Assembly (NCBI GenBank): GCA_963697355.1
Contig: CAVONV010000002.1
Span: 56,372-120,371, forward strand
Direction: 5' to 3'
DNA from: an uncultured Acidobacteriota bacterium
GTDB lineage: Bacteria > Acidobacteriota > Vicinamibacteria > Marinacidobacterales > DATDRI01
DNA length: 64,000 bases
Made by a program: the position numbers and the translations under genes. The notes under the pieces are model-generated. The model saw nothing but the letters and a program-made list of their open reading frames with translations. It made no database searches and was not told the origin of the DNA. This document shows, piece by piece, positions 1-64,000 of the stretch. The first letter of the stretch is position 1. Each line of letters begins with the position of its first letter.

Positions 1-245
1 GTGAGGGGTGCCCAGGTTGTTCCCGCATTGATGGTCTTCCACACCCCTCCTGATCCTACGGCGATGTACCAAGTGCTCTGATCCTTGGGGTGGATGGCGA
101 TGTCGGCGATCCGGCCCGACATCAGAGCCGGGCCGATTCCGCGGAAGGCCAGACCCTTGAACGTCTCGGCATCGAACTTCGTCGCTTCCTGAGAAAGTCC
201 GTGGGTCGAAAAGAGAAACAAAAAGCAAAGAGCGATTCTTTTCAT
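1..245 (-). CDS. BNR/Asp-box (sortilin/Vps10-like) repeat protein, N-terminal fragment running off the window edge
   Basis: ATG is the complement of 243-245, which is absent from the ORF track because the ORF is cut at the edge. The translation MKRIALCFLFLFSTHGLSQE is a signal peptide. It is followed by GIGPALMSGRIADIAIHPKDQSTWYIAVGSGGVWKTINAGTTW, typical of BNR repeat beta-propeller proteins. Confidence 0.5.
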   Translation of the reverse strand, partial: MKRIALCFLFLFSTHGLSQEATKFDAETFKGLAFRGIGPALMSGRIADIAIHPKDQSTWYIAVGSGGVWKTINAGTTWAPL

Positions 246-290
246 GGTTCTCTCCTGGGATTGAGTCTTTTGAAAATCATTCATTCATAT

Positions 291-2996
291 CTACTGCAAG
301 GTGCCCATCGCGAGAGCGAAGGCCGCTCTAGCACCAAGAAGCACCGCGACTAGGAGGAAAGCCACAGCCGGTAGCTTTGCCCAAAAACGATAGGTCATGG
401 CGCGGTCGACCAGCAAGCCCCCGCCGACCGCGACGGGCACCATTACGAAGTAATGGTGCTTGAGGATGAAGTTGAAAAAGACGTCAAAAAAGCTGAAGAC
501 GATCAATATGGACGCCCAGGCGAGTAAGATGAATCGAGCGTCTACGCGGGACCGAACGCCGAGACCGGCCAAGCTCGCAAGTCCCACGAGAGGAATGAGA
601 GACGTGCCAAAACTGTAAGCCAGTTTGCGAGGCACCATGGACAGGCGTGCCCAAATGGAGAAGGGCTCGTCGCCTCCCGAAACAAGGAGGATGGGTATCG
701 ACTCACGCAGAAAAGGCATGACCCAGTGGATGTAGTAAATGAAAAACGCCGCGGCCAATGAAGCGGAAGTGCATCCTGCGAGGTGCCTGCCAGATTGAGG
801 ATTCTTCCGGAAGACGAAAGGCAACGCCAAAGCCAACGTGAAAACAGTAAAAAGAAGGGAAGCCGTATAGGAAAGGTACGCTAGAGTCAATAGTGCGACG
901 GCACCCCACCAGTAGGTTCTCAGGCCCAGTCGATCCAAATAGAAGATGACGAAGGCAAGTGCCAACGATGCCGCCCAACATCCGAACACGGTGAGAAAAT
1001 GGGACAGGGCCAGGAGTTGATAGGTGGCCGTCATGGTCACCGTGAGGAGAGCTGCCCAAACCCCCGCCCTCGCGTTTCCAAATCGCCGTGCCAAGGCTGC
1101 AGCAAGGAAAGCCATACAAGTGAGCATCGATACTTGTAGTAGCTTTTGAAGAAACGCGAACCATGAAGCAGGCAACGCCGTTAGGGGAGCTATCAACGTG
1201 TGATAGGTGCAAGGGTAAGGTACGACAAGCCCCCCCCACTGTGCTTCGCGACTCAGGATGTTGTCTGGATGAGGCAAATAGAAAACGAGGAATTTCCCCT
1301 TCCAGATCTCTTCCGCTATCGATGAGTGGTAGAGGAAGTGCAAACCTTTGTAAAGCGGAAAGGCCATGGCGGTGAGCCAAACGATGAAACCTACCTGAAT
1401 CACTGCTAGTGCAAGCGATCTCGCGTGAAAGTCGGAGGACGAAGCTGAATCGAGATGGAGAAGGCCTCCTCCCAAAAGGGCACCGATGGAAGCCAGGAGG
1501 CAGATCCCCAAGAGCGTCCCCGCGAAGGGGATGAAAAGGACGGGATTGAAGAACAACGCATAAAGCACCGCGCCCAGGAAAAATGCCGTGCCGGCGGTGC
1601 ACCAGCGTGCCGGCAGACCCGTAGCCCCCAATCCCCAAAGGAAGACCAAGGTCGCACCAAGAAACGCGAGAACCGTTCTCAGCGAAGGGAGAGCCCGGCC
1701 GCGTTGAATGACAACGCGGTCGATGCGAAGTCTTCCGGCGTTTGTTGCGGCCGGAAACTCGATTCGGAGTCCGGAGCGCCATCCGACGGGGGCCGGAGCG
1801 ACGAGTCTCGTCTCCGTCCATGTATCGCCAAGGGCTGCTTCGACCTCGGAATAGCCCGCCCGAGCAAGGGGCAAGACGGCGGCATTGTTCTCATCCAATG
1901 AAGCCGTAATGGTGATTTGCCAGTTGGTTCCTCCTCCAAAATCACGCAAATCAATTTGGGAGCCCGCCAAAGCGCGCCGGAAAGTGACGCCCCTCTCGGC
2001 GTCGAAGGAAGCGAATCGGTCAACCAGAGTTGTCTCTTGCCCCGAGCCCAAATCGATGTCCAATTCGGGACGAGCCAAGTAGGCAATCGACAGACCCGAA
2101 AAACCTGCAATCGCGATAACCAAGGTCGTCCACCGGGTGACGCTGTCCAGCCCTTGCCGGGCAGCCATTCCTGTGGCGAGGAAGAGTTGACGCACTAGAT
2201 CCACCAGGGAAGGAAAGAGCTTGGTCACGGCGAAAGCGACGAAGGTCAGGAGTAGGAGTGGTATGACGGCTGAGGCCATGTAGCCTCGAGCCCATGCATA
2301 GGCACCACCCATGAGACAGGCGCCGATCAATCCGGAACGCGATGCACTGCTTGGGCGAAGCCCGACTCGAACAAGAGTTCCAAAAAACAGGCAAAGCGTG
2401 AGGCTCGCGAGCACAACTTGTCGAAGAGACGGAAAACCCCAAACCAACGCGGAGCCTCGAGGCAGCCAACGTGCTTCGTGAACGCGAACGCCCAAGGATC
2501 GTTCATCGGTTGGCCCGGGTGTGAAGGTCTCGGAGCGCAAACAAACCCTGATATCGGAGCTCCACCATCCTCGTGACGCGGCGGGAATTTGGAGGCTCTC
2601 AATGCGCCGGCGCGCCTCGAACTGTTGCGTCGATCCTGGAGTCTCGAGAACCACGAGAGGGTTCTTCTGTCCTCTCGGGCGGAAGCCGGCGATGTCGAGT
2701 GCGACCTTTCCCCGGCGCCCCGGTCCAATGTCCGGGAAAGTAACGCAGCTTCTGGAACGGCTCCAGCGGTAGTCGCCTTCTGCGTCGTGAAATCCCTCGA
2801 CGAAAGGCGTGCTCCAGAACGCGCGGCCGACGGGTACGGCGATAGGCCGGTTGATTTGGTAGCCGATGGTTGTGGACAGGATGGAGGCGAGAATGAGCCA
2901 AAGGAGCTCTCTGCCACCGCTTCGCTTTTGGGAGCCTCTTGTACTGGCCGAAGAACCCTTTGTTATTGGAGCTTCGGGAGGTTCTTCTTGAAGCAT
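291..2996 (-). CDS. Large polytopic integral membrane protein (about 900 aa), possibly a GT-C-like glycosyltransferase; internal ATG at 2996 preferred over the track start at 3230
   Basis: Long ORF with GC3-biased codons. There is one N-terminal TM segment, then a soluble loop of about 190 aa containing TPFVEGFHDAEGDYRWS, then 13 or more hydrophobic helices. Starting at MLQEEPP removes the overlap with the divergent neighbour. Confidence 0.55.
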   Translation of the reverse strand: MLQEEPPEAPITKGSSASTRGSQKRSGGRELLWLILASILSTTIGYQINRPIAVPVGRAFWSTPFVEGFHDAEGDYRWSRSRSCVTFPDIGPGRRGKVALDIAGFRPRGQKNPLVVLETPGSTQQFEARRRIESLQIPAASRGWWSSDIRVCLRSETFTPGPTDERSLGVRVHEARWLPRGSALVWGFPSLRQVVLASLTLCLFFGTLVRVGLRPSSASRSGLIGACLMGGAYAWARGYMASAVIPLLLLTFVAFAVTKLFPSLVDLVRQLFLATGMAARQGLDSVTRWTTLVIAIAGFSGLSIAYLARPELDIDLGSGQETTLVDRFASFDAERGVTFRRALAGSQIDLRDFGGGTNWQITITASLDENNAAVLPLARAGYSEVEAALGDTWTETRLVAPAPVGWRSGLRIEFPAATNAGRLRIDRVVIQRGRALPSLRTVLAFLGATLVFLWGLGATGLPARWCTAGTAFFLGAVLYALFFNPVLFIPFAGTLLGICLLASIGALLGGGLLHLDSASSSDFHARSLALAVIQVGFIVWLTAMAFPLYKGLHFLYHSSIAEEIWKGKFLVFYLPHPDNILSREAQWGGLVVPYPCTYHTLIAPLTALPASWFAFLQKLLQVSMLTCMAFLAAALARRFGNARAGVWAALLTVTMTATYQLLALSHFLTVFGCWAASLALAFVIFYLDRLGLRTYWWGAVALLTLAYLSYTASLLFTVFTLALALPFVFRKNPQSGRHLAGCTSASLAAAFFIYYIHWVMPFLRESIPILLVSGGDEPFSIWARLSMVPRKLAYSFGTSLIPLVGLASLAGLGVRSRVDARFILLAWASILIVFSFFDVFFNFILKHHYFVMVPVAVGGGLLVDRAMTYRFWAKLPAVAFLLVAVLLGARAAFALAMGTLQ

Positions 2997-3036
2997 TTGA
3001 GGACGGATCCTAGCACGTTCAATCGAGGCGTCTGAA

Positions 3037-4881
3037 GTGGTTTCCACTTTGCTACCACGGAGACCACCGGCCGTGCTACTCTCTACGCGGTTTCCATTTG
3101 ATCTCGCGTCGGGAGCGATTCTATTGGCGACAGAGCGCAAAGAGCCGCCTCGTTGGTATCCACCGGCCAAGCTCGCTAAGAACCTGGCTTGGATCGCTTG
3201 GATCAATGCCGTCGCATCGCTCCTCACCAACGGTTACACCCTGCAGTGGCTCGAGCCAACGGTCTCCCGCAGGGCGCTCGTGCTGCTCAGTCTCGCCGTC
3301 GCGGCGGCGATCTCCGGCTGGACAAGATATGGAGTTCCCGCCTCTCGCGAAGGTTGGAAGAAGTGGGCTCGCTCTCTCGTGGTGCCCGCTTTGCTCATCC
3401 TCATCCTAGCGGCGGCTTTTGGCCTTCGTGTTTGGGGGATTACCTACGGACTCCCGCAAAGCTACATCCCCGATGAATACGACTATGTCCACTCCGCCCT
3501 TAAAAAGTTAAAAACGGGGGATTTCAATCCAAGGTGGTGGTACTACCCATCCCTCCAGCCTTATCTTTGCACCGCGACCTATCTCGCCGTCTACCTTCAG
3601 AATCTTCCGAGTGGCCGATGGGCAGGTATCCACCAGGTCACGGAGGAGGACATGCTCTATTGGGGACGTTTCTTAGGTGTCGTTTTCGGAACCTTGACGG
3701 TCCTCGTGACGTTTCTATTGGGGCGAAGCCTCTTCAGCACGAAAGTCGGTCTGGTATCGGCTGCTCTGTTGGCGGTCTTTCCCGGTGCCGTGGAGCACTC
3801 TCAGTACAACAAGCCGGACGTCGTACTGTACTTTGCCGTGGTCGTGAGTGTCATCGTAACACTGACCTATCTAGGCAAAGGAGGTTACAAGCTCGCGTTC
3901 GCTTGCGGTGTCGCTATCGGCCTCGCGACGGCGACGAAGTATAACGGCGTGTTGTTGGCAGCACCGTTTCTGATCGCCGTTGCGCTTCGGCATAGGAGGA
4001 GGCTGTTCTCCGAGGTCGATCTCTACGTTGGAGCGGTGGGTGCAGTGATGACCTTCGTCGTCATCAATCCATATTTTCTTGCGGATTTCCCGAGGTTCCT
4101 CGAGCACGTTTCTTTCGACATCTACAGCTATGGGTACCTTGGTCGGCCCGGCGCCGAAGGAGACAACAACTGGTACACTCATGCCGTCTACACGGCTCGC
4201 TACGGCGCGGGTTTCTGGGTGTCCTTGTTCGCGGTTGCGGGTCTAGTTATCGCCTTGTATCGAGCCAGAGGGAGTACGGCTGTCTTTCTGAGCTTTCCCA
4301 TCCTCTACTACTCGCACTACGGTGCTCAGCGTATCAACTGGGCGGGAAACCTCATTGCGGTATATCCCTTCCTCGCGATACTGGCGGGCTACGCTCTCTA
4401 TGAGTTCCTGGCTGTGATCGTCCGACGAATGGGTTCGAAGCGCTATCTCGCCTTCGAGCCCGTCGCCGCGGTGCTTTTGCTCGTGGTTTTGATTTGGTCT
4501 CCCCTCAGAACGTCTATTCGCTTCAACACCGAGTTGACGCTTCCCGACACGGGCAACGTCGCGCGCGAGTGGATCGATGGCGCCTTTCCTCCTGGTACTT
4601 CTTTTGCGGTGGAAAGACACGCGCCTGTTCCGGATCGGAAGAAATACAAAGTGATGCAGGAGGCACGCATCATTCAGAAAGCGCTGCGGAGTTATCGAGA
4701 TCTGGGAGTTGGGTACTTTGTGGTCTCATCACAAGTCTACGAGCGATTCGGGCCGGAGCATCGCCTTTCCAAAGCCTACGATCGCCTATTTCAAGCCTGC
4801 CCGCTCGTAAGAAAATTCGAGCCACTCGAGGGGGAGTTGCAAGGACCGACGATCCGGGTACTCAAAGTGCCACCTGAGTAG
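3037..4881 (+). CDS. GT-C fold glycosyltransferase of the PMT/ArnT-like family (GT39/GT83-like)
   Basis: Multi-TM protein with the first-loop motif YGLPQSYIPDEYDYVHSA, a DE motif typical of lipid-carrier-dependent mannosyl/arabinosyl transferases. It is about 600 aa with a C-terminal soluble domain. Confidence 0.7.
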   Translation: MVSTLLPRRPPAVLLSTRFPFDLASGAILLATERKEPPRWYPPAKLAKNLAWIAWINAVASLLTNGYTLQWLEPTVSRRALVLLSLAVAAAISGWTRYGVPASREGWKKWARSLVVPALLILILAAAFGLRVWGITYGLPQSYIPDEYDYVHSALKKLKTGDFNPRWWYYPSLQPYLCTATYLAVYLQNLPSGRWAGIHQVTEEDMLYWGRFLGVVFGTLTVLVTFLLGRSLFSTKVGLVSAALLAVFPGAVEHSQYNKPDVVLYFAVVVSVIVTLTYLGKGGYKLAFACGVAIGLATATKYNGVLLAAPFLIAVALRHRRRLFSEVDLYVGAVGAVMTFVVINPYFLADFPRFLEHVSFDIYSYGYLGRPGAEGDNNWYTHAVYTARYGAGFWVSLFAVAGLVIALYRARGSTAVFLSFPILYYSHYGAQRINWAGNLIAVYPFLAILAGYALYEFLAVIVRRMGSKRYLAFEPVAAVLLLVVLIWSPLRTSIRFNTELTLPDTGNVAREWIDGAFPPGTSFAVERHAPVPDRKKYKVMQEARIIQKALRSYRDLGVGYFVVSSQVYERFGPEHRLSKAYDRLFQACPLVRKFEPLEGELQGPTIRVLKVPPE

Positions 4882-4892
4882 ACAAGGTCGGA

Positions 4893-5321
4893 TTAGAGCG
4901 CGAATCCCATGATACCTTCGGCAACGAGCTCCTCGCCGTGGTATGCGCTCATCTTGAGGCTTCCGAGCCGTCCGCGCATTTTCCGGACCTCACCGTCGAT
5001 CCTCAAGGAACATCCCGCGGGAATCCTCTTGTGGAAACGGATGTCGTCGATCGAGCGAAAGAAGATAGCCCGCCCGCGGTTCTCTTCCGGATAGAGCACC
5101 AAAACGGCGCCTACTTGTGCCATGGCTTCGGTCAATATGGTCGGTGGGTAATAGTACCTGCCAGCATCGTCTCGAATGAGAAAAGCGCCGGTGTCCCCTA
5201 CACGAATCACGCCGCTGATCCTCGTTCCCGGCGTGATCTCGCTGATCTCGTCGACGAAGAGGAACGGATCTCGGTGGGGAAGGATCTTTTCGATTTCTCG
5301 ACGGTCAAGGATCGTGCTCAC
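4893..5321 (-). CDS. fabZ: 3-hydroxyacyl-ACP dehydratase FabZ
   Basis: ILPHRDPFLFVDEI and hot-dog fold motifs; 142 aa. Confidence 0.85.
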   Translation of the reverse strand: MSTILDRREIEKILPHRDPFLFVDEISEITPGTRISGVIRVGDTGAFLIRDDAGRYYYPPTILTEAMAQVGAVLVLYPEENRGRAIFFRSIDDIRFHKRIPAGCSLRIDGEVRKMRGRLGSLKMSAYHGEELVAEGIMGFAL

Positions 5322-6007
5322 GGATCCTCCCTCTCTGTCTCGGCCCCAGCCCGTCGGTCGAAAACGAGGAAGTACTGGTAGGGAAGGAAAGAATGCTCCT
5401 CGACGAGCTTGAAGCCCGATGCTTCAGCCTCGGCGATGAGACGTTGTCTGGGCACACGATACCGACGTGTGGGGCCTACGGGAACGTCTTTGTTACTGAA
5501 GAAATCGACAACGGCCAAGCGACCGTCAGGCTTCAATACGCTCCTGATGTTCGACAACAGCGCTTTCGGCGATCGAAGCTCGTGGTAGACGTCGACAAGA
5601 AGCGCTAGGTCGACAGTGCCGGCCTCCAGGCGGGTGTCATTTTCTTGGGAAAGGACCGTGGTGACGTTGATGAGACCGATCTCGCCTACCTTGCGCTCGA
5701 CAAATGCCAGCATCTCCTGCTGGATGTCCACCGCAAACAGCCGGCCGTCCGGACCAACCGCCTTGGACAGGAACGGCACAAAATAACCGGAGCCCGTTCC
5801 GATATCAGCGATAGTCGAGCCAGCTTCGATTTGGAGAGCCTCGATAACTTGAACCGGCTTTTGCCAATCGTCTCGGCTCTCGTTCTCTAATGCGTCGACG
5901 TCCCGGGGGCTGTAAATCCGACTGTTCTGGGCCGGAGCCATGAGGCTTGCCCAGCTGAGTGCAAAGAATATGAGCAGAGATATTCTCACCGCCGTTTCCC
6001 GCCTCAC
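5318..6007 (-). CDS. Class I SAM-dependent methyltransferase with an N-terminal signal/TM segment
   Basis: IADIGTGSGYFV motif I and the DxxxxL acidic motif. There is a 4-bp overlap with fabZ. Confidence 0.8.
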   Translation of the reverse strand: MRRETAVRISLLIFFALSWASLMAPAQNSRIYSPRDVDALENESRDDWQKPVQVIEALQIEAGSTIADIGTGSGYFVPFLSKAVGPDGRLFAVDIQQEMLAFVERKVGEIGLINVTTVLSQENDTRLEAGTVDLALLVDVYHELRSPKALLSNIRSVLKPDGRLAVVDFFSNKDVPVGPTRRYRVPRQRLIAEAEASGFKLVEEHSFLPYQYFLVFDRRAGAETEREDP

Positions 6008-6078
6008 TATAGCACAGGGGCAACGGTCAAGCCCGCCTTCGTTGACGGTCCCGATTCACTGTCGCCGACTTCAACGCG

Positions 6079-6222
6079 TCAGTCGACGGGCTGCCTGTCA
6101 TCAGACTCGACGGGGAGCTGAGTTTGGTGACTACTCGAATAGCCGCGGAAAGGGCTGATCCACTGCGCTAGTTGAAGGAGAAGAGCCCCAACGAGAACGA
6201 CGAGAACGATAAATGTGCGCAT
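6079..6222 (-). CDS. Small hypothetical membrane peptide (47 aa), not in the ORF track
   Basis: AAGGAGG lies 5 nt upstream of the ATG (complement of 6220-6222). Translation MRTFIVLVVLVGALLLQLAQWISPFRGYSSSHQTQLPVESDDRQPVD has one TM helix plus an acidic tail. The stop is the complement of 6079-6081. Confidence 0.35.
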   Translation of the reverse strand: MRTFIVLVVLVGALLLQLAQWISPFRGYSSSHQTQLPVESDDRQPVD

Positions 6223-6615
6223 AGGTGCCTCCTTGAGCTGCAGTTGTCCCGGGGAGGCAGATAGTCCCTGTTGTCAGGCCAAGAAAGCATTGGGAAGGGG
6301 GTCGCATCCTAAGTGCGTCTGAGAAAATACCGACCTTGCTGAAAAACGCGAAACGGTTACTGAACGAATTTAGAAATGAAACCGACGCACGAATTCCCCG
6401 TCAAAACCATTCTGCTTCCCGGACGCCGATCCGATTGGGGTGGAAAGAGCGCTTGGCGTTAGGTTATTCGTTCGAGTGTTTGTTTGTCAAGAATAAGGAT
6501 CAGTAAGTTCAGGACCGACATGGAGATTGGTGTATTCTTTGCCCGCCCGTTCCTTGTTGCAAGGCTATATGAGTATCATGGACGACGTTTATCGAGGCAA
6601 CGACTGCTAGACAAA

Positions 6616-7995
6616 ATGCATCGAATCGCCGCATTGAAGAGCGAGTGGAAACCCATGCTGGCGCTTGCCATACCTGTGGTCGCGGCCGAGCTCGGTTGGG
6701 TGGCCATGGGAACGGTTGACACCATGATGGTGGGCCGCGTAAGTGCCGAGGCTATTGGAGCCGTTAGTCTGGGAACGGCTCTTTTCCTGGCGGTGGCAAT
6801 TTTTGGCATGGGGCTACTGTTGGGATTGGATACATTGGTTTCCCAAGCCTTTGGTGCCGGTCGGATCGATGACTGTCATCGAGCCCTCGTGCACGGGGTC
6901 TACTTGAGCCTGTTGTTGGCGCCCGTCCTCATGTTGATGGTGTCTCTTCTCGTGCAACTGCTGGATGTCTGGGGTACCGATCCGCGAGTGGTGGCGCTCA
7001 CCATTCCTTATGTGGAAAAAGTGACATGGAGCCTGCTGCCGTTACTTCTGTACGCAAGCTTCCGGCGCTATCTACAAGCCATGGGTCTAGTCAAACCGGT
7101 CATGTTCGTTTTGATCACCGCCAACATCGTGAACGCGATCGTCAACTGGTTGCTCATTTTCGGCAATCTGGGCGCACCAGCTCTCGGCGTCGTTGGAGCA
7201 GGTTGGGCGACGTTCGTCTCTCGCACCTTCATGGCCGTTGGGCTCTTCCTGTACATCCTCTATAACGACTACCGCCAACAGACCGGCCTTTTCCGTGTAA
7301 CCTTCGCGTTCGAGTCGTCCCGCATGAGAGAGCTGCTCGCTTTAGGGTTTCCCGCGGCGGGTCAACTCACGCTCGAGCTCGGCGTTTTTGCTGCTGCAAC
7401 AGCTCTTGTGGGTAGACTCGACTCCGTTTCGCTTGCCGCCCATCAAATTGCGCTAACTGCCGCCAGCATCACATTCATGGTTCCTCTCGGGGTCTCTTCG
7501 GCGGGAGCCGTGCGGGTAGGGCAGAATCTCGGACGGGGAGAATCTCGAGCCGCTGGACACGCGGGATGGACGGCTCTTATTCTCGGCGCAGGATTCATGT
7601 CGCTCAGCGCCCTTTGTTTTCTCTTGTGGCCGAGCTACATTCTCCGCGCCTTTACTTCCGAAGAAGCCGTCGTGACGGCGGGAGTCTCTTTGTTGTTCGT
7701 TGCCGCCTTCTTTCAGTTGTTTGACGGGATTCAGGTCGTAGCTACGGGGATCCTGCGCGGGGCCGGAGACACGCGAACTCCTATGTTGAGTAATCTTGTC
7801 GGCCATTGGTTTCTAGGCCTCCCCATCGGTGTCACTTTGTGCTTCCTTTTGGACTGGGGAGTGGTGGGAATCTGGATAGGGCTGTCCTTCGGATTGATTG
7901 GTATCGGCATCGTGCTTCTTTACGTCTGGACACGCCGTGTTCGGTACCTCAACCGGAGCTCAGCAGACCATCAAAACGTGAAGATTTTTGAATGA
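6616..7995 (+). CDS. MATE family efflux transporter
   Basis: 12-TM protein with MATE repeats, about 459 aa. ATG 6616 is preferred over the track start 6484 because it gives a typical N-terminus. Confidence 0.85.
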   Translation: MHRIAALKSEWKPMLALAIPVVAAELGWVAMGTVDTMMVGRVSAEAIGAVSLGTALFLAVAIFGMGLLLGLDTLVSQAFGAGRIDDCHRALVHGVYLSLLLAPVLMLMVSLLVQLLDVWGTDPRVVALTIPYVEKVTWSLLPLLLYASFRRYLQAMGLVKPVMFVLITANIVNAIVNWLLIFGNLGAPALGVVGAGWATFVSRTFMAVGLFLYILYNDYRQQTGLFRVTFAFESSRMRELLALGFPAAGQLTLELGVFAAATALVGRLDSVSLAAHQIALTAASITFMVPLGVSSAGAVRVGQNLGRGESRAAGHAGWTALILGAGFMSLSALCFLLWPSYILRAFTSEEAVVTAGVSLLFVAAFFQLFDGIQVVATGILRGAGDTRTPMLSNLVGHWFLGLPIGVTLCFLLDWGVVGIWIGLSFGLIGIGIVLLYVWTRRVRYLNRSSADHQNVKIFE

Positions 7996-8040
7996 GATTC
8001 TTGAGTACTTGGGTACTCGAGTTCTCGAGTACCTACCGTG
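7996..8040. repeat. Degenerate GAGTTCTT-type tandem repeat with a small palindrome between convergent genes
   Basis: tgagattcttgagtacttgggtactcgagttctcgagtacc contains the hairpin GAGTAC ttgg GTACTC and octamer-like units shared with sites at 18.5, 25.2, 50.7 and 55.8 kb. Confidence 0.4.
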
Positions 8041-8080
8041 ACCAACCTCGTTGTACTCCGGGCCTCAGCGCTCCTCGACC

Positions 8081-9601
8081 CTACATCATCAAGGCGGCGG
8101 CAATGGAGACGATGCCGTTGAAGAAGTAACCGAGCTGCAAGTTCTCATTGGGGCTATGCTGGTTGTTGTCGAAGTTGACAATGGGCACCGATATGGCGGG
8201 AAGCCCGAGCTTCCGGACGAAAGGCGAGATGGGGACCGTGCCACCGCTGGTACGGATCCGAACAGGCGGCTCACCCCAAGTTCTTTCCAGAGCCTCAACG
8301 AGTTTCGCGGCTTGGGGATCATTGAGTGGGGTTCGGTAGGCTTCGGTACCCTTGCCATGTCGCACCACCTTCACAATCTTGGAATGGCGAGACCGGGTAG
8401 CGTCATCCGGGTCCTCATCCGTGATGTGGTAGCCCTGCTTCTGGATGTGAACGATCACTTTGTCGAACATGATGTCGGCTGGTGTTTCCTCGACCAAGCG
8501 GACATCGATCTCGGCGACGGCTCGATCGGGAACGATGGTACGCACTTCGGCTTCGACCCAAGCGGAACGGAGCCCCCGGATGTTGAGAGAAGGATACTGC
8601 CGCGCTTCTTGAAGCGATCGGCCGACTTTGTCAGGTTCTGCAATACCAAACGCTTTCATCAGTGCTTCATGATCGTCGGGAACCGAATCGAGGACCTTCT
8701 GATCTTCCGATGAGATGGCGATGCCATCGTAGAAGCCTTCAATGACCGTCCGGCCCCCGTCATCTTTCATTGAGGCCAAGAGCCGTGCTAGGCGGATGGC
8801 GGGATTCGGGGTCCAGTTCCCGTAGTGCCCGCTATGAAGGGACATTTTGGGCCCGTAAGTGGTGAGCTGGAGCGTTAGTATTCCGCGAGCACCATAGACC
8901 AACGTGGGTCGGTTCGAATAGTGGATGGGGCCATCTAGAATCAACATCAAGTCGGCCTTCAGTTTCTCTCGGTATTTGTCGATGGCCGGCGCCAAGCTGG
9001 GGGAGCTTGCTTCCTCTTCCCCATCTAGGATGACTCGGATGTTGGATGTTGGTCGGTGTCCTGCAGCGCGAATGGCATCGATGGCGGCGACGATGGCGAT
9101 AATGGGCGACGTGTCATCGGAGGCCGACCGCGCATAGAGACGCCATTTGGGATCGAATCTATCCGCTCCTTCGAGATCGATCTCCTTGGCACGATCCTCC
9201 ATCTTGCCGTCTCGAAGGATCGGCCGAAAAGGGTCTTCTTGTTTCCAAAGAGAGCGATCGACGGGTTGCCCATCGTAGTGAGCGTAAAGAAGAAGCGTCC
9301 GTCGAGCCCCAGGCACTTTGAGCTCACCGTAGACAAGAGGATTTCCTTCCGTCTCCAAGAGCTCTGCCCGAAAGCCACGACCGGCGAGCGTCCTTTCGAG
9401 GTGCTCGGCTTTTCTCCGGATATTTTCTCGGTCGGCAGCGACGTCGGGAATCCGGAGTGTCTCGACGAGCTCGTCAATGATGGCTTTTTGGTGAGTTTCG
9501 ATGTAGGTCTCGACCTGACCCTTGAGCTCGTCAGCGGAAAGAGGATTTGCCGAAATGGCTGCTATGAAAGCGAGGCTGGTTGAAGCGCGAACCCAGTGCA
9601 T
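8081..9601 (-). CDS. M20 family metallopeptidase (dipeptidase, ArgE/DapE/CPG2-like), secreted
   Basis: LLLYAHYDGQPVD and ILDGEEEASSP metal-binding motifs. ATG 9601 (MHWVRASTSLAFIAAISANP) gives a signal peptide. Confidence 0.8.
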   Translation of the reverse strand: MHWVRASTSLAFIAAISANPLSADELKGQVETYIETHQKAIIDELVETLRIPDVAADRENIRRKAEHLERTLAGRGFRAELLETEGNPLVYGELKVPGARRTLLLYAHYDGQPVDRSLWKQEDPFRPILRDGKMEDRAKEIDLEGADRFDPKWRLYARSASDDTSPIIAIVAAIDAIRAAGHRPTSNIRVILDGEEEASSPSLAPAIDKYREKLKADLMLILDGPIHYSNRPTLVYGARGILTLQLTTYGPKMSLHSGHYGNWTPNPAIRLARLLASMKDDGGRTVIEGFYDGIAISSEDQKVLDSVPDDHEALMKAFGIAEPDKVGRSLQEARQYPSLNIRGLRSAWVEAEVRTIVPDRAVAEIDVRLVEETPADIMFDKVIVHIQKQGYHITDEDPDDATRSRHSKIVKVVRHGKGTEAYRTPLNDPQAAKLVEALERTWGEPPVRIRTSGGTVPISPFVRKLGLPAISVPIVNFDNNQHSPNENLQLGYFFNGIVSIAAALMM

Positions 9602-9689
9602 GGTGACCCCCGGTCGGATTTTGTGACTCAAGCCTTTATGTTACAATGAGATAGATACCAAATTCATCGTTGATAGGACGCGAACAGGG

Positions 9690-10598
9690 ATGCCGAGAGC
9701 CTGCCCGGCCTGCGGGCGCCCCAACTCCGACGAGGCCGCCCGGTGCCTCTATTGTACAGAGCCCTTGGGTGCAGCGGCCCCGGATGAGGTGGTTGCACCG
9801 ACGATCCCTGTTTCGAAGCGGCATCTTATCATCCTGGCGCCGCAACAAGACGAGAGATCGAGCGAAGAGCGAGCTCAATCCCTTGCAGAGGTGCTCGGTT
9901 TCGCGCCCTACGATGCGCGACTGGCGCTGAAGACGATGCGGCATCGTCTTCTCTGTAAAGTGGAAGGCCAGAGAGAAGCACGGGAGATCTCGAGCCAGCT
10001 CGAGCGACGTGGAGTGGAGCATTTCAAGTTGGCGGAAGCCGACGTCGAGGCCGTGCCTGTGGTCTCTATAAGGTGGCTTCGATTCCACTCGGATCGCATG
10101 GAAATGCAACTCTTGGAAAAGGGCACGGAGCAAGTGAGCTATGAAGATGTGCTGCTCTTGGTCCGCGGTGAAATCGCGAGAGAACGTCACAATGAACGCC
10201 GGATGGCAACACCCCAGGGAGCGAGTCAACCGCTCACTTCGGGGCTTCGACTCTTTCTTTTCGTGCGCGCCTATGACGTTGCAGCTGAGCTCGATTCGGA
10301 GCAATTCGACTGGAGTGCGTTGGGCGACCGGCAGAGCATATCGACGCCTATGAACTTCAAGAGGCTCGTCGATGAGATTCTTCATCGCGCCACGAGCGCG
10401 GAGTTGGACCGAGGCTTTGACTTGGAGCCGGTAGTGCTTTCTCGCTCCGAAGCCGGATCTGACATGGATGCACTTCTCGATGGCTCCAAGGCACGTGACG
10501 GAGTGGTGTACGACAACGAGGCTCAGTTTCGCTTCTACGCACGCTGGCGATACTTGGTTGCCCGCGCGCGAGCCAATACCGGAGGAGAAAGGAATTGA
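9690..10598 (+). CDS. Hypothetical protein with an N-terminal zinc ribbon (CPACG..CLYC)
   Basis: GC3-biased ORF. The overlapping minus-strand ORF 9636..10682 looks like a shadow ORF. Domain family not recognised. Confidence 0.55.
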   Translation: MPRACPACGRPNSDEAARCLYCTEPLGAAAPDEVVAPTIPVSKRHLIILAPQQDERSSEERAQSLAEVLGFAPYDARLALKTMRHRLLCKVEGQREAREISSQLERRGVEHFKLAEADVEAVPVVSIRWLRFHSDRMEMQLLEKGTEQVSYEDVLLLVRGEIARERHNERRMATPQGASQPLTSGLRLFLFVRAYDVAAELDSEQFDWSALGDRQSISTPMNFKRLVDEILHRATSAELDRGFDLEPVVLSRSEAGSDMDALLDGSKARDGVVYDNEAQFRFYARWRYLVARARANTGGERN

Positions 10599-10927
10599 GG
10601 ACCCAATATCATTGCACCTCTTGTTCGGTGCCCCTCGAACGTTCGCGGCGCCTGGGTGCTTTCGAACGCGTCGGGTTGGCATTGATTCCGTTCGTTCGGC
10701 CGTTCCGCTGCCCGGTGTGCCGCAAACGGTCGATCCGTTTCACAAATCGTCCTAGCAGTCACGGATTGCTGCTCTTCTTTGTCACCATCCTGGTTGGAAT
10801 CCTTCTCATCCAGACACTTTGGCATTTTGGCATCCTGGCCGGAGACTATGGCGGAAATGGATATGAACCCAAGGACATAGAGCGGCAACGCTTCCTAGAA
10901 CGCCACAAGACCAGCGACACCCACTAG
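10595..10927 (+). CDS. Small zinc-ribbon membrane protein (CTSC...CPVC plus one TM helix)
   Basis: ATGA overlap with the upstream gene. Four Cys in two CxxC pairs, then the TM helix LLLFFVTILVGILLIQTLWHFGIL. Confidence 0.5.
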   Translation: MRTQYHCTSCSVPLERSRRLGAFERVGLALIPFVRPFRCPVCRKRSIRFTNRPSSHGLLLFFVTILVGILLIQTLWHFGILAGDYGGNGYEPKDIERQRFLERHKTSDTH

Positions 10928-11028
10928 GAAAACGCCCGACCGGGTAAGACTTACATGGAGGACGTAATACTTGCGTGGGGCTTGAGACCAGAGACCGATG
11001 AGCCTGCGGATGGTGTTCGTCTAAACAT

Positions 11029-12126
11029 ATGATAAGAAAGGGCGTGGAGGATTATGTGGAAAACGTGGGAGTGGCAGCTCTTTTGCTACAAGAAAGATTG
11101 ATGAGACGACGCAGCGCCGGCTTCGCTTTGATGTTAATCGGCCTCATGGCCGCGAGCCCCCTCTGCGGCCAAAACGGATCCTCCACGAAGGATCTTTCCG
11201 CCGGCTATCGCTTCGGTCTAGACGTCGATGCCGTTCACTTGGCGGCCACCGTGGTGAACAAGAAGGGAAGCCTCGTGACGGATCTGAATGAAGACGATTT
11301 CGTCGTCTACGAGGATGGTGTGCCCCAGGATCTCGCTTACTTCTCGAGTGGTACGGATGCGCCGGTGGACGTTATGCTGCTCGTGGATGGCAGCGGAAGC
11401 ATGGACATGGCCTCCAAGGTTGCCAATGCGCGGAATGCAGCCATTCAGCTCGTGAGTGTCCTCGGTGCAGAGGATCGAGTGGCCGTATATGCCTTCGCTC
11501 GGGAGATCGTCGAGTTGTGCTCCTTCACGGTAGACAAGAACGAGGCTATCGGAGCGTTGCAACGTCTCGAGCCATTTGGTTCAACGGCGATATACGACGC
11601 CGTCGCGAAGGCATCGGATCTCATTCGGCACCAGGGATTTGGGCGCCGGGCCATCGTCCTCATTACGGATGGAATCGATACCGCCAGTGAGCTTTCTGTT
11701 GACCAAGCCGTCGAAGTGGCCAAGGGAGTGGATTTGCCTGTCTATGCCATGCGAGTTCTCTCCCCCGCTGATGACCCTGAAAGCGACTCTTTTGTGGGTG
11801 TTCACGGCCGTGACGCGATGCTGGTGGATTCCCTCGAACGTTTTGCCGCAGAAACGGGAGGAAAGCTATACGAGGCCAGCGAACTCGGAGCACTGAGGCT
11901 TGCGTCGTTCCGAGTGAAAGAAGAGCTCAAAACCCAGTACCGGCTGGGCTATATACCTCGAAATTCCCGTCAGGATGGGCGGTTTCGTCGAATCGAGGTG
12001 TATATCAGGCTGGAAAACGTCCAAGTACGGACCCGCAAGGGCTACTATGCGCGCGCCAACAAGCGTGGTGCTGGCGAAAGCAACACGCAAGCGGTGCCCG
12101 TACAAGATCCCCATTTCAATCGTTGA
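11029..12126 (+). CDS. VWA domain protein (TIGR03436-like acidobacterial VWFA-related family)
   Basis: Signal peptide, then the MIDAS motif LLVDGSGSM and the rest of the VWA fold. Overall architecture matches the acidobacterial VWFA family. Confidence 0.8.
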   Translation: MIRKGVEDYVENVGVAALLLQERLMRRRSAGFALMLIGLMAASPLCGQNGSSTKDLSAGYRFGLDVDAVHLAATVVNKKGSLVTDLNEDDFVVYEDGVPQDLAYFSSGTDAPVDVMLLVDGSGSMDMASKVANARNAAIQLVSVLGAEDRVAVYAFAREIVELCSFTVDKNEAIGALQRLEPFGSTAIYDAVAKASDLIRHQGFGRRAIVLITDGIDTASELSVDQAVEVAKGVDLPVYAMRVLSPADDPESDSFVGVHGRDAMLVDSLERFAAETGGKLYEASELGALRLASFRVKEELKTQYRLGYIPRNSRQDGRFRRIEVYIRLENVQVRTRKGYYARANKRGAGESNTQAVPVQDPHFNR

Positions 12127-12773
12127 GGAGGTTGGGAATGAAGCAGCTGTTAGTCATTTTCGTGCTAGCTCTCGTGCTAGCCCCTGGTTGTGCTAGTAAG
12201 AAATATGTCGGCAAGGAAGTCGGTGTTGTCAACGAAAAGGTCGAGAGCCTCAGCCAGAGCGTTGAAGAGAATCAAGAGCGCATCAAGTCGGCCGAGGCAG
12301 AGCTTGACCGCCACTCAGGCGAGATCAGCCGGGTGGATGGCAAAGCCGATGAGGCCGGAAGTTTGGCCAACTCGGCGAAAGAAGATGCTGCGAATGCCAT
12401 GAAAGCGGCTCAGGGCAAGCTCATTTACGAAGTGACGCTCTCCAATGACGTGAGTTTCGACTTCGGCGCGGCCAAGCTTTCAGACGAAGCCAAGACGCAA
12501 ATCACAGAGCTCGCTGAGAAGGTCAAGGCGGACAATCGTCGTCTCTATATCGAAATTGAAGGCCACACGGACAACACGGGCGACGAGACCTACAACGAGA
12601 AGCTGGGCCTCCAGCGCGCCGAAGCGGTTCGGGACTATCTCTACCAGACTAACGGAATCCCCCTTCACGCCATCTCGGTTTTCAGCTTCGGTGAGTCCCA
12701 GCCTATCGCTGACAACTCGACTCGTGATGGGCGGGCCGAGAACCGCCGCGTCGTGATCAAGGTTCTCGAGTAA
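12123..12773 (+). CDS. OmpA-family lipoprotein with coiled-coil N-terminal region
   Basis: Lipobox LAPGC. C-terminal OmpA-like domain HTDNTGDETYNEKLGLQRAEAVRDYL...ENRRVVI. ATGA overlap with the VWA gene. Confidence 0.85.
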   Translation: MRRLGMKQLLVIFVLALVLAPGCASKKYVGKEVGVVNEKVESLSQSVEENQERIKSAEAELDRHSGEISRVDGKADEAGSLANSAKEDAANAMKAAQGKLIYEVTLSNDVSFDFGAAKLSDEAKTQITELAEKVKADNRRLYIEIEGHTDNTGDETYNEKLGLQRAEAVRDYLYQTNGIPLHAISVFSFGESQPIADNSTRDGRAENRRVVIKVLE

Positions 12774-12864
12774 TCTTGAGAATCCCCCGGCTCAATGACG
12801 GGCAGGAGGGATCCCGGTAGGCTCCCTATCCGGCGCGCAGGGGGCCTACCGGGTACTAATCAAC

Positions 12865-12926
12865 GGGGACAGTGCTCCTCACTAAAGCCTGATTAGGCAA
12901 GGGCTTTGGTGAGGAGGGCTGTCCCC
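12865..12926. other. Two-tier imperfect hairpin (18-bp arms with a 2-nt bubble, plus an inner 6-bp stem)
   Basis: The arms are ggggacagtgctcctcac and gtgaggagggctgtcccc, with an inner aaagcc/ggcttt stem. It lies between the OmpA gene and the ECF sigma gene and has no U-tract. Confidence 0.4.
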
Positions 12927-13146
12927 ATCATTGATCTCTTGGCACGACGGCTATCCCCATCAGTTTTCCTTCCCATCGCTGTGCCCTTCTGCATCTGATG
13001 TCCTGCCGGTATAAACTCTTTTAGAACTTGGTCTTAGGCGGTGGGAGACGTCCCCAAATGTTGTCCCCTTTAGTGGTAGAATGGCTTCCTCTTGAAACGA
13101 TGGAATAGATCTCCGGTACGACCGGTATTGTGGGAGAGAGGAAGGC

Positions 13147-13740
13147 TTGGGTAGTCCAGCCTATGTCCAGGACCAAGTAAAGGTCGAGGAGGTGGATCGC
13201 GACCTCATCGCTCGAACTTTGAAGGGAGATCGAGACGCCTTCGAAGCCATTGTGCGGCAATACCAAAGGAGGGTCTACGGAGTGGCGCTCAGGATGACAC
13301 GGCGGCACGAGGTGGCGGATGATATCGCCCAAGAGACGTTCGTGCGGGCTTACACGAAGCTTCATCGCTTCGAGCTGGGAAGGCCTCTCGCCCCTTGGTT
13401 GACGCGAATCGCAGCAAATCTCTCCATCAACTATCTGACACGTGCCGCACGGACGGAACAGCCTTTTACGGACGAGGGAACGTCGAGCGGGTTGCCGGCG
13501 GCAAGACCTGAAGACTCAGATCCTCAACAAAGTCTCCTTTCATCCGAGTTTGCCCGCGCTCTCGATGAGGCCGTGGAGAAACTCTCCCCGGAGCAGAAAG
13601 CCGTATTCATCCTGAGGGTGCACGAGGAAATGCGCTACGAGGATATTGCTGAATCACTTGATATTTCCATGGGAACGGTCATGTCACGGTTGTTTCGCGC
13701 CCGCGCAAAGCTCAAGGATTTGCTCAAGAATTATATGTAG
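13147..13740 (+). CDS. ECF (sigma-70 family, group 4) RNA polymerase sigma factor
   Basis: Region 2 (DIAQETFVRAY) and region 4 HTH (YEDIAESLDISMGTVMSRLFRARAKL). Start is TTG 13147 or GTG 13192. Confidence 0.85.
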   Translation: MGSPAYVQDQVKVEEVDRDLIARTLKGDRDAFEAIVRQYQRRVYGVALRMTRRHEVADDIAQETFVRAYTKLHRFELGRPLAPWLTRIAANLSINYLTRAARTEQPFTDEGTSSGLPAARPEDSDPQQSLLSSEFARALDEAVEKLSPEQKAVFILRVHEEMRYEDIAESLDISMGTVMSRLFRARAKLKDLLKNYM

Positions 13741-13753
13741 ACGAGACGAAAAG

Positions 13754-14965
13754 ATGCAATGCGATGATTTCCTGCCGATGGTCGAAAAGCTTGCCGATGG
13801 CGAGTGCTCCACGGCGGAGAAGGAACAAGTGAGAGCTCACCTGGAAGCCTGCGACGCTTGCCGGGAACACTACGAGTTTTTGAAGGCGCTTCCGGATGCC
13901 GCCCGCCGAACGAGCTTACCCGAGCCGCCCGGTGCCTATTGGGAGGCATTGCCACGAAAGGTCATGGTTCGCATCGATCAAGAGCAATCCACCGAGAAGC
14001 ACTCCGCTTGGCTCCCCGGGTGGTTTGCCCCAGCTCAACTTCGGTGGTTGGCCGTCGTGGCCGCCGGGCTGATGGCGCTGGTCTTGAGCTATGAGGTCAT
14101 GCTAGTCCAGCCTGCACAGTCACCAGAGGCAGAGCAGGCATCATCGACTGCAGTGGTTTCGGAAGACAAGGACCGCCCGTCAGCGTTCGAAGTTTCGGAC
14201 GAGGCAGCCGTGAAGCGATTGGAGCAAGACGGACAAGGAGCCCGCGAGCTCGAGCTGCAAGAAGCGGACGATTTGAAGCCGATGTCTTCCGCGAGAAAAA
14301 AGGCCCGCCCCGAAATGCCTTCTCCGCCGGAGAAAACGTTGGCAAAGACGGATGAGCAAACCTTCGGGAGGGCTCGTCCGGTGGAATCGCCTATATCCGT
14401 TCCGGAAAAAGGCGAAACCGAAGGGAGTGTCGCAGCGTTTGCAGATGAAGAAGCCTCTGTTTTGCACGAAGTCGTCGGAAAAGAAGGTGTGTTACCGCCA
14501 ACGGAACCTTCTGTGGTCGTTGCGGATGCACCAGAAAGACCGCAAGCCGTGAGTGGCGAAGAGTCGAAACTGAGTGCTCAAGCGGAACCGTCTCCAGATC
14601 GTGGAAGAGCGAAGCTGGAAGCTGATCAGGCGAGGGCCCTTGACAGAATAGCTGTCGTGGACCGGAGTCAGAAGGCGAGCTACCGTGGGGCCTTGGGCGC
14701 GGCCCAAGAGCCAACAGAGAGCCAAATTGAAGCTCGGTCCGATCAATTGCGCGACTCTTTGGAGGGGGGCTTGGAAGGAGACGAATTGTTGAATGCTCGA
14801 TTTGAGCTGGCCGAGTGCTCGATAGCTCTTGCAAACCTTCGCCTGACAGAAGAAAGGCGTAACCGGGCCGTTCAAGATTCGGAAGCGTTTTTGAAGATCT
14901 CACCCGAAGGGGAGAAAGCCGAGAAAATCAAGCGCGGGCTAGCTGCTCTCCTCGAGAAGAAGTAG
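13754..14965 (+). CDS. Anti-sigma factor with zinc-finger (zf-HC2-like) N-terminus, one TM helix and a long extracytoplasmic low-complexity tail
   Basis: ATG 13754 lies 14 nt after the sigma stop. Motif HLEACDACREHYEF, TM helix LRWLAVVAAGLMALVL, then an E/A/P-rich region. Confidence 0.7.
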   Translation: MQCDDFLPMVEKLADGECSTAEKEQVRAHLEACDACREHYEFLKALPDAARRTSLPEPPGAYWEALPRKVMVRIDQEQSTEKHSAWLPGWFAPAQLRWLAVVAAGLMALVLSYEVMLVQPAQSPEAEQASSTAVVSEDKDRPSAFEVSDEAAVKRLEQDGQGARELELQEADDLKPMSSARKKARPEMPSPPEKTLAKTDEQTFGRARPVESPISVPEKGETEGSVAAFADEEASVLHEVVGKEGVLPPTEPSVVVADAPERPQAVSGEESKLSAQAEPSPDRGRAKLEADQARALDRIAVVDRSQKASYRGALGAAQEPTESQIEARSDQLRDSLEGGLEGDELLNARFELAECSIALANLRLTEERRNRAVQDSEAFLKISPEGEKAEKIKRGLAALLEKK

Positions 14966-14991
14966 CCGGAGATCAGAGGCCAGTAAACAGC

Positions 14992-16011
14992 CTAGATGAG
15001 TGGCTTTCCCTCAATCCCAACGTCCAGGTGATACACGGCCGTTGTGCCGGCAAGCACGACCCCCCCGTTGCCATCAAAAGCCAAACCCACCAGCGGTGGA
15101 CTGGAAACGAGGCAATCCTTGTCGCCGTTGGGTTGGATACGATACAGACCGCTGTCTCCGGCCAGAGCTTCGGTGACGTACAGATTGCCGTCCGAGTCGA
15201 ACGCCATACCTTGTGGACGACCGAGACCTGTGTGGAAAATCTCGACTTTGGCGTCTGGATTCACTCGATAGATTGAATCTACACTCGAGAGACTGGGGCC
15301 ACTGACAAAGAGATCACCTTGCTCATCAAACGCCAAGTGGTATGCAGCAATCGACGGTGGTAGGTGACAGAACGCTCGGGGCTCCCCGTTGCGCTCAATC
15401 CGAAAAACGGTTCCCTGTCGGTCGCCGACGTAAAGGACCCCTTCCGGATCAAACGCAATACCCGTCGCGATACCCAGTTCATCGGCAATGAGCTGGACGT
15501 CCTTTTCGGGGCTAACACGGTATACGGTACCTTCATGACGGCTGGAAATGTAGAGGTGTTTGTCCGGACCGATCGCCATCCCCGTGGGATTGTCAATCTC
15601 GCTCAAGAAAGGCTCAGCTCTATCGTCAGAGCTGATCTGAAAAACCGATACGGGGACTTTTTCTCCACGGCTCCCGCTGAAGGTAACGAATAGGTTGCCT
15701 GAATAGTCGATAGCAGGATTTGCAACGGGATGCAGATCGTCAGCAATCAGCCGTGCCACCGAAATGGGAAAAGGCGTACTCTCCGTTCCTTCTTGCTCGA
15801 TACGCACTGTCGAGAGGCCGTTGCTTTGGGGAACGATGACGGAGACCTGACGATCAGATACCCGAGTGATCTGCGCGCGTCTCTCACCGAAAAAAACCCG
15901 CAGCGCATGTGCTCTGGTCGGGTCGAACCCACTTCCGAGCAAGTCCAGGCGGCCACCAGGAACAGCATGACTCGGGCTGACTCTTTCGACAACGGGATGG
16001 GCGGCAGTCAA
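14992..16011 (-). CDS. IPT/TIG domain plus NHL/SMP-30-like beta-propeller protein
   Basis: The N-terminal Ig-like segment reads VSPSHAVPGGRLDLLGSGF. It is followed by repeated GxxFDxxGxLYVxD-like blades. Confidence 0.65.
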   Translation of the reverse strand: MTAAHPVVERVSPSHAVPGGRLDLLGSGFDPTRAHALRVFFGERRAQITRVSDRQVSVIVPQSNGLSTVRIEQEGTESTPFPISVARLIADDLHPVANPAIDYSGNLFVTFSGSRGEKVPVSVFQISSDDRAEPFLSEIDNPTGMAIGPDKHLYISSRHEGTVYRVSPEKDVQLIADELGIATGIAFDPEGVLYVGDRQGTVFRIERNGEPRAFCHLPPSIAAYHLAFDEQGDLFVSGPSLSSVDSIYRVNPDAKVEIFHTGLGRPQGMAFDSDGNLYVTEALAGDSGLYRIQPNGDKDCLVSSPPLVGLAFDGNGGVVLAGTTAVYHLDVGIEGKPLI

Positions 16012-16071
16012 TTGTTGGGGTCCTCTGATTATGCGAATAGGGCCATAATAGCATGGGAGAAGAAGGCCTGC

Positions 16072-16560
16072 TTATTTGAGCTCGATGAGTCCGTCGTCCA
16101 TGAGACGTTTGAAGATCGAAAGGACATCCGTTTCGCTCATGGGACAAATCTTGATAATGGAACGAATGTCCCATTCGCCATTCACACGTGAGAGGACGAA
16201 TCCTTCCTGGGGGGCGAGGGTTACATTTGCAAGGTCGTCCAAAGAGAGCTTGAGTACTGGAATTCGTCCGAGGGGAATCTTGGTGGTTCGTTTGCCGTCG
16301 TCGATGAGCCGCTGGGTCTTCAAGAAGAAAAGACGAGCGTACTTGTTGTGCGGATCGATCTCGAGGGCGGCTTCAAACGCACTCATGGCTTCCGGATACT
16401 GCCCTGCATTGAACCAGACCACGCCTTGCTTCAGCCGCTCGCGAAGCTCCTCGACTTGTTGTTCGAATGGGATGTCTTCAGGTGCTTCACCGACGGTCAG
16501 TAGTCCGCGATTGTACAGTTCCAGGAGCCGCGCGGCCGCGTAGAAATCGACGGCATGCAT
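16072..16560 (-). CDS. TPR plus DUF4388-like domain protein
   Basis: The central TPR reads WFNAGQYPEAMSAFEAALEIDP. The C-terminus LSLDDLANVTLAPQEGFVLSRVNGEWDIRSII resembles DUF4388. Confidence 0.55.
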   Translation of the reverse strand: MHAVDFYAAARLLELYNRGLLTVGEAPEDIPFEQQVEELRERLKQGVVWFNAGQYPEAMSAFEAALEIDPHNKYARLFFLKTQRLIDDGKRTTKIPLGRIPVLKLSLDDLANVTLAPQEGFVLSRVNGEWDIRSIIKICPMSETDVLSIFKRLMDDGLIELK

Positions 16561-16568
16561 CTCCAGAG

Positions 16569-17174
16569 CTATCTCGGCGAGATTCTTGCCCTTTTTGCTA
16601 ACTGCAGGATGCGGCGGTCTTCCGCAGTGAGCTCCGCATCCTCGGTATCGCCTACTTCAAACGTGGTATACCGGGATGGGAAGACTTCTCGGATCCTCTG
16701 CCATTCGTCTGTTCGTCTCGCACCTTCCAATATGACACCGGTGAGGTCGAGAGGAAGCGAGATGGGAATCTTCTCCGGCAGATCATCGTCCTCGAAAACG
16801 AATTCTCCTTCGGGCCATAAAAAGCAATCGTATATGGTTTCTTCCGTTTTGAGCCTGAGGAGATCTTTCAACTCCTCGTCACTGAGGAGACCTTCGCGTA
16901 TGAGGATCTGTCCGAGCGGTTCGCGCTTACGGTCTTGCTCTATCAGAGCTCTGAAAAGATCCTCTTCGGAGATTTTCCCCGACCGAATGAGGAACTGACC
17001 CAGCGTCTCACGTGGACTATTCGATGTAGACGAGAAGAGGCGACCACTATTGAAGAAGAGCTGCTTTTCGATGGGGCCGTTTTTGAGGCGCAATGTGCCC
17101 GTCTTCAAGTTCGTCGCACACCACTGGAGAAGATCTCCAGAGTGCATGGTTTGCAGACTCCCGCTGATGCCCAT
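16569..17174 (-). CDS. DUF4388 domain protein with tandem MshEN (GspE_N-like) c-di-GMP-binding motifs
   Basis: The N-terminal DUF4388 segment reads GSLQTMHSGDLLQWCATNLKTGTLRL. Two 23-aa motifs follow, LGQFLIRSGKISEEDLFRALIEQ and LGQILIREGLLSDEELKDLLRLK, separated by a 5-aa linker. Confidence 0.65.
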   Translation of the reverse strand: MGISGSLQTMHSGDLLQWCATNLKTGTLRLKNGPIEKQLFFNSGRLFSSTSNSPRETLGQFLIRSGKISEEDLFRALIEQDRKREPLGQILIREGLLSDEELKDLLRLKTEETIYDCFLWPEGEFVFEDDDLPEKIPISLPLDLTGVILEGARRTDEWQRIREVFPSRYTTFEVGDTEDAELTAEDRRILQLAKRARISPR

Positions 17175-17221
17175 GAGGTTTCAAAGGTGGTGGTGAACGG
17201 GGAAGTACGTGAGACGAATCG

Positions 17222-17752
17222 TCAACTCCTCTGCTCGGTGTGCCAGTACAAATAGTCTCGCCAGCTTTCCGGCACTTCCCCGATGCCCAAGGTGATTCTC
17301 AAGGCTGGGAGAAAGGTCGGCCGCTTTGGAACGCGCATGAGTTGTAGTCCTGCTTGTCGGGGAGTTTGACCTCCCTTGCGACGGTTGCATTCGGCGCAAC
17401 AAGCTACGATGTTCTCCCAATCTTTGCGGCCTCCCTGGGACGCTGGGACGACATGATCGAGTGTCAGTTCCGAACCGGTCAACCGCAGTCCACAGTACTG
17501 GCAACAATGTTTGTCTCGAAGGTAGATGTTGGTGCGGGAGAACGGTACATGATGAAAGCGCTTTGTGACCCGTACCCGGGCGCGGAGCCTCAACACTGAT
17601 GGGAGATCCAAACTCTCGGAAACACCACGTATGACTCGATCGGAAGCCGCTAGGACCTCCACTTTGCCCTTGATGAGCAACGTAACGGCCCGCTGCCAGG
17701 AAACCACCCGCAGTGGTTCGTACGTGGCATTGAGTAAGAGTGTCCTTTCCAC
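17222..17752 (-). CDS. HNH endonuclease
   Basis: CQYCG...LTLDHVVP...WENIVACCAECNRRKG, a complete HNH motif. Confidence 0.85.
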   Translation of the reverse strand: MERTLLLNATYEPLRVVSWQRAVTLLIKGKVEVLAASDRVIRGVSESLDLPSVLRLRARVRVTKRFHHVPFSRTNIYLRDKHCCQYCGLRLTGSELTLDHVVPASQGGRKDWENIVACCAECNRRKGGQTPRQAGLQLMRVPKRPTFLPALRITLGIGEVPESWRDYLYWHTEQRS

Positions 17753-18009
17753 GGGTTATGCACTCCCCTTTCCACGACCCGTGGCTAAACTCTGCGTTCT
17801 TACACACCACACCTCCGACGAAAGACCTTCACGTCCTTCAATTGGATTCGGTGAGTGAGTATTCGCGCTCTCGACGACCCTCCGAAGAAGAAGAGTTTTG
17901 CTTACTAGCTCTAATTAAGCTTATGTTGCGTAAAAAGAGCATTAATGTCAAGCAGCTTGCCATCGAGGTAAGTGTAGACATGGTGTTGAGTTGCGAGAGA
18001 GGGGGAACC

Positions 18010-18471
18010 ATGGATCGACATAGTGACTACGTAGCGGTCGTGGGCGCGTCGGAATGTGACAATGACGTAGCTTGCTTGGCGGAAAGTACGGGCAAGTCGA
18101 TTGCTCGAGCAGGAGCCGTGCTCGTCTGCGGTGGGATGGGAGGGGTTATGGAGGCGGCGGCCCGAGGGGCGAAGCAGGAGGGCGGGTTTACCATTGGTCT
18201 ATTGCCCGGGGTGAGTCGAATGGCTGCTAATCGTTACATCGATTTGGCAATCGCCACAGGTCTCGGCCATTTCCGCAATTTTCTAATCGCCCAGACGTCT
18301 GACGCTCTCATTGCCGTGACCGGCAAATACGGTACCCTTTCGGAGATGGCTATGGGACTCATTTTGGGGAAGACCGTTGTCGGCTTGGGATCGTGGGACA
18401 TCGAAGGTGTCGTATCGGCGTCGAGCCCCGAAGAGGCCGTCCGCCTCGCCCTAGCCTCCACTAAAAAGTAG
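18010..18471 (+). CDS. TIGR00725/LOG-family Rossmann-fold protein
   Basis: VAVVGAS...LVCGGMGGVMEAAARGA...IGLLP...ALIAVTGKYGTLSEMA. ATG 18010 is preferred, with the GA-rich RBS gagagagggggaacc. Confidence 0.75.
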   Translation: MDRHSDYVAVVGASECDNDVACLAESTGKSIARAGAVLVCGGMGGVMEAAARGAKQEGGFTIGLLPGVSRMAANRYIDLAIATGLGHFRNFLIAQTSDALIAVTGKYGTLSEMAMGLILGKTVVGLGSWDIEGVVSASSPEEAVRLALASTKK

Positions 18472-18526
18472 GGTAACTGAGTTCTCGGGTTCTTGAGTTC
18501 TGGTTTCTCGAGTTCTTGAGTTCTTC
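18472..18526. repeat. Tandem degenerate octamer (GTTCTTGA)n, about 6 units
   Basis: gttctcgg gttcttga gttctggt ttctcga gttcttga gttcttcc. The same motif recurs at 7996, 25101, 25231, 50661 and 55820. Confidence 0.5.
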
Positions 18527-18979
18527 CTATAGATACTGCCGATAGACCGGGTTGGAGCGGCAATAGTCTTGAATCGCTCTGGTGATGATGAGGGCATCCT
18601 CTGGTGTGGGGTCGAGAAAATACAAACCAAACCCGGGCGGGAGGCTGTGAACCGGGTGCGCTTGATACGGATTGACCCAAGCCACGACCGCGCTGACGGA
18701 CAGACGTCGGTCGTTTCCCGGAACGTAAAAACTCACTTTGAGAGACTCGTCTTTTGTGGGTAACAAGTCCGTGGCCACGTAGGCACCTTTTAGTGAGAGA
18801 TCCAGCATCAAGCCATCATGTTCGACTCGAGACCGGAGGAGACAGCAGCGGCGTATGAACGGGATTCGGAGCGTGCGGGGAACATAAGGAGGGGAGGCAT
18901 TCTTTCCCGACCTCCGGGATAGTCCTTTTCTGGAAGCCGGAGTCACAATAGCTCTCAGAATCGTCTGGGCACAAGACAC
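18527..18979 (-). CDS. PilZ domain protein (putative)
   Basis: Arg-rich segment RRCCLLRSR followed by LDLSLKGAYV (D-x-S-x-x-G), then a beta-rich C-terminus. The spacing is atypical, so this is a tentative call. Confidence 0.45.
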   Translation of the reverse strand: MSCAQTILRAIVTPASRKGLSRRSGKNASPPYVPRTLRIPFIRRCCLLRSRVEHDGLMLDLSLKGAYVATDLLPTKDESLKVSFYVPGNDRRLSVSAVVAWVNPYQAHPVHSLPPGFGLYFLDPTPEDALIITRAIQDYCRSNPVYRQYL

Positions 18980-19017
18980 TTCATCTACGGAAACAGCGGA
19001 CAGCCGCCCTACAGCAC

Positions 19018-19428
19018 CTAATCAACGTGCCCTTCGGCATATGCTATTGCTGAATCCTCATCCTGGAAAATCTTGAAGACGTTGTCCAGGCGGACGACTT
19101 TCAACAATTTCAGAATACGTCCAGAGGGCTTGACCAGCAGTATCTGGCGGTTCTCGCCCGAGAACTTGGAAAGGTAGCCGACCAGCTCACCCATTCCGGT
19201 GCTGTCGATGTAATTGATACCTGTGAAATCGATGATGACATTACTCTCTTCTTTGCGTAGAACGTTGTCGAGGGCGCTGGAAAAGAACTCGGCACTCTCC
19301 CCGAGCTTGATCGCTCCCTCTATGTCGAGGATAGTGACCTTGCCGCTCGAACGTTTTTCGATGATCAAGAAGTAGGCCCCCGTTGTGGGACGATGAACCC
19401 GACGTCTAAAGCCAATGATAGGGTACAA
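19018..19428 (-). CDS. STAS-domain anti-sigma-factor antagonist (SpoIIAA-like)
   Basis: ILDIEGAI...DFTGINYIDSTGMGELV. An internal TTG giving MIIEKRSSGK (about 108 aa) is the more likely true start. Confidence 0.75.
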   Translation of the reverse strand: MYPIIGFRRRVHRPTTGAYFLIIEKRSSGKVTILDIEGAIKLGESAEFFSSALDNVLRKEESNVIIDFTGINYIDSTGMGELVGYLSKFSGENRQILLVKPSGRILKLLKVVRLDNVFKIFQDEDSAIAYAEGHVD

Positions 19429-19550
19429 AAATGTTATCCGGCCCCGCCGGATCTGTCAAATAAACTGCTGGCGAAAGCAGAAGAGCAAGAAGCCTGTTCC
19501 GGGTTGCCGCACCAAGTGAATTTCCATGACGTTGTGCTAGACTCGCAGCG

Positions 19551-20522
19551 ATGGGTTGGAAGCAAAAGGTGTTGTTCCTGGGGTGGGTTGCGGCCCCCGG
19601 GGTTTTTTCTGTCGCCCTGTCAGCATCAGAATCCAGCCTCGGTACGCTCCTCGAGCTGGTCGATGGCGGAGGGTTCCGTATCCCGCGACTCGAGGCATCA
19701 GGAATCGTCTGTTTCCAAGACAAATTCATCGTCGCTGACGACACCGTAAACCATCTCTTCGTCTTCGACCGTGAAGGAAGGTTGTCTTACCACATCGAAT
19801 CAGATCGGTTTCCACGTGAAAAGGCGAAATTCGAGGATCTGACTTTCGACGCTTCGACGGGAACCTTCTTCGTCGTAGGGTCTCACCAAGGCTGGGATTA
19901 CGAAAACTTGGAGAGTCTGAGTGTCCTCCTCCGATTCAAACTGAAAAAGGTAGAGCAAAAGCTCACCGTCGATGAAGCATCTGTAGAGAGCCTGCCTCTT
20001 TTCAGGAGTTTTGATCAGATCGGACTGTGGAAACCGGACTCCATGAAAATAGAGGGACTCGCCTATGATTCCGCAAGAGACCATCTCTACGTGGGATTGC
20101 GCGAGCCCGTGGACCGTGCCCGCGTCTATCGGATCGACGTAGGTACCTTGGCCCGCGCGGGCCGAGATTCAGAGCCTCCTCTTCCGATAGAGGTGCTGAG
20201 TTTCGATGCCGGTAACCTTGACGGGACTCCGTTTTGTATCTCCGCTCTGCTGTGGCTCCCGACCCACCGAGGTCTCCTGATCGCCACAAGTACGGAGGAC
20301 GATATGGAACATCGATTCCTTGGGAACCGACTGTGGTTTTACTCCGAGGGCCGGTCGGTGACCCTTGTACAGGATACCTTCGACCGTGGGATGAAGGCGG
20401 AAGGTCTCGCAGTCGGTGAGGATCAACTCGTCATCGCCTACGATAACGATCAAGACGATACGGATATTCCCAGCCGGGTCCGCCTGATACCGTTGCAGCC
20501 GCTACTAGAAGGTCATACCTAG
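19551..20522 (+). CDS. Secreted hypothetical beta-propeller-like protein (phytase-like/SdiA-regulated superfamily?)
   Basis: Signal peptide, then repeated EGLAxD/LYVxxRE-like blades. Family uncertain. Confidence 0.45.
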   Translation: MGWKQKVLFLGWVAAPGVFSVALSASESSLGTLLELVDGGGFRIPRLEASGIVCFQDKFIVADDTVNHLFVFDREGRLSYHIESDRFPREKAKFEDLTFDASTGTFFVVGSHQGWDYENLESLSVLLRFKLKKVEQKLTVDEASVESLPLFRSFDQIGLWKPDSMKIEGLAYDSARDHLYVGLREPVDRARVYRIDVGTLARAGRDSEPPLPIEVLSFDAGNLDGTPFCISALLWLPTHRGLLIATSTEDDMEHRFLGNRLWFYSEGRSVTLVQDTFDRGMKAEGLAVGEDQLVIAYDNDQDDTDIPSRVRLIPLQPLLEGHT

Positions 20523-20544
20523 CGCTTCGTGAGTTGCCGGTCTC

Positions 20545-23370
20545 ATGGAGTTCCAACGTCCCGAAGTCGAACAACGAACCCTGGAGACCGTGCGTTTCCT
20601 CCTCGATGAGCTCGGTGGCGCGCGATTGTTTGGAGCCGTCCAGTTGCATGCTCTCATCGAGAGAGACCTGGGTCTCGGGAGCCTCGAGAGGGTGGAGCTG
20701 GTGTCTCGGTTGGAGTCGGAGTTCGGAATCGAACTCTCGGAGAGTGTTATTTCCGAGTCTGAGACCCTCAACGATCTCGTGAAGGCCATCTTGAGCACAA
20801 AAGGATCAGCTTGGGTTGGGCCGCGTCAGCAACGAGAGGCGCCGTCGGCGTTCATGCCACCGCAGGACCATCTACAAACGCTGGTGGAAGCCCTGGAATG
20901 GAGAGCCCAGGTAAATCCTTACCGAGCCCATATCTATTTTCAGGAGGAGAGAGGCGAAGAGCAGACCATCCATTATGGAGACCTTTATCGAGATGCTCTT
21001 GCCCTTGCCGGGGGATTGGCTGCAAGAGGTCTTAGGCCCCGAGACACAACCGCGATCATGCTTCCCAGCGGTCGAGATTTCTTTGTGGCCTTCGCAGGGG
21101 TGATTCTCGCCGGTGGTGTTCCGGTCCCCTTGTACCCTCCGTTCCGCTTGGACCGAATCGGAGAATACGCCAGCCGGCAGACGGCCATACTTGCCAACGC
21201 GAGAACGAAGCTCTTCATCACGCTGAGTCGTGGCCGATCGATCGGACAACTTCTACGCTCTCGTGTCCCCCAACTAGAGGGTGTGACGACGGTTGAGGAT
21301 CTCGTTTCGCAATCTGCTCCTGCCCCTTCCGTAGAAGTGCGCCCTGACGATCCGGCTTTCATTCAGTACACCTCGGGGAGTACGGGTGCTCCCAAAGGAG
21401 TCCTTCTAACGCACCGCAATCTCGTTGCGAACATTCGGGGCATCGGCGAAACACTGGAGCTTGGTGCGACCGATGTCGGGGCAAGCTGGCTGCCTCTCTA
21501 CCACGACATGGGGCTCATTGGGATGTGGTTGACGCCCCTTTACTTTGGTGTTCCCGTAGTGATTATGTCGCCCTTGACTTTCCTGGCGCGTCCCGAGCGT
21601 TGGTTATGGGCCATACACAGTCACCGCGCCACACTTTCCGCGTCTCCCAATTTTGGCTACGAGCTTTGTGTCCGAAGGATTCGCGACGAGGCTCTCGAGG
21701 GCTTGGACCTTTCGAGCTGGCGTGGAGCAATGAACGGAGCTGAGCCGGTCTCCGTAGAGACGATGGATAGGTTCCGTCGACGTTTCACGCCGATGGGATT
21801 CAAGCCAGAAGCGATGATGCCGGTCTATGGAATGGCGGAATCCTCCGTGGCTCTCGCTCTGCCACCACTTCTTCGCGGTCCGAGAATCGAGGCTCTTTCT
21901 CGGGTACCGTTCGAGACAGAGGGTCGTGCGGTGACGGCGTCCGAAGGGGACGCTCGAGCTCTTCGATTCGTTTCTGTCGGACAACCGTTGAAGGGGCATG
22001 AGGTGCGGATTGTCGACGATGAAGGGGGAGTTCTTCCTGAGCGGCGGGAAGGGGTGCTCCAGTTTCGTGGTCCATCGACAATGCAGGGCTACTACCGAAA
22101 TGCCGCTGCAACCGAAGCAGTCGCCAAGCCGGGGGGGTGGGTCGATTCAGGCGATCGCGCTTTCGTGGCGGATGGTGAAGTTTTCATCACCGGGCGGGTC
22201 AAGGACGTCGTCATCAGGGCCGGCCGGAACATATACCCTCACGAGGCCGAGGAGATCGCCGCCGATGTCGAGGGAGTGCGTCGGGGGTGTGTTGCCGCCT
22301 TTGGGGTCCGTGACGAGCGACAGGGAACGGAAAAACTCGTGGTTGTGGTCGAGACTCGAGTCGATGGAGCCCTGCATCGCCAATCAATGACAGCCGCTAT
22401 CCAAGAACGATTGGGAGAGCTGTTCGGTGCGCCTGCGGATGACGTTGTGTTAGTGCCGCCTGGCTCGGTGCCCAAGACATCGAGCGGGAAGCTGAGACGT
22501 TCGACTACGAAAGAGCGGTATCTGGAAGGAAAGCTCGTCGGCGGAACGGACAATCGAAGGTTCGTTCTGATCCAAGTGACGATTCTCGATGTATTCGACC
22601 GTCTGTGGCGAGCGGCTCGGGGCTTCGGCCGATGGGTCTATGGAATCTACGCCGTTCTTCTATCACTGGCCATCGTCGTTCCCGTTTGGTTCGCGGCACT
22701 TGCGTGTCCTTCCAGGAGGCTCGTGGGACGCATCGTGCGGTTTGGGGCGCGGGCCTATCTTTTTTTGAGCGGGTGCCGGCTCGAGGTCGTGGGACTCGCA
22801 CATCTGAAGGACCCAGCGGAGCCACCCGTCATTTTCGTCTCGAACCATGCCAGCTATCTGGATCCTCTTCCGATCATTGCGGGATTACGCCACGACTTCG
22901 CTTTCATCGTTAAGCGGGAGGCCGGTAGTTGGCCCGTTGTTGGGACTTTCATTCGTCGACTCGGTTACCTGCTCGTTGACCGTATCGATCCCAAGGAAAG
23001 CGTCGAGAGCGCGGAGGAAATCACGGCTGCATTTCATCAAGGCCGCTCTGTGTTCTTCTTTGCCGAAGGCACCTTCACTCGGGTCACTGGCCTCAGGCCG
23101 TTCAAGTTGGGTGCTTTCAAGTTGGCGGCCGAAACCGGGCGCCCCATCGTGCCACTCGCGCTGAAGGGGACCAGGAGGTGGCTGCGCGATGGAACGTGGC
23201 TTCCGCGGCGGAGCGATTTGCAGCTGGTCATCGATGAGCCTCTCCATGCCACGTCATCGTCTTTGTCGGAGGTCGTGCGTCTAAGGGATGAGGTCGCCCA
23301 AGTGATTTCACGACAGGTTGGAGAGCCGCGCCTCGACCTCGTAGCGGCAGGCTTGCCGGTGGCGGAATGA
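20545..23370 (+). CDS. Tridomain fusion of an acyl-carrier (PP-binding) domain, a fatty acyl-AMP ligase and a PlsC-type lysophospholipid acyltransferase
   Basis: N-terminal DLGLGSLERVELV carrier motif. AMP-binding core YTSGSTGAPKGV and GDRAF...GRVKD. TM segment. C-terminal FVSNHASYLD (HX4D) and FAEGT acyltransferase motifs. Confidence 0.8.
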   Translation: MEFQRPEVEQRTLETVRFLLDELGGARLFGAVQLHALIERDLGLGSLERVELVSRLESEFGIELSESVISESETLNDLVKAILSTKGSAWVGPRQQREAPSAFMPPQDHLQTLVEALEWRAQVNPYRAHIYFQEERGEEQTIHYGDLYRDALALAGGLAARGLRPRDTTAIMLPSGRDFFVAFAGVILAGGVPVPLYPPFRLDRIGEYASRQTAILANARTKLFITLSRGRSIGQLLRSRVPQLEGVTTVEDLVSQSAPAPSVEVRPDDPAFIQYTSGSTGAPKGVLLTHRNLVANIRGIGETLELGATDVGASWLPLYHDMGLIGMWLTPLYFGVPVVIMSPLTFLARPERWLWAIHSHRATLSASPNFGYELCVRRIRDEALEGLDLSSWRGAMNGAEPVSVETMDRFRRRFTPMGFKPEAMMPVYGMAESSVALALPPLLRGPRIEALSRVPFETEGRAVTASEGDARALRFVSVGQPLKGHEVRIVDDEGGVLPERREGVLQFRGPSTMQGYYRNAAATEAVAKPGGWVDSGDRAFVADGEVFITGRVKDVVIRAGRNIYPHEAEEIAADVEGVRRGCVAAFGVRDERQGTEKLVVVVETRVDGALHRQSMTAAIQERLGELFGAPADDVVLVPPGSVPKTSSGKLRRSTTKERYLEGKLVGGTDNRRFVLIQVTILDVFDRLWRAARGFGRWVYGIYAVLLSLAIVVPVWFAALACPSRRLVGRIVRFGARAYLFLSGCRLEVVGLAHLKDPAEPPVIFVSNHASYLDPLPIIAGLRHDFAFIVKREAGSWPVVGTFIRRLGYLLVDRIDPKESVESAEEITAAFHQGRSVFFFAEGTFTRVTGLRPFKLGAFKLAAETGRPIVPLALKGTRRWLRDGTWLPRRSDLQLVIDEPLHATSSSLSEVVRLRDEVAQVISRQVGEPRLDLVAAGLPVAE

Positions 23371-23394
23371 TGAAATCGGGCGCGTTCGCCCGAC

Positions 23395-24180
23395 ATGGGG
23401 GTTAGTATGATGTACTCGTTTTGGAGGCGACGAATTGATGCGGGCCGGGCCCTCACGAGATATCGGGGCGCCCCTTGGCTAGAAGACAAACGAGTGTTCA
23501 GAAGAGCCGCAATATTGAGCGCAGTCCTTGCTTTGGGGCCCATGGGACATCAAGGGAGTCGAGCGATGGAAGAAGAACCGACGATCCGCACCATCGAGCT
23601 CCAAGGGTGCATGCTTCACACTCTCGTTGCCGGCCCGGCCGACGGCTTTCCTGTATTGCTGCTTCACGGTCGACGGTTTCATTCCGGAACCTGGCTCGAG
23701 ATAGCGACTTATGGAACACTGGCCAGTCAGGGATACCGCGTCGTGGGCGTCGACCTTCCAGGCTACGGCCGCTCAGAGAAGAGCGAGGTTCCGTGGGACC
23801 GATTCCTCGCGGAGCTCATTCCCGAGCTCGGCATGGGCAAACCGGTCATCGTCGCACCTTCGATGAGCGGTGGTTATGCGTTTGCGCTCTTGATGGAACA
23901 CCCCGAATTTGCTTCGGGCTTTGTTGGCGTGGCGCCCGCCTGGGCCAAAGATCACGAAAGCGGGATTCAGAACATCAAAGTACCGACGCTCCTCCTCTGG
24001 GGTGAGAACGACACCATTTCGCCAGTGTCCTTGGGCGAGAAATTGATGGGCTTGATCGAGGGCAGCCGGTTGGTGGTCCTAGACGGTGCAAGTCATCCTT
24101 GCTATCTCGATCGTCCGGACGAGTTTCACCAAACCCTGCTCGAGTTTTTGGAAACCATTCGCTCCGCGAACAAGCGATAG
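23395..24180 (+). CDS. Alpha/beta hydrolase
   Basis: LLLHGRRFHSGTW and the GxSxG nucleophile elbow PSMSGGYAF. Start could instead be ATG 23566. Confidence 0.75.
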   Translation: MGVSMMYSFWRRRIDAGRALTRYRGAPWLEDKRVFRRAAILSAVLALGPMGHQGSRAMEEEPTIRTIELQGCMLHTLVAGPADGFPVLLLHGRRFHSGTWLEIATYGTLASQGYRVVGVDLPGYGRSEKSEVPWDRFLAELIPELGMGKPVIVAPSMSGGYAFALLMEHPEFASGFVGVAPAWAKDHESGIQNIKVPTLLLWGENDTISPVSLGEKLMGLIEGSRLVVLDGASHPCYLDRPDEFHQTLLEFLETIRSANKR

Positions 24181-24210
24181 AAGACTAGAGGGCTGTCCCC
24201 TTAGTCTTTT
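24181..24210. terminator. Hairpin plus short T-run between convergent genes
   Basis: aagacta-gagggctgtcccct-tagtctt followed by tt. It overlaps the UbiA-like stop and shares the GGCTGTCCCC motif with 12913-12926. Confidence 0.35.
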
Positions 24211-25100
24211 GTTAGTAGGGCGGCTAGGAGGGTAAGCGCGAGTGCCGTGTTGGTGGCCAGGATCCAAACGACGTTCGACGCGAGCGCCGGTATCGGGATG
24301 GGCTCATCGGGTTTGGAAAAAGCCCAGCGAAGAGGCTGAGCGAGTAACAAAGAGGGAATCACGGCGACGAGGCAGGACCAAGGCAACCAATCGAAAACGA
24401 TCGCTGTGACGATGGCTCCCGGAACCGAGACTGCGGCCAAGGCGTAGATGAGAGCTGCCGCTTTCCGGCCCAGCAAGATAACGAGATTCCGTCTTCCTCC
24501 TTTGCGATCGGCTTCCTCGTCGGGGAACTCGTTCAAGAGAAGCAAATTGAAGGTCATGAAGAATGCGGGAACCGATGCGGCGATGGCGACCTGGCCGAGC
24601 GTCCCACCTTGAATCATTGCCGTCCCCACGACGGGTAGGGCGCCGAGTCCAAGGCCGGCGGCCATCTCACCAATACCTATGCGGGCGAAAAGGTCGGTGT
24701 AGGCCAGAACACAAACGGCCCCGGTAAGGAAAAGGGGCAGAAGGAACCATCCCACGTCAATGAGGAACCAGACGCCGCAAGCTGCGCCGACGGCAGCCGC
24801 AACGTAGCCGACGGTCCAGGCCGTGCGCTGGCTCAAGTGGCCGGCTGGAAGCGTTCCACTCCCACCGGAGAACGGTGTCCGTTCCGTGTGAAGATCAATC
24901 CCCGTTCTCATGTCACTTGCTTCGTTGAGGGCGTTGACGGCGATGTGCAGAGCGACCAAACCCACGAGCGCTATGATCGTGGCCGACCACCGGAAACTTC
25001 CTTCATAGGCCGACGCGGCTGCCCCTGCCGCGACGAGGGTCACGGATAGCGCTAGAAAAGGTGCACGGGTCACACTGAGAAGATGTTGAATGGCTGCCAT
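24201..25100 (-). CDS. UbiA-family prenyltransferase-like integral membrane protein
   Basis: 8-9 TM helices. Asp-rich motifs NALNEASDMRTGID and NEFPDEEAD. Confidence 0.55.
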   Translation of the reverse strand: MAAIQHLLSVTRAPFLALSVTLVAAGAAASAYEGSFRWSATIIALVGLVALHIAVNALNEASDMRTGIDLHTERTPFSGGSGTLPAGHLSQRTAWTVGYVAAAVGAACGVWFLIDVGWFLLPLFLTGAVCVLAYTDLFARIGIGEMAAGLGLGALPVVGTAMIQGGTLGQVAIAASVPAFFMTFNLLLLNEFPDEEADRKGGRRNLVILLGRKAAALIYALAAVSVPGAIVTAIVFDWLPWSCLVAVIPSLLLAQPLRWAFSKPDEPIPIPALASNVVWILATNTALALTLLAALLTKD

Positions 25101-25290
25101 AACTGCCTCTTATCAAGAACTCAAGCCCGCCTCCGTCGGTGATGCCGATTCGTCGCCACCGACTTCGGCGAGGCCTCGCCGAAGCCGTTGGTTCGCAATC
25201 TCGAGCACCAACGGCGGAGGCGGGAATTCAAGAACTCAAGAACTCAAGAATTCAAGAACTCGAGAGTCGAGAGATTGTAGCGATCTTGCG
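25101..25290. repeat. Composite imperfect palindrome containing CTTCGGCGAGGCCTCGCCGAAG and four CAAGAACT octamers
   Basis: It lies in the divergent promoter region between the UbiA-like gene and galK. The core hairpin is the 22-bp perfect palindrome cttcggcgagg/cctcgccgaag. It is homologous to segments at 55951-56000 and 56205-56225. Confidence 0.5.
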
Positions 25291-25348
25291 CGACAATAAA
25301 GAATGATAACATTTGCGGTTCCGTGGAAGTCTGAAACCTGCAAAGAAG

Positions 25349-26590
25349 ATGTCTTCGATACCCGATAGCCGTCGTCTTCGAGCTTTGGAGAGGACGTTCA
25401 AGGTGTCCTTTGGGTCTGCCAGAGGAGAGCGCGTGGCTAGGGCCCCCGGCCGAGTCAATTTGATCGGGGATCATACCGACTATAACGGCCTTCCGGTCTT
25501 TCCCATGGCTCTCCAACGAGACATCACGATCCTTTTTCGTCCACGAGAAGATGCTACGGTTCGTATCGCCAACGTGGATTCGCGCTTCCCTTCTTTTTCC
25601 GTCGTGCTCGACCAGCAGATCGAACCCAGCACCCGGGGTGATTGGTCGAACTACGCTCGGGCCGCGGGGCAAGCGCTCAGCCGATCTCATGGACTGCTGA
25701 AGGGCTTCGATGGCGTTGTCTCGGGAAACATACCCGTCGCAGCGGGACTTTCCTCCTCCTCTGCCATGGTCGTGGCAGTAGCCATGGCGCTCATTGATGT
25801 CAACTCCATCTCCATCAAACCGCTTCAGCTCATGAGTCTAATGGCTCGTGCCGAACATTACACAGGGGCCGAAGGAGGCGGGATGGATCAAGCCATCTGT
25901 TTGGGCGGGGTCTCGAACGCGGCTATCAAGATCGAATTCGACCCCTTGAGACTGACGCCGGTACCTGTGCCGAAGAAGTGGTGTTTCATCGTTGCCTTTA
26001 GCGGGCTCCGGGCCGAGAAGTCGGGCGATGCCCGTGAGGCCTATAACAGCCGGGCCCGCCAATCGAGGGCAGCCATAGAGACGCTTTCTCAGCGCTTTCC
26101 CATAGCCCGCAGCTATCGAGAGCTCATTGCCGACACCCGTACCGACGAGTTGCTTGCGACCGCGCAGGACCACCTCGACGATCTCCTGTTCCGCCGGTTT
26201 CGCCACGTCGTCACGGAAGCGGCTCGTGTTGATGAAGCCGGCCGAGCCATGGAGGATGGCGATATTCGGGAGTTCGGCCGCTTGATGAGCGCCTCGCACA
26301 GAAGTCTGAGGGATGACTTCGAGGTGAGTTGCTCGCAGCTGGATGAGCTCGTCGAAGCCGCCATGGATGCCGGCGCGGAAGGTGCTCGGTTGACCGGGGC
26401 TGGGTTTGGTGGTTGCATCGTTGCTTTGTGCTCTTCGGACCAGGTGCCCGCTTTCATGTCGTTCATTGCGGAAAACTACTACCAGCAACGAGGTCGAACG
26501 GAGTCGCTCGCGGACGACGTTCTTGTGGCCGAGCCCTCGCCTGGCGCCTCCGTAACCCCGTTTCGATTGACGCCGTACATGGCTCAATGA
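25349..26590 (+). CDS. galK: Galactokinase
   Basis: GRVNLIGDHTDYNGLPVFPMAL signature and GHMP kinase PVAAGLSSSSA motif. Confidence 0.85.
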   Translation: MSSIPDSRRLRALERTFKVSFGSARGERVARAPGRVNLIGDHTDYNGLPVFPMALQRDITILFRPREDATVRIANVDSRFPSFSVVLDQQIEPSTRGDWSNYARAAGQALSRSHGLLKGFDGVVSGNIPVAAGLSSSSAMVVAVAMALIDVNSISIKPLQLMSLMARAEHYTGAEGGGMDQAICLGGVSNAAIKIEFDPLRLTPVPVPKKWCFIVAFSGLRAEKSGDAREAYNSRARQSRAAIETLSQRFPIARSYRELIADTRTDELLATAQDHLDDLLFRRFRHVVTEAARVDEAGRAMEDGDIREFGRLMSASHRSLRDDFEVSCSQLDELVEAAMDAGAEGARLTGAGFGGCIVALCSSDQVPAFMSFIAENYYQQRGRTESLADDVLVAEPSPGASVTPFRLTPYMAQ

Positions 26591-28110
26591 CTTTTCTGCC
26601 ATCCGTCGACATCGCGATACTCGTCCTCTATGTCCTTGCCGTCGTGGCCTACGGCGCGGGCTTCTTTCGAAGGAGTAGGACGCCTCGAGGCTTCACGGCT
26701 GCGGGTGGGGCCATCCCCGGTTGGGCCGTGGGTCTTTCTCTGTTTGGGACATACTTGAGCAGCAACACGTTCTTGGGTGTTCCCGGCAAAGCCTACGGAA
26801 CAAATTGGAACTCTTTCGTCTTCAGTTTGTCGTTACCGTTCGCGGCTTGGATTGCGGCGAAGTACTTCGTGCCTTTTTATCGGGAGCATGGAGAGATCTC
26901 GGCCTACACTCATCTGGAACGCCGATTCGGACGGTGGGCACGCACTTACGCCATGGTGTGCTACTTGTTGACGCAACTTGCCCGCATCGGTTCCATTCTC
27001 TTTGGAGTCGCTTTGGCCCTTGGTGCGATGACGGGCTGGTCGCCGGCCGTCATCATCATGGCGACCGGATTACTCGTCACGCTATATACACTTCTCGGTG
27101 GAATCGAGGCTGTCATTTGGACCGACGTCGTCCAAAGTGTCATCCTCTCCGTTGGCGCGTTGGTTGTCGTTGTCCTTCTCGTCGTCGGTATGCCGGAAGG
27201 ACCGGGTCAACTCTTGGAGATCGCCTCGGCCTCGGGGAAATTCAGCTTGGGTAGTGCCGCCTTGGACTTCACAACGTCGACGGTATGGGTGGTCTTTCTT
27301 TACGGCCTATTCACGAATCTCAACAATTTCGGTATAGATCAGAGCTTCGTTCAACGCTACCACACGGCACGAAGCGACAGCGAGGCTCGTCGCTCCGTTT
27401 GGTTTGCCGCCGTCTTGTACATCCCCATCTCGCTTCTGTTCTTCTTCATCGGGTCGGGACTCTTTTCCTATTACGAGGCGCGACCGGATCAGAAGTTGGA
27501 CTTGGAGCAGGCGGTGGTTGTGCCCGCGGAGCAGGGCCATGCCCAACCGACGCCCGAGGAGCTTGGAGATCGTGTCTTTCCTCATTTCATCGCGAACCAG
27601 CTTCCACCTGGTGCGGCAGGTCTTCTAATGGCGGCCCTTTTCGCGGCGGCCATGAGCAGCATCGATACCAGTCTCAACAGCTCGGCGACCGTTATCTTGT
27701 CCGACCTCTACCCGAGTCGTGGGCGATCGGTGAGTGATCGTGAGGCGATGCGGGTTCTCTATATTGGTACAGTTGTCGTGGGATTTCTCGGTACGGGTAC
27801 GGCTCTGGCTATGATGGGGGTGACGAGCGTTCTTGATGCATGGTGGACCCTTTCCGGCATCTTCGCCGGCGGCATGCTCGGACTCTTCCTTCTTGGAATG
27901 ATATCGAAGTGGGCAAAGACACCCGCGGCCGTCACGGGTGTTGTGGCCGGTCTTGCCGTCATCATTTGGATGACGCTATCGCCTCGTCTCCCCGAGGCCT
28001 CAGTTCTTCGAAGCCCCTTTCACGCCAATATGATCATCGTCGTAGGCACCCTCACCATATTCCTCATCGGAATGCTGGTTTCTCCAAAGAGGTCGCGGAC
28101 CGAGACCTGA
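26587..28110 (+). CDS. Sodium:solute symporter (SSS family)
   Basis: ATGA overlap with galK. About 13 TM helices with SSS-type motifs GxxxAAxMSSxDTxL. Confidence 0.85.
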   Translation: MTFLPSVDIAILVLYVLAVVAYGAGFFRRSRTPRGFTAAGGAIPGWAVGLSLFGTYLSSNTFLGVPGKAYGTNWNSFVFSLSLPFAAWIAAKYFVPFYREHGEISAYTHLERRFGRWARTYAMVCYLLTQLARIGSILFGVALALGAMTGWSPAVIIMATGLLVTLYTLLGGIEAVIWTDVVQSVILSVGALVVVVLLVVGMPEGPGQLLEIASASGKFSLGSAALDFTTSTVWVVFLYGLFTNLNNFGIDQSFVQRYHTARSDSEARRSVWFAAVLYIPISLLFFFIGSGLFSYYEARPDQKLDLEQAVVVPAEQGHAQPTPEELGDRVFPHFIANQLPPGAAGLLMAALFAAAMSSIDTSLNSSATVILSDLYPSRGRSVSDREAMRVLYIGTVVVGFLGTGTALAMMGVTSVLDAWWTLSGIFAGGMLGLFLLGMISKWAKTPAAVTGVVAGLAVIIWMTLSPRLPEASVLRSPFHANMIIVVGTLTIFLIGMLVSPKRSRTET

Positions 28111-28161
28111 GTGTGGAGGTTCCCCTCGGCCTTCTCCTCACCCGGAAAGGACGAAGAGCCT

Positions 28162-31161
28162 CTATTGGCCCAGTTCTTTGCGACAACGTCGGATGTGCTC
28201 GTTCTGCTCGCGTTCGCCCGGTGCGTTAGTTGCCCCCTCTTGCCAGGCTTTGTGTGCTTCCTCGGTACGGCCGAGAGCCGCGAGCGCTTTTCCCTTCCAA
28301 AAAAGAGCACGGGCTTCTTGGGGTTGGGAAGGCCTTCCGACGTGTAAGTTGTCCGGATAGGATAGTGCGCGCTCAAAGTCAGCGAGCGCCTCTTTTTGGT
28401 TTCCACGTTCGAGCTCGAGAATACCCCGCTCGATATGAGCCGTGGAGAAAAGGCCCCAAGCGTTTCGATCACCTTCCCAGTTGGAGAACGTCGCTGATTC
28501 GAGGAGCTGGATCGCGTCGTCGTATCGTTTCGCTTCGCTATAAGTTCTTGCTAGTAGAGACGTCACGTCGGCCCGGCGTCTGTTCTCAATGGGCATGGTC
28601 TCGAGGAGTTGGATAGCCGCGTGCTTGTCGTTCCGCTCAACTTGAATGCGAGCCAGATCGCGGTAGAGCACTTGGTCGTTGGGGCGTGCCGCTACCGCTT
28701 TCCGGTAGGCCTCGGCGGCGAGTGACAGGTCCCTTCCGTGATTCCAATGATACAAACCCAAGTTGCGATGGGCCACACTCAACGTTGGGTTCTTTTCCAC
28801 TGCGGATGTCCATTGCGAAACAGCGTCGTCGATCCGTCCCAAGCCTGCGTAGAGGTTGCCGAGGTAGAGGTGGGCCCTTCCGTCTTCAGAATTTTGCTCG
28901 AGAGCGTACTGAAGGATCTTGATGGTTTCCGGGCGCGACGGAAAGACGTAGTCGCTCGCAAGAGAAGAGGCCAGGTCGAGAGCCCGTTTCGCCTCGACGT
29001 CGTTACCCAAGAGCGATTCGTAGTAGGCCAAGTAGTAATGAGGCAGCGGTCGTTTTGTTCCTTCAGGGACATCATCACATAGAGTGGCTGACAGCAATCG
29101 TACGGCTTCGCCTGGAAGTTCGAGCTCTCCGAAGAACAAAACGAGCTCCAAGAAGGTGAACTCGTCTTCTCCAACGAAACGGCGTGCTTCAACGGCGAAT
29201 CGGTCCAGAGGGGTCGCGCCCAAAAGCGCGAGAACGGCTCGAGGTACTAGCCGAGTCGTACCGCTAGCGATGGTCTCATTGCAAAGCCTCTCGGCCTCCT
29301 CTCGGTGGCCTGACGCATAGAGGGCAACGAGCATCTGTTCAAAGAGCCGGATTCGGTCTGTGCCACCTTCAGTGTATCCAGCTCGGAATGCTTCGAGCGC
29401 TCCCTTGGGGTCGCCTTGGCGCATCTTGGCCCTTCCTACCAAGCTGTAGCCCAATGCGGTCGTTCCCTGGAGCCTCGTCGCCTGGTAGCCCATATGAACA
29501 GCCTTATCGAGTTCCCCCTGATGGAGCTTCACGACGCCTGAGAGGTACCACGCCAGTCCGTGACGGGGATCCCTGACCAATACCTGTTCCAGATGTTCGA
29601 CCGCGGAGGGGTGACGGCCTGCTTCACCATCGAGGACTGCCATAGAGAAGTGGGAGGCGGTGTGCCCGCCATCTTGTTCCAAAGCTCTTTCATACCACTC
29701 CCGCGCTTGAGAGCGATTCATTTGACGATCGAGCTTCTGTCCTCGGAGGTAGGTTTCCTCGACAGGCAGTGAGGCTCGCTCGTTGATGGCAGGCTCTTTC
29801 GGGATCCCAACTTCCGGGACTTCGAGCGGCGACCTGTAAGAAGCGAGGGCTCTATCCTTGCCATCCTTGATGGTGAGAAGGAAAGATGCCTCGCCAAGGT
29901 CCTCCAATTGAACGGTAACAGGTTCATCTGGAGTCAGGTCGACAGTCTTCAAACGGGAATACCCCTCGCCGCCACTGATTTCGATGTTAGCCCCGGGATA
30001 GGCGGCGGTCGATAAGATTCTCAGCTCCAGGTCTCGGCCTCGTGCGATCCGCTCCACCGCGATATCCTTCGTCGCGTACTCGAAACCTTGACCGAGTCCG
30101 AAGACGGGGCACCACCATTCCCGCCAGCGGACCTCTTGGCCCGGATACAGCATGCCGTAGTCTGCTTGTGTAGGTAGGGGGCCACTTTGTACCTCGATAT
30201 AGGGACCGTCTTCGTCGGTCAATACGGATTGGCTGGCGAGTCCGGACTCGGAGTTCCCCCAAGTCCAAGCTTTCTTGCCGGGCGTGACGTGGTGGTTGGC
30301 GACTTGGATGATGCCGTAGTCCCTATCGACATCGTATGCGCCAAAGAAGTCGAACTCACAATCGTGAGCGAATATGGACGTGGGATCGGGATAGTTCTTG
30401 AGCCAAGTGAGATCGCGGCCCTCGTGGATCGGCCAAGTAAAGAAATTCTCACCTTCGTGGTCGGTGCCGAGGGTCATGGGGTAGATGAAGCGCGTCCCTT
30501 CACGGTTGGGAAAGGCGGTGTTGTTCCAGAAGTAGTAAGAATGCGTACCGTCCGTGGGGTTGGATATCGAGAACTGTTCGTCGAGATAGGCACGACCGGG
30601 ATGAAGCGTCAAGCGTACCGTCCATAGGGTCCGAAAATTCATCTCCGTGTTCCCGATGACGAGAGATGCAGAGCCGTCGGGGTTGTCGACCGTCACGACG
30701 TCGACCGGAGAATAACTCGTTACCGTGTGACCGGTGGGCCCGCGGTTCCATTCGATCCCGCCCGAAATCCAGGCGCCTCGAAGGGCAATCAATCCCGGCT
30801 TGATCACTTGGTTGCGATAGAACATTTCCTCGCCGCGTCGCTTGTCGTAGACGGATTGAATCCGTCCGCCTATTTCCGGAAGACACATGACACGCAAGTA
30901 CTCGTTCTCTAGAAAGGCCGCCCTGTAGGTTCGGTCCTCCAATGTCGACGAGAGGTTGTCCTGCATCGTGTAGGGATAGATGAGGGATTCCTCCAATTCG
31001 TAGAATCGAGGATTGATGTCGTCGGGGTACAAGCCGTAAGTCGGGATGACCACGTCTTCGAACCAAGCTCGAACCGGTGCATCGGTCGCGGCGGCGAGTT
31101 GGGGTTGTCCCAATGCGCAAGCGACAACAAGAAAGCAGAAGATGGGTGTAGGGCAACGCAT
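28162..31161 (-). CDS. DUF5107 domain plus TPR-repeat protein, secreted
   Basis: Signal peptide. N-terminal domain of about 370 aa matching the DUF5107-type pattern. At least 10 TPR units follow, and the ORF is about 1000 aa. Confidence 0.65.
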   Translation of the reverse strand: MRCPTPIFCFLVVACALGQPQLAAATDAPVRAWFEDVVIPTYGLYPDDINPRFYELEESLIYPYTMQDNLSSTLEDRTYRAAFLENEYLRVMCLPEIGGRIQSVYDKRRGEEMFYRNQVIKPGLIALRGAWISGGIEWNRGPTGHTVTSYSPVDVVTVDNPDGSASLVIGNTEMNFRTLWTVRLTLHPGRAYLDEQFSISNPTDGTHSYYFWNNTAFPNREGTRFIYPMTLGTDHEGENFFTWPIHEGRDLTWLKNYPDPTSIFAHDCEFDFFGAYDVDRDYGIIQVANHHVTPGKKAWTWGNSESGLASQSVLTDEDGPYIEVQSGPLPTQADYGMLYPGQEVRWREWWCPVFGLGQGFEYATKDIAVERIARGRDLELRILSTAAYPGANIEISGGEGYSRLKTVDLTPDEPVTVQLEDLGEASFLLTIKDGKDRALASYRSPLEVPEVGIPKEPAINERASLPVEETYLRGQKLDRQMNRSQAREWYERALEQDGGHTASHFSMAVLDGEAGRHPSAVEHLEQVLVRDPRHGLAWYLSGVVKLHQGELDKAVHMGYQATRLQGTTALGYSLVGRAKMRQGDPKGALEAFRAGYTEGGTDRIRLFEQMLVALYASGHREEAERLCNETIASGTTRLVPRAVLALLGATPLDRFAVEARRFVGEDEFTFLELVLFFGELELPGEAVRLLSATLCDDVPEGTKRPLPHYYLAYYESLLGNDVEAKRALDLASSLASDYVFPSRPETIKILQYALEQNSEDGRAHLYLGNLYAGLGRIDDAVSQWTSAVEKNPTLSVAHRNLGLYHWNHGRDLSLAAEAYRKAVAARPNDQVLYRDLARIQVERNDKHAAIQLLETMPIENRRRADVTSLLARTYSEAKRYDDAIQLLESATFSNWEGDRNAWGLFSTAHIERGILELERGNQKEALADFERALSYPDNLHVGRPSQPQEARALFWKGKALAALGRTEEAHKAWQEGATNAPGEREQNEHIRRCRKELGQ

Positions 31162-31165
31162 AACG

Positions 31166-31873
31166 TCAATCCTTCATGAAAACGAGATCACCGAAGGCTT
31201 CCGGAACATGGAAGCTACGTCCCGGTGGCGGCGACCAAGCGGCGAGAATGACATCGGTGTCGGGATCCGTCTTGCCGCCTGGCCGCTCAATGCGAAACAG
31301 GTTGAATCGCCAGTTGTCTCCGGACTCCGGCGGCAAGGAAACATGGGTGGTGGAGGGAAGTGACCGAAATCCACCCCAGGGAAGATAAGCCACAGCGGTC
31401 CATCCGACCGACTTTCCTTCGCTGTTGCGAAGAAGTGCTGTGCGGCTCTCGAGTCCTTCTATGTTCCAGGATAGGTCCATCTCTTTTGGCTTTGCCGAGA
31501 GGACCCAGACGTCACAAACGACATTGGCGGGGTTGATTTCGACCTCGGCGTAGTGGGTGCCTTTGCGGCTTGGATCCAAGAAGATCTCTACGACCTCTTC
31601 CTCCCAGAGAGGAGCGTCACGATCCGTATAGGTGTACCAAGGGTCTACGTCTCTAACGTCGAAACGAACGTAGAGGCCCTGATCGGTCCAAAGTGCCCGA
31701 AACTCCGTGATGAGCTCCGGGGGACCGAAGCCAGCGCTCTCGGCGGCGCTCCAGACCTCATCATGCGATTCAATCAGACTCGAGTGCGATGACGTCGTGG
31801 CTGCGACTTGATATGCGGGTTTTGTTGTTGAGGAGAAAAGCCCCAGTATCAAAAGGAGTAGGATGTGATTCAT
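31166..31873 (-). CDS. CBM9-like (DOMON-like) carbohydrate-binding domain protein, secreted
   Basis: ATG 31873 gives the signal peptide MNHILLLLILGLF. Motifs YAEVEINP and FHVPEAFG. There is a 4-nt gap to the downstream DUF5107 gene. Confidence 0.6.
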   Translation of the reverse strand: MNHILLLLILGLFSSTTKPAYQVAATTSSHSSLIESHDEVWSAAESAGFGPPELITEFRALWTDQGLYVRFDVRDVDPWYTYTDRDAPLWEEEVVEIFLDPSRKGTHYAEVEINPANVVCDVWVLSAKPKEMDLSWNIEGLESRTALLRNSEGKSVGWTAVAYLPWGGFRSLPSTTHVSLPPESGDNWRFNLFRIERPGGKTDPDTDVILAAWSPPPGRSFHVPEAFGDLVFMKD

Positions 31874-31984
31874 AGATATCAACCGGATCGAGACGCCAGA
31901 TGTTAGATCGGACTGATCTTGTTGATCAATAAGCATCTCATTGAAGGAGAAAGGAGAGAGGAGGAAGGAGAAAGACAACGGGCT

Positions 31985-32130
31985 CGATTACCCGGCGGGT
32001 TTGACGTGGGCGGGTGGCAAGTAGCGACTGCTTGACTGCCCGCCTACGCGGTATTTGATTTCTACTCAGCTTCGGCGGGTCCGCTGTAGCCTTGGCGTAG
32101 GCGGACTCGACTGCTTGACCGCTTGCATTG
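31985..32130. repeat. Copy of the mosaic intergenic repeat (GACTGCTTGACTGCC and CTTCGGCGGGTCCGC modules)
   Basis: gcgactgcttgactgcccgcctacgcgg ... cttcggcgggtccgctgtagccttggcgtaggcggactcgactgcttgaccgc. These modules are shared with 50.6-50.75 kb. Confidence 0.4.
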
Positions 32131-32178
32131 ATATACTTCGAGACCAAACCTGATGAAGAACAAGGAAGGACACTCGTT

Positions 32179-34308
32179 ATGCGATATCTCTCGCAGACAC
32201 TTATTGCACACATCCTCGGCACCGTTTTGCTCACAACGGCCTGTTCGCCTCAAGATGCACCAGAGCCGAAACAAGAGACAGAAATCCTGTGGGACACGTG
32301 GGGAGTCCCTCATGTTTTCGCCGGCGACAACGAGGAGCTCTTCCGCGCATTCGGTTGGGCGCAAATGAAAAGCCACGGCGATCTCATCCTAGAGCTCTAT
32401 GGTCAAGCCCGGGGACGAGCGGCGGAGTACTGGGGAGAAGAAAAGACCGTTTCCGACCGATGGGTTCGTACGATGGGGATATACGAGCGGGCCCGCTGGT
32501 GGTATCAGGATCAGAGCTCAGAGTTTCGTCGTTACCTCGACGCTTTCGCCAAAGGGATGAACGAGTACGCTGAAGAGCACGACGAGGAGATCGACGAACG
32601 TTTCAAGAGAGTGTTGCCTGTCGATGCTGTAGATGTGCTCGCCCATGCTCAAAGGGTCATCCATTTCTCCTTCGTTGGGAGCTCGGAGGCGGTAGGACAC
32701 GCGCGTCAGCTTCTTCGGGAGGATGGAAGCAACGCTTGGGCTATCGGCCCTTCTCGAAGTGCGACCGAGCATGCCATGCTTCTCATCAATCCCCACCTTG
32801 CGTGGTCAGGCGAGCAGCTTTGGTACGAAGCCCATCTGGTGGGTCCGGACATTGATTTCTATGGCGCGGCCCTGGTGGGCTTTCCTGTTTTGGCTCTCGG
32901 GTTCAGCGACGAGCTAGGTTGGAGCCACACGGTCAATACGTTCGACGGCGCCGATTCGTTCGAGCTCACCCTGGAGGATGAAGGGTATCGCTATGATGGA
33001 GAGGTGCGTGGCTTCGAAGAAGAAGAGCAAACCCTTCTGGTTCGACGAGACGATGGGACACATCGAGAAGAAAAGCTCAACATCCGTCGCTCCTTGCATG
33101 GTCCCGTGATCGTGCAGGGAAACACAAAAGCTGTGGCCTACCGCGTCGTGGGGCTCGAGGAGTCCCGGATGCTCGAGCAATGGTGGGACATGAGCCGTGC
33201 GACGAATCTTCAACAGTTCGAGACGATTCTCGAGCGACTTCAAGTACCCATGTTCAACGTTATCTACGCGGACCACGACGGTCACATCCTCTATGTCTTC
33301 AACGGCCGAGTGCCGAAGCGTTCTCAAGGTACGTTCCTTTTCTGGTGGGGTGCGGTCCCGGGAGATACCTCCAAAACGATGTGGACCGAAGTCCATTCCT
33401 ATAGCGAGTTGCCGCGTGTCCTCGATCCGGAAAGCGGCTGGCTGCAGAACGCCAACGATCCGCCTTGGACGTCTACTTTTCCATCGACACTGGACACGAC
33501 GGATTTTCCACTCTACATGGCACCGAGGTTCATGCATTTCCGAGCTCAGCAGTCAGCCAACCTGCTGGCAGGCGACGAGCAGATCTCCTTCGAAGAGCTC
33601 GTCGACTACAAACACTGGACCAGAATGCTACTAGCCGATCGGTTTCTCGATGAGTTGATCGTTGCCGCACGTGAGCATGGTGACGAAAAAGCCAAGAAAG
33701 CCGCGGATGTTTTGGAGAGCTGGGACAGGAGCGCGAACGCAGACTCCGAGGGTGCCATCCTGTTCGAGCGATGGGCGCAGAGTATGGACTTCGAGAAGAT
33801 CGTTTTCGCCATCGATGAGGAGTCCAGGGAGCTGATGATCGACACATTTACTGAGCCTTGGAATCCGGATTCCCCTCACATGACACCCGACGGTTTTCGT
33901 CATCCGGAAAAAGCTGCGGAAGTGTTGGGGAGAGCAGCGGAGCATATCGAGAAAGAATACGGTAACCTCTCGGTAGCCTGGGGCGATGTCTACCGATTCA
34001 AACACGGAGGGAAAGATCTTCCCGCCAACGGTGGCCCTGGAGATCCGACGGGTTTGTTTCGAACAGCCTATTTCGTGCCGGGGGGGGATGGAAGAAGCCA
34101 CATCATGGCCGGAGATACCTTCTATGCTGTGGTGGAGTTCTCTCGACCGTTGAAGGCACGTGTGCTTCTGGCCTACGGCAACGCGACTCAACCGAGCTCT
34201 TCCCACGTGGGCGATCAACTCGAGTTGTTTGCGCAAAAAGAAATGCGAGTCCCTTGGCTCACTCGAGCCGAGGTCGAAGCTCATCTGGAGTCCAAGGAAA
34301 CTTTCTGA
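32179..34308 (+). CDS. Penicillin amidase / AHL-acylase family protein (peptidase S45, Ntn hydrolase), lipoprotein
   Basis: The N-terminus has the lipobox LTTACS. The internal SNAWAIGP provides the catalytic Ser. RBS aaggaagga. Confidence 0.8.
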   Translation: MRYLSQTLIAHILGTVLLTTACSPQDAPEPKQETEILWDTWGVPHVFAGDNEELFRAFGWAQMKSHGDLILELYGQARGRAAEYWGEEKTVSDRWVRTMGIYERARWWYQDQSSEFRRYLDAFAKGMNEYAEEHDEEIDERFKRVLPVDAVDVLAHAQRVIHFSFVGSSEAVGHARQLLREDGSNAWAIGPSRSATEHAMLLINPHLAWSGEQLWYEAHLVGPDIDFYGAALVGFPVLALGFSDELGWSHTVNTFDGADSFELTLEDEGYRYDGEVRGFEEEEQTLLVRRDDGTHREEKLNIRRSLHGPVIVQGNTKAVAYRVVGLEESRMLEQWWDMSRATNLQQFETILERLQVPMFNVIYADHDGHILYVFNGRVPKRSQGTFLFWWGAVPGDTSKTMWTEVHSYSELPRVLDPESGWLQNANDPPWTSTFPSTLDTTDFPLYMAPRFMHFRAQQSANLLAGDEQISFEELVDYKHWTRMLLADRFLDELIVAAREHGDEKAKKAADVLESWDRSANADSEGAILFERWAQSMDFEKIVFAIDEESRELMIDTFTEPWNPDSPHMTPDGFRHPEKAAEVLGRAAEHIEKEYGNLSVAWGDVYRFKHGGKDLPANGGPGDPTGLFRTAYFVPGGDGRSHIMAGDTFYAVVEFSRPLKARVLLAYGNATQPSSSHVGDQLELFAQKEMRVPWLTRAEVEAHLESKETF

Positions 34309-34332
34309 AGATCAGACAAGGAAGCGAGATCC

Positions 34333-37300
34333 ATGCGTTCACCAAGAGCATTCTTTTTGACGTCTCCTGTCCGTACACTGCCTCTGTGGCCCCTATGGAT
34401 GCTTCTCGCATTCTCAGGCGATGTGTCGGGGCAAGAAGTGTCCTTCGGTACAGGCGAGTGGGATATGGAGAGATATGGCAATCACCGCGCCGTCGTCGAA
34501 GTTAGCAGCGGAACCAATGCGGTCTGGGCTCACATTCCTTGGCGGCGAAGGGATGAGAACCCGGAAGCCAAGAACATCCTCGTCATGGACGAAGCAACCG
34601 GTGAACGGATCACCAACGTCGTTCGGTTGAAGATCGATCGAGAGTCGGCAGACCTCGTTTTCCAACCCATCACCGTGCCCGGTAAGGTCTACGTCTATTA
34701 CATGCCCTACGAGACTTCCGGGCGTTCGAACTACCCGACCGTCGTCTATGCTTCTCCGGAAGAAACGGCGGATAAAGCCTGGCTGAGCGATCGCCGGTTG
34801 GAGCGAGAGGAGTGGAAGCAGCTTCCACAAGCAAAGGTCGTCGAGTTTCAGTCGATTGATGAGTTCAACAGTTTTTGGCCCATGGAGGTCATCGCCACGG
34901 AGACCGAGATGAAGGCTCTCCGGGAGCTCTATCCAGAAGCTCCCTACCTGGTGTTTCCTGAAGACCGGCGCTATCCGATCCGGATGACCGATGATTTGCC
35001 GTTCCGATGGATCGAGTCCGGCGCTCGGAAGACGTTTCACGGAGAAGCACTACGCGGCGAGTTCTTCGCGTTTCAATTGGGAATCTATGCCGTTCGTCAG
35101 GCCATAGAGAATCTGGACGTTGGCTTTTCGACCTTTGTTCACCAAAATGGCGCGGACGAGATCCCGTCGGCGCGAGCCCGCTGTATCCATTTGGGAGGCG
35201 TCGATTGGACCGGTAAGCCTTTCACGAAGTCGGTCTCCGTCGAGCAGGGCAAGATACAGGCGATATGGTGCGGTCTCGACGTTCAGGAGGATACGCAACC
35301 CGGACACTATCTGGCTAAGGCTACGGTGACGGCCGACAATCTGGAATCGACGATCATTGACCTCGATATCGAGATTGAATCGGATCTCATCGAGGCTCAC
35401 GGGGACAACGAACCCTGGCGCCACTCCCGTCTCCGCTGGCTCGATTCAACGCTGGCCCTCGATGACGAACTGGTCTCTCCCTATACGGCGGTCGAGTGGG
35501 ACAACACAACTCTCAGCGTTCTCGGACGAAGGGTCAAGCTTGCCGATAGCGGCTTTCCAGGGGCTATCGTGAGCCACTTGGCTCCTGAAATGACCCACAT
35601 CACGGATGAAGGAAGAGAACTACTCTCCGCACCGATGGAGTTGGCCGTGGAGGTTGCCGAGCGACGTCTTCTCCGCTGGCAAAGCGAAGGACCTCGCGTC
35701 GTTCGGCGGGCACCGGGCATCGTGGTTTGGGAGTCCGAGAGCTCATCGGCCGAAGCGATGAAGATGAGCGTACGTGGCGCGATGGAGCTCGATGGCAACA
35801 TGGAGTACGTCGTCGTCTTGACCGCGGACGAACCGACAACGGTGGAAGATATCCGCCTCCTCATCCCCATTGAGAACAACGTCGCAAAGTACATGATGGG
35901 AATGGGACACAAGGGGGGCTTTCGTCCGGAAGAGTTCCATTGGCAGTGGGAAGTCACGAACAACCAGGACGGCGCCTGGATCGGCGACGTCAATGCGGGA
36001 CTCCAGTTCAGCATGAAGGACGAAAACTACTCTCGACCTCTCAATACAAACTTCTATCAGTCCAAGCCTTTAGTCATGCCCTCATCCTGGTCCAACGAGG
36101 GGAAGGGAGGGTGTCGGATGAAAGAAGTAGAGGAGGGTGGGACATTCTTGGTCACTTGCTTCAGTGGACCCAGAACGATCCGGCCTGGCGAGAAGCTATA
36201 CTACAATTTTCGGCTGCTGCTCACTCCATTCCGTCCTCTCGACACGAAGAAGCAGTGGGCCACGCGCTTCTTTCATCGCTTCGAGCCGCTGGACGAAATC
36301 GCCAAGACCGGCGCCAACACCGTCAACGTGCATCATGCCACGGAGATCAACCCTTGGATCAACTATCCCTTTTTGCGACCCGAAGAAATGAAGGCCTATG
36401 TCGATGAGGCTCACTCGAAGAACATGAAGGTCAAGATTTACTACACAGTGAGAGAGCTCTCGAACAAGGCTCCGGAGCTCTTTGCTCTCAAAAGCCTGGG
36501 TGACGAAATCTTCTCACACGGACCCGGCGGAGGATTCTCGTGGCTCCAGGAGCATCTCGACGGTGACTACATCGCCGGCTGGCTAGTGCCTCGCATCTTG
36601 GATGCCGCCGTGGTGAACAGCGGCGTCTCTCGATGGCACAACTACTATCTCGAGGGTCTCGCTTGGGTTGTCGACAACGTCCGGATCGACGGACTCTATA
36701 TCGACGATGTCGCTTTCGATCGGACAGTGATGAAACGGCTTCGAAAGATCCTCGATCGGGGACGGGAAGGTGCTCTCATCGATCTTCATTCCGCGAATCA
36801 ATACAACGAGAGAGACGGTTTCGCCAATAGCGCGAACCTCTATCTCGAGCACTTCCCTTATCTGGATCGCCTCTGGTTCGGGGAGTACTTCGACTACGAC
36901 TCGTCGCCCGACTTTTGGCTCATCGAGCTCTCGGGGATTCCCTTCGGACTCATGGGAGAAATGCTCCAAGACGGGGGTAATCCCTGGCGGGGGATGCTCT
37001 ATGGAATGACGACGCGTCTCCCTTGGGCCGGGGACCCTTCGGCATTGTGGCGCTTCTGGGACGAGTTTGGCATCCAGGACACGCGAATGATCGGCTATTG
37101 GGTGCCTAGCGCTCCCGTCAAGACGAACCATCCCGATGTGTTGGCGACGACCTATGTCGGCGACGGAAAAGCGTTGGTCTCGGTGGCGAGTTGGGCGCGC
37201 GAGCCCGTTGATGTCCGACTCGAGTTCGATTGGAGAGCTTTGGGAATAGAGTCCTCTTCGGCGCGCATCACGGCCTCGGCCATCAAAGATTTCCAGGAGC

Positions 37301-37371
37301 AGGCCGAGTTTTCGGTGGATGCAAAGATCCGAGTTGAGCCGGGCCGTGGTTGGCTACTGGTAATTAAGTAG
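34333..37371 (+). CDS. Large secreted protein, putative TIM-barrel glycoside hydrolase
   Basis: Signal peptide, N-terminal beta-sandwich-like region, and a central IDGLYIDDVAF-type acid motif. Family not pinned down. Confidence 0.45.
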   Translation: MRSPRAFFLTSPVRTLPLWPLWMLLAFSGDVSGQEVSFGTGEWDMERYGNHRAVVEVSSGTNAVWAHIPWRRRDENPEAKNILVMDEATGERITNVVRLKIDRESADLVFQPITVPGKVYVYYMPYETSGRSNYPTVVYASPEETADKAWLSDRRLEREEWKQLPQAKVVEFQSIDEFNSFWPMEVIATETEMKALRELYPEAPYLVFPEDRRYPIRMTDDLPFRWIESGARKTFHGEALRGEFFAFQLGIYAVRQAIENLDVGFSTFVHQNGADEIPSARARCIHLGGVDWTGKPFTKSVSVEQGKIQAIWCGLDVQEDTQPGHYLAKATVTADNLESTIIDLDIEIESDLIEAHGDNEPWRHSRLRWLDSTLALDDELVSPYTAVEWDNTTLSVLGRRVKLADSGFPGAIVSHLAPEMTHITDEGRELLSAPMELAVEVAERRLLRWQSEGPRVVRRAPGIVVWESESSSAEAMKMSVRGAMELDGNMEYVVVLTADEPTTVEDIRLLIPIENNVAKYMMGMGHKGGFRPEEFHWQWEVTNNQDGAWIGDVNAGLQFSMKDENYSRPLNTNFYQSKPLVMPSSWSNEGKGGCRMKEVEEGGTFLVTCFSGPRTIRPGEKLYYNFRLLLTPFRPLDTKKQWATRFFHRFEPLDEIAKTGANTVNVHHATEINPWINYPFLRPEEMKAYVDEAHSKNMKVKIYYTVRELSNKAPELFALKSLGDEIFSHGPGGGFSWLQEHLDGDYIAGWLVPRILDAAVVNSGVSRWHNYYLEGLAWVVDNVRIDGLYIDDVAFDRTVMKRLRKILDRGREGALIDLHSANQYNERDGFANSANLYLEHFPYLDRLWFGEYFDYDSSPDFWLIELSGIPFGLMGEMLQDGGNPWRGMLYGMTTRLPWAGDPSALWRFWDEFGIQDTRMIGYWVPSAPVKTNHPDVLATTYVGDGKALVSVASWAREPVDVRLEFDWRALGIESSSARITASAIKDFQEQAEFSVDAKIRVEPGRGWLLVIK

Positions 37372-37374
37372 GTC

Positions 37375-37407
37375 AGGGTGACTGTCCCCTTGGCGGACTG
37401 TCACCCT
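37375..37407. other. 13-bp-arm hairpin (agggtgactgtcc / ggactgtcaccct) downstream of the hydrolase gene
   Basis: Near-perfect inverted repeat without a U-tract. It shares the CTGTCCCC motif with the 12.9 and 24.19 kb hairpins. Confidence 0.4.
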
Positions 37408-37560
37408 CACCTTAGTGGACAAGACTTGTATGGGAAAAAAGGGACCTGTCCAGACCCGTCCCCTGAACTTGTTACTGACAGCATTTCTGTCGCCTTCAAC
37501 TCAGACTTGCGCGAGGATGCGCCCGACGCTGTGAAGAAAGACCACCGCGAGGAGAGAATC

Positions 37561-38142
37561 ATGATGTCATCGGTGATGATTGTCAGCCTGCTCGGGATAT
37601 CACTTCTGGCCTGGCCGCCTGCGATAGAAAAAGGACCCAAACAGAAAGCGGACACCTCTTTGGAACCTTATGCCCAGCAGGCCAACGAAGCGATAGGGAC
37701 GTTGCAGAAGGGTCTCGTGAAGGCGCTGACAAGGGCGCTCGAAGAAGGGGGTCCCGAAAAAGCCGTGTCCGTTTGTCGTGAAGAAGCCCAAAAGATCACA
37801 GCCCAACTTTCCGAGGAAATGGGAGTCGTCGTCGGTCGGACCAGCCATCTTCTCCGAAACCCGGTCAACGCACCTCGCGAATGGGCCCGACCCATCGTAG
37901 AAGAAAGCGCGGGAAAGACGACGAGCGAAGTCGAGCCTCACGTTCTAGACCTTGGAGACAAAGTCGGCGTATTGAAGCCCATCAACACGCTCGGCTTGTG
38001 TGCGAACTGCCATGGGAAGGTTGAAGAGATCGATACTGAGGTCAAGGAATCTCTGGCTGAATTCTATCCGACCGACCGGGCGGTAGGTTTTTCCGTTGGA
38101 GACCTGCGCGGCTGGATGTGGGCGGAGATCTCCAAGCGATAA
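37561..38142 (+). CDS. DUF3365-like heme-binding (CxxCH) periplasmic protein
   Basis: ATG 37561 gives the signal peptide MMSSVMIVSLLGISLLA. There is a single CANCHG motif near the C-terminus. Confidence 0.55.
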   Translation: MMSSVMIVSLLGISLLAWPPAIEKGPKQKADTSLEPYAQQANEAIGTLQKGLVKALTRALEEGGPEKAVSVCREEAQKITAQLSEEMGVVVGRTSHLLRNPVNAPREWARPIVEESAGKTTSEVEPHVLDLGDKVGVLKPINTLGLCANCHGKVEEIDTEVKESLAEFYPTDRAVGFSVGDLRGWMWAEISKR

Positions 38143-38168
38143 TATCGTTGCCAAGATGCGATAATTTC

Positions 38169-38198
38169 TTGACGACATTGCCGTCGATCGGGTATAGG
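38169..38198 (+). promoter_or_regulatory. Candidate sigma-70 promoter of the subtilase gene
   Basis: TTGACG, then 17-18 nt, then TATAGG, about 170 nt upstream of ATG 38367. Confidence 0.25.
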
Positions 38199-38366
38199 AT
38201 ATTTTGTTCGAAAGATCTTGGCGCAACAAGCTCCTTCAGGAAGCAGACGTGGAGGAACCTTCCAACGACAGTGCTCGTCCAGACGATCTACTACGCAGAG
38301 TCTTCGTGGCTTCCTGACAACCAATTCATTTTTGTTTCCTAGAACAAGGGGGGAGGAGACAGTCTC

Positions 38367-40658
38367 ATGAAACGAATCTCATTGTGGCTAGTCGTGCTAT
38401 GCCTCGCCGCGGGGCTGACGGTACCGGTGCCGGCATTCGCACAAGACACGGAAGACGTCATCATCCTGTGCGATGGGGATGCAGAGGCGCTGGTGGCTCA
38501 AATCGAAGCTCTCGGCGGTCGGATTAGCATCCAGTACAAAAACGTCAACGCGTTGGCTGCGACCGTTCCTTCGAACCAAATCGCGGCACTCCGTTCTTTG
38601 GCAAACGTGACCAGCGTCGAGAAAGACGTGTTGGTCACGTTGCCGGGAGATCGTGACGCGGCCGGCCGCGCCACTTCCTATCTAGTCGAGGATGATGTCC
38701 AGGTTGAGTCTTTGAATATTCGTGCGACCGGCCTGGAAGCAGTGCCGCAAGGATATGTGAACTTCTTGATGACGGGAGCAATTCTCGCGTGGGAGGAGAC
38801 CAACTACGGCGATGGAAGCATCGTAGCCGTCGTCGATACGGGGACCGTGCCCAATACCTGTCTCCAACACGCCGTCATTGGGGCGCCGGGTTTTCCCGAC
38901 GGTTACAACGCTACAGGTGATGGTGTCCCCGCCACGTCTTCGACCAACCACTGGCATGGGACTCACGTCGGCGGCGTCATCGCCTCTGACTGTGCTCTGG
39001 ATTTCACTGGGAACGAAACGCACAACGTCTATAGAGCGGTGTCTGCAGTCCTTGGTTGGCCGGTCGATTTCGTGCCCATCCTGGGACAAGCACCAGGAGC
39101 ACAACTCTATCCCGTGAAAGTGTTTCCGGAAAGCGGAGCGGGGTCTCCGAATTCAGTCATCATGGCGGGTCTCGATCATATCCTCACGCTCAAGAAAGAC
39201 GGTCTGCTCGACGTCGATATCGTCAACATGAGTCTCGGGGGGGCGACACTCTTTGATGGGCGGGATGCCTATGACCGATTCCTCGAAGAGTTCGCCAAAT
39301 GGAATATGCTCGTGGTGACATCGGCTGGCAATGACGGCCCCGTTCCGAATTCTGTCGGTTCACCGGCGACTTCTTTTGGAACCCTTGCCGTTGGTGCCAC
39401 CGACGAAGCGCTTTCCTCCCGGACGTTCTATGAGTATCTGGGCTGGGCTGCATTGGGACTTCCCGGTCAAGGTTGGATCATGCGGCCTACTGATGAGAGC
39501 CGCATCGTCAACTATTCGGCTCGTGGGCCCATGACTGACGGCCGAGTTGGGCCCGACATGTCCGCTCTCGGGCACTGGAACTTTCAGGCGGGGACGACAC
39601 CGGGTAGCTTACGCTGGGCCGGAGGCACTTCTTTCTCGGCGCCCACGGTGTCAGGAGCGGCCGCTCTGTTGAATGCCTGGTGGGAGAACAAGGTCGGAAT
39701 GGACACTTACCCCGGCAAGATTCGTAACTCGTTGATGATGGGTGCGAATCCGGAGTGGGTCGGGGAGCCTTGGCGGCCTGATAACGTTCAGGGTACGGGT
39801 GTCGTCGACGTGCCGGCCGCGCTCGATAAGATCAAAGACAAGCACACGCCGAACTGGTGGCCCATCAGGAGAGGTGAGCATCTCGAGCCCAACCTCTTTC
39901 TAGAATCGGATCCCAAGCAATGTGACAAGAAGGACTCGTTCAAGGGCGAAGTGATAACACTCAATGCAGGCGAGACTGAGGATTTGGTGATCGAAATCGA
40001 TCGCTACACGAGCAAGGTAACACTCGAAGTGGAGAACATCGCCACCGCGGACAATTCAGCGAATGCCTTTTGGCCCAATGCCTTACAGGTCAACGTGCAA
40101 AGCGCAAGGAGAACTGCGATTGCTAGTGTCATTGAGTGGTTATGGTATCCCTTTTGGTACGGCGATTGGTTTACCCTCGAGATCGGAGACGGTCCTTGGA
40201 TCTCGACGGATATGACGGGGAGTTATCTCGAGGCCAACCGACCCATGGAGCCAGGACTCATGAGGGTGACTTTTGCCGGCGACTACTCCAACGAGGCACC
40301 GGTCTCCTTCACAGTGAAAGTCGAACGAGAAAGTCGTTGCGACCGAGAGGTAAAACCAATCGTGGCCGGCAAGATCGACAACGGCGACGAGATATTGGTT
40401 GGTCCCTTCAAGATCGGATCGGGATACTCACAGGCCACGATCGATTTGGCCTGGAAGATGGATTGGTCACGATTCCCCACCCACGATCTGGATTTCGTCG
40501 TCTTTGATGAAGACTTCAACGTGGTCGGAAGCGCTGGTACCCTCAACGCGCCGGAGCGTGCCACCATCATCGATCCTGAAGGCATTTACTACATCTTGGT
40601 GATCGGCTATGAGCTGTTTGACACCGATGACTATGGGATATTCATAAAGCTGGAATAA
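38367..40658 (+). CDS. Subtilisin-like serine peptidase (S8), secreted, with C-terminal extension domains
   Basis: Catalytic triad motifs VAVVDTGT, HGTHVGG and GTSFSAPTVSGAAALL. Signal peptide. RBS ggggggagga. Confidence 0.85.
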   Translation: MKRISLWLVVLCLAAGLTVPVPAFAQDTEDVIILCDGDAEALVAQIEALGGRISIQYKNVNALAATVPSNQIAALRSLANVTSVEKDVLVTLPGDRDAAGRATSYLVEDDVQVESLNIRATGLEAVPQGYVNFLMTGAILAWEETNYGDGSIVAVVDTGTVPNTCLQHAVIGAPGFPDGYNATGDGVPATSSTNHWHGTHVGGVIASDCALDFTGNETHNVYRAVSAVLGWPVDFVPILGQAPGAQLYPVKVFPESGAGSPNSVIMAGLDHILTLKKDGLLDVDIVNMSLGGATLFDGRDAYDRFLEEFAKWNMLVVTSAGNDGPVPNSVGSPATSFGTLAVGATDEALSSRTFYEYLGWAALGLPGQGWIMRPTDESRIVNYSARGPMTDGRVGPDMSALGHWNFQAGTTPGSLRWAGGTSFSAPTVSGAAALLNAWWENKVGMDTYPGKIRNSLMMGANPEWVGEPWRPDNVQGTGVVDVPAALDKIKDKHTPNWWPIRRGEHLEPNLFLESDPKQCDKKDSFKGEVITLNAGETEDLVIEIDRYTSKVTLEVENIATADNSANAFWPNALQVNVQSARRTAIASVIEWLWYPFWYGDWFTLEIGDGPWISTDMTGSYLEANRPMEPGLMRVTFAGDYSNEAPVSFTVKVERESRCDREVKPIVAGKIDNGDEILVGPFKIGSGYSQATIDLAWKMDWSRFPTHDLDFVVFDEDFNVVGSAGTLNAPERATIIDPEGIYYILVIGYELFDTDDYGIFIKLE

Positions 40659-41327
40659 GCTGAAAGCTTCAACCGCGCCGGGGAGGGTTCCCTTCGGTTC
40701 CCTCCCCTTTTTTGTGTCTCGAGGTTCTTCGCAGAGGACAATTCTCTCTACATCTGTGTGGTACAGGTAGGTTTTGCCCGCATGTTCCAATTCAACGAGA
40801 AACCCCTCTGTCTCGACCTTATCGTAGGTCTTCCCTTCTTCTGGACAGCCTAAGCTCGTGTCCGGCCAAGTCTTGAATCTCACATAGTTGATCTTGATGT
40901 CGTCTGCATCGATGCGGAGCCTCTCGGCGAGCTCTTGCTTTGCTTGTCCCGAGATCCTCTCGGCGGCGACGAGACGTTCTTTCTTCGGGACATAGGGGCT
41001 CTTTTGCTTCTCCTGACAAATGACAGCACGTCCACCGCCCACGTGGACGCGATAAACCTGCTCACCGTGGCGAAAAACAACCCTATAGCCGGGGATGATG
41101 ACCTGAAGGTAAGACGTTCCCTTTTCGGGGCATCCCAGGCTGCTGTCCGGCCATTTCACGGGATAGGCCTTCGGAATTCCTGCCTCCCCGTCCCTGACGT
41201 GGAGCTCTCGGGCGAGTGTTTCGGTTGCGAGATCGATGGCTTCTTGTTCGGTCATCTCCTGCATTGGAGCAAAAGACGATGCCAGCAACAGGCCAACTAC
41301 CAGCGATAGCATTTTGACCCCCTCCAA
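40467..41327 (-). CDS. Secreted protein with two tandem Cys-containing modules of about 55 aa (paralog B); the C-terminal extension is doubtful
   Basis: Signal peptide MLSLVVGLLLASS. The two modules contain WPDSSLGCPEKG...C and WPDTSLGCPEEG...C. The ORF continues about 75 aa past the second module, across the antisense of the subtilase terminator. Confidence 0.5.
   Translation of the reverse strand: MEGVKMLSLVVGLLLASSFAPMQEMTEQEAIDLATETLARELHVRDGEAGIPKAYPVKWPDSSLGCPEKGTSYLQVIIPGYRVVFRHGEQVYRVHVGGGRAVICQEKQKSPYVPKKERLVAAERISGQAKQELAERLRIDADDIKINYVRFKTWPDTSLGCPEEGKTYDKVETEGFLVELEHAGKTYLYHTDVERIVLCEEPRDTKKGREPKGTLPGAVEAFSLFQLYEYPIVIGVKQLIADHQDVVNAFRIDDGGTLRRVEGTSASDHVEVFIKDDEIQIVGGES
40680..40713 (+). 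terminator. Rho-independent terminator of the S8 peptidase gene
   Basis: GGGGAGGG, a 13-nt loop, CCCTCCCC, then TTTTTT. Confidence 0.6.
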
Positions 41328-41435
41328 TATGACTGTGGCTTCTCAGCTCGTTCTATCATAATACCCCGGACAGGGATTCTTATTCCGTAGGTAATTCGGG
41401 CGGAACGAGCCGGGTGACGGCGGGAATGCTCGAAA

Positions 41436-42038
41436 TCACTCTTCCGTCGTTCTGCAGAGGAAAGGTGTTTCCGAATCGGAGCGATACTCGTAAGTCACAC
41501 CGTGGCAGACTAGTTCGATCAAGTAGCCGGGGGTCTCAACGGCTTCGAATGTCTCACCTTCAGCAGGGCAGCCGAGGCGAGTGTCGGGCCAGGTCATCGG
41601 CTTGAGGACCTTGACTTCAATATCGGCGTCTTGGATTCCCAATCGCGAGGCGAGGTCCTCACGAGCGAGGCGTGACAGGCGAAGGGCCGTCAGGAGAGCA
41701 GCATTGTTGGAGCGATAGGCGTTGGTCTTCCTCCCCCGGCAAAGTACGGCCCGTCCGTCGCCGACATGCACGCGATACGAAAGGCTGCCGCGGCGAAAGA
41801 CGACACGGTATCCTGAGACGACCTCTTGGAGATAGGAGCCGCCACTTTGGGGACAGCCGAGGCTGCTGTCCGACCACTTGACCGGCAAGGCGCTCACCAC
41901 CGTAGCGTCATCGGCATCTATGTCGAGTGCTTGGGTGAGTGTATCCGTGGCCAGATTGACGGCTTGGTCGGTCGTTATGGTTGAGACATGAAATGATGAC
42001 GGCGTGTCGAGCAAAAGGAGCAGGAGCAGGACCGGCAT
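41436..42038 (-). CDS. Secreted protein with two tandem Cys-containing modules (paralog A)
   Basis: WSDSSLGCPQSG...C and WPDTRLGCPAEG...C. It ends right after the second module. Confidence 0.55.
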   Translation of the reverse strand: MPVLLLLLLLDTPSSFHVSTITTDQAVNLATDTLTQALDIDADDATVVSALPVKWSDSSLGCPQSGGSYLQEVVSGYRVVFRRGSLSYRVHVGDGRAVLCRGRKTNAYRSNNAALLTALRLSRLAREDLASRLGIQDADIEVKVLKPMTWPDTRLGCPAEGETFEAVETPGYLIELVCHGVTYEYRSDSETPFLCRTTEE

Positions 42039-42184
42039 AGCACTACCTTTCGAAAAACAACTACTAGCTCCCTATCCCATCATAGCGCGGAATTTCCCAG
42101 GAGTCAGGTTCTCGACGGGTCAAACCACTCCGTGCAATTGGATTCTCTAAGTCCTTAAATTAGAGCCGTTTAATCTGAGCCGGT

Positions 42185-42213
42185 TTGACAGCTCCGGACC
42201 TGGAGGCTACGAT
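42185..42213 (+). promoter_or_regulatory. Candidate sigma-70 promoter of the ABC exporter operon
   Basis: TTGACA, then 17 nt, then TACGAT, about 30 nt upstream of ATG 42241. Confidence 0.35.
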
Positions 42214-42240
42214 CATGGTTTCATTTCGAGCAGAACGACC

Positions 42241-43023
42241 GTGCTGAAGAATCTCGTCAACCTATATCGCTACCGGGTCCTGATCCAGAGTTTGGTGGTC
42301 CGGGAGCTCAAGGCCCGCTACCGTGGCTCGGTGTTGGGTTTTCTGTGGTCTTTCATCAATCCTTTGTTGCAGCTCCTGATCTATTGGTTCGTATTCGCGG
42401 TGATCTTTCGCAGTCGGCAGGAGGGTGCCGAACCTTACGCCTTGTTTCTTTTCACGGGCATTCTCCCCTGGACCTGGTTTAGCTCCTCGGTCATGGAGTC
42501 CACCATGATCCTCATCACCAGTGGGAATCTCATCAAAAAGATCATGTTCCCGGCTGAGGTCCTGCCCTTCGTCGTGGTGTTTGCCAATCTCGTGCACTTT
42601 GTTCTCGGGCTGCCGATCCTGCTAGTCTTTCTCATCTACTACGGAAAGATTTATTCTCCCCTCATCTACTTTCCGGGGATTGTCCTTATACAGCTGGTGT
42701 TCACGCTGGGAGTTTGCCTCTTCGTTTCGGCTCTTTCAGTGCACTTTCGTGACGTCCAGAACATCATGGGAAACCTCTTGATGTTCTGGTTCTTCGCGAG
42801 TCCGGTCATCTACTCCTACATCCTGATGCCAAATCTCCAAAAGTGGCTCAATTTCAATCCCATGACCCATATCTTGGTTGGGTACCATCAAACCCTTTTC
42901 TTTAGTGAAGGGCTGGGGCATTGGCCTTGGATTCTCTTTGTGGCCGGATTCTCCATCGTCGTTTTCCTCTTCGGTTACTTCTTCTTCGATCGCATGCGCG
43001 ACACGTTTGCTGAGGAGGTCTAG
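42241..43023 (+). CDS. ABC-2 type polysaccharide/O-antigen exporter permease (Wzm/TagG-like)
   Basis: Six TM helices. N-terminus LVVRELKARYRGSVLGFLW is typical of this family. Confidence 0.85.
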   Translation: MLKNLVNLYRYRVLIQSLVVRELKARYRGSVLGFLWSFINPLLQLLIYWFVFAVIFRSRQEGAEPYALFLFTGILPWTWFSSSVMESTMILITSGNLIKKIMFPAEVLPFVVVFANLVHFVLGLPILLVFLIYYGKIYSPLIYFPGIVLIQLVFTLGVCLFVSALSVHFRDVQNIMGNLLMFWFFASPVIYSYILMPNLQKWLNFNPMTHILVGYHQTLFFSEGLGHWPWILFVAGFSIVVFLFGYFFFDRMRDTFAEEV

Positions 43024-43027
43024 GACA

Positions 43028-44365
43028 GTGGGAACTGCCGTTCGCATCTCGGATGTGTCCAAGGTTTACCAGCGGTATTCCCACCGCAAGCAGTTCCGCA
43101 CTCTGAAGAGCGCTCTTCTCAAAGGTAATTTGATCCAAGAGCTCCGTCCGGACGAAACCTTTACGGCACTTTCAGGTGTCACATTCAACATACGGGAAGG
43201 CGCTACCTTTGCCGTCATCGGGCGCAACGGTTCGGGAAAAAGTACCCTCCTCAAGCTGATGGCGGGGATCACCAAGCCCACCACCGGAATGGTCGAGGTC
43301 CATGGACGTGTCTCCGCTCTCATCGAGCTCGGCGCCGGCTTTCATCCGGAGATCAGCGGGCGCGAGAACGTTTTTATCAACGGCATCATGTTGGGGTTGA
43401 GCAAGAAAGAGATCCACCGATTGTTCGACAAGATCGTCGAGTTTGCCGAGCTCGACGAGTTCATCGATGCCCCGGTCAAGACTTACTCGAGCGGCATGTA
43501 CATGCGGCTTGGCTTCGCCGTCGCGATCCACGTCAACCCTGATGTTCTCCTCATCGATGAAGTGCTGGCGGTCGGCGACGAAGCATTCGTCCACAAGTGT
43601 CTGGACAAGATCAGCGAGTTCCGCAGGAGGAAGAAAACCATCATTCTTGTAACCCACAGTCTGGGCCTGGTCGAAAAAATGGCCGACGAGGCACTTTGGC
43701 TGGACGAGGGACAAATCCAGCACCGAGGTGACCCTAAGAAGGTCGTGGATGCCTATTTGACTCAGGTCACGACACGGGACGAAGACGTACTTGCCGCCGC
43801 GACGGAAAGAGCCCGAGCGGAAGCCGAGTCTGATCCTGCCGAGACGACGCTCGAGGCCGCCGACGACGCGGAAACGATCGAGCCTGTGTCGGCATTCAAG
43901 AGGGAGAAGGGACGTTGGGGCTCGCGCGAGATCGAGATCACGGGCGTGGATCTTCTCGGTGATGATGGTAGGCCGCGCCATGTGTTCACAATCGGAGAGC
44001 CGGTGACCATCCGACTCAAAGTGAAGACGACGGGGACACTTCGCGACTTTGTCTTCGGGGCTGCCGTTTTCAACGCCGACGGTGTTTGCTGCTACGGTAC
44101 CAACACGCATATCGAGGAGTTCACTCCCAAAGAAGTGTCCGGCGAGGGTGAGGTCCGACTCGTTTTGGAACGCCTGCAGCTCATCGAGGGTTCCTACTTC
44201 CTGGACGTGGCGGCCCATCAACGCGATGGATACCCCTTTGACTACCACAGAGCTCTCTACACGTTTCGAGTGAACTCGCGGATCAAAGACCTCGGGATCT
44301 ACCGGCCCTCGCACCGTTGGGAGTTCACTCCCAATATCGTGATCCGTTCTCCCGAGTCCTCCTAG
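43028..44365 (+). CDS. ABC exporter ATP-binding protein (Wzt/TagH-like) with C-terminal carbohydrate-binding beta-sandwich domain
   Basis: GTG 43028 lies just after the permease stop, with a GAGGAGG RBS. Walker [10 protein letters not shown], the LSGG-like signature YSSGM, and Walker B LLIDE. A C-terminal extension of about 190 aa follows. Confidence 0.85.
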
Positions 44366-44384
44366 GGCCGCCGGAGCATCTCTG

Positions 44385-44879
44385 TTGAGTACAATCAAAA
44401 TTCACACCTTGGAGTCGATGAAGGACGAACGGGAGAGACTTCGTGAGACAGGGCTGAATCTGGTCTTCACCAACGGCTGCTTCGATCTTCTTCACCCAGG
44501 GCACGTCCGTTACCTCAAGGAAGCCCGTCAGCTCGGAGATCGACTTATTGTAGCTGTCAATCGAGATGAGACCGTGGCTAAGCTCAAAGGAAAGGAGCGG
44601 CCATTGGTTCCGATAGCGGAGCGAATGGAGGTCCTCTCGGCTCTCGTGATGGTCGACTACGTCATTCCCTTCGAGGAGGAAACGCCGGCGCGGGTCATAC
44701 AAGAGCTGGTACCGGATGTCCTCGTCAAGGGTGGAGACTGGCCTATCGATCAGATCGTGGGTAGGGACATCGTCGAAGCCGCCGGGGGCCGTGTGATATC
44801 CCTCCCGTTTGCCAAAGGTTACTCGACCACTGGATTGATTGATCAGATCGTGGAACGACTCGGTGGCACCAGAAATTGA
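44385..44879 (+). CDS. Cytidylyltransferase-fold nucleotidyltransferase of the RfaE/HldE domain II type (heptose-1-phosphate adenylyltransferase-like)
   Basis: [16 protein letters not shown]...RDETV; 164 aa. Confidence 0.75.
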
Positions 44880-47800
44880 TCGCCTTGCTCTCGCGCGCAA
44901 GTTGGAAGAGGCCGGACTCGACCGGATAACCGAACGACTCACCGCCGGGGAGGGTCGCTTTCAGCTCACGGGTCTCATGGGACCCGCGCGCTCACTTGCC
45001 CAAGCGGTACTGATTTCTCGATCGGCGGGGCCGGTTCTGTTCGTCGTTTCGGACGAGCGAAGAGTGGCCGAGGCGGTATCCGACCTGAGTGCCTTCCTCC
45101 ACTCGTGGGGCATCGACAAGAAGCTATTCAATTTCCCGGCGCTCGAAGTCGATCCGTACCGTGGTCTTTCGCCTCATTTCAACGTCGTCTCGGCCCGTGC
45201 CCGAGCGCTCACGGCTCTCATCGAGGAAGACTCGCCGGTCATCGTGGCACCGGTACCGGCTCTTCTCTACCGGACGGCCTCGCCGTCCGTTTTTTCCGAG
45301 GGAATCGTCAATCTTCGTCGCAGAGCCATTTTCGAGCCGGGCGAGCTGGAGCGAAGGCTTCTAGAAGCCGGCTATATCCATGAAGATCCCGTGATGTCGC
45401 CGGGCGATTTCGCTCGTCGCGGAGGGATTCTCGATGTGTATCCTCCAGATGCTCGAGAGCCCTTTCGGCTGGAATTCGTGGGTGAGGAGATCGAAGAGAT
45501 CCGTACGTTTGGTCCCGAGACGCAACGTACGACGGGCTCTTTGGATGGGGTCCGCATCTGTCCTGCCCGAGAGTGGCCTTTCAATGATTCCCATCGCGAA
45601 GAGCTCTTGGTGCGGTTGAGGGAAAAAGGCGTAGCGAGCGAGTTGAAAGCCAACATTGAGAAAGGAAGTTTCCCGCCGGGCATCAACTTTGCGCTGCCCG
45701 AGCTCGACGATTTCAAGAGCACGTTCTTCGACTACGTCGGCAAGGGAATCGTGTTGATAGAAGAACCGGTGGAAGTCTTTCGATGTGCATCAGCAGAATG
45801 GGAACGTGTCCTCGATAGCTACGGAGAGGTACCCAGGCGAGCTGGAATCGCCCAACCCGAACCGGCCATGCTCCTTCTTTCTCCGGACGAGCTTTCGTCG
45901 CGCTTGGCGGAGCGATCGGTAAGCTTCCAGGAAATGGACATCGTGGAGAGCCTCCCAACTGAGGATGTGGAGTCCAGCCAAAGGGTCCATCTATCGAGTC
46001 AGCTCCTACCGGTGTTTCGTGGGAACATCAAGGATTTCGTCGACGAGATCCGAAGGCAAAAGGGGGCGCTCCGACAAGTCCATATTTTCGTTGGCCATCG
46101 CGGTCTCGCCGAACGACTGATCGAGATCCTCCAAGAATCTGATATGTCGGCGGGATTGACGGACGATGGGCCGGTAGAAGCAGGCACGGTGGCGTTGCAC
46201 CTCGGCGACCTCTCCCACGGCTTTGCTCTTCCCGAGCTCGGCCAAGCCGTTTTTTCCGGCCGAGATCTCTTTAGTGAGCCGCCGCGATCCGAGAAACGTC
46301 GTGCCCATAAACTGGGTCGCTTTCTTTCCGATTTTCGTGATTTGAAGCTGGGGGATTACGTGGTCCATGTCGATCATGGCATTGGCGTCTTCACGGGCCT
46401 CACGCAGGTGTCCGGGAACGGCGATAATGCTGAGTTCGTTCTCCTCGAGTACATGGGCGGCGACAAACTCTACGTACCCGTGGAGAAGCTTGATCTGCTC
46501 GAAAAGTACTCGAGCTCAGAGAGTGCGAAGCCCAAACTCGATAAGCTCGGAGGTACGGGGTGGGAAAGGGTCAAAAAACGCGTCCGCAAGTCCATGCGCG
46601 ACATGACCCAGGAGCTCCTCCAACTCTATGCGGCTCGAAAAGCCATCCCCGGGCACGCTTTCTCAGCGGATACGCATTGGCAGGCCGAGTTCGAGGACTT
46701 GTTCGAGCACGAGGAGACAGGCGACCAGTTTCAAGCCATCGATGAAGTCAAGCGAGATCTCGAAGCGACCTTTCCGATGGATAGGCTTTTGTGTGGTGAC
46801 GTCGGCTACGGCAAGACGGAAGTGGCGATGCGGGCCGCCTTCAAGGTCGTCATGGATGGAAAACAGGTGGCTGTCTTGGTGCCCACCACGGTACTGGCAT
46901 TCCAACACTACAACACCTTCAAGGCCCGTTTTGCTCCTTTCCCAGTTCACGTCGAAATGTTGTCACGTTTCAAGACTCCCAAAGAGCAAAAAGTGATCGT
47001 GAAGGGGGCGTCGGAAGGGACGATCGACATCCTCATCGGAACCCATCGCCTGCTATCCAAGGACGTCGAGTTCCATGATCTCGGACTCTTGGTTGTTGAT
47101 GAAGAGCAGCGGTTCGGGGTGAGTCACAAAGAGCGCGTCAAGAAGATGCGCCGCCGAGTGGATTGCTTGACGATGACCGCGACTCCGATACCACGAACGC
47201 TCAACATGTCCCTATCGGGCGTCCGGGATCTTTCCGTCATCGAAACGCCTCCTAAAGATCGGATGGCGATCCAAACCTATATCACGCACATCGACGAGAA
47301 AGTTCTTGCGAAAGCCATGCGATATGAGCTCGGTCGTGGGGGGCAGGTGTACTTCGTCCACAATCGGGTGGGGTCGATCTACTCGATGGCTTCTTTTCTC
47401 CAACGACTCGTGCCCGAGGCGCGCATTGTCGTGGCGCACGGACAGATGAAGGAGTCCGAGCTCGAGACGGCCATGCTCCGCTTCATAGGTCGCGAGTTCG
47501 ATGTCCTCGTGAGCACCACGATCATCGAGAATGGTCTGGACATCCCCCTCGTCAATACACTCATCGTCAACCGAGCCGATCGCTTTGGGCTCTCTCAGCT
47601 ATACCAGTTACGCGGACGTGTCGGCCGGTCGAGTCGCCGCGCCTATGCCTACTTGCTCGTGCCCGATCGAAAACAGCTTACTCCCGTTGCAAGAAGGCGC
47701 TTGGCGGCGATCAGGGAGTTCAGTGACCTCGGTGCTGGTTTCCGTATCGCGGCTTTGGATCTCGAGCTGCGCGGCGCCGGCAATTTGCTGGGCGGTGAGC

Positions 47801-48354
47801 AACACGGGCACATCGAAGCTGTCGGTTTTGACATGTACGTCAAGCTCCTCGAGGAGACGGTGCGTGAGCTCTCAGGAGAAGAGGATGCTGACGTCGCCCG
47901 TGCAACCTTGAGCCTCAGGATCGATCTTCGGATTCCCGAGGCATTCATTCCGGATCCTAACCAGCGGATGTCGGTCTACAAGCGGGCGTCTTCCGCTCGA
48001 GATCATACAACTCTCGAGGGGTTGGCGGCGGAGATCCGGGACCGGTACGGTCCCCTTCCGACACCCTTACTGCAGCTTCTAGAGTACGCGCGTCTACGGT
48101 TGTTGGCCGAAAAGGTAAGGGTCGTTTCAATTGAGCGAGAAGCCGGTCTTCTCGCCTTCCGTTTCGATCCGTCCTCGCCGGTGGACCCGGCCCGGCTGGT
48201 CCAGCTGGCAGAACGCGTCGCTGGAGCTCAACTGACGCCGGGAGGCCTGTTGAAGTTTCGTTTGGCGGGTTACGAAGTCCCGGAGCTCCTCTCGACAGTC
48301 AGGGAGGTTTTGCTAGAGCTCAATCCCTACTCTATGATGGCGGAGAGGACGTGA
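44839..48354 (+). CDS. mfd: Transcription-repair coupling factor
   Basis: CarD-like/TRCF domains and DEAD-box helicase motifs [25 protein letters not shown] and QLRGRVGR. The start is ambiguous (ATG 44839 overlapping upstream, or TTG 44902). Confidence 0.9.
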
Positions 48355-48370
48355 GGAACAGGAGAAAGGG

Positions 48371-49348
48371 ATGAGGCGGTTGCGAGACTTGGCTGCTGCG
48401 GGACTCGTTCTGGCTCTGGCAGGTTGCGGCGAGCCACCTCCCGACGACCCCGTCATCGTCGAGATCGGTGAGCGTAGGATAACTCATTCCCAGTTCGAAG
48501 GTTACGTTGCGAACATGGTCGACGAACAGGCCCCATTTGCCGAAGGAGAGCTCAAGGCCGAGCTTCTGAGCCAATTCATCGATGAGCAGCTCCTTCTCAT
48601 GGAGGCGGATGCGAAAGGAATCGAGGTGGATCCGAGTGAAGTCGAGTCCTTGGCTTTCCAAGTCGAGTCCATGGCGAATGAGGGAGAGACGGGAAGCCCT
48701 GAGGATGCGGAAGCCCGTCGAGCAAGAACCCGCATGGATTTCGAGAGCCACCTTCGGGTGCGCCGACTCATCGACGAGAAAGTACTGAAGGACTTGGAGG
48801 TGGCGGAAGACGAGGTGGCTCGGTACTACGAAGAGCACCGAGAGTTCTACAAACGGCCGGAAGCCGTGGACATTTCTCAGATCTTGGTCGATTCGGAATC
48901 AGAAGCGACCCGGATAATGGAAGAGATCAAGAAGAGGCCCGCAAGTTTCGAGGAGTTGGCGCAGCAGCACTCGACGGGTCCGGAAGCTTCACGGAAAGGA
49001 CACCTCGGTACCTATCGGAAGGGCGAGCTTCCGCCGGCGTTCGAGAACGAAGTGTTCTCGCTTCCCAAGGGTGGATTGTCGGAGGTGGTCGAGACCGACT
49101 TTGGTTTTCACATCTTTCGTGTGAACGAGATACGACGGTCTCGGGAGCTCAAGCTGGAAGAAGTGGCGGACGCCATCCGAGTCGAGCTCCTTCGCGAGAA
49201 GGGTGACGAGGCGATGGCCCTCTACATTGAGGAGCTCCGGAGACAGTATCCTGTCAAGGTCTTCGGCGACCGGTTGAGTTTTCCCTATACGGAGCGAGGC
49301 GCTGCAGCCAGCGAGCCCTCGCCCACCAGGCGACCGGCAGGTTTGTAG
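48371..49348 (+). CDS. SurA/PpiD-like peptidyl-prolyl isomerase (parvulin) lipoprotein
   Basis: Lipobox LALAGCG. PPIC rotamase domain DISQILV...GELPPAFENEVFSLPKGGLSEVVETDFGFHIFRV. Confidence 0.8.
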   Translation: MRRLRDLAAAGLVLALAGCGEPPPDDPVIVEIGERRITHSQFEGYVANMVDEQAPFAEGELKAELLSQFIDEQLLLMEADAKGIEVDPSEVESLAFQVESMANEGETGSPEDAEARRARTRMDFESHLRVRRLIDEKVLKDLEVAEDEVARYYEEHREFYKRPEAVDISQILVDSESEATRIMEEIKKRPASFEELAQQHSTGPEASRKGHLGTYRKGELPPAFENEVFSLPKGGLSEVVETDFGFHIFRVNEIRRSRELKLEEVADAIRVELLREKGDEAMALYIEELRRQYPVKVFGDRLSFPYTERGAAASEPSPTRRPAGL

Positions 49349-49378
49349 GTTCGCCATACTAATGTGGAGGTCAACATC

Positions 49379-50332
49379 ATGAAAAGAGCGCTCACGATGA
49401 TCTTCCTAGCCTATGTGCTGGGCCCTAATCTCGTGCGGGCTGAGGTAGTGGAGCGCATCGTTGCCAAAGTCAACGGTCAAATCATCACCAAGACTCAGTT
49501 GGACAAAGAATATCAGATGCTCATCGAGCGTCTCGGTCCTGCTCCTACCCCGGAGGAGGAAGAACGGCGTAGAACCGAGCTCCGAGGAGAGGTTCTCGAT
49601 TCGATGATCGACACAATGCTCATTATGCAGATTGCAGACGAACGAGGGCTCCGAGTTCCGCCGCGGTACTTCCAAGAGTGGAAGGCCAACATCATGAAGG
49701 AGATGAACATCGAGACCGAAGAGGATTTCCAGAGGCAGATCGAGATCCAAGGCTTGACGGAGGACGATCTCCGAGAGAACTTCGAGCGGAACTTGCTCAC
49801 CCAAGAGATCCGGCGGATGGAAGTCGAGAACAAAATCAACATCGCCCAGCCTGAGATCGAAAAGTACTACCGCGAGCACATCACGGACTATACTGAACCG
49901 TCCAAAGTGAGGATTCGCGAGGTCGTCGTCAAGTTCGAGGCCGGGGGCGAGGCTGAAGCGGAGCAGAGAGCCCGCCGTTTGCTGCAAGACATTCAGCAAG
50001 GTGCAGACTTCGCGGAAGTGGCGCGTCGTCACTCAGATGCTTCTTCCAAGGAGGCGGGAGGAGATTTGGGTTTCTTCGAGCAAAGAGAGCTAGCCGCACC
50101 ATTGGCCTCGGTGGCTTTTGAGATGACGCCGGGGGACATCAGTGATTTGATCCGCATGGATACGTCCTTCCGCATCATTCGAGTGGAAGAAAAAACGGAG
50201 GAAAAGACCATGACCTTGGACTCCGTCTACAATGACATTGGCAATGCTCTCCGGGAGGAATTGCTCCAAGAACAGACCGAGAAGTTCCTGAAACAGATTC
50301 GAGAGCAAGCCATTGTCGAAGTGAGGATATAG
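49379..50332 (+). CDS. SurA-like peptidyl-prolyl isomerase (parvulin), secreted
   Basis: GGAGG RBS 8 nt upstream of ATG 49379. Signal peptide. Rotamase domain IREVVVKF...DLGFFEQRELAAPLASVAFEM. Confidence 0.8.
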   Translation: MKRALTMIFLAYVLGPNLVRAEVVERIVAKVNGQIITKTQLDKEYQMLIERLGPAPTPEEEERRRTELRGEVLDSMIDTMLIMQIADERGLRVPPRYFQEWKANIMKEMNIETEEDFQRQIEIQGLTEDDLRENFERNLLTQEIRRMEVENKINIAQPEIEKYYREHITDYTEPSKVRIREVVVKFEAGGEAEAEQRARRLLQDIQQGADFAEVARRHSDASSKEAGGDLGFFEQRELAAPLASVAFEMTPGDISDLIRMDTSFRIIRVEEKTEEKTMTLDSVYNDIGNALREELLQEQTEKFLKQIREQAIVEVRI

Positions 50333-50449
50333 CATTTACACGGCACCTGGAGATGGACGTAGGTCCGACTTCACCGGTCGGGCGAGAGTGATCATAGATG
50401 CCGATCCTCACTGCTGGCTGAGGGATTCGGGCCGCTTGCAGGGTATCAA

Positions 50450-50750
50450 GGCGCTCCATGGTCAGAAGCCAGTAGGCAGCCAGTAGAAGTGACCAGAGGT
50501 CAGTGGGCGGTAGGCGGTGGACAGTGAAGAAAGAGGCCAGGGAACAGTGGCCAGTGAAGAAGAAAGTAGGCGGTAGGCCGTCCGCCTATTCAAGCTTAGG
50601 GCGGACCCGCCGACCGCCTTCGCATGAGCTTCGGCGAGGCCTTGACGTAGCTTGGGCGAAGGCGGGCTCGAGTTCTTGAGTTCTTCGCCGGAGAGGTTCC
50701 AACTTTGACTGCTTGACTGCCCAGTAAGGACATACAACAATCCGAAACGA
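50450..50750. repeat. Mosaic intergenic repeat block L (CTGG-unit tandems, a 43-nt core, a palindromic hairpin and octamer modules)
   Basis: The 43-nt core 50583-50625 is 42/43 identical in inverse orientation to 56005-56047. Flanking modules are also shared in the same inverse order. Confidence 0.55.
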
Positions 50751-50751
50751 G

Positions 50752-51030
50752 TTGGGAAAACCTTTGCGGCTAGACCTCTTTCTCAAACAATCCAGGCTGG
50801 TCAAGCGGCGTGCCCTAGCAAAAGAGCTTTGTGAGGATGGTGCGGTCCGTGTGAACGGGGGTGCGGCGCGTGCGGGAAAGGAAGTCACTGCGGGAGATCA
50901 ATTGAGCTTGAGACTATGGAGCCGCCTGCTCGATCTCGAGATTGTGCACATCCCCGAGCGGCCACCCTCGAAAGAGGAGGCGCGGAAGCTCTTTCGTATC
51001 CTATCTGAAAAACGCGTGGAAGAACCTTGA
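50752..51030 (+). CDS. S4-domain RNA-binding protein (Hsp15/YlmH-like), small
   Basis: RLDLFLKQSRLVKRRALAKELCEDGAVRVNG is an S4 fold. TTG start. Confidence 0.6.
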   Translation: MGKPLRLDLFLKQSRLVKRRALAKELCEDGAVRVNGGAARAGKEVTAGDQLSLRLWSRLLDLEIVHIPERPPSKEEARKLFRILSEKRVEEP

Positions 51031-52052
51031 AGGGAATCGAACCCATTGCCATTGGCCGCGGGGATCAGAAGGTCACGCTCGATCCACCCTTTATACTGGC
51101 ACCACTTGCCGGATACACCGACCGCGGCTTTCGGGGTTTGATTCGACAGATGGGCGGCTGCGGTCTGGTCGTGACAGAGATGGTGAGCTCGGAGGGGCTC
51201 ACGCGAGGGAGTCGGCTCTCGAAGGAGGTTGCCACCGTTACGCGCGAGGAGCAGCCGGTAGGCGTCCAGATCTTCGGTTCTCGTCCCGACCGGATGACTC
51301 GTGCCGCTCAGGTTGTCGAGGAGCTCGGCGCAAGTATGGTGGACATCAACATGGGGTGTCCTGTTCCTAAAGTGACTCGGACCGGGTCCGGTGCCGCACT
51401 GATGCAAGACATCTCGAAGGCTGCGGAGATCGTCTCGGGCATGGTGAAGGCGACTCGAATTCCCATCACGGCCAAAATTCGATCGGGTTGGGATCAGGAC
51501 CACATCAATGCACCGGAGCTTGCGACCGCCTTGGAAGAAGCCGGTGCTTCCGCCATTACGGTGCATCCCAGGTGTCGTAGCGAGCGACATCGAGGAAAAG
51601 CCGCTTGGAAAGTCATTGCTGCAGTGAAGCAAGCTGTTCGGATCCCGGTTATCGGTAACGGCGATGTCCACTCCGTTGCGGATGCCCGAGCTATGATCGA
51701 CGAAACGGGCGTGGACGGAATCATGATCGGCCGGGGAGCCCTCAGAAATCCTTGGGTCTTCCGGCAAATCGAAGAAGGATTCTCCGGCAAACCGATCCTG
51801 GGTCCTACATTGGAAGACTACCGGCAAGCGCTAGATGACTTCGTTGCCCGTTTGGGCGAGTACCTGCCGGAAAAGGTCGTGGTGAACCGCGTCAAGGCGC
51901 TCATCGGGTGGGTGACCAAAGGTCTTCCCGGTGGAGCAGAGCTGCGTCGAACCGTCTACGCGTCGAAGTCTCTCGAGGAAGTCTTGGGCATCGTCGAAGA
52001 CTACTTCTTGTCAGCCCCGGTCGACTCTCCCTTCTCTTTGCCCCGCCCTTGA
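51027..52052 (+). CDS. dusB: tRNA-dihydrouridine synthase
   Basis: LAPLAGYTDRGFR, the FMN-binding TIM barrel, and the catalytic Cys region MGCP. Confidence 0.85.
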   Translation: MKGIEPIAIGRGDQKVTLDPPFILAPLAGYTDRGFRGLIRQMGGCGLVVTEMVSSEGLTRGSRLSKEVATVTREEQPVGVQIFGSRPDRMTRAAQVVEELGASMVDINMGCPVPKVTRTGSGAALMQDISKAAEIVSGMVKATRIPITAKIRSGWDQDHINAPELATALEEAGASAITVHPRCRSERHRGKAAWKVIAAVKQAVRIPVIGNGDVHSVADARAMIDETGVDGIMIGRGALRNPWVFRQIEEGFSGKPILGPTLEDYRQALDDFVARLGEYLPEKVVVNRVKALIGWVTKGLPGGAELRRTVYASKSLEEVLGIVEDYFLSAPVDSPFSLPRP

Positions 52053-52139
52053 AATCCTCGGTGGCATTCGACATGAAATAGTAGCAACAAGCTAGGACAC
52101 ATCTTCACCGTTCGCTGTCTGCCGCCTACGGGCTCCTGC

Positions 52140-52330
52140 TTCACTGTCTACTGCCGACAGTCCCAATAGCTTCTTCTTCACTTCCAACTAACTTGCCGCG
52201 GGCAGGGGCAAGGGCACGGGCACGGGGCATCCGCACGAAGTTAGTCTCTGACGCGGCGGACGTCCTGACCGTGCAGATGCTGGTCACTGGCTGCTGTTTA
52301 CTGATTCTGGTGACTACTCTTCAGTCCATC
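52140..52330. repeat. Two-copy element: G-tract run plus conserved hairpin (copy 1)
   Basis: gcggggcaggggcaagggcacgggcacgggg (5 G-tracts), then the hairpin catccgcacg / cgtgcagatg. It is about 85% identical over about 130 bp to 62120-62260. Confidence 0.5.
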
Positions 52331-52334
52331 TCCC

Positions 52335-55070
52335 TCATTTCGTGCTCAAGCGCGAAAGCTCCCGGGGGCTCAGCGGAGTTGCCGGCCCCTGGTACAAGGC
52401 ATTGAAAAGGAGCTTGAAGGTGGCACGGGGCTGAGTGCGAAACGACACTTGACTCGCGAGCGCCACTACATTGCCTCGGCCAACTTTGAAAGCCATGACG
52501 TTGGCCTGGTCACGGAGAAGGTCCCCACCTAGGAGCCAGCCGCTTGCGACAAGATTGTCTTTGTCCGGGTACCGCGTGACCACTTCCGCCTCGATGTCGA
52601 AACCAGGCTTGATGCGATATGCCTGGTCGTAGCGAAAAAAGATCGGCCACTCGCTCGGCATACCGAAAGCGACTGGGTGGTTCGGGTTGAATTGATGTTC
52701 GAGTAATGAGCCTGGGCAGAAGAAAACCGTCGCGGCATTGACGACATTGTCCCGGAGTGTTTTCATGAGCTGAGTGGGGCTTTGAAAGGCCTCCTTGAGC
52801 ATCCGGTCGGCTTGGCTCTTCGGGATTTGTGGCTCGTCGCGCGGATCGGGACTCGCTGATCCGCCGGACCGTCGAGGAGGCTCGGGTAGCAGTTTCTCGA
52901 TGGGAAGGTCGCAAAGCTCGCGCGCTGTCTCGACCGAGCTCCCCAAGGCAACAAGAGTGCCTCCGTTCTCCACCCAACCGGCGAGCTTGTTCCATCCCGA
53001 TTCACCGATCCCATAGGCCCATTTCCAGTTCTCATCATGCCGGTCCTGTGAAAGCCCCTCGATCATCCGTGACTTGCTTGTACCGGCCGGAAGCACGATA
53101 ACGTCGTACTTGGATGAGAGGTCGCCCGCAAAATCGGTCGACGACATGACCTGATGGTTGAAACCATACTGCTCGAAGAGCCACATCATCCAGCCCGCCG
53201 GCATGTTGCCGGCGACCTTGTAGAGGCCAATGCGGGTAGGTGCCTTGATGCGATATCCGTCGATTCCGGGCGCCCGGTTAGTGGCGGATACCGCGAGGCC
53301 CGTCTCTTTGGATACCGTCTGCAAAACGGCCCCGGCCTTGCCTTTCGGAGGAACGATCCAGGTGCCAGGCGAATGTTGTTTCCCATCCGCCTGGAAGCCT
53401 TTGGCGGCTCGAAAGACGGGGACATTCTCTTTCTGCAGCCGAGCCAAGGCCAAAAAGCCGGCATTGGACTCGGGTCCGATGAGATAGGCCCAACTGGGTT
53501 TGTTTGGAAAGGACGCCGGAGGTGGTGTGATCTCCTCGAGAAGCTCGAGGTCCGCTTCGAATTTTCTCTCCACCTGACGTACATCCACTCCCATGAGCAT
53601 GCCGAGGGTTTGAGCCGTCACATCGTAGGGAGGAATGGGAGGCCCTCCTTCGAAATACCGCAAATCGGGATAGATCTGTTTCTCGAGCATCGTCTTGGCG
53701 TAGGCGCCACTTGGTTGGGCGAGGAGAACGACCCAGGAGCCGGCCGGATAGTCATGACCATCCGCAGCAAAAGCGGCCTTGGCCTGATGGATCTCCACGT
53801 CACCCGTGTCGAGAAGCTCCAGCATTTCATAAGCTTCGAACGGATCTCTCTGCTCGGCCGGAATCACGAAAGCAAAAGGAGATTCATCCCGATTCACCCA
53901 ATCACGATGGATCTTGTAGAAATTCTCGAGCCAGGCATCGCGATACTTCGCCATGTGCTTGAGGCCGCCGAACTCGGCGGTGATGGCGTAGTCCACGATA
54001 TCGCCCAGCCGCCAGATGCCCTTCTCGTAGGGTTTGGGAAAATTCCAACGGATTTCCTGGGGACCCAAAGGCGTGTCTTCTCCAGCCGGGTTCACGAATG
54101 GGTCGGCCAGATTGGCGCTGGCTAACTCGGTCAGAATGCGGGGTTGGCCGTGGTAGACCATGTACTGGCGGGCCGGCGCCCAGTAGTCGTATTGAGTCGC
54201 GTAGGTGACGCCGCCCTTACCGTCCGAGATGAGCTCCGCGGCCATGGCGAGGCCGATTTGCGCCTGTGCCTCGATGATAATGGGGTGGATGTTGGGGTCA
54301 TATGGATCCTTGAACGGCGGAACGAAGATCCGAGCCCCCGTCGACCCCATTTGATGCATGTCGTGGGTGAGCTGCGGATTGTAGACGTTCTGGACTTTCT
54401 CGATGGCAAGCCTCGTTTCAACCTGGGTGAACATGAACCAATCGCGGTTATCATCATGGCCAACATACTTATGATAAAGGTCCGGATAACGACGGTCGTA
54501 GCCGGTCCCTTTGTTGTCGTACCAGTGATCGATAACGAGCACCTGTCCGTCGGGATTTTGCGACGGAACGAGAAGCAAGACCGTGTTATCGAGAATCTGT
54601 TGGATCTCGGCGGAGTCCTCGGTGGCCATCCGATGGGCGATTTCGATGATGGCCTGCCCATTGCCTACTTCGGTTGCGTGGATAGTGGAAAAGAGGAGAT
54701 AAAAAGGTACTCCCTCATCGACCAACGCCATCGCTTCTGTCTCCGACAGCCCTCTCGGATTGGCGAGGCGGCCGGTAATCTCCACGAGTCGGTCCATCCG
54801 TGCCAAGTTTTCGGGCGAGCTTATCTTCACCAGCACATAGGGGTGGCCCATGGTCGACTTGCCGAGCTCCTCGAACGTGACGCGACCCGAGCCGGCCGCC
54901 AGATGTTGGAAATACTCCAACACTTTGGGATAGCGAGCCATCTCCCCATCGGTTCCAATCTCGAATCCAAAAAATTGCTGTGGAGTCTGGACCGGCTGAG
55001 CCATGCCTGGCGCAGCCAGGACGACCAAGCTCACCAGAGTCAGCGCGATCACCGAGAATCTATGTCTCAT
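52335..55070 (-). CDS. Large secreted M14-family (zinc carboxypeptidase-like) protein
   Basis: ATG 55070 gives the signal peptide MRHRFSVIALTLVSLVVLAAPGMA. Zinc motif HATE (HxxE). About 911 aa with C-terminal accessory domains. Confidence 0.7.
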   Translation of the reverse strand: MRHRFSVIALTLVSLVVLAAPGMAQPVQTPQQFFGFEIGTDGEMARYPKVLEYFQHLAAGSGRVTFEELGKSTMGHPYVLVKISSPENLARMDRLVEITGRLANPRGLSETEAMALVDEGVPFYLLFSTIHATEVGNGQAIIEIAHRMATEDSAEIQQILDNTVLLLVPSQNPDGQVLVIDHWYDNKGTGYDRRYPDLYHKYVGHDDNRDWFMFTQVETRLAIEKVQNVYNPQLTHDMHQMGSTGARIFVPPFKDPYDPNIHPIIIEAQAQIGLAMAAELISDGKGGVTYATQYDYWAPARQYMVYHGQPRILTELASANLADPFVNPAGEDTPLGPQEIRWNFPKPYEKGIWRLGDIVDYAITAEFGGLKHMAKYRDAWLENFYKIHRDWVNRDESPFAFVIPAEQRDPFEAYEMLELLDTGDVEIHQAKAAFAADGHDYPAGSWVVLLAQPSGAYAKTMLEKQIYPDLRYFEGGPPIPPYDVTAQTLGMLMGVDVRQVERKFEADLELLEEITPPPASFPNKPSWAYLIGPESNAGFLALARLQKENVPVFRAAKGFQADGKQHSPGTWIVPPKGKAGAVLQTVSKETGLAVSATNRAPGIDGYRIKAPTRIGLYKVAGNMPAGWMMWLFEQYGFNHQVMSSTDFAGDLSSKYDVIVLPAGTSKSRMIEGLSQDRHDENWKWAYGIGESGWNKLAGWVENGGTLVALGSSVETARELCDLPIEKLLPEPPRRSGGSASPDPRDEPQIPKSQADRMLKEAFQSPTQLMKTLRDNVVNAATVFFCPGSLLEHQFNPNHPVAFGMPSEWPIFFRYDQAYRIKPGFDIEAEVVTRYPDKDNLVASGWLLGGDLLRDQANVMAFKVGRGNVVALASQVSFRTQPRATFKLLFNALYQGPATPLSPRELSRLSTK

Positions 55071-55323
55071 GCCTCCGCTCCCTTCTGTTTCGTACGTGCT
55101 TGCTGGGTATTCCAATCCCTCAACGATGACGAGATTGTACGCGCGGCAGCGTCGCCGGTCGAATGCAAAGACTCCGCATCTGAACCGTACAATGACACTG
55201 TGCATTACGCTCGGCTGAGCTCCGAAGAACGCATCGAACCACTTGCCAAACACATAGTCGCTTTCCTCGTATGGCTGGAAGATCGTCAGTAAGATTTTCA
55301 AAATATACTGAAGTGCGCGAGGC

Positions 55324-55707
55324 TCAATCGTTTTGTTTGCCGCTCGTTACGTCCTGATACGATCTAAAGAAATATAAGTAAACCGTGACGATGAGGAGCA
55401 GCGCGACGGCGCTCACCAATAACCATTGGGGCGCTCCGAGGTAGATGATCTTTTCCAAGTAGTGGGTAATGAAAGAACCCTCGTAGGACTCGATTCCTGC
55501 CCTGACCCAAAGCCACTGTTCGAGGTAAGTGAGAGGGCAGATCCAAGCCCAGATTTCTATGGCCAAGCTGTAGAGCACAGCGGCTAAGTGCACGCACTTC
55601 CATCGGCGGGTTCGCCACAGAAAAAAGGCTCCCGTGACGACAAAGACAATCCAAAGGAAGTGCAAGAGAACAATCCCCTCGGCTGCCCATTTGTAGAGAG
55701 CTGGCAC
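55324..55707 (-). CDS. DUF2784-like small membrane protein
   Basis: Four TM helices; conserved CPLTxLE...G motif. Confidence 0.55.
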   Translation of the reverse strand: MPALYKWAAEGIVLLHFLWIVFVVTGAFFLWRTRRWKCVHLAAVLYSLAIEIWAWICPLTYLEQWLWVRAGIESYEGSFITHYLEKIIYLGAPQWLLVSAVALLLIVTVYLYFFRSYQDVTSGKQND

Positions 55708-55789
55708 TTTCGGCTCCTGTGGCGGTCTTCCCTTTTTTGCCGCTCGGTCTCTTCCAACAGACTTCCCTGCAATTGTACGTTTTCACCGA

Positions 55790-56330
55790 ACCGTCAAACA
55801 GTCAAAGTTAGGACTCCTCCGGCGAAGAACTCAAGGACTCGAGAAGACAGTGATTCGACCACTATGTCGACTGGATTTGTGCCCTTGACTGACCCAACTG
55901 GTCACTGTGAACCCGCCTTCGCTCATTGCGTCACGCTGTTGGCTTCCGCCTCCGTCGGCGGCGCCGATTCTTGCCACCGACCTTGGCGAGACTCGCCGAA
56001 GCGAATGCGAAGGCGGTCGGCGGGTCCGCGCTAAGCTTGAATAGGCGGACTGCCCACTGCCCACCGCCCACCGCCTACTTTCTTCTTCACTGGTAACTGG
56101 TCACTGGCTTCTGGCCTCTCTTCTTTTGCTGGTCACCCGCCTTCGCCGCCAAGTCTTATCATCGGCGGCTACCGCCTCCGTCGCTGAATCGATCGATGGG
56201 CCAGCGACTTCGGCGAGTCTCGCGGTAGCTCCGCAAGGGAGTCGGTCGAGACGGAGCGTAGGCGGACTGGTCACTGATCACTTCTACTGTCTGCCTACTG
56301 GCTTCTTTCCACTAACGGCGTATACTTGTG
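55790..56330. repeat. Mosaic intergenic repeat block R (internally duplicated unit of about 220 bp), inverted relative to block L
   Basis: Unit A is 55900-56125 and unit B is 56129-56330. They share cgccttcgc..ccgcctccgtcg..cttcggcgag.ctcgc..taggcggactg..cactg..ctggcttct. There is no ORF with coding-like composition. Confidence 0.55.
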
Positions 56331-56490
56331 CCCCGAGGTAGAGCGTCATGAAGCCCGCAACGAGCTCCCGATTTACGATTCCGAAACGAGACCAGAAGCG
56401 GAACTATTCTGCAGTGACGTGTATCCAAACAGAGTGAAAGGTATACGTATGCCACGAGATGAAGTGAACCACCGGTGCGGTAAGAAGTGG

Positions 56491-57831
56491 ATGGTCCGAA
56501 CGGCCGTGACGGTCACGATGACGGCTGCGATTGGTTTTGGATCCGTTCAAAAGAGTCAGGCACGAGAGATGTCTCCCTCTGTCCAGGAATCCCTTTCAGC
56601 CACAAAGAAACTGCAATCGGTCATTGAGGCGGCATGGGAGACCGGGCCCGACCTTGTCGAGAGCTTATCCAGGCTCGATGCGGAGGCGGCACTCGACCAG
56701 TCCTTTCGGGGTGTGGGCTCGCCGTATGTCCAATTCCAAATGGAGGGTATTGGCTCCGGATTTGACCCTCAGCCCAATGCCCAGCGGTACCTACGTCTGG
56801 GAACGCCCTTCGATCTTCCCTGGCATTTCGGTAAATCACGAAAGCTCGGGGGCGGACTCGAAGATTGGCAGGGTGTTGCCGCCGAGGCCGCTCGACTTCG
56901 GGTGGCTCAGAATGTGACTGTTGCGTGGTTGCGATTGGCCGCTGTCGAGGAAATGATCGGCGTCGAGGAACGTCGTTTGAGCCGGTTGGACCAAGCGGTC
57001 CGCCTCCAATCGGAACGCCTCCATTTGGGCGAGGTGGCCGGCATGGAGGTCATGCAACTCGAGCTCCAGAGGGCCAAGGATGCATCGATCCTGAGAGCTC
57101 TGGAGGCCGAGCAGCGGGCCATGCAAGCGGCGATCCGGCAGTTGGCCGGTGACGGGGTGGCGCTCCCGGCATTGGGAGATCTTCCCGCCCTTGCCGACGA
57201 TCTTCCGCCCTGGTCCATCGGTTGGGAAGGGGAAGGTGCGGAAGAAAAGGTGAAGAGGGGGCCCTACTTTTCCAGTCTGGACAGACGTACCGAAAAAGAA
57301 CTGTTATTGCGCGATCTGATTGACGCCACGGCATGGGGACGACCGGAAATCCAAGTGGAGTGGGAGCACATTCCCGCCTTAGAAGGACTCCCTTCGTTCG
57401 ATGCCTTCGGTTTCAACTTGTCCGTTCCTCTGCCTCTGGGAAAAAGAGGTGGGCAGACAAAGGCGACGGCCCAAGCGGAAGCCAGAGCCGCCGCCGCCGC
57501 CCGCGAGCGTGGTCGTCGCGAATTGGTGCAAAGGGCCGAGGCCGCCTGGGCAGAGGTGGAATCCGCAACGGCAAGGCTCAAAGAAACGGAGCCCCTTTTG
57601 GATCGCTTGCCACGAACCGAGCGCTCGTTGAGCGAGCAGTTTCGCCTCGGGGCCATTACTTATTTGGTTTATATCGATGGCCTCGCTCGATTGGACGATC
57701 TCATGGTTCAACGGATCGAGGCCTTCGAAGCTTTTGTGAGGTCACGGTTGGAATTGGCCGTCCTGTTAGGGGATAGCAACTCTTTTCCCCTTCCACCCTT
57801 CAGGGCGGTAGACACCGAGGAGGCGAACTGA
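56491..57831 (+). CDS. Outer-membrane efflux protein (TolC/CzcC family)
   Basis: Signal peptide MVRTAVTVTMTAAIGFG. Two repeated coiled-coil/beta-barrel halves. It lies upstream of MFP and RND genes. Alternative starts are 56449 and 56326. Confidence 0.8.
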   Translation: MVRTAVTVTMTAAIGFGSVQKSQAREMSPSVQESLSATKKLQSVIEAAWETGPDLVESLSRLDAEAALDQSFRGVGSPYVQFQMEGIGSGFDPQPNAQRYLRLGTPFDLPWHFGKSRKLGGGLEDWQGVAAEAARLRVAQNVTVAWLRLAAVEEMIGVEERRLSRLDQAVRLQSERLHLGEVAGMEVMQLELQRAKDASILRALEAEQRAMQAAIRQLAGDGVALPALGDLPALADDLPPWSIGWEGEGAEEKVKRGPYFSSLDRRTEKELLLRDLIDATAWGRPEIQVEWEHIPALEGLPSFDAFGFNLSVPLPLGKRGGQTKATAQAEARAAAAARERGRRELVQRAEAAWAEVESATARLKETEPLLDRLPRTERSLSEQFRLGAITYLVYIDGLARLDDLMVQRIEAFEAFVRSRLELAVLLGDSNSFPLPPFRAVDTEEAN

Positions 57832-58940
57832 TGAAGCAAGTGCGGATGGGATTGATTGTGCTATTGGTGACGACAGTCTTCGCCAACGGTGAGGTTTTGA
57901 CGTTGGACGCGGCCGCCCAAGCTCGGGCCGGCATCGTGACACGTCCAGTGAGAGAACGCGCTTTCGGTGAGTCTTTTCGGGTCTTGGGGCTGGTCGTTCG
58001 GACTCCAGGGTCGATGAGCACTGTCAAGACAATTCTCGAAGGGCGTGTGACGGAAATCAATGTTGCGCCTGGAGATTCCGTGCGAGAGGGGCAGGTCCTC
58101 CTGGAGCTCCACTCCCACGCTCTTCACGGAATGCAGGGAGAGATGATGCAGAGCTACAACCAACTCAAGTTGGCGGAGAGCCGTGTCGAAGCGGGACGGA
58201 TACTCCTCGAGCTCGAAGGCATCAGCAGTCTCGAGTTGCAGCAGCGTGAGCAGCAGGCGTTTGCAGCGCGTCTCGCCTTCGAGCTGGCAAAAAGCGAGCT
58301 CCTCGATTTGGGGATCGATGAGGAGGAGAGTCTAAGAATCCTGGAGGAAGGCAGTCCCGATTCCCATCTGCCGGTGCGAGCCCCCTCGGACGGAGTGGTT
58401 CTCGAGCTCTATGTGCAACAACACGAGTGGGTGCAGGCTTTCGACTCCCTCGTAGACCTCGGTAATCCCAATCAAATGGAGCTTCAGCTTCAAATTCCTC
58501 CCGATCAAGCCTCTGGGGTGACGATGGGAGACGCCGTGGAGTTCGTTCCGGTGGGTCGTCCCGAGACCGTTGGCCATGCTCGAGTCATCAGTCGTGTGCC
58601 TCAGGTGGACCCAACAACGCGCACCGTCACGATTCGCGCTCGGATCGAAGGACGGAAGGAAGAGCTCTTCCCCGGCATTTTTGTGGAAGGACAGCTCGTC
58701 CTCGGAGGCGTTCGTAACTCGCCTTCGGTACCCGAGTCTGCAGTCACTCGATTCGGTTCGACCGACTACGTCTTCGTTCGTACCGGACCGGAGACCTTCG
58801 AGGCGAGGCCGGTCCAGCTCGGTCGCTTCAACGGAACCCGTTATGAGATCTCGGAAGGCGTGAGCTTGGACGAAGAAGTCGTCGTCGAAGGCGTCTTTTT
58901 TCTGAAGTCGGTTCTCGTCAAAGGGACTTCGGAAGGTTAG
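57831..58940 (+). CDS. RND efflux periplasmic adaptor (membrane fusion protein, CzcB/CusB-like)
   Basis: TGATG overlap with the upstream gene. Biotinyl/lipoyl-like and beta-barrel MFP domains. Confidence 0.85.
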   Translation: MKQVRMGLIVLLVTTVFANGEVLTLDAAAQARAGIVTRPVRERAFGESFRVLGLVVRTPGSMSTVKTILEGRVTEINVAPGDSVREGQVLLELHSHALHGMQGEMMQSYNQLKLAESRVEAGRILLELEGISSLELQQREQQAFAARLAFELAKSELLDLGIDEEESLRILEEGSPDSHLPVRAPSDGVVLELYVQQHEWVQAFDSLVDLGNPNQMELQLQIPPDQASGVTMGDAVEFVPVGRPETVGHARVISRVPQVDPTTRTVTIRARIEGRKEELFPGIFVEGQLVLGGVRNSPSVPESAVTRFGSTDYVFVRTGPETFEARPVQLGRFNGTRYEISEGVSLDEEVVVEGVFFLKSVLVKGTSEG

Positions 58941-58948
58941 GGGGCGTC

Positions 58949-61900
58949 GTGAAGCGTCTTATCGATATCTCGTTGACCAACCGCCTCGTCGTCATTCTCC
59001 TTTCCGTCCTTCTCATCGGGGCGGGTATTCGAGCCTTGCTGCGACTTCCCATCGATGCATTTCCGGACGTCACCAATATCCAAGTCACCGTCATTTCGCA
59101 AGCGGCGACGTTCTCGCCTCTCGAAGTGGAACAGTTGGTGACCTACCCCATCGAGCAGGCCTGCGCGGGACTGCCTTATTCGACCGAGGTGCGTTCGCTT
59201 TCCAAGTTCGGCCTTTCCATGATCACCGTCGTGTTTGAAGACGGAACCGATATCTATTTCGCGCGCCAGCTCGTCATGGAACGTTTGTTCTCCATCCAGG
59301 ACGAGCTACCCGAAGGTGTGAGCTCTAATCTCGGTCCTATTTCGACCGGGTTGGGTGAGGTTTTTCAATACACGCTGGAAAGTCCGGAGCGGGATCTCAT
59401 GGAGCTTCGTAGCCTTCAGGATTGGGTGCTACGGCCCATACTGCGGACGACTCCGGGTGTTGCCGGCGTCGACTCCTTCGGCGGGTACGTTCGTCAGTAC
59501 CATGTGGTCGCGGATCCCAGCGCCTTGCGCCGGTTCGGGCTGACGGTCGAAGAGTTGGCCCAAGCCGTGGCCGCCAACAATGGTGTGGCGGGTGGGGGTT
59601 ATATCGAGCGGGGAGGCGAGCAATTCGTCGTTCGCGGAGATGGTTGGGTCAGAAGCATCGCCGATTTGCAGAGCACGGTCGTTGCCTACCGCGAACGAGT
59701 CCCCGTCTTGTTGGAGCAGGTTGCCAGCGTCGAGATCGGTCCCGAAATCCGCCAAGGAGCCATCTCCCAAAACGGTGAAGGTGAGGCGGTCGCGGGAATC
59801 GTGCTCATGTTGAGGGGGGCGTCTGGAAAAGACGTCGTCGACGGTGTCAAAGATCGACTAGCCACTGCCCGGCAAAGCCTGCCGCCGGATGTCGAGGTCA
59901 ATCCTTTCTATGACCGCACTGTTTTAGTCGAGACCGCATTGGGGACCGTTCAAAAAGCCCTATTTCAGGGAGCCGTTCTCGTCCTGCTGGTGCTCCTTTT
60001 TTTCATGGGTCACTTTCGGTCTTCGATGCTGGTGGCGCTCCAACTTCCCATGGCAGCCCTTGCCACATTCGTCGTTATGGACATCGTCGGCTTGTCGGCC
60101 AACCTTATGACGTTATCCGGTCTGGCGATTGCGATCGGGATGCTCGGTGATGGAGCGATTGTTCTCGTGGAAAACGGCGTGCGTCTTTTTGGTCAGGAGG
60201 GGCAGCGGACGGAGAACGAAGACCGGTCGAGTCTCGTGCGTCAGGCGGCTTTGGAGGTCATCCGGCCGATTGCCTTCGGTGTGGCCGTCATCATTGTCGT
60301 CTTCCTACCCATTGCCTCGCTTCAAGGCATGGAAGGTAAGATGTTCGCGCCGCTGGCCTACACGATCTCGATTGCACTCGGCTGCGCCCTTATCTTGACC
60401 GTGACGCTCATTCCCGCGTTGGCGTCCCTTTTCCTCAAGCCGGTCAAGGTATTCGGCTCCGGACGGCACCCGGCCGATATCGTGAGACAGATGTATCGCC
60501 CTCATCTGGCTTGGGCGCTCAATCATCCTCGCTTTGTGATGGTCGCCGCCTTCGCCCTCCTCATCGTTGCTCTGGCTGTCGTTCCTTTCTTGGGTACCGA
60601 GTTCCTCCCCTCCATGGATGAAGGCGACATCGTCGTCCAACCGTTCCAGATCCCCTCCGTATCCCTCTCTCAGTCACTGGATACCGTGGCTCGCATCGAA
60701 AAAGCGATTCTCGAGGTCCCGGAGGTGACGAGAGTCGTGAGCCGGACCGGTCGCTCGGATATCGCATCCGACCCCATGGGTGTCGGCGAGAGCGACATGT
60801 ACGTCATTTTGAGACCTCGTTCCGAGTGGCACACGGCCCGCAATAAAGAAGGACTCGTGGCAGCCTTGAGGGACAAGCTCGACACGGTACCTGGTGTGGA
60901 GTTCGGCTACACGCAGCCCATTCAGATGCGCGTCGATGAGCTGATATCGGGTGTGAAATCTCAGATTGCCGTGAAGATCTTCGGCGATGACCTCCAGGGG
61001 CTCGCCGGCCTGGGCGAACAAGTTGCCGGTGTCTTGCGACAGGTACGGGGGGCGGTCGACGTCAAAGTGGAAGCCGTGGAAGGTCTCGGCTATCTCCAGA
61101 TCACCATGCATCGGCGACGCATGGCGCGCCTCGGCGTCAGCGTAGCTCAACTTCGGAGCTTGATCGAGATCGCCATGGGAGGACAAGTGGTGACCACCGT
61201 GCCCGAGGGTGATCGACGCACCGACGTGATGGTCCGATTGCCGCAGGCTTTCACCCGCAACGTGGAGAACTTACGTTCGCTTCCTTTGTCGACGCCGTCC
61301 GGAGAGCAGGTGCTGCTCAGGGAGGTAACGGAAATCGATCTCGTTGAGGGTCCGGCGCAGATCTCTCGCGAGGAAGGCAAGCGCCGGGTAGTCGTCGAGC
61401 TCAACGTGGTGGGCAGGGACATCGGGGGGTTCGTTGAAGAGGCTCAGCAGCGTCTCGATGCGGAGATCCAATTACCCACAGGCTACTTCGTCACATGGGG
61501 TGGCCAGTTCGAGCAACAGCAACGCGCCATGGCCCGACTCCAGGTCATGGTGCCGCTGGCTTTGCTACTGATCTTCATACTTCTCTATATCAACTTCCGT
61601 GCCGTTCGGCCCGTTTTCATCATCTTGGTCAACATACCTCTCGCGCTCGTCGGAGGAGTATTGGGGCTCAAAATCTCGGGATTGTATTTGTCTGTTTCAG
61701 CGTCGGTCGGATTCATTGCGTTGTTTGGAATTGCCATACTGAACGGTCTGGTGATGGTCGAATTCTTCAATAACCTCGAACGGCAGGGCGTCTCGCGGCG
61801 GCAAGCCATTTTGACGGGGGCCGAGATGCGTTTGAGACCCGTCCTCATGACCGCTGCCACTACCGCGCTGGGCCTGGTTCCTCTTATCTGGGCGTCGGGT

Positions 61901-62047
61901 GTTGGCTCGGAAGTGCAGCGTCCTTTGGCCGTTGTCGTGGTCTCCGGTGTGGTGACATCGACGCTTCTGACTTTGATGGTACTTCCCGTCCTCTACGAGC
62001 GTTATGGTGGGACTGCAGTAGGACAGCCGAAGAATGGCAGCGTTTAG
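58949..62047 (+). CDS. Heavy-metal-efflux RND transporter (CzcA/CusA family)
   Basis: 1032 aa with 12 TM helices. LSGLAIAIGMLGDGAIVLVEN and other HME-RND signatures. GTG start. Confidence 0.9.
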   Translation: MKRLIDISLTNRLVVILLSVLLIGAGIRALLRLPIDAFPDVTNIQVTVISQAATFSPLEVEQLVTYPIEQACAGLPYSTEVRSLSKFGLSMITVVFEDGTDIYFARQLVMERLFSIQDELPEGVSSNLGPISTGLGEVFQYTLESPERDLMELRSLQDWVLRPILRTTPGVAGVDSFGGYVRQYHVVADPSALRRFGLTVEELAQAVAANNGVAGGGYIERGGEQFVVRGDGWVRSIADLQSTVVAYRERVPVLLEQVASVEIGPEIRQGAISQNGEGEAVAGIVLMLRGASGKDVVDGVKDRLATARQSLPPDVEVNPFYDRTVLVETALGTVQKALFQGAVLVLLVLLFFMGHFRSSMLVALQLPMAALATFVVMDIVGLSANLMTLSGLAIAIGMLGDGAIVLVENGVRLFGQEGQRTENEDRSSLVRQAALEVIRPIAFGVAVIIVVFLPIASLQGMEGKMFAPLAYTISIALGCALILTVTLIPALASLFLKPVKVFGSGRHPADIVRQMYRPHLAWALNHPRFVMVAAFALLIVALAVVPFLGTEFLPSMDEGDIVVQPFQIPSVSLSQSLDTVARIEKAILEVPEVTRVVSRTGRSDIASDPMGVGESDMYVILRPRSEWHTARNKEGLVAALRDKLDTVPGVEFGYTQPIQMRVDELISGVKSQIAVKIFGDDLQGLAGLGEQVAGVLRQVRGAVDVKVEAVEGLGYLQITMHRRRMARLGVSVAQLRSLIEIAMGGQVVTTVPEGDRRTDVMVRLPQAFTRNVENLRSLPLSTPSGEQVLLREVTEIDLVEGPAQISREEGKRRVVVELNVVGRDIGGFVEEAQQRLDAEIQLPTGYFVTWGGQFEQQQRAMARLQVMVPLALLLIFILLYINFRAVRPVFIILVNIPLALVGGVLGLKISGLYLSVSASVGFIALFGIAILNGLVMVEFFNNLERQGVSRRQAILTGAEMRLRPVLMTAATTALGLVPLIWASGVGSEVQRPLAVVVVSGVVTSTLLTLMVLPVLYERYGGTAVGQPKNGSV

Positions 62048-62099
62048 AGGAAAGAAGCCAGAGGCCGAGTGGCCAGTTACTCAGAGTCACACCTCTTGG

Positions 62100-62279
62100 A
62101 AAAAAGTCTCACGTGACTGGCAACTGTTCGCTCTTCCAACTAACTAGCCTATGGCAGGGGCAAGGAGCAAGGGATCGGGCAGGGGCACGGGGCATCCGCA
62201 CGAAATTAGTCTCCGATGCAGTGGACGTCCCGGCCGTGCGGATGCTGATAACTGCTCACTGGCTCCTGGCCTCTTCTCC
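62100..62279. repeat. Two-copy G-tract plus hairpin element (copy 2)
   Basis: ggcaggggcaaggagcaagggatcgggcaggggcacgggg, then the perfect hairpin gcatccgcacg / cgtgcggatgc at 62192-62202 and 62235-62245. Confidence 0.5.
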
Positions 62280-63218
62280 TTACTGCGTTGCTTTCCGCAT
62301 ACGCCGGGCCAGTTCCGCGTAGACATAGATAAGGGCAAGGCCTCGGTAGGGGCGCCAGCGCTCCGCGAACTCTCGCATGCTCTCCTCTCGGGCCGGCGCC
62401 TCGTATCCCAACATCTCCTTTGCAAAGTACTTCAGCACTCCTAGATCACCGGCAGGAAACACATCGAGGCGAGATAAACCTCGTAGGAGTGTAAACTCCG
62501 CCGTCCATCTTCCGACTCCCTTGAAAGAAGTCAAGAGCTCGATGAGCTCCTCGTCGGGCATGCTCACAAGCTTTGCTTCTGACAAATCACCAGCGAGAAA
62601 AGTCTTGGCAAGTCGGCTGAGCGTTTCAGACTTGCTCTGGCTCAAGCGAAAGGAGCGGAGCTCTTCTATGGTCATCTTTGCCACCCGGGCCGGCGAGGGG
62701 AAATTGTAATGGAGCTTACCGTCGAAACGAGCCCTCCGTCCTAGTACGGTCGCCAGAGCACAAAGGATGCTGTGGGCAAACTTCAAGTTGATTTGCTGTG
62801 AGATGACGATCTGGATCAGGGTTTCCCAGACTGTGGCTCGTCCAACCACGCGCAATCCCCGATATTTCTTGATAAGGGGACCGAGAAGCGGATCGTTGCC
62901 GAACTTACGATAGAACGGGCGCACATCCGAACGGATCCTAAAGACATTGTCTAGAACGCCCTGTACAACGTGCTTTGCCTCTGTCGTTTTAGCGCGTGCT
63001 CCCGAGATGGTGACCTCGAGAAGGGCTCGAGATGGTGCCCCGCGCTCGGTGACCTCGACCAGATGAGGGTGGTGACCTACGAACACGAGGCGCCGGTAGA
63101 GATCGTCCTCGAAGCAGTCCACGACTTCCGGAAACGCCGCTATGCGCGCTGCCGTAAGGGCCAGAGAATAGGGTCGTTCTGGTACTAACGCGTAACGAGC
63201 ACATTCTCTAGACATCAA
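62280..63218 (-). CDS. alkA: DNA-3-methyladenine glycosylase II (HhH-GPD)
   Basis: LTSFKGVGRWTAEFTLLRGLSRLDVFPAGDLGV. The HhH-GPD motif includes the catalytic Asp. Confidence 0.8.
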   Translation of the reverse strand: MMSRECARYALVPERPYSLALTAARIAAFPEVVDCFEDDLYRRLVFVGHHPHLVEVTERGAPSRALLEVTISGARAKTTEAKHVVQGVLDNVFRIRSDVRPFYRKFGNDPLLGPLIKKYRGLRVVGRATVWETLIQIVISQQINLKFAHSILCALATVLGRRARFDGKLHYNFPSPARVAKMTIEELRSFRLSQSKSETLSRLAKTFLAGDLSEAKLVSMPDEELIELLTSFKGVGRWTAEFTLLRGLSRLDVFPAGDLGVLKYFAKEMLGYEAPAREESMREFAERWRPYRGLALIYVYAELARRMRKATQ

Positions 63219-63259
63219 TGGGGCACTCTCTGTTCAGGGTGCCCAGTTTACTTCAAGGC

Positions 63260-63850
63260 TTACCTGCAAGCCTCGAACGCCGGGAGGTGGTTGTGAAGCG
63301 AGGCCGCTCGGTTGTTCGTGAAGACGTTCCGGACGTCGTTGGGGAGCTCCAGCTCCAAATACGTATCGTAGAGAGCAATATTGTCGATTTCCGCTTGGGC
63401 TGCTGCGGTACAGGCCTCTCGGATAGATTCGAAGCGAGGGACATTGCCGAGATTCCATTCGCTTGTCGGAACTTCGAGGCTTCGGTTCCGGTAGAGGCCC
63501 GCGATGGCGGAGGAGTGTCTTTGCTCGGCATTGACGATTCGGCTGAAGGGAAACACTTGCCCGAAATCCGCTAGGACTCGCCGGTAGATGTTCTCGGCGT
63601 GGTATTCGTCTTGGAGCGTTAGCGCCATGGCAGCCACAACTTCCGCGGTCGTACCTTGCGTGACAACACCCGTTCCGTTCGCGGTGTTGCTGCCGTTGGC
63701 GTTGAGATTGTTGGTTTGACCGTATTGGTAGCCCAGCATAGGGGGCTCAGGAGACGTGGGTGTAACGGAGTCATTACAACCCATGGATGCGATGGAGACA
63801 AAGGTGATGAATGTCAATGTGGCAACGGCACGGTTAGTGTTGTTGTTCAT
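63260..63850 (-). CDS. DUF2202 (ferritin-like) domain lipoprotein
   Basis: The lipobox segment reads IASMGCN. Conserved LQDEYHAENIYRRVLADFGQVFPFSRI...EQRH...NHLPAFE pattern. Confidence 0.6.
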   Translation of the reverse strand: MNNNTNRAVATLTFITFVSIASMGCNDSVTPTSPEPPMLGYQYGQTNNLNANGSNTANGTGVVTQGTTAEVVAAMALTLQDEYHAENIYRRVLADFGQVFPFSRIVNAEQRHSSAIAGLYRNRSLEVPTSEWNLGNVPRFESIREACTAAAQAEIDNIALYDTYLELELPNDVRNVFTNNRAASLHNHLPAFEACR

Positions 63851-64000
63851 CTTCTTCTCCTGATGGTTGATGCTGTCCTCTGGTTGCGGCGGCGGATCAC
63901 TTGGAGCCGCTCATCGACCCTCGGATCAACGAAACGAGCTCCCCGGGTCTCATTTCTAACGACTGAGCGAGTTGGCGCAGGGAAGAGGTTCGAGTGGCCT

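Follow-up and report, generated by a model that had tools for sequence, protein, structure and literature searches.

Inverted intergenic repeat blocks in an uncultured Acidobacteriota bacterium, and the REP-like palindromes and short tandem arrays that compose them

Described intergenic repeats and how this locus compares

In Neisseria, the intergenic mosaic elements known as NIMEs consist of dRS3 repeats interleaved with RS modules. The locus described here, like NIMEs, is an intergenic mosaic that interleaves a short palindromic repeat with modules of other kinds, although the repeat unit is a different one and NIMEs are not known to have a layer of tandem heptamers. Tandem 7-nt intergenic units of a comparable kind are found in the STRR heptamers of cyanobacteria.

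The palindromes of our locus belong to a family that we call G2. They resemble the REP and BIME sequences of enterobacteria and pseudomonads, as well as REPIN-RAYT systems, in that they are short, GC-rich, imperfect, extragenic, and gathered in mosaic clusters, and they share with REP/BIME a conserved mismatch in the stem, dimers that fold into larger hairpins, and a content that varies between strains (PMC2817692, PMC3116915, and PMC3733652). The last of these (Di Nocera et al. 2013) describes GTAG- and CGTC-tagged REP super-families, with dRS3 listed as CGTC-1, together with large REP clusters, REP dimers with structured spacers, REPs inside other palindromes, intragenic copies, and RAYT/TIRYT genes. 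It also describes a distinct group of tyrosine transposases in Acidobacteria (TIRYT, “TIRtrons”), whose terminal inverted repeats can form repeat families; we treat a link between G2 and TIRYT only as a possible lead.

Is G2, then, simply one more REP? A REP is a single hairpin of 20–40 nt, or two REPs in a simple hairpin, whereas G2 is a palindrome of four words predicted to form a four-way junction. In G2, the GTAG or CGTC tail by which the published super-families are defined cannot be made out clearly at the canonical position. The GWAG of G2 sits at the inner foot of the stems rather than in an unpaired terminal tail, and the GTAG/CTAC tetranucleotides lie at the end opposite to the canonical REP layout. 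No flanking RAYT was seen at the G2 loci examined. REPIN-RAYT systems are described as mostly vertically inherited in the abstract of 10.1101/2022.05.22.493013; G2, in contrast, spans at least two phyla. The linkers here are tandem arrays and not the S/L/r motifs of the Escherichia coli BIME. The passages of PMC3733652 that we searched contain no family with the G2 words or the four-way layout, and the 11-nt words themselves are absent from that paper; a literature search for these words returned only primers and unrelated sequences, and we found no published description of the family.

The arrays have a precedent of their own in the TAACTGA direct repeats of Beggiatoaceae, Cyanobacteria, and Bacteroidetes, taxa among which the abstract of PMC4679880 does not list Acidobacteriota. 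Those repeats, as described there, are likewise tandem 7-nt intergenic units, often just upstream of starts and patchy across phyla, but in that class the unit is TAACTGA proper, with related heptamers rarely repeated, whereas ours are far more degenerate (CTGNNNN), mixed with 8-nt arrays, and interleaved with palindromes. Finally, G2 elements are like MITEs in being small and non-coding, with complementary ends of 10–11 nt and presence or absence between close relatives, and unlike them in having no parent IS that we could find and no demonstrable target-site duplication; moreover, the whole of G2 is quasi-palindromic, whereas a MITE has only inverted termini.

The inverted pair and the genes between its blocks

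We use “the window” for the whole 64-kb stretch analyzed, in which an initial annotation had seen two blocks of mosaic repeat lying in inverted orientation around a 5-kb gene segment. The inverted repeat is real: in a global alignment, block L (50433..50751, minus strand, in the gap from the stop of a SurA-like gene at 50332 to the start of the S4 gene) matches, in reverse complement, a shortened block R, the longer scaffold copy (55773..56311, plus strand, between the divergent DUF2784 and OEP genes). A repeat search of the window returned four collinear inverted pairs, at 50566-50638/55992-56064 (73 nt, 90%), 50667-50737/55773-55843 (71 nt, 80%), 50523-50581/56063-56121 (59 nt, 81%), and 50459-50504/56266-56311 (46 nt, 85%); the remaining distant inverted pairs in the window are at most 32 nt long at 70–95%, and the sole longer pair is a local hairpin at 25127-25220. 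The shared 43-nt core is identical at 42/43 positions, as first reported, and it contains a small hairpin, GGCGGGTCCGCC-loop-GGCGGAC (50580..50611, minus strand), that abuts the palindromic element E3 and has its partner in block R at 56019..56050 (plus strand).

The homology also takes in modules that are not palindromic. The A-end module (50664..50751, plus strand), with octamers GAGTTCTT and TTGACTGC twice each, a TACAA(C/T) motif, and the S4 5' leader, is one of these; a unique module of 68 nt (55844..55911, plus strand) occurs in block R and is lacking in block L. Block R had been taken for a tandem duplication of a unit of about 220 bp. Two related units are indeed there (55912-56135 and 56136-56311, start to start 224–227 nt), but they have diverged and can be clearly aligned only over their first ~100 nt, so the duplication is not a clean one; the block R elements lie 224 nt apart, each with a heptamer array after it, which is a BIME-like form of clustering.

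Between the blocks, the S4, Dus, and M14 peptidase genes are recognized by Pfam and DUF2784 by the gene call, and the view that these are housekeeping genes holds, with the SurA-SurA-S4-Dus synteny kept in relatives that have no blocks (the taxonomic placement is based on named Dus homologues, from “Vicinamibacteria,” that are ~65% identical). Neither block contains a credible ORF, an independent gene call leaves both empty, and a search for tRNA and tmRNA found none.

The most informative relative is L023 (ERZ27251222), an independent short-read assembly from another sample, with coding DNA 90–96% identical (~95%) and the same synteny and orientation as the window. It keeps both scaffolds, inverted, at the same two positions, and it lacks E3, E4, and E5 altogether; the numbers of heptamer units differ, and L023 carries a 107-nt insert of its own. 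The A-end module is kept in all four scaffold copies (L and R of the window and of L023), and the 68-nt module is in both L023 scaffolds. Might the pair be an artefact of assembly, such as a long-read mis-join or a consensus duplicated within a metagenome contig? The sequence does come from a metagenome assembly, and a near-identical contig (L001) has an indel-rich patch at 42250-47750; yet L001 does not differ from the window anywhere in the two blocks, and L023 was assembled independently with the same arrangement, which makes an artefact hardly credible.

More distant relatives lack block L entirely, and the gap between the second SurA gene and S4 is then 38, 20, and 14 nt at Dus protein identities of 84%, 75%, and 71%; in L150, the SurA-S4 junction is 38 nt. 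The initial annotation had held that absence from close relatives would speak against its repeat family. Absence is what we found, of the palindromes at ~95% and of the whole of block L at Dus identities of 84% or below. We take it to reflect gain or loss in the recent past, and so to speak for mobility or instability and not against a family. L023 has other sequence in place of the palindromes of the window, which are thus not simple insertions, so gain and loss cannot be separated; no clean pair of empty and filled sites was obtained.

The ~280 nt of inverted homology at 80–90% that bracket the segment could also mark S4, Dus, M14, and DUF2784 as the cargo of a composite transposon, or as an invertible (flip-flop) 5-kb cassette, with L and R for its inverted terminal repeats. 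In the relative whose Dus is 75% identical, no M14 gene lies between Dus and DUF2784, which implies that the segment has been rearranged in the past. However, none of the relatives examined has S4-Dus apart from SurA-SurA, the window and L023 share one orientation, and 80–90% identity broken by indels would be a poor substrate for homologous inversion. There is no target-site duplication at 50433/56311, and no transposase or recombinase in or beside the blocks; tblastn with one IS200-type Y1 query, a search of low sensitivity for divergent RAYTs, together with Pfam on the local genes, found no transposase in the window. Since neither a transposase nor a target duplication nor an Rfam match was found, we do not take the pair for a composite transposon, in line with the initial annotation's preference for REP/BIME-like clusters, and we hold either form of the proposal to be very improbable.

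Tandem arrays and palindromes within the window

At least two kinds of repeat, unrelated to each other and evolving differently, are combined in the blocks: tandem heptamer and octamer arrays on the one hand and nested palindromes on the other. All of the modules first named, which were CTTCGGCGAG..CTCGCCGAAG hairpins, AAGAACTC octamers, and runs of CTGG-containing heptamers, are present, and the repeat density, put at about 3%, comes to ~1.8 kb of repeat-bearing DNA (2.9% of the window). The words of these modules are strongly concentrated between genes: within the window, AGAACTCA occurs eight times in intergenic DNA and never in coding DNA, and CCGCCTAC seven times and never. Related material lies at each of the six other sites listed (7996, 18472, 25101, 31985, 52140, and 62100), but two of them belong to a third, distinct family, with one copy at 52138..52324 (plus strand; a G-rich hexamer run and a hairpin, flanked by heptamers within the bracketed segment, and missing from L023) and another at 62100..62279 (plus strand). 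A further related site, at 6027..6130 (plus strand), had been missed and is a degenerate E1-like fragment, CCCGCCTTCGTTGACGG....

The scaffold itself consists of degenerate 7-nt arrays (CTGNNNN, TAACTGA-like), 8-nt arrays of the GAGTTCTT and TTGACTGC type, and some unique modules. In block L, the heptamer array runs over 50459..50560, with its CTGNNNN units on the minus strand. In block R, arrays at 56051..56131 (plus strand) consist of ACTGCCC four times and then CTGGTAA/CTGGTCA/CTGGCTT, and a distal array at the B-end (56268..56311, plus strand) is homologous to 50459-50504. Unstranded octamer arrays also lie between convergent genes at 18478..18525 (TGAGTTCT, six units) and 8000..8032 (CTTGAGTA, four units).

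Could the arrays have a function, as multivalent sites for a nucleoid-associated or post-transcriptional regulator, with the palindromes as passengers? Such a role has been proposed for the TAACTGA repeats in PMC4679880. From unit to unit, CTG recurs with a strict period of 7 nt (CTG-to-CTG intervals are exactly 7 nt in 12/20 and 15/21 cases in L023, with a like pattern in the window), the block R arrays lie near start codons, and L023 has true TAACTGA and TAACTGG runs (five and four occurrences, against one and three in the window). Arrays of period 7–8, furthermore, are ~5–6 times denser in palindrome-bearing loci than in controls, and arrays of periods 6 and 9 are not, although the control set is small (163 kb) and differs in taxonomy from the palindrome-bearing loci. 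On the other side, most units are CTGNNNN variants other than TAACTGA, their number changes freely between relatives at ~95%, arrays also occupy the gaps between convergent gene ends (8000, 18478), and no candidate binding protein was identified, so that we think a functional role for the arrays quite unlikely.

As for the palindromes, a covariance model (R1), trained on metagenome copies only, finds exactly five loci in the 64 kb, about one per 13 kb, all of them intergenic and three in the blocks, with E values from 2e-7 to 8e-3; the next match has E=2. E1 (25126..25224, unstranded) is of G2 type, has long side arms and the apex CTTCGGCGAGGCCTCGCCGAAG, lies within an array of AAGAACTC octamers (25224-25265), and scores 40.1/39.6 bits on the two strands, with fold z=-6.3/-6.8. 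E2 (32039..32106, unstranded; 47.7 bits, E=2e-7) is a canonical G2 with GACTGCTTGAC on both sides, and E3 (50614..50666, minus strand; 42.3 bits, E=2.5e-6) is a four-word element. In block R, E4 (55912..56016, plus strand; 31.7 bits, E=4e-4, fold z=-3.3) has an E1-like half nested in one arm, and E5 (56136..56267, plus strand) is a second and diverged G2-type element, scoring 25.4 bits (E=8e-3) over 56171-56266. The inverted repeats CCCGCCTWCGC ... GCGWAGGCGG(G) terminate E2–E5, and E1 ends in the variant CCCGCCTCCG ... CGGAGGCGG. Direct repeats flank E1 (CAAGAACTCAAG), E2 (GACTGCTTGAC), and E5 (CTGGTCAC) on both sides; as all of them are units of the arrays in which the elements lie, they need not be target-site duplications. 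The right parts of E3 and E4 are identical at 59/62 positions, including the non-canonical small hairpin, at the same position of the scaffold, which points to copying between L and R.

It is also worth asking whether the blocks are there to regulate, with the A-end as a portable promoter and 5' leader for S4-Dus and for DUF2784-M14 and the palindromes acting in RNA as terminators, insulators, or mRNA stabilizers, as some REPs do. In both blocks and both genomes, it is the same scaffold end, in one relative orientation, that points toward a start codon (the distance is 27 nt to the S4 start, called at 50764, and 66 nt to that of DUF2784), and the part kept in all four copies includes a TTGAC...TACAAT motif; there is a weak promoter-like match, TTGACT-17-AACAAT, in the A-end of block L; compensatory changes preserve the hairpins; and the placing of ~400 nt of hairpins in the SurA-S4 junction would plausibly have called for a new promoter for S4-Dus. 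Against this, the TTGAC-TACAAT spacing is 14 or 22 nt and not 16–18, and matches to sigma-70 promoters and intrinsic terminators in both blocks do not exceed shuffled expectation. The elements score equally on both strands, which means that a G2 element is symmetric at the level of DNA; they occupy convergent, divergent, and tandem gene gaps alike; and they are missing from the ~95% relative that has the same genes. Rfam yielded no match in the whole window at the gathering threshold and, at E<=5, a sole match to an unrelated snoRNA model inside a gene. We therefore regard a regulatory or RNA role of the blocks as unlikely.

The G2 family, its possible movement, and what it may mean

In G2, an 11-nt word occurs four times and changes orientation from each copy to the next (CCCGCCTWCGC, GCTWCGGCGNG, CNCGCCGWAGC, and GCGWAGGCGG). 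The element is predicted to form a four-way junction, made up of an outer stem, a hairpin at the center, and two side hairpins that vary; it is 51–76 nt long, or up to ~140 nt with nested inserts. Across 48 sequences, pair 34-55 of the central stem occurs as all four Watson–Crick types (GC 36, AU 7, CG 2, UA 1, with 2 unpaired), whereas the rival pairing 2-34 is broken in 12. Both side hairpins covary, at 12-23 (UA 17, GC 6, CG 4, AU 2) and at 65-81 (GC 22, CG 12, UA 9). The outer stem has no independent covariation because it is fixed by the search pattern, which imposed the terminal inverted repeats on the metagenome copies. In the two long stems, 35/48 and 34/48 sequences have a mismatch at the W position; on both arms, the GGCGNG/CNCGCC stems are bordered by GTAG/GAAG and CTAC/CTTC, with the central base usually mismatched. 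Some central loops contain a T-arm-like string, GGGTTCGAGTCC, but we rejected an origin from tRNA since the pairing register is unlike that of a T-arm and the loop is TTTGAG or something else again in most copies.

The palindromic modules form a dispersed family, as had been proposed, and one that extends well beyond the source genome. The same kind of architecture is found in other named Acidobacteriota, in Omnitrophota MAGs, and in many soil and aquatic metagenome contigs, and the family is not specific to one lineage. A metagenome pattern scan gave at least 120 loci, at least 71 of them with a parsed G2 copy; its “group 1” matches look like the dRS3 (CGTC-1) type. Several metagenome loci of 1–15 kb hold two copies, which in L135 are ~30 nt apart. 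In species-representative genomes, a set that does not include the source species, 16/21 matches to the pattern GGCGGGTCCGC-N10-20-TAGGCGGAC are chance or coding. Among the metagenome copies, no extension of the outer stem directly at the element ends was found, and flanking direct repeats show no excess (mean 4.4 vs. 4.0 nt). When an offset is allowed, strongly complementary flanks occur in ~27% of the copies vs. 4% of controls, and about a quarter of the copies lie inside a larger palindrome, some of the CGTC-1 type (...TCATTCCCGCG[G2]CGGGAATCC...).

How might all of this have come about? The reading that we favor, at a probability of roughly 60%, is that L and R are paralogous, inverted copies of a fast-evolving intergenic “repeat nest,” shaped by mobile non-autonomous palindromes, by slippage in arrays, and by gene conversion, and are not the ends of a mobile unit. 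The tandem 7- and 8-nt arrays would grow and shrink through replication slippage, and the G2 elements would be non-autonomous mobile DNA of the REP/REPIN kind. An HUH tyrosine transposase (of the RAYT or TIRYT type), encoded elsewhere in the genome and acting in trans, would copy or excise them in the form of single-stranded hairpins. Elements would land in or beside arrays, and gene conversion between L and R would then spread the same element to both copies. Our search of the fetched loci, including 360 kb of family-bearing DNA, with the same Y1 query returned nothing outside the query's own source, and Pfam on eight ORFs between paired elements in L122 and L112 found housekeeping enzymes only. 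The one Y1/HUH gene seen is in L027. This locus, a relative at 68% identity, has its Y1_Tnp gene close to the syntenic site; we set this gene aside as a partner for G2, given that its flanking hairpins are unrelated and R1 finds no G2 there.

A bolder reading, which we offer tentatively and would not bet on, makes G2 an undescribed class of non-autonomous elements that crosses phyla, whose W.W mismatches would be read by a dedicated structure-specific enzyme and which would be coupled to the 7–8-nt arrays, with L and R in ongoing gene conversion. The arrays would then be landing pads for G2 or by-products of its insertion and excision, and the L/R pair might also be a site of inversion around housekeeping genes.

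The finding probably matters little for the biology of the genes between the blocks. In practice, spurious ORFs arise from the blocks, and short-read assemblies are likely to break there. Acidobacteriota, however, are among the most abundant soil bacteria, and to our knowledge almost nothing is known about their non-coding DNA. The locus yields a searchable definition of a palindromic repeat family, in the form of four 11-nt words and a covariance model, and it places REP-like palindromes together with period-7/8 arrays, two types of repeat that are usually studied apart. Should there be a cognate HUH transposase, the conserved mismatch and the four-way geometry would add to the understanding of DNA recognition by such enzymes. 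And in the pair formed by L023 and the window, whose coding DNA is still 90–96% identical, palindromes and arrays turn over faster than the genes diverge.

Inverted blocks and the arrays within them

Block L (50433-50751, between a SurA-like gene and the S4 gene) and block R (55773-56311, between the DUF2784 and OEP genes) were proposed in the initial annotation to be mosaics of the same modules in inverted orientation, and this is what we find. Four collinear inverted-repeat pairs of 73, 71, 59 and 46 nt, 80-90% complementary, tile the two blocks, and in a repeat search of the entire 64 kb, all remaining inverted pairs between distant sites were 32 nt or shorter. Aligned globally with 55760-56340, the reverse-complemented stretch 50440-50760 bears out the shared order of modules and makes L a shortened copy of R. 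The 43-nt core has the identity claimed for it (42/43), and none of the other modules named (hairpins, AAGAACTC octamers, CTGG-containing units) is missing. Block R does contain two related units that start ~224-227 nt apart, as a tandem duplication would have it, but they have diverged, and the alignment is clear only over their first ~100 nt. Repeat-bearing DNA sums to ~1.8 kb (2.9% of the window), in agreement with the earlier estimate of ~3%. The sequence AGAACTCA occurs eight times and CCGCCTAC seven times in the window's 6.5 kb of intergenic DNA vs. not once, for either, in its 57 kb of coding DNA.

The blocks are made of two layers. The first, a scaffold, consists of short tandem arrays plus a handful of unique modules; splitting the blocks at each CTG gives pieces that are mostly exactly 7 nt long (CTGGTAA, CTGATAA, CTGGTCA, CTGGCCA, CTGGCTT, CTGCCTA and others). 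Where the scaffold comes closest to the start codons of S4 and DUF2784, at what we call the A-end, it bears 8-nt units, GAGTTCTT and TTGACTGC. An Acidobacteriota locus (L012) has the same octamer, CTTGAGTT, as the window.

The bracketed genes are those predicted (an S4-domain protein, Dus, an M14 peptidase and DUF2784), with two SurA-like PPIases upstream and an OEP/MFP/RND efflux operon downstream. Could the whole be a composite transposon or an invertible cassette framed by its two blocks? We consider this very improbable: there is no transposase or recombinase in or next to the blocks and no target duplication, S4-Dus adjoins SurA-SurA in every relative examined, and no inversion of the segment was seen between the window and its ~95% relative L023, whose orientation is identical. 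The annotation's preference for a REP/BIME-like repeat over a composite transposon is supported. L023 is an independent short-read assembly from a different sample (ERZ27251222), with coding DNA 90-96% identical to that of the window and the same gene order, and its two scaffolds stand where those of the window do, likewise inverted; for this reason, we attach a negligible chance to an assembly artefact. Among its CTG-to-CTG intervals, 12 of 20 and 15 of 21 are 7 nt long, genuine TAACTGA/TAACTGG runs are present, and the A-end is conserved throughout, in L and R of the window and in L and R of L023. An ENA contig (L001) matches the window exactly in both blocks and differs from it only in a 5.5-kb patch (42250-47750) with as many as ~40 differences in 250 nt and many indels, where the single called TRCF product is 624 aa vs. 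a 1171-aa ORF in the window; the patch is either strain-level recombination or locally poor consensus.

A family of palindromes with a four-way layout

The second layer consists of GC-rich palindromes (family G2), every one of which starts with CCCGCCT(W/C)CG and ends in its complement. A degenerate pattern search found the extended motif in three Acidobacteriota and two Omnitrophota MAGs, and a search of the metagenome collection with the terminal words gave at least 120 loci. Among the matches listed, about half resemble CGTC-1/dRS3-type REP dimers, which are a different group, and 79 copies in 71 loci share with two window copies one regular layout: word a (CCCGCCTWCGC), side hairpin A, word a' (GCTWCGGCGNG), a spacer of 0-25 nt, word b (CNCGCCGWAGC), side hairpin B and word b' (GCGWAGGCGG).

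R1, a covariance model built on the four-way layout and trained on metagenome copies only, was run over the window with filters off and gave five loci, with nothing further below E=2: E2 (32039-32104, E=2e-7), E3 (50614-50666, E=2.5e-6), E1 (25126-25224, E=7e-6), E4 (55912-56016, E=4e-4) and E5 (56171-56266, E=8e-3). The five are all intergenic, and the blocks hold three of them (E3 in L; E4 and E5 in R). The two strands score about equally at each locus, so the elements are symmetric at the DNA level; a search of Rfam for a described RNA family gave nothing. R1 also recovered two loci outside its training set (L006 and L015) and showed several metagenome loci (L037, L135, L141, L112 and L122) to have a second copy; in L135, the two are ~30 nt apart, much like block R.

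What holds the layout together can be read from an alignment of 48 family copies, window copies excluded, in which the outer stem was set by the search pattern, and its pairing lends no independent support. The a'-b stem shows compensatory change at pair 34-55 (GC 36, AU 7, CG 2, UA 1; unpaired 2), and the rival a-a' pairing is broken in 12 of the 48 sequences. The side hairpins covary as well, at pair 12-23 (UA 17, GC 6, CG 4, AU 2) and at pair 65-81 (GC 22, CG 12, UA 9). At the central base of TWC/GWA (columns 8/87 and 27/61 of the family alignment A2), 35/48 and 34/48 copies have a mismatch, T.T or A.A; because these mismatches far outnumber pairs, the imperfection of the stem looks conserved rather than neutral.

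Some family members lie inside other features. In two Omnitrophota MAGs (L011, 2740-2800; L018, 353-414), the 5' part of a tRNA gene is present as a duplicated fragment, and a palindrome interrupts its D-loop, with ...AGCTCAG immediately before and CTGGTTAGA... immediately after; an intact copy of the same tRNA begins ~40 nt downstream of the fragment; the arrangement is identical in the two genomes, with two different tRNAs. Another member (L122, 4428-4497) lies inside a 1520-aa ORF with alpha-amylase and glycogen-debranching domains, between GDE_N and GDE_C, and may be an in-frame intragenic insertion, of the sort reported for some REPs and for Rickettsia palindromic elements. About one-quarter of the family is enclosed by a larger palindrome (27% of copies have a flank duplex of ≤-18 kcal/mol, vs. 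4% of controls; for example, L060, L136, L046 and L030), as if one element had entered another's loop, and some of the outer palindromes resemble CGTC-1/dRS3-type REPs (TCATTCCCGCG...CGGGAATCC).

Loci with palindromes of the CCCGCC type are also rich in arrays of period 7-8. Counting arrays of at least three copies in 71 metagenome and MAG family loci (360 kb) and in a small control set (163 kb), we found period 7-8 arrays, taken together, at 15.0 and 13.1 per 100 kb in palindrome-bearing loci vs. 2.5 in controls, a five- to sixfold excess, and period 6+9 arrays at equal densities (8.3, 7.0 and 8.6 per 100 kb). One might suppose from this excess, small as the control set is, from the strict 7-nt period and from the TAACTGA precedent (PMC4679880) that the arrays are the functional part and serve for binding; we think this unlikely, a shade more so than the regulatory reading weighed below.

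Turnover among relatives

The best named Dus homologues, at ~65% identity, are from "Vicinamibacteria bacterium," which makes an uncultured acidobacterial species the likeliest source of the window, and between these and L023 fall relatives with Dus identities of 86% (L149), 84% (L150), 75% (a JGI contig), 71% (L024) and 68% (L027). L023 lacks E3, E4 and E5 as well as the 100 nt matching window 50333-50432; a 68-nt module present in both of its scaffolds is found in the window in R only, and the numbers of heptamer units differ. Palindromes and array lengths have thus changed over a sequence divergence of ~5%. Block R of L023 has a ~107-nt insert of its own (5385-5491), which contains a near-perfect hairpin (CAGGGAAAAAGGGGAC/CTGTCCCCTTTTTCCCTG) that is not in the window. 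In the more distant relatives, block L is gone, which indicates that a narrow clade acquired the scaffold: the gap between S4 and its adjoining SurA-like gene is 38 nt in L150 (where a small GACTGCT x2 motif is already present), 20 in the 75% relative, 14 in L024 and ~50 in L027, and R1 found no family member in these four contigs. E3 and E4 have a nearly identical right part, including a small noncanonical hairpin, at the same scaffold position, a likeness that copying between L and R by gene conversion would explain better than two independent insertions.

Are the blocks, then, regulatory? The A-end is consistently oriented toward the S4 and DUF2784 starts and contains a TTGAC...TACAAT motif, but the palindromes are strand symmetric and occur in every type of gene gap, a close relative lacks them, and scans for promoters and terminators do not rise above background; we regard regulation as unlikely.

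Other parts of the region have changed as well. In the JGI contig (which carries P0007), DUF2784 directly follows Dus, convergent with it, and the M14 peptidase is missing from between them; either the window's lineage gained the 3-kb M14 gene by insertion, therefore, or that relative lost it. In L027, a 2.6-kb insertion (5174-7808) separates TRCF from the first SurA gene; it holds a gene for an IS200-type Y1 transposase, flanked by GGCCCC-type hairpins unrelated to G2. A third, distinct repeat family occupies 52138-52324 and 62100-62279, with a ~110-nt core ~83% identical between copies; both lie between convergent genes, in the same orientation, with CTGNNNN heptamers on their flanks, and in each, a GGGCA(C/G) hexamer run forming a G-quadruplex motif on the + strand (52200-52227; 62171-62192) is followed by a GCATCCGCACG...CGTGC(A/G)GATGC stem. 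The 187-nt copy at 52138-52324 is missing from L023.

A probable nest of mobile palindromes in a changing scaffold

We favor reading the blocks as a REP/BIME-like repeat nest, with a probability of roughly 60%. The tandem arrays would change by slippage, and the G2 palindromes would be nonautonomous elements, quickly gained and lost, probably processed as single-stranded hairpins by a transacting HUH tyrosine transposase. Support for such an enzyme is indirect: imperfect palindromes with conserved mismatches are the established targets of IS200/IS605 and RAYT enzymes. No HUH tyrosine transposase gene was seen in the window or in the family-bearing loci searched, and no clean empty site was recovered among the relatives compared. 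Of the elements in the window, E1, E2 and E5 (three of five) have the same array unit on both flanks, which suggests insertion into arrays and could equally be the trivial outcome of location inside a tandem repeat. Further indirect support for the transposase comes from Di Nocera et al. (PMC3733652), who describe REP dimers with structured spacers, REPs nested in other palindromes, clusters and a separate Acidobacteria group of TIR-associated tyrosine transposases.

REP/BIME-type mosaics are already a known kind. In the open literature searched, we found no description of the 11-nt words, of their four-way layout or of such elements in Vicinamibacteria-like Acidobacteriota, and those parts of the REP and TAACTGA literature that we compared hold no description of palindromes coupled to heptamer arrays. 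The blocks probably have little effect on the neighboring genes. What they offer is a solid, tidy finding on the non-coding DNA of an abundant but poorly known phylum, with a testable side in enzymology.

Follow-up and report, generated by a model that had tools for sequence, protein, structure and literature searches.

We found that the two repeat copies in the window (the whole 64-kb stretch of DNA analyzed here) are members of a dispersed, modular, lineage-restricted and previously undescribed family of intergenic repeats. The family is best explained as a BOX/BIME-like mosaic repeat that probably acts in a REP-like manner in 3′ UTRs, a reading to which we give a probability of roughly 60% and whose functional part we infer by analogy rather than observe. 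Both copies lie on the + strand, copy 1 at 52181-52289 and copy 2 at 62133-62254, and they share 83% identity over 88 ungapped nt, with the G-rich part of copy 2 being longer by 13 nt. A 16-mer and a 25-mer core pattern each matched the window twice, at copies 1 and 2 only, against 0.67 and 0.00 matches expected from shuffled sequence, respectively. Run over the window with filters off, a covariance model built on the hairpin module scored copy 2 at 93.5 bits and copy 1 at 88.7 bits, with the third-best match at 14.9 bits. The preliminary description had claimed two copies of one element and had proposed a covariance-model search as a check; the claim is borne out by the unique core patterns and by a model that recovers both copies far above the next match. 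Its coordinates had placed both sites correctly, but the true extents are wider. The convergent placement that it had reported (dusB/M14 and czcA/alkA) agrees with the Pfam annotation, in which copy 1 stands in the order Dus(+) > copy 1 < Peptidase_M14(-) and copy 2 in the order AcrB/CzcA-type(+) > copy 2 < AlkA/HhH-GPD(-).

Read on the + strand, the element consists of an A block, 2-12 G tracts that are mostly GGGCAN hexamers, and a hairpin module of 57-64 nt, and is flanked on either side by 7-nt tandem arrays (Table 1). The 17-nt A block of the window copies has the form CTTCCAACTAACT(T/A)GCC, and in copy 1 the segment ACTAACTT within this block (52187-52194) is complementary to AAGTTAGT (52238-52245). 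The G-rich array of copy 1, which TRF resolved as 4.7 copies of a period of 6, holds five G3-4 tracts at 52200-52227 and is C-rich on the opposite strand; copy 2 has five G3+ tracts, the last four of which make up a canonical G3+N1-7 motif. The earlier count of at least five G3-4 tracts per copy therefore stands, except that the first tract of copy 1 is GGG and not GGGG as quoted. G4Hunter, which had also been proposed as a check, gave copy 1 a maximum of 1.76 over 25 nt. Both copies carry the inverted repeat GCATCCGCACG / CGTGC(A/G)GATGC, with 11 bp plus a closing G.U pair and an arm spacing of 32 nt, in agreement with the 10-11 bp hairpin first noted. The A-versus-G difference in one arm is also as described, with a perfect stem in copy 2 and one mismatch in copy 1, where a single C.A in the right arm on the + strand equals G.U on the - strand. 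The 32-nt interior of the copy 1 module contains the palindrome GGACGTCC. In the upstream flank of copy 1 the lag-7 autocorrelation was 0.43, compared to 0.10-0.38 for other lags, and BLAST linked this flank to the heptamer arrays of another family locus, L015.

Table 1. Positions of the component parts of the two element copies in the window.
Feature	Positions	Strand	Details
Copy 1 upstream flank	52119..52180	+	degenerate 7-nt tandem units CTGCTTC ACTGTCT ACTGCCG ... CTTCTTC
Copy 1 A block	52181..52197	+	CTTCCAACTAACTTGCC, 17 nt
Copy 1 G-rich array	52198..52229	+	GGGCAG GGGCAA GGGCAC GGGCAC GGGGCA; canonical G4 motif
Copy 1 hairpin module	52227..52282	+	arms 52227-52237 and 52270-52280; 88.7 bits, covariance model
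Copy 1 downstream heptamer array	52280..52318	+	CTGGTCA CTGGCTG CTGTTTA CTGATTC ...; lag-7 autocorrelation 0.43
Copy 2 A block	62133..62149	+	CTTCCAACTAACTAGCC
Copy 2 G-rich array	62153..62194	+	subblock GGCAAGGAGCAAGGGATC, then GGGCAG GGGCAC GGGGCA; canonical G4 motif
Copy 2 hairpin module	62192..62247	+	arms 62192-62202 and 62235-62245; perfect 11 bp + closing G.U
Copy 2 downstream heptamer array	62245..62285	+	CTGATAA CTGCTCA CTGGCTC CTGGCCT CTTCTCC TTACTGC; lag-7 autocorrelation 0.46

Further members of the family were recovered by scanning JGI metagenomes with a degenerate DNA pattern placed inside the hairpin module. Of the 15 loci obtained in this way, 14 are distinct, and all are true copies with unrelated flanks. 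The conservation of the stretch covered by the pattern is in part a matter of ascertainment, and since the pattern permits only transitions at "wobble" positions, variation within it is unusable for tests of coding or pairing. A second source was the pseudo-peptide ...RAGARGIRTKLVSDAVDVPAVRML..., the translation of the element in one frame, which matched four database "proteins" over the common stretch only; an exhaustive search of 1.84 billion protein representatives gave ten matches of this ORF type in all, and these spurious ORFs add about 9 further element copies. Together the copies define the consensus heptamer array - A block - (optional GGCAAGGRGYAASGGRTC) - (GGGCAN)n - GGGGCATCCGCACG AAGTTAGTCTCCGATGCGGCGGACGTCCCGGC CGTGCGGATG CTG - heptamer array. 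Copies are 97-152 nt long and contain 2-12 G tracts, and the number of units in the G array differs among them in whole units. The A block was found in 12/16 members, three copies having the variant ACTGGCTT, and every copy continues 3′ of the module as CTGRTNA CTG.... The arms are 11-12 bp long and are separated by 32 nt in type I copies and by 39 nt in a type II subfamily (L015, L018, L020 and L022) that has a loop insertion of 7 nt. G-hexamer arrays are confined to element copies, and the family flanks have a mean lag-7 autocorrelation of 0.39-0.41 versus 0.18-0.30 for other lags. Scanning a genome collection with the 19-mer GGGGCATCCGCACGAARTT gave 6 matches, all by chance and with no likeness outside the seed, and a scan of viral contigs gave none. 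The 36 kb from L023 and L024, relatives with an M14 protein 76% or 67% identical to that of the window, contain no copy. Among named proteins, the M14 protein is most similar to those of Acidobacteriota and Vicinamibacterales MAGs (63-66% identity); by these homologues alone the lineage is probably Acidobacteriota-related, a tentative assignment. In a 90%-identical relative the Dus-M14 spacer measures 207 nt versus 282 nt in the window.

All family copies, at 16 or more loci, are intergenic, and most of them lie 3′ of genes. When each element is read on its + strand, the copies between convergent 3′ ends are copies 1 and 2 and those at L013 (czcA-element-alkA, the orthologue of copy 2), L016 (rhodanese> <GpsA), L017 (hydrolase> <LemA) and L018 (MCP> <SDR). 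Copies 3′ of a - strand gene are those at L009 (AlaRS, then tRNA), L015 (PFL), L020 (UPF0014), L022 (PIN) and L012, and copies 3′ of a + strand gene are those at L014 (RsmB) and on the P0001 contig. Two copies are in 5′ regions: that at L010 lies in the promoter region of a divergent gene pair (<methyltransferase, element, Phd-PIN>), and that at L021 before an ECF sigma gene. Among fully resolved contexts, 5/9 are convergent (p=0.02-0.05), and about 17/24 flanks face the 3′ end of a gene (p=0.03). The description of two copies downstream of operons thus captured the predominant 3′ placement but not the extent of a dispersed family of at least 16 loci, some of which are in 5′ or divergent regions. 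The orientation of the element relative to neighboring genes is not fixed, nor does it vary consistently with local GC skew in the 14 metagenome loci (positive flanks at 8/14, pooled skew 0.004). Within the window, where GC skew is positive throughout, GGGCAGGG matches GGGNAGGG, an octamer with a 12:1 strand ratio in favor of +; a KOPS-like or replication-polar motif was rejected, as the total octamer count is at chance level and element orientation does not track local GC skew in the metagenome loci.

The hairpin module is more conserved than the third codon positions of neighboring genes, which points to constraint or homogenization as judged from sequence comparison. This was estimated from copy 2 and its orthologue L013, the czcA-element-alkA locus of a relative; over 2.67 kb the nucleotide identity is 87%. 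Between these two loci the hairpin module is 93% identical (55/59) and the A block and G array together 88%, compared to 77% for the spacer upstream of the element, 76.8% for czcA third codon positions and 53.9% for alkA third codon positions (Fisher tests versus czcA third positions: module, p=0.003; entire element, p=0.0004). The L013 G array has one GGGCAN unit more than copy 2 (an extra GGCACG hexamer), and all indels between the two copies are whole units of 6, 7, 14 or 20 nt, with 7-nt and 20-nt indels in the downstream array. Copy 2 is nearer to this orthologue than to its paralogue, copy 1 (module ~86% identical), which argues against simple homogenization within the genome, and the element is thus older than the species split. 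Either purifying selection or conversion to the consensus of the family keeps the module as it is, and a recent burst is no explanation for it.

A canonical G-quadruplex motif, (G3+ N1-7)x3 G3+, is predicted from the sequence in 12/17 copies including both window copies. The remaining five (L012, L018, L019, L021 and L022) have only 2-3 G tracts each and no 4-tract motif, so the capacity to form G-quadruplexes is not universal, and the retention of G tracts in additional copies, on which the preliminary description had made its claim depend, holds for the 12 with at least four G3+ tracts but not for these five. Stem pairing, the other feature on which it had made the claim depend, is kept at 98.7% across 14 aligned copies, so that the claim largely withstands this check; the pairing is kept because the sequence is conserved and not through compensatory change. 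No pair changed on both sides (0/19), and the covariation score equaled that of all 500 shuffles, in a sample that is highly uniform with 86% column identity. All four substitutions that arose independently in the arms are transitions; a wobble pair is kept only on the + strand in L012/L019 and L013, and only on the - strand in copy 1 and L022. Two events on each strand are the neutral 50:50 expectation, so the mismatch in copy 1 is no evidence of selection on structure, and assignment of a functional strand by wobble pairs was rejected for the same reason. The proposal that a perfect stem beside a one-mismatch stem reflects such selection is therefore not supported.

Other structural predictions extend beyond the stem. 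The pairing A:A′ (ACTAACTT/AAGTTAGT) is 97.3% paired on the + strand in a pseudoknot-type topology interleaved with the stem; the variant A blocks ACTGGCTT and ACTAGCTT retain it via G.U pairs, and compensatory change is absent in A:A′. RNAalifold predicted a further inner 7-bp hairpin with a consensus energy of -26.7 kcal/mol, one pair of which occurs in C-G, U-G and U-A states plus mismatches. Folding energies of the module were -25.6 to -25.7 kcal/mol for copy 1 (z -1.7 on +, -2.8 on -) and -26.5 (+) and -25.6 (-) kcal/mol for copy 2 (z -2.1 and -3.0). Single-sequence folds of the full-length element were not significant (z -0.6 to -1.9) and disagreed between copies. Rfam gave no match in the window at gathering thresholds, and at E<=1 the sole match among five loci was a tRNA. 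A scan of both intergenic regions found no U-tract terminator and no promoter-like site, and at the element itself the terminator scan returned one weak 5-bp match, in the heptamers; window-wide terminator scans are too unspecific to gauge the use of U-tract terminators by the organism. Directly 3′ of the stem the sequence is CTGGTCA on the + strand and CCCCGTG on the - strand, and since no U tract follows the stem, the earlier suggestion of a bidirectional terminator is not supported for the canonical type.

Under the preferred reading of a BOX/BIME-like mosaic repeat, the element may have spread via transposition or recombination, and copies would have survived chiefly where insertions are harmless, downstream of genes. 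Mobility is putative, as neither an empty orthologous site nor an associated transposase was found, and none of the large ORFs scanned has a transposase domain. No terminal inverted repeats were seen: CTTCCAACTAACTTGCC at the 5′ end is not the reverse complement of ...CCGTGCGGATGCTG at the 3′ end, and B:B′ and A:A′, both internal, are the sole inverted repeats. The flanking heptamers (CTGRTNA), as possible target-site duplications, are alike at 4-6/7 positions but belong to the tandem arrays. Readthrough from flanking genes would place the element in their 3′ UTRs, where the hairpin, stable at about -26 kcal/mol on both strands, could act in the way of a REP, as a barrier to 3′ exonucleases plus a partial, factor-dependent stop to readthrough. 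In + strand transcripts the G-tract array may add to the effect of the hairpin, and in - strand transcripts the array would be a C-rich, G-poor stretch of the Rho-binding kind. The copies at L010 and L021 count against this explanation, because a terminator-like element upstream of genes should be costly. A bolder and decidedly unlikely version is that the element is a selected two-faced 3′-end module for convergent genes, or else an A:A′/B:B′ pseudoknotted RNA of a new class. As a two-faced module it would serve a lineage with little use of U-tract terminators, offering in one direction a G-quadruplex array, in RNA or in the non-template strand, ahead of a hairpin, and in the other the same hairpin ahead of a Rho-loading tract that is C-rich and G-poor, with the number of hexamers tuning its strength.

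The most serious competitor, although we consider it unlikely, is a selfish or neutral non-autonomous mobile element of the MITE kind that has no host function and whose downstream copies are merely tolerated. It is hard to separate from the preferred mosaic-repeat explanation. In its favor, the copies are dispersed over unrelated contexts and confined to one lineage, and their enrichment between convergent genes is the argument by which BOX, RUP and SPRITE have been taken as parasitic, repeats that are lineage-restricted and over-represented between convergent genes (PMC3049150). Individual loci also fit such an element, as L020 has a degenerate, partial second copy beside a full one, the right arm of P0129 is half deleted, and the sequence adjoining the element differs between L010 and L011. 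It is weakened, however, by the orthologous copy, which is conserved well beyond third codon positions and the adjoining spacer, and by the absence at the ends (CTTCCAACTAAC... versus ...CGGATGCTG) of terminal inverted repeats; nor was a clean target-site duplication found, a transposase with matching ends seen or a filled-versus-empty pair recovered. We consider improbable a dedicated structured RNA, be it a small RNA with many copies or a cis-regulatory RNA of 3′ UTRs, with a possible H-type pseudoknot, even though the module is under constraint and the stem, the predicted inner hairpin with its three pair states and the A:A′ pairing with its G.U-retaining variants would all be in keeping with it. 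Except for conservation, every positive sign is lacking, and the sample is too uniform for covariation to show: no pair changed on both sides, arm substitutions are neutral as to strand, Rfam has no match, full-length folds are not significant, and a promoter-like site and an intrinsic terminator are absent. Moreover, the orientation relative to neighbors varies, and a large G array of variable length and a 7-nt loop indel would be unusual in a precise fold.

A unit acting at the level of DNA, as a protein-binding site or as a G-quadruplex or cruciform that affects replication, transcription or chromosome organization, seems quite improbable. The candidate binding sites would be the central palindrome GGACGTCC, the core of which is conserved in type I copies and is GACGTC in type II, or the hexamer and heptamer arrays, whose tandem short units could form a periodic array of sites; BIMEs, for comparison, hold IHF and gyrase sites. 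The canonical G4 motif of 12/17 copies is in its favor, but 5/17 copies lack the 4-tract motif, the palindrome is broken in L009 (GGACGCCC), the orientation ignores GC skew so that a replication-polar (KOPS-like) role is unsupported, and we know of no candidate binding protein. That the frame ...RAGARGIRTKLVSDAVDVPAVRML... encodes a small protein is highly improbable, and a coding ORF was rejected, since indels shift the frame and the ORF flanks are unrelated. Gene callers annotated the ORF in several assemblies, a 25-residue stretch is common to the ten database "proteins", and the first four differences between copies 1 and 2 are synonymous in this frame. Four consecutive third-position changes, however, are ~7% probable over six frames, and the following five differences are non-synonymous; the frame is shifted by the 7-nt insertion of type II copies and by the 13-nt difference in the G array, and the ORFs overlap convergent genes and have in common no more than the ~25 residues that the DNA repeat spans, with N- and C-terminal flanks and start and stop codons being unrelated. 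Integron attC sites were also rejected, since TTCCAAC, AACTAAC and GTTAGTC all miss the core consensus R''(RYYYAAC)...R'(GTTRRRY) and the copies are isolated among unrelated housekeeping genes and not in same-direction cassette arrays. Neither a DNA-uptake sequence nor a type I toxin fits the sequence.

The above analyses bring to light a hitherto undescribed family of repeats in an uncultured lineage, the intergenic DNA of which has unusually many mosaics in which conserved modules are linked by tandem arrays of 6-, 7- and 8-nt units. For annotation, the family accounts for spurious "hypothetical proteins" that public databases list and that carry ...RAGARGIRTKLVSDAVDVPAVRML.... Should mRNA 3′ ends indeed be shaped by array and hairpin, the element would amount to a naturally occurring G4/hairpin module of 3′ UTRs with tunable length, and would be useful for studies of termination and RNA decay beyond model bacteria.

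Among known systems, BOX of Streptococcus pneumoniae and S. suis (boxA - boxB(n) - boxC) comes nearest in its logic, with REP/BIME also near, and likewise has conserved end modules around a tandem array of variable number; its array length differs between strains at one locus, as orthologues of the element differ by one unit. Like the element, BOX has predicted stem-loops if transcribed, occurs in close relatives only and is in excess between convergent genes (PMC3049150). However, its internal unit is the 45-nt boxB, compared to a 6-nt G-rich microsatellite here, and the element is embedded in heptamer arrays, with neither terminal inverted repeats nor IS similarity seen. BOX also belongs to a different phylum, and its boxA/boxB/boxC consensus is unrelated as compared by eye only, so that we claim analogy and not homology. 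Heptamer arrays have a parallel in the cyanobacterial STRRs, intergenic tandem arrays of 7-nt units, of which STRR1 has the unit CCCCAGT; its reverse complement ACTGGGG resembles the element units ACTGGTC and ACTGCCC. STRRs are from a different phylum and stand alone, whereas the heptamers of the element flank and join larger conserved modules. MITEs such as Correia/NEMIS and RUP are dispersed intergenic elements of 100-150 nt that are co-transcribed and may affect mRNA ends (PMC3184786, PMC10969869). The element shares their size and their dispersed intergenic copies, but of the features that define them it lacks terminal inverted repeats, and no clear target-site duplication was found.

The REP/BIME sequences of enterobacteria and pseudomonads are, like the element, extragenic and multi-copy GC-rich palindromes, often at 3′ ends or between convergent genes, and BIMEs are, like the element, mosaics of palindromes plus other short motifs. 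A REP is a 20-40-nt imperfect palindrome with a short loop and a 5′ GTAG that is mobilized by RAYT, whereas the element has arms of 11 bp placed 32-39 nt apart and an attached G-tract array; GTAG is absent at the foot of its stem (GGGGCATCC...), and no RAYT was seen among the large ORFs scanned. A functional parallel is REP325, which acts as a partly Rho-dependent terminator plus mRNA stabilizer (bioRxiv 10.64898/2026.03.23.713779), and this combination of stabilizer and partial Rho-dependent terminator is the mechanism that we infer for the element. As the element lacks the palindrome geometry and GTAG of REPs, the terminal inverted repeats of MITEs and the U tract of intrinsic terminators, and matches neither attC sites nor any Rfam family, we describe it as working like known repeats and not as a member of any of these groups: it is a new family of the familiar class of small, dispersed mosaic repeats.

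The spacers of the window carry several repeats in addition to the mosaic element (coordinates are collected in the table below). A module of ~60 nt (CTCGCCGAAGC..ATGCGAAGGCGGTCGGCGGGTCCGCSCTAAGCTTGAATAGGCGG), present as two near-identical copies in opposite orientations, both of which lead into heptamer arrays (ACCGCCTACTTTCTTCTTCACTGG...) resembling the flanks of the element studied, is a second family of mosaic repeats. A third repeat module (CAAGCCCGCCTYCGTYGRYG..CCGATTC..CGCCRCCGACYTYGGCGAG), likewise intergenic, was found in three copies, two of which adjoin octamer arrays or the ~60-nt module. Heptamer arrays with the units ACTGCCC, ACTGGTA/ACTGGTC and CCACCGC also stand alone in other spacers, and sequence resembling the element's A block (CTTCTTTCCACTAACGG) lies immediately upstream of an outer-membrane efflux gene. 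The octamer arrays, in which an 8-nt unit (GAGTTCTT / AAGAACTC) is tandemly repeated between genes at at least five sites in the window, are a second type of short tandem array in the spacers of the source genome.

Repeat modules, tandem arrays and terminator-like hairpins in the window
Feature	Window positions	Strand
~60-nt module	50575-50635	-
~60-nt module	55990-56048	+
Third repeat module	6027-6080, 25121-25175, 55940-55990	
Stand-alone heptamer arrays	50470-50560, 56049-56124, 56265-56310	
A-block-like sequence	56296-56320	
Octamer arrays, intergenic	8000-8032, 18478-18525, 25224-25265, 50670-50685, 55825-55845	
Hairpin CGGACGGCCTCGCCGTCCG then TTTTTT	45271-45295	+
Hairpin GAGGGCTGTCCCCT	24187-24202	

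Two metagenome loci, L010 (466-520) and L011 (1341-1400), have a methyltransferase gene and the element in common and diverge ~40 nt downstream of the element, beyond which L010 runs into a Phd/YefM-PIN toxin-antitoxin pair; the difference between them is a structural variant adjoining the repeat. The convergent Dus-M14 gene pair is retained in a relative whose M14 protein is 90% identical (contig of JGI 3300042731 with P0006), where the spacer measures 207 nt versus 282 nt in the window. Upstream of M14, this relative has an HNH gene together with a PIN/PSK_trans_fac toxin-antitoxin pair at the place occupied in the window by DUF2784 and the efflux operon. In a further metagenome locus (L009), a tRNA gene (1881-1953, +; 59 bits) is separated from the element by ~250 nt and shares its strand with the alaS fragment upstream.

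The repeat has also entered public protein databases, in which at least 11 'hypothetical proteins' of 63-272 aa (P0001-P0005 and P0126-P0131), having only ...ARGIRTKLVSDA.DV... in common, are spurious translations of it.

Because GGGNAGGG, the KOPS consensus of E. coli, is present 12 times on the + strand and once on the - strand of the whole window (a total count at chance level), and because GC skew is positive in all 8-kb windows along the stretch, the + strand is probably the leading strand.

A strong terminator-like hairpin, CGGACGGCCTCGCCGTCCG followed by TTTTTT, lies within the Mfd/TRCF ORF (44839-48354). The small hairpin GAGGGCTGTCCCCT occupies the 20-nt gap separating the convergent ORFs 23395-24180 (+) and 24201-25100 (-) and is a candidate bidirectional terminator, with T-rich tails on either strand, unlike the element studied.
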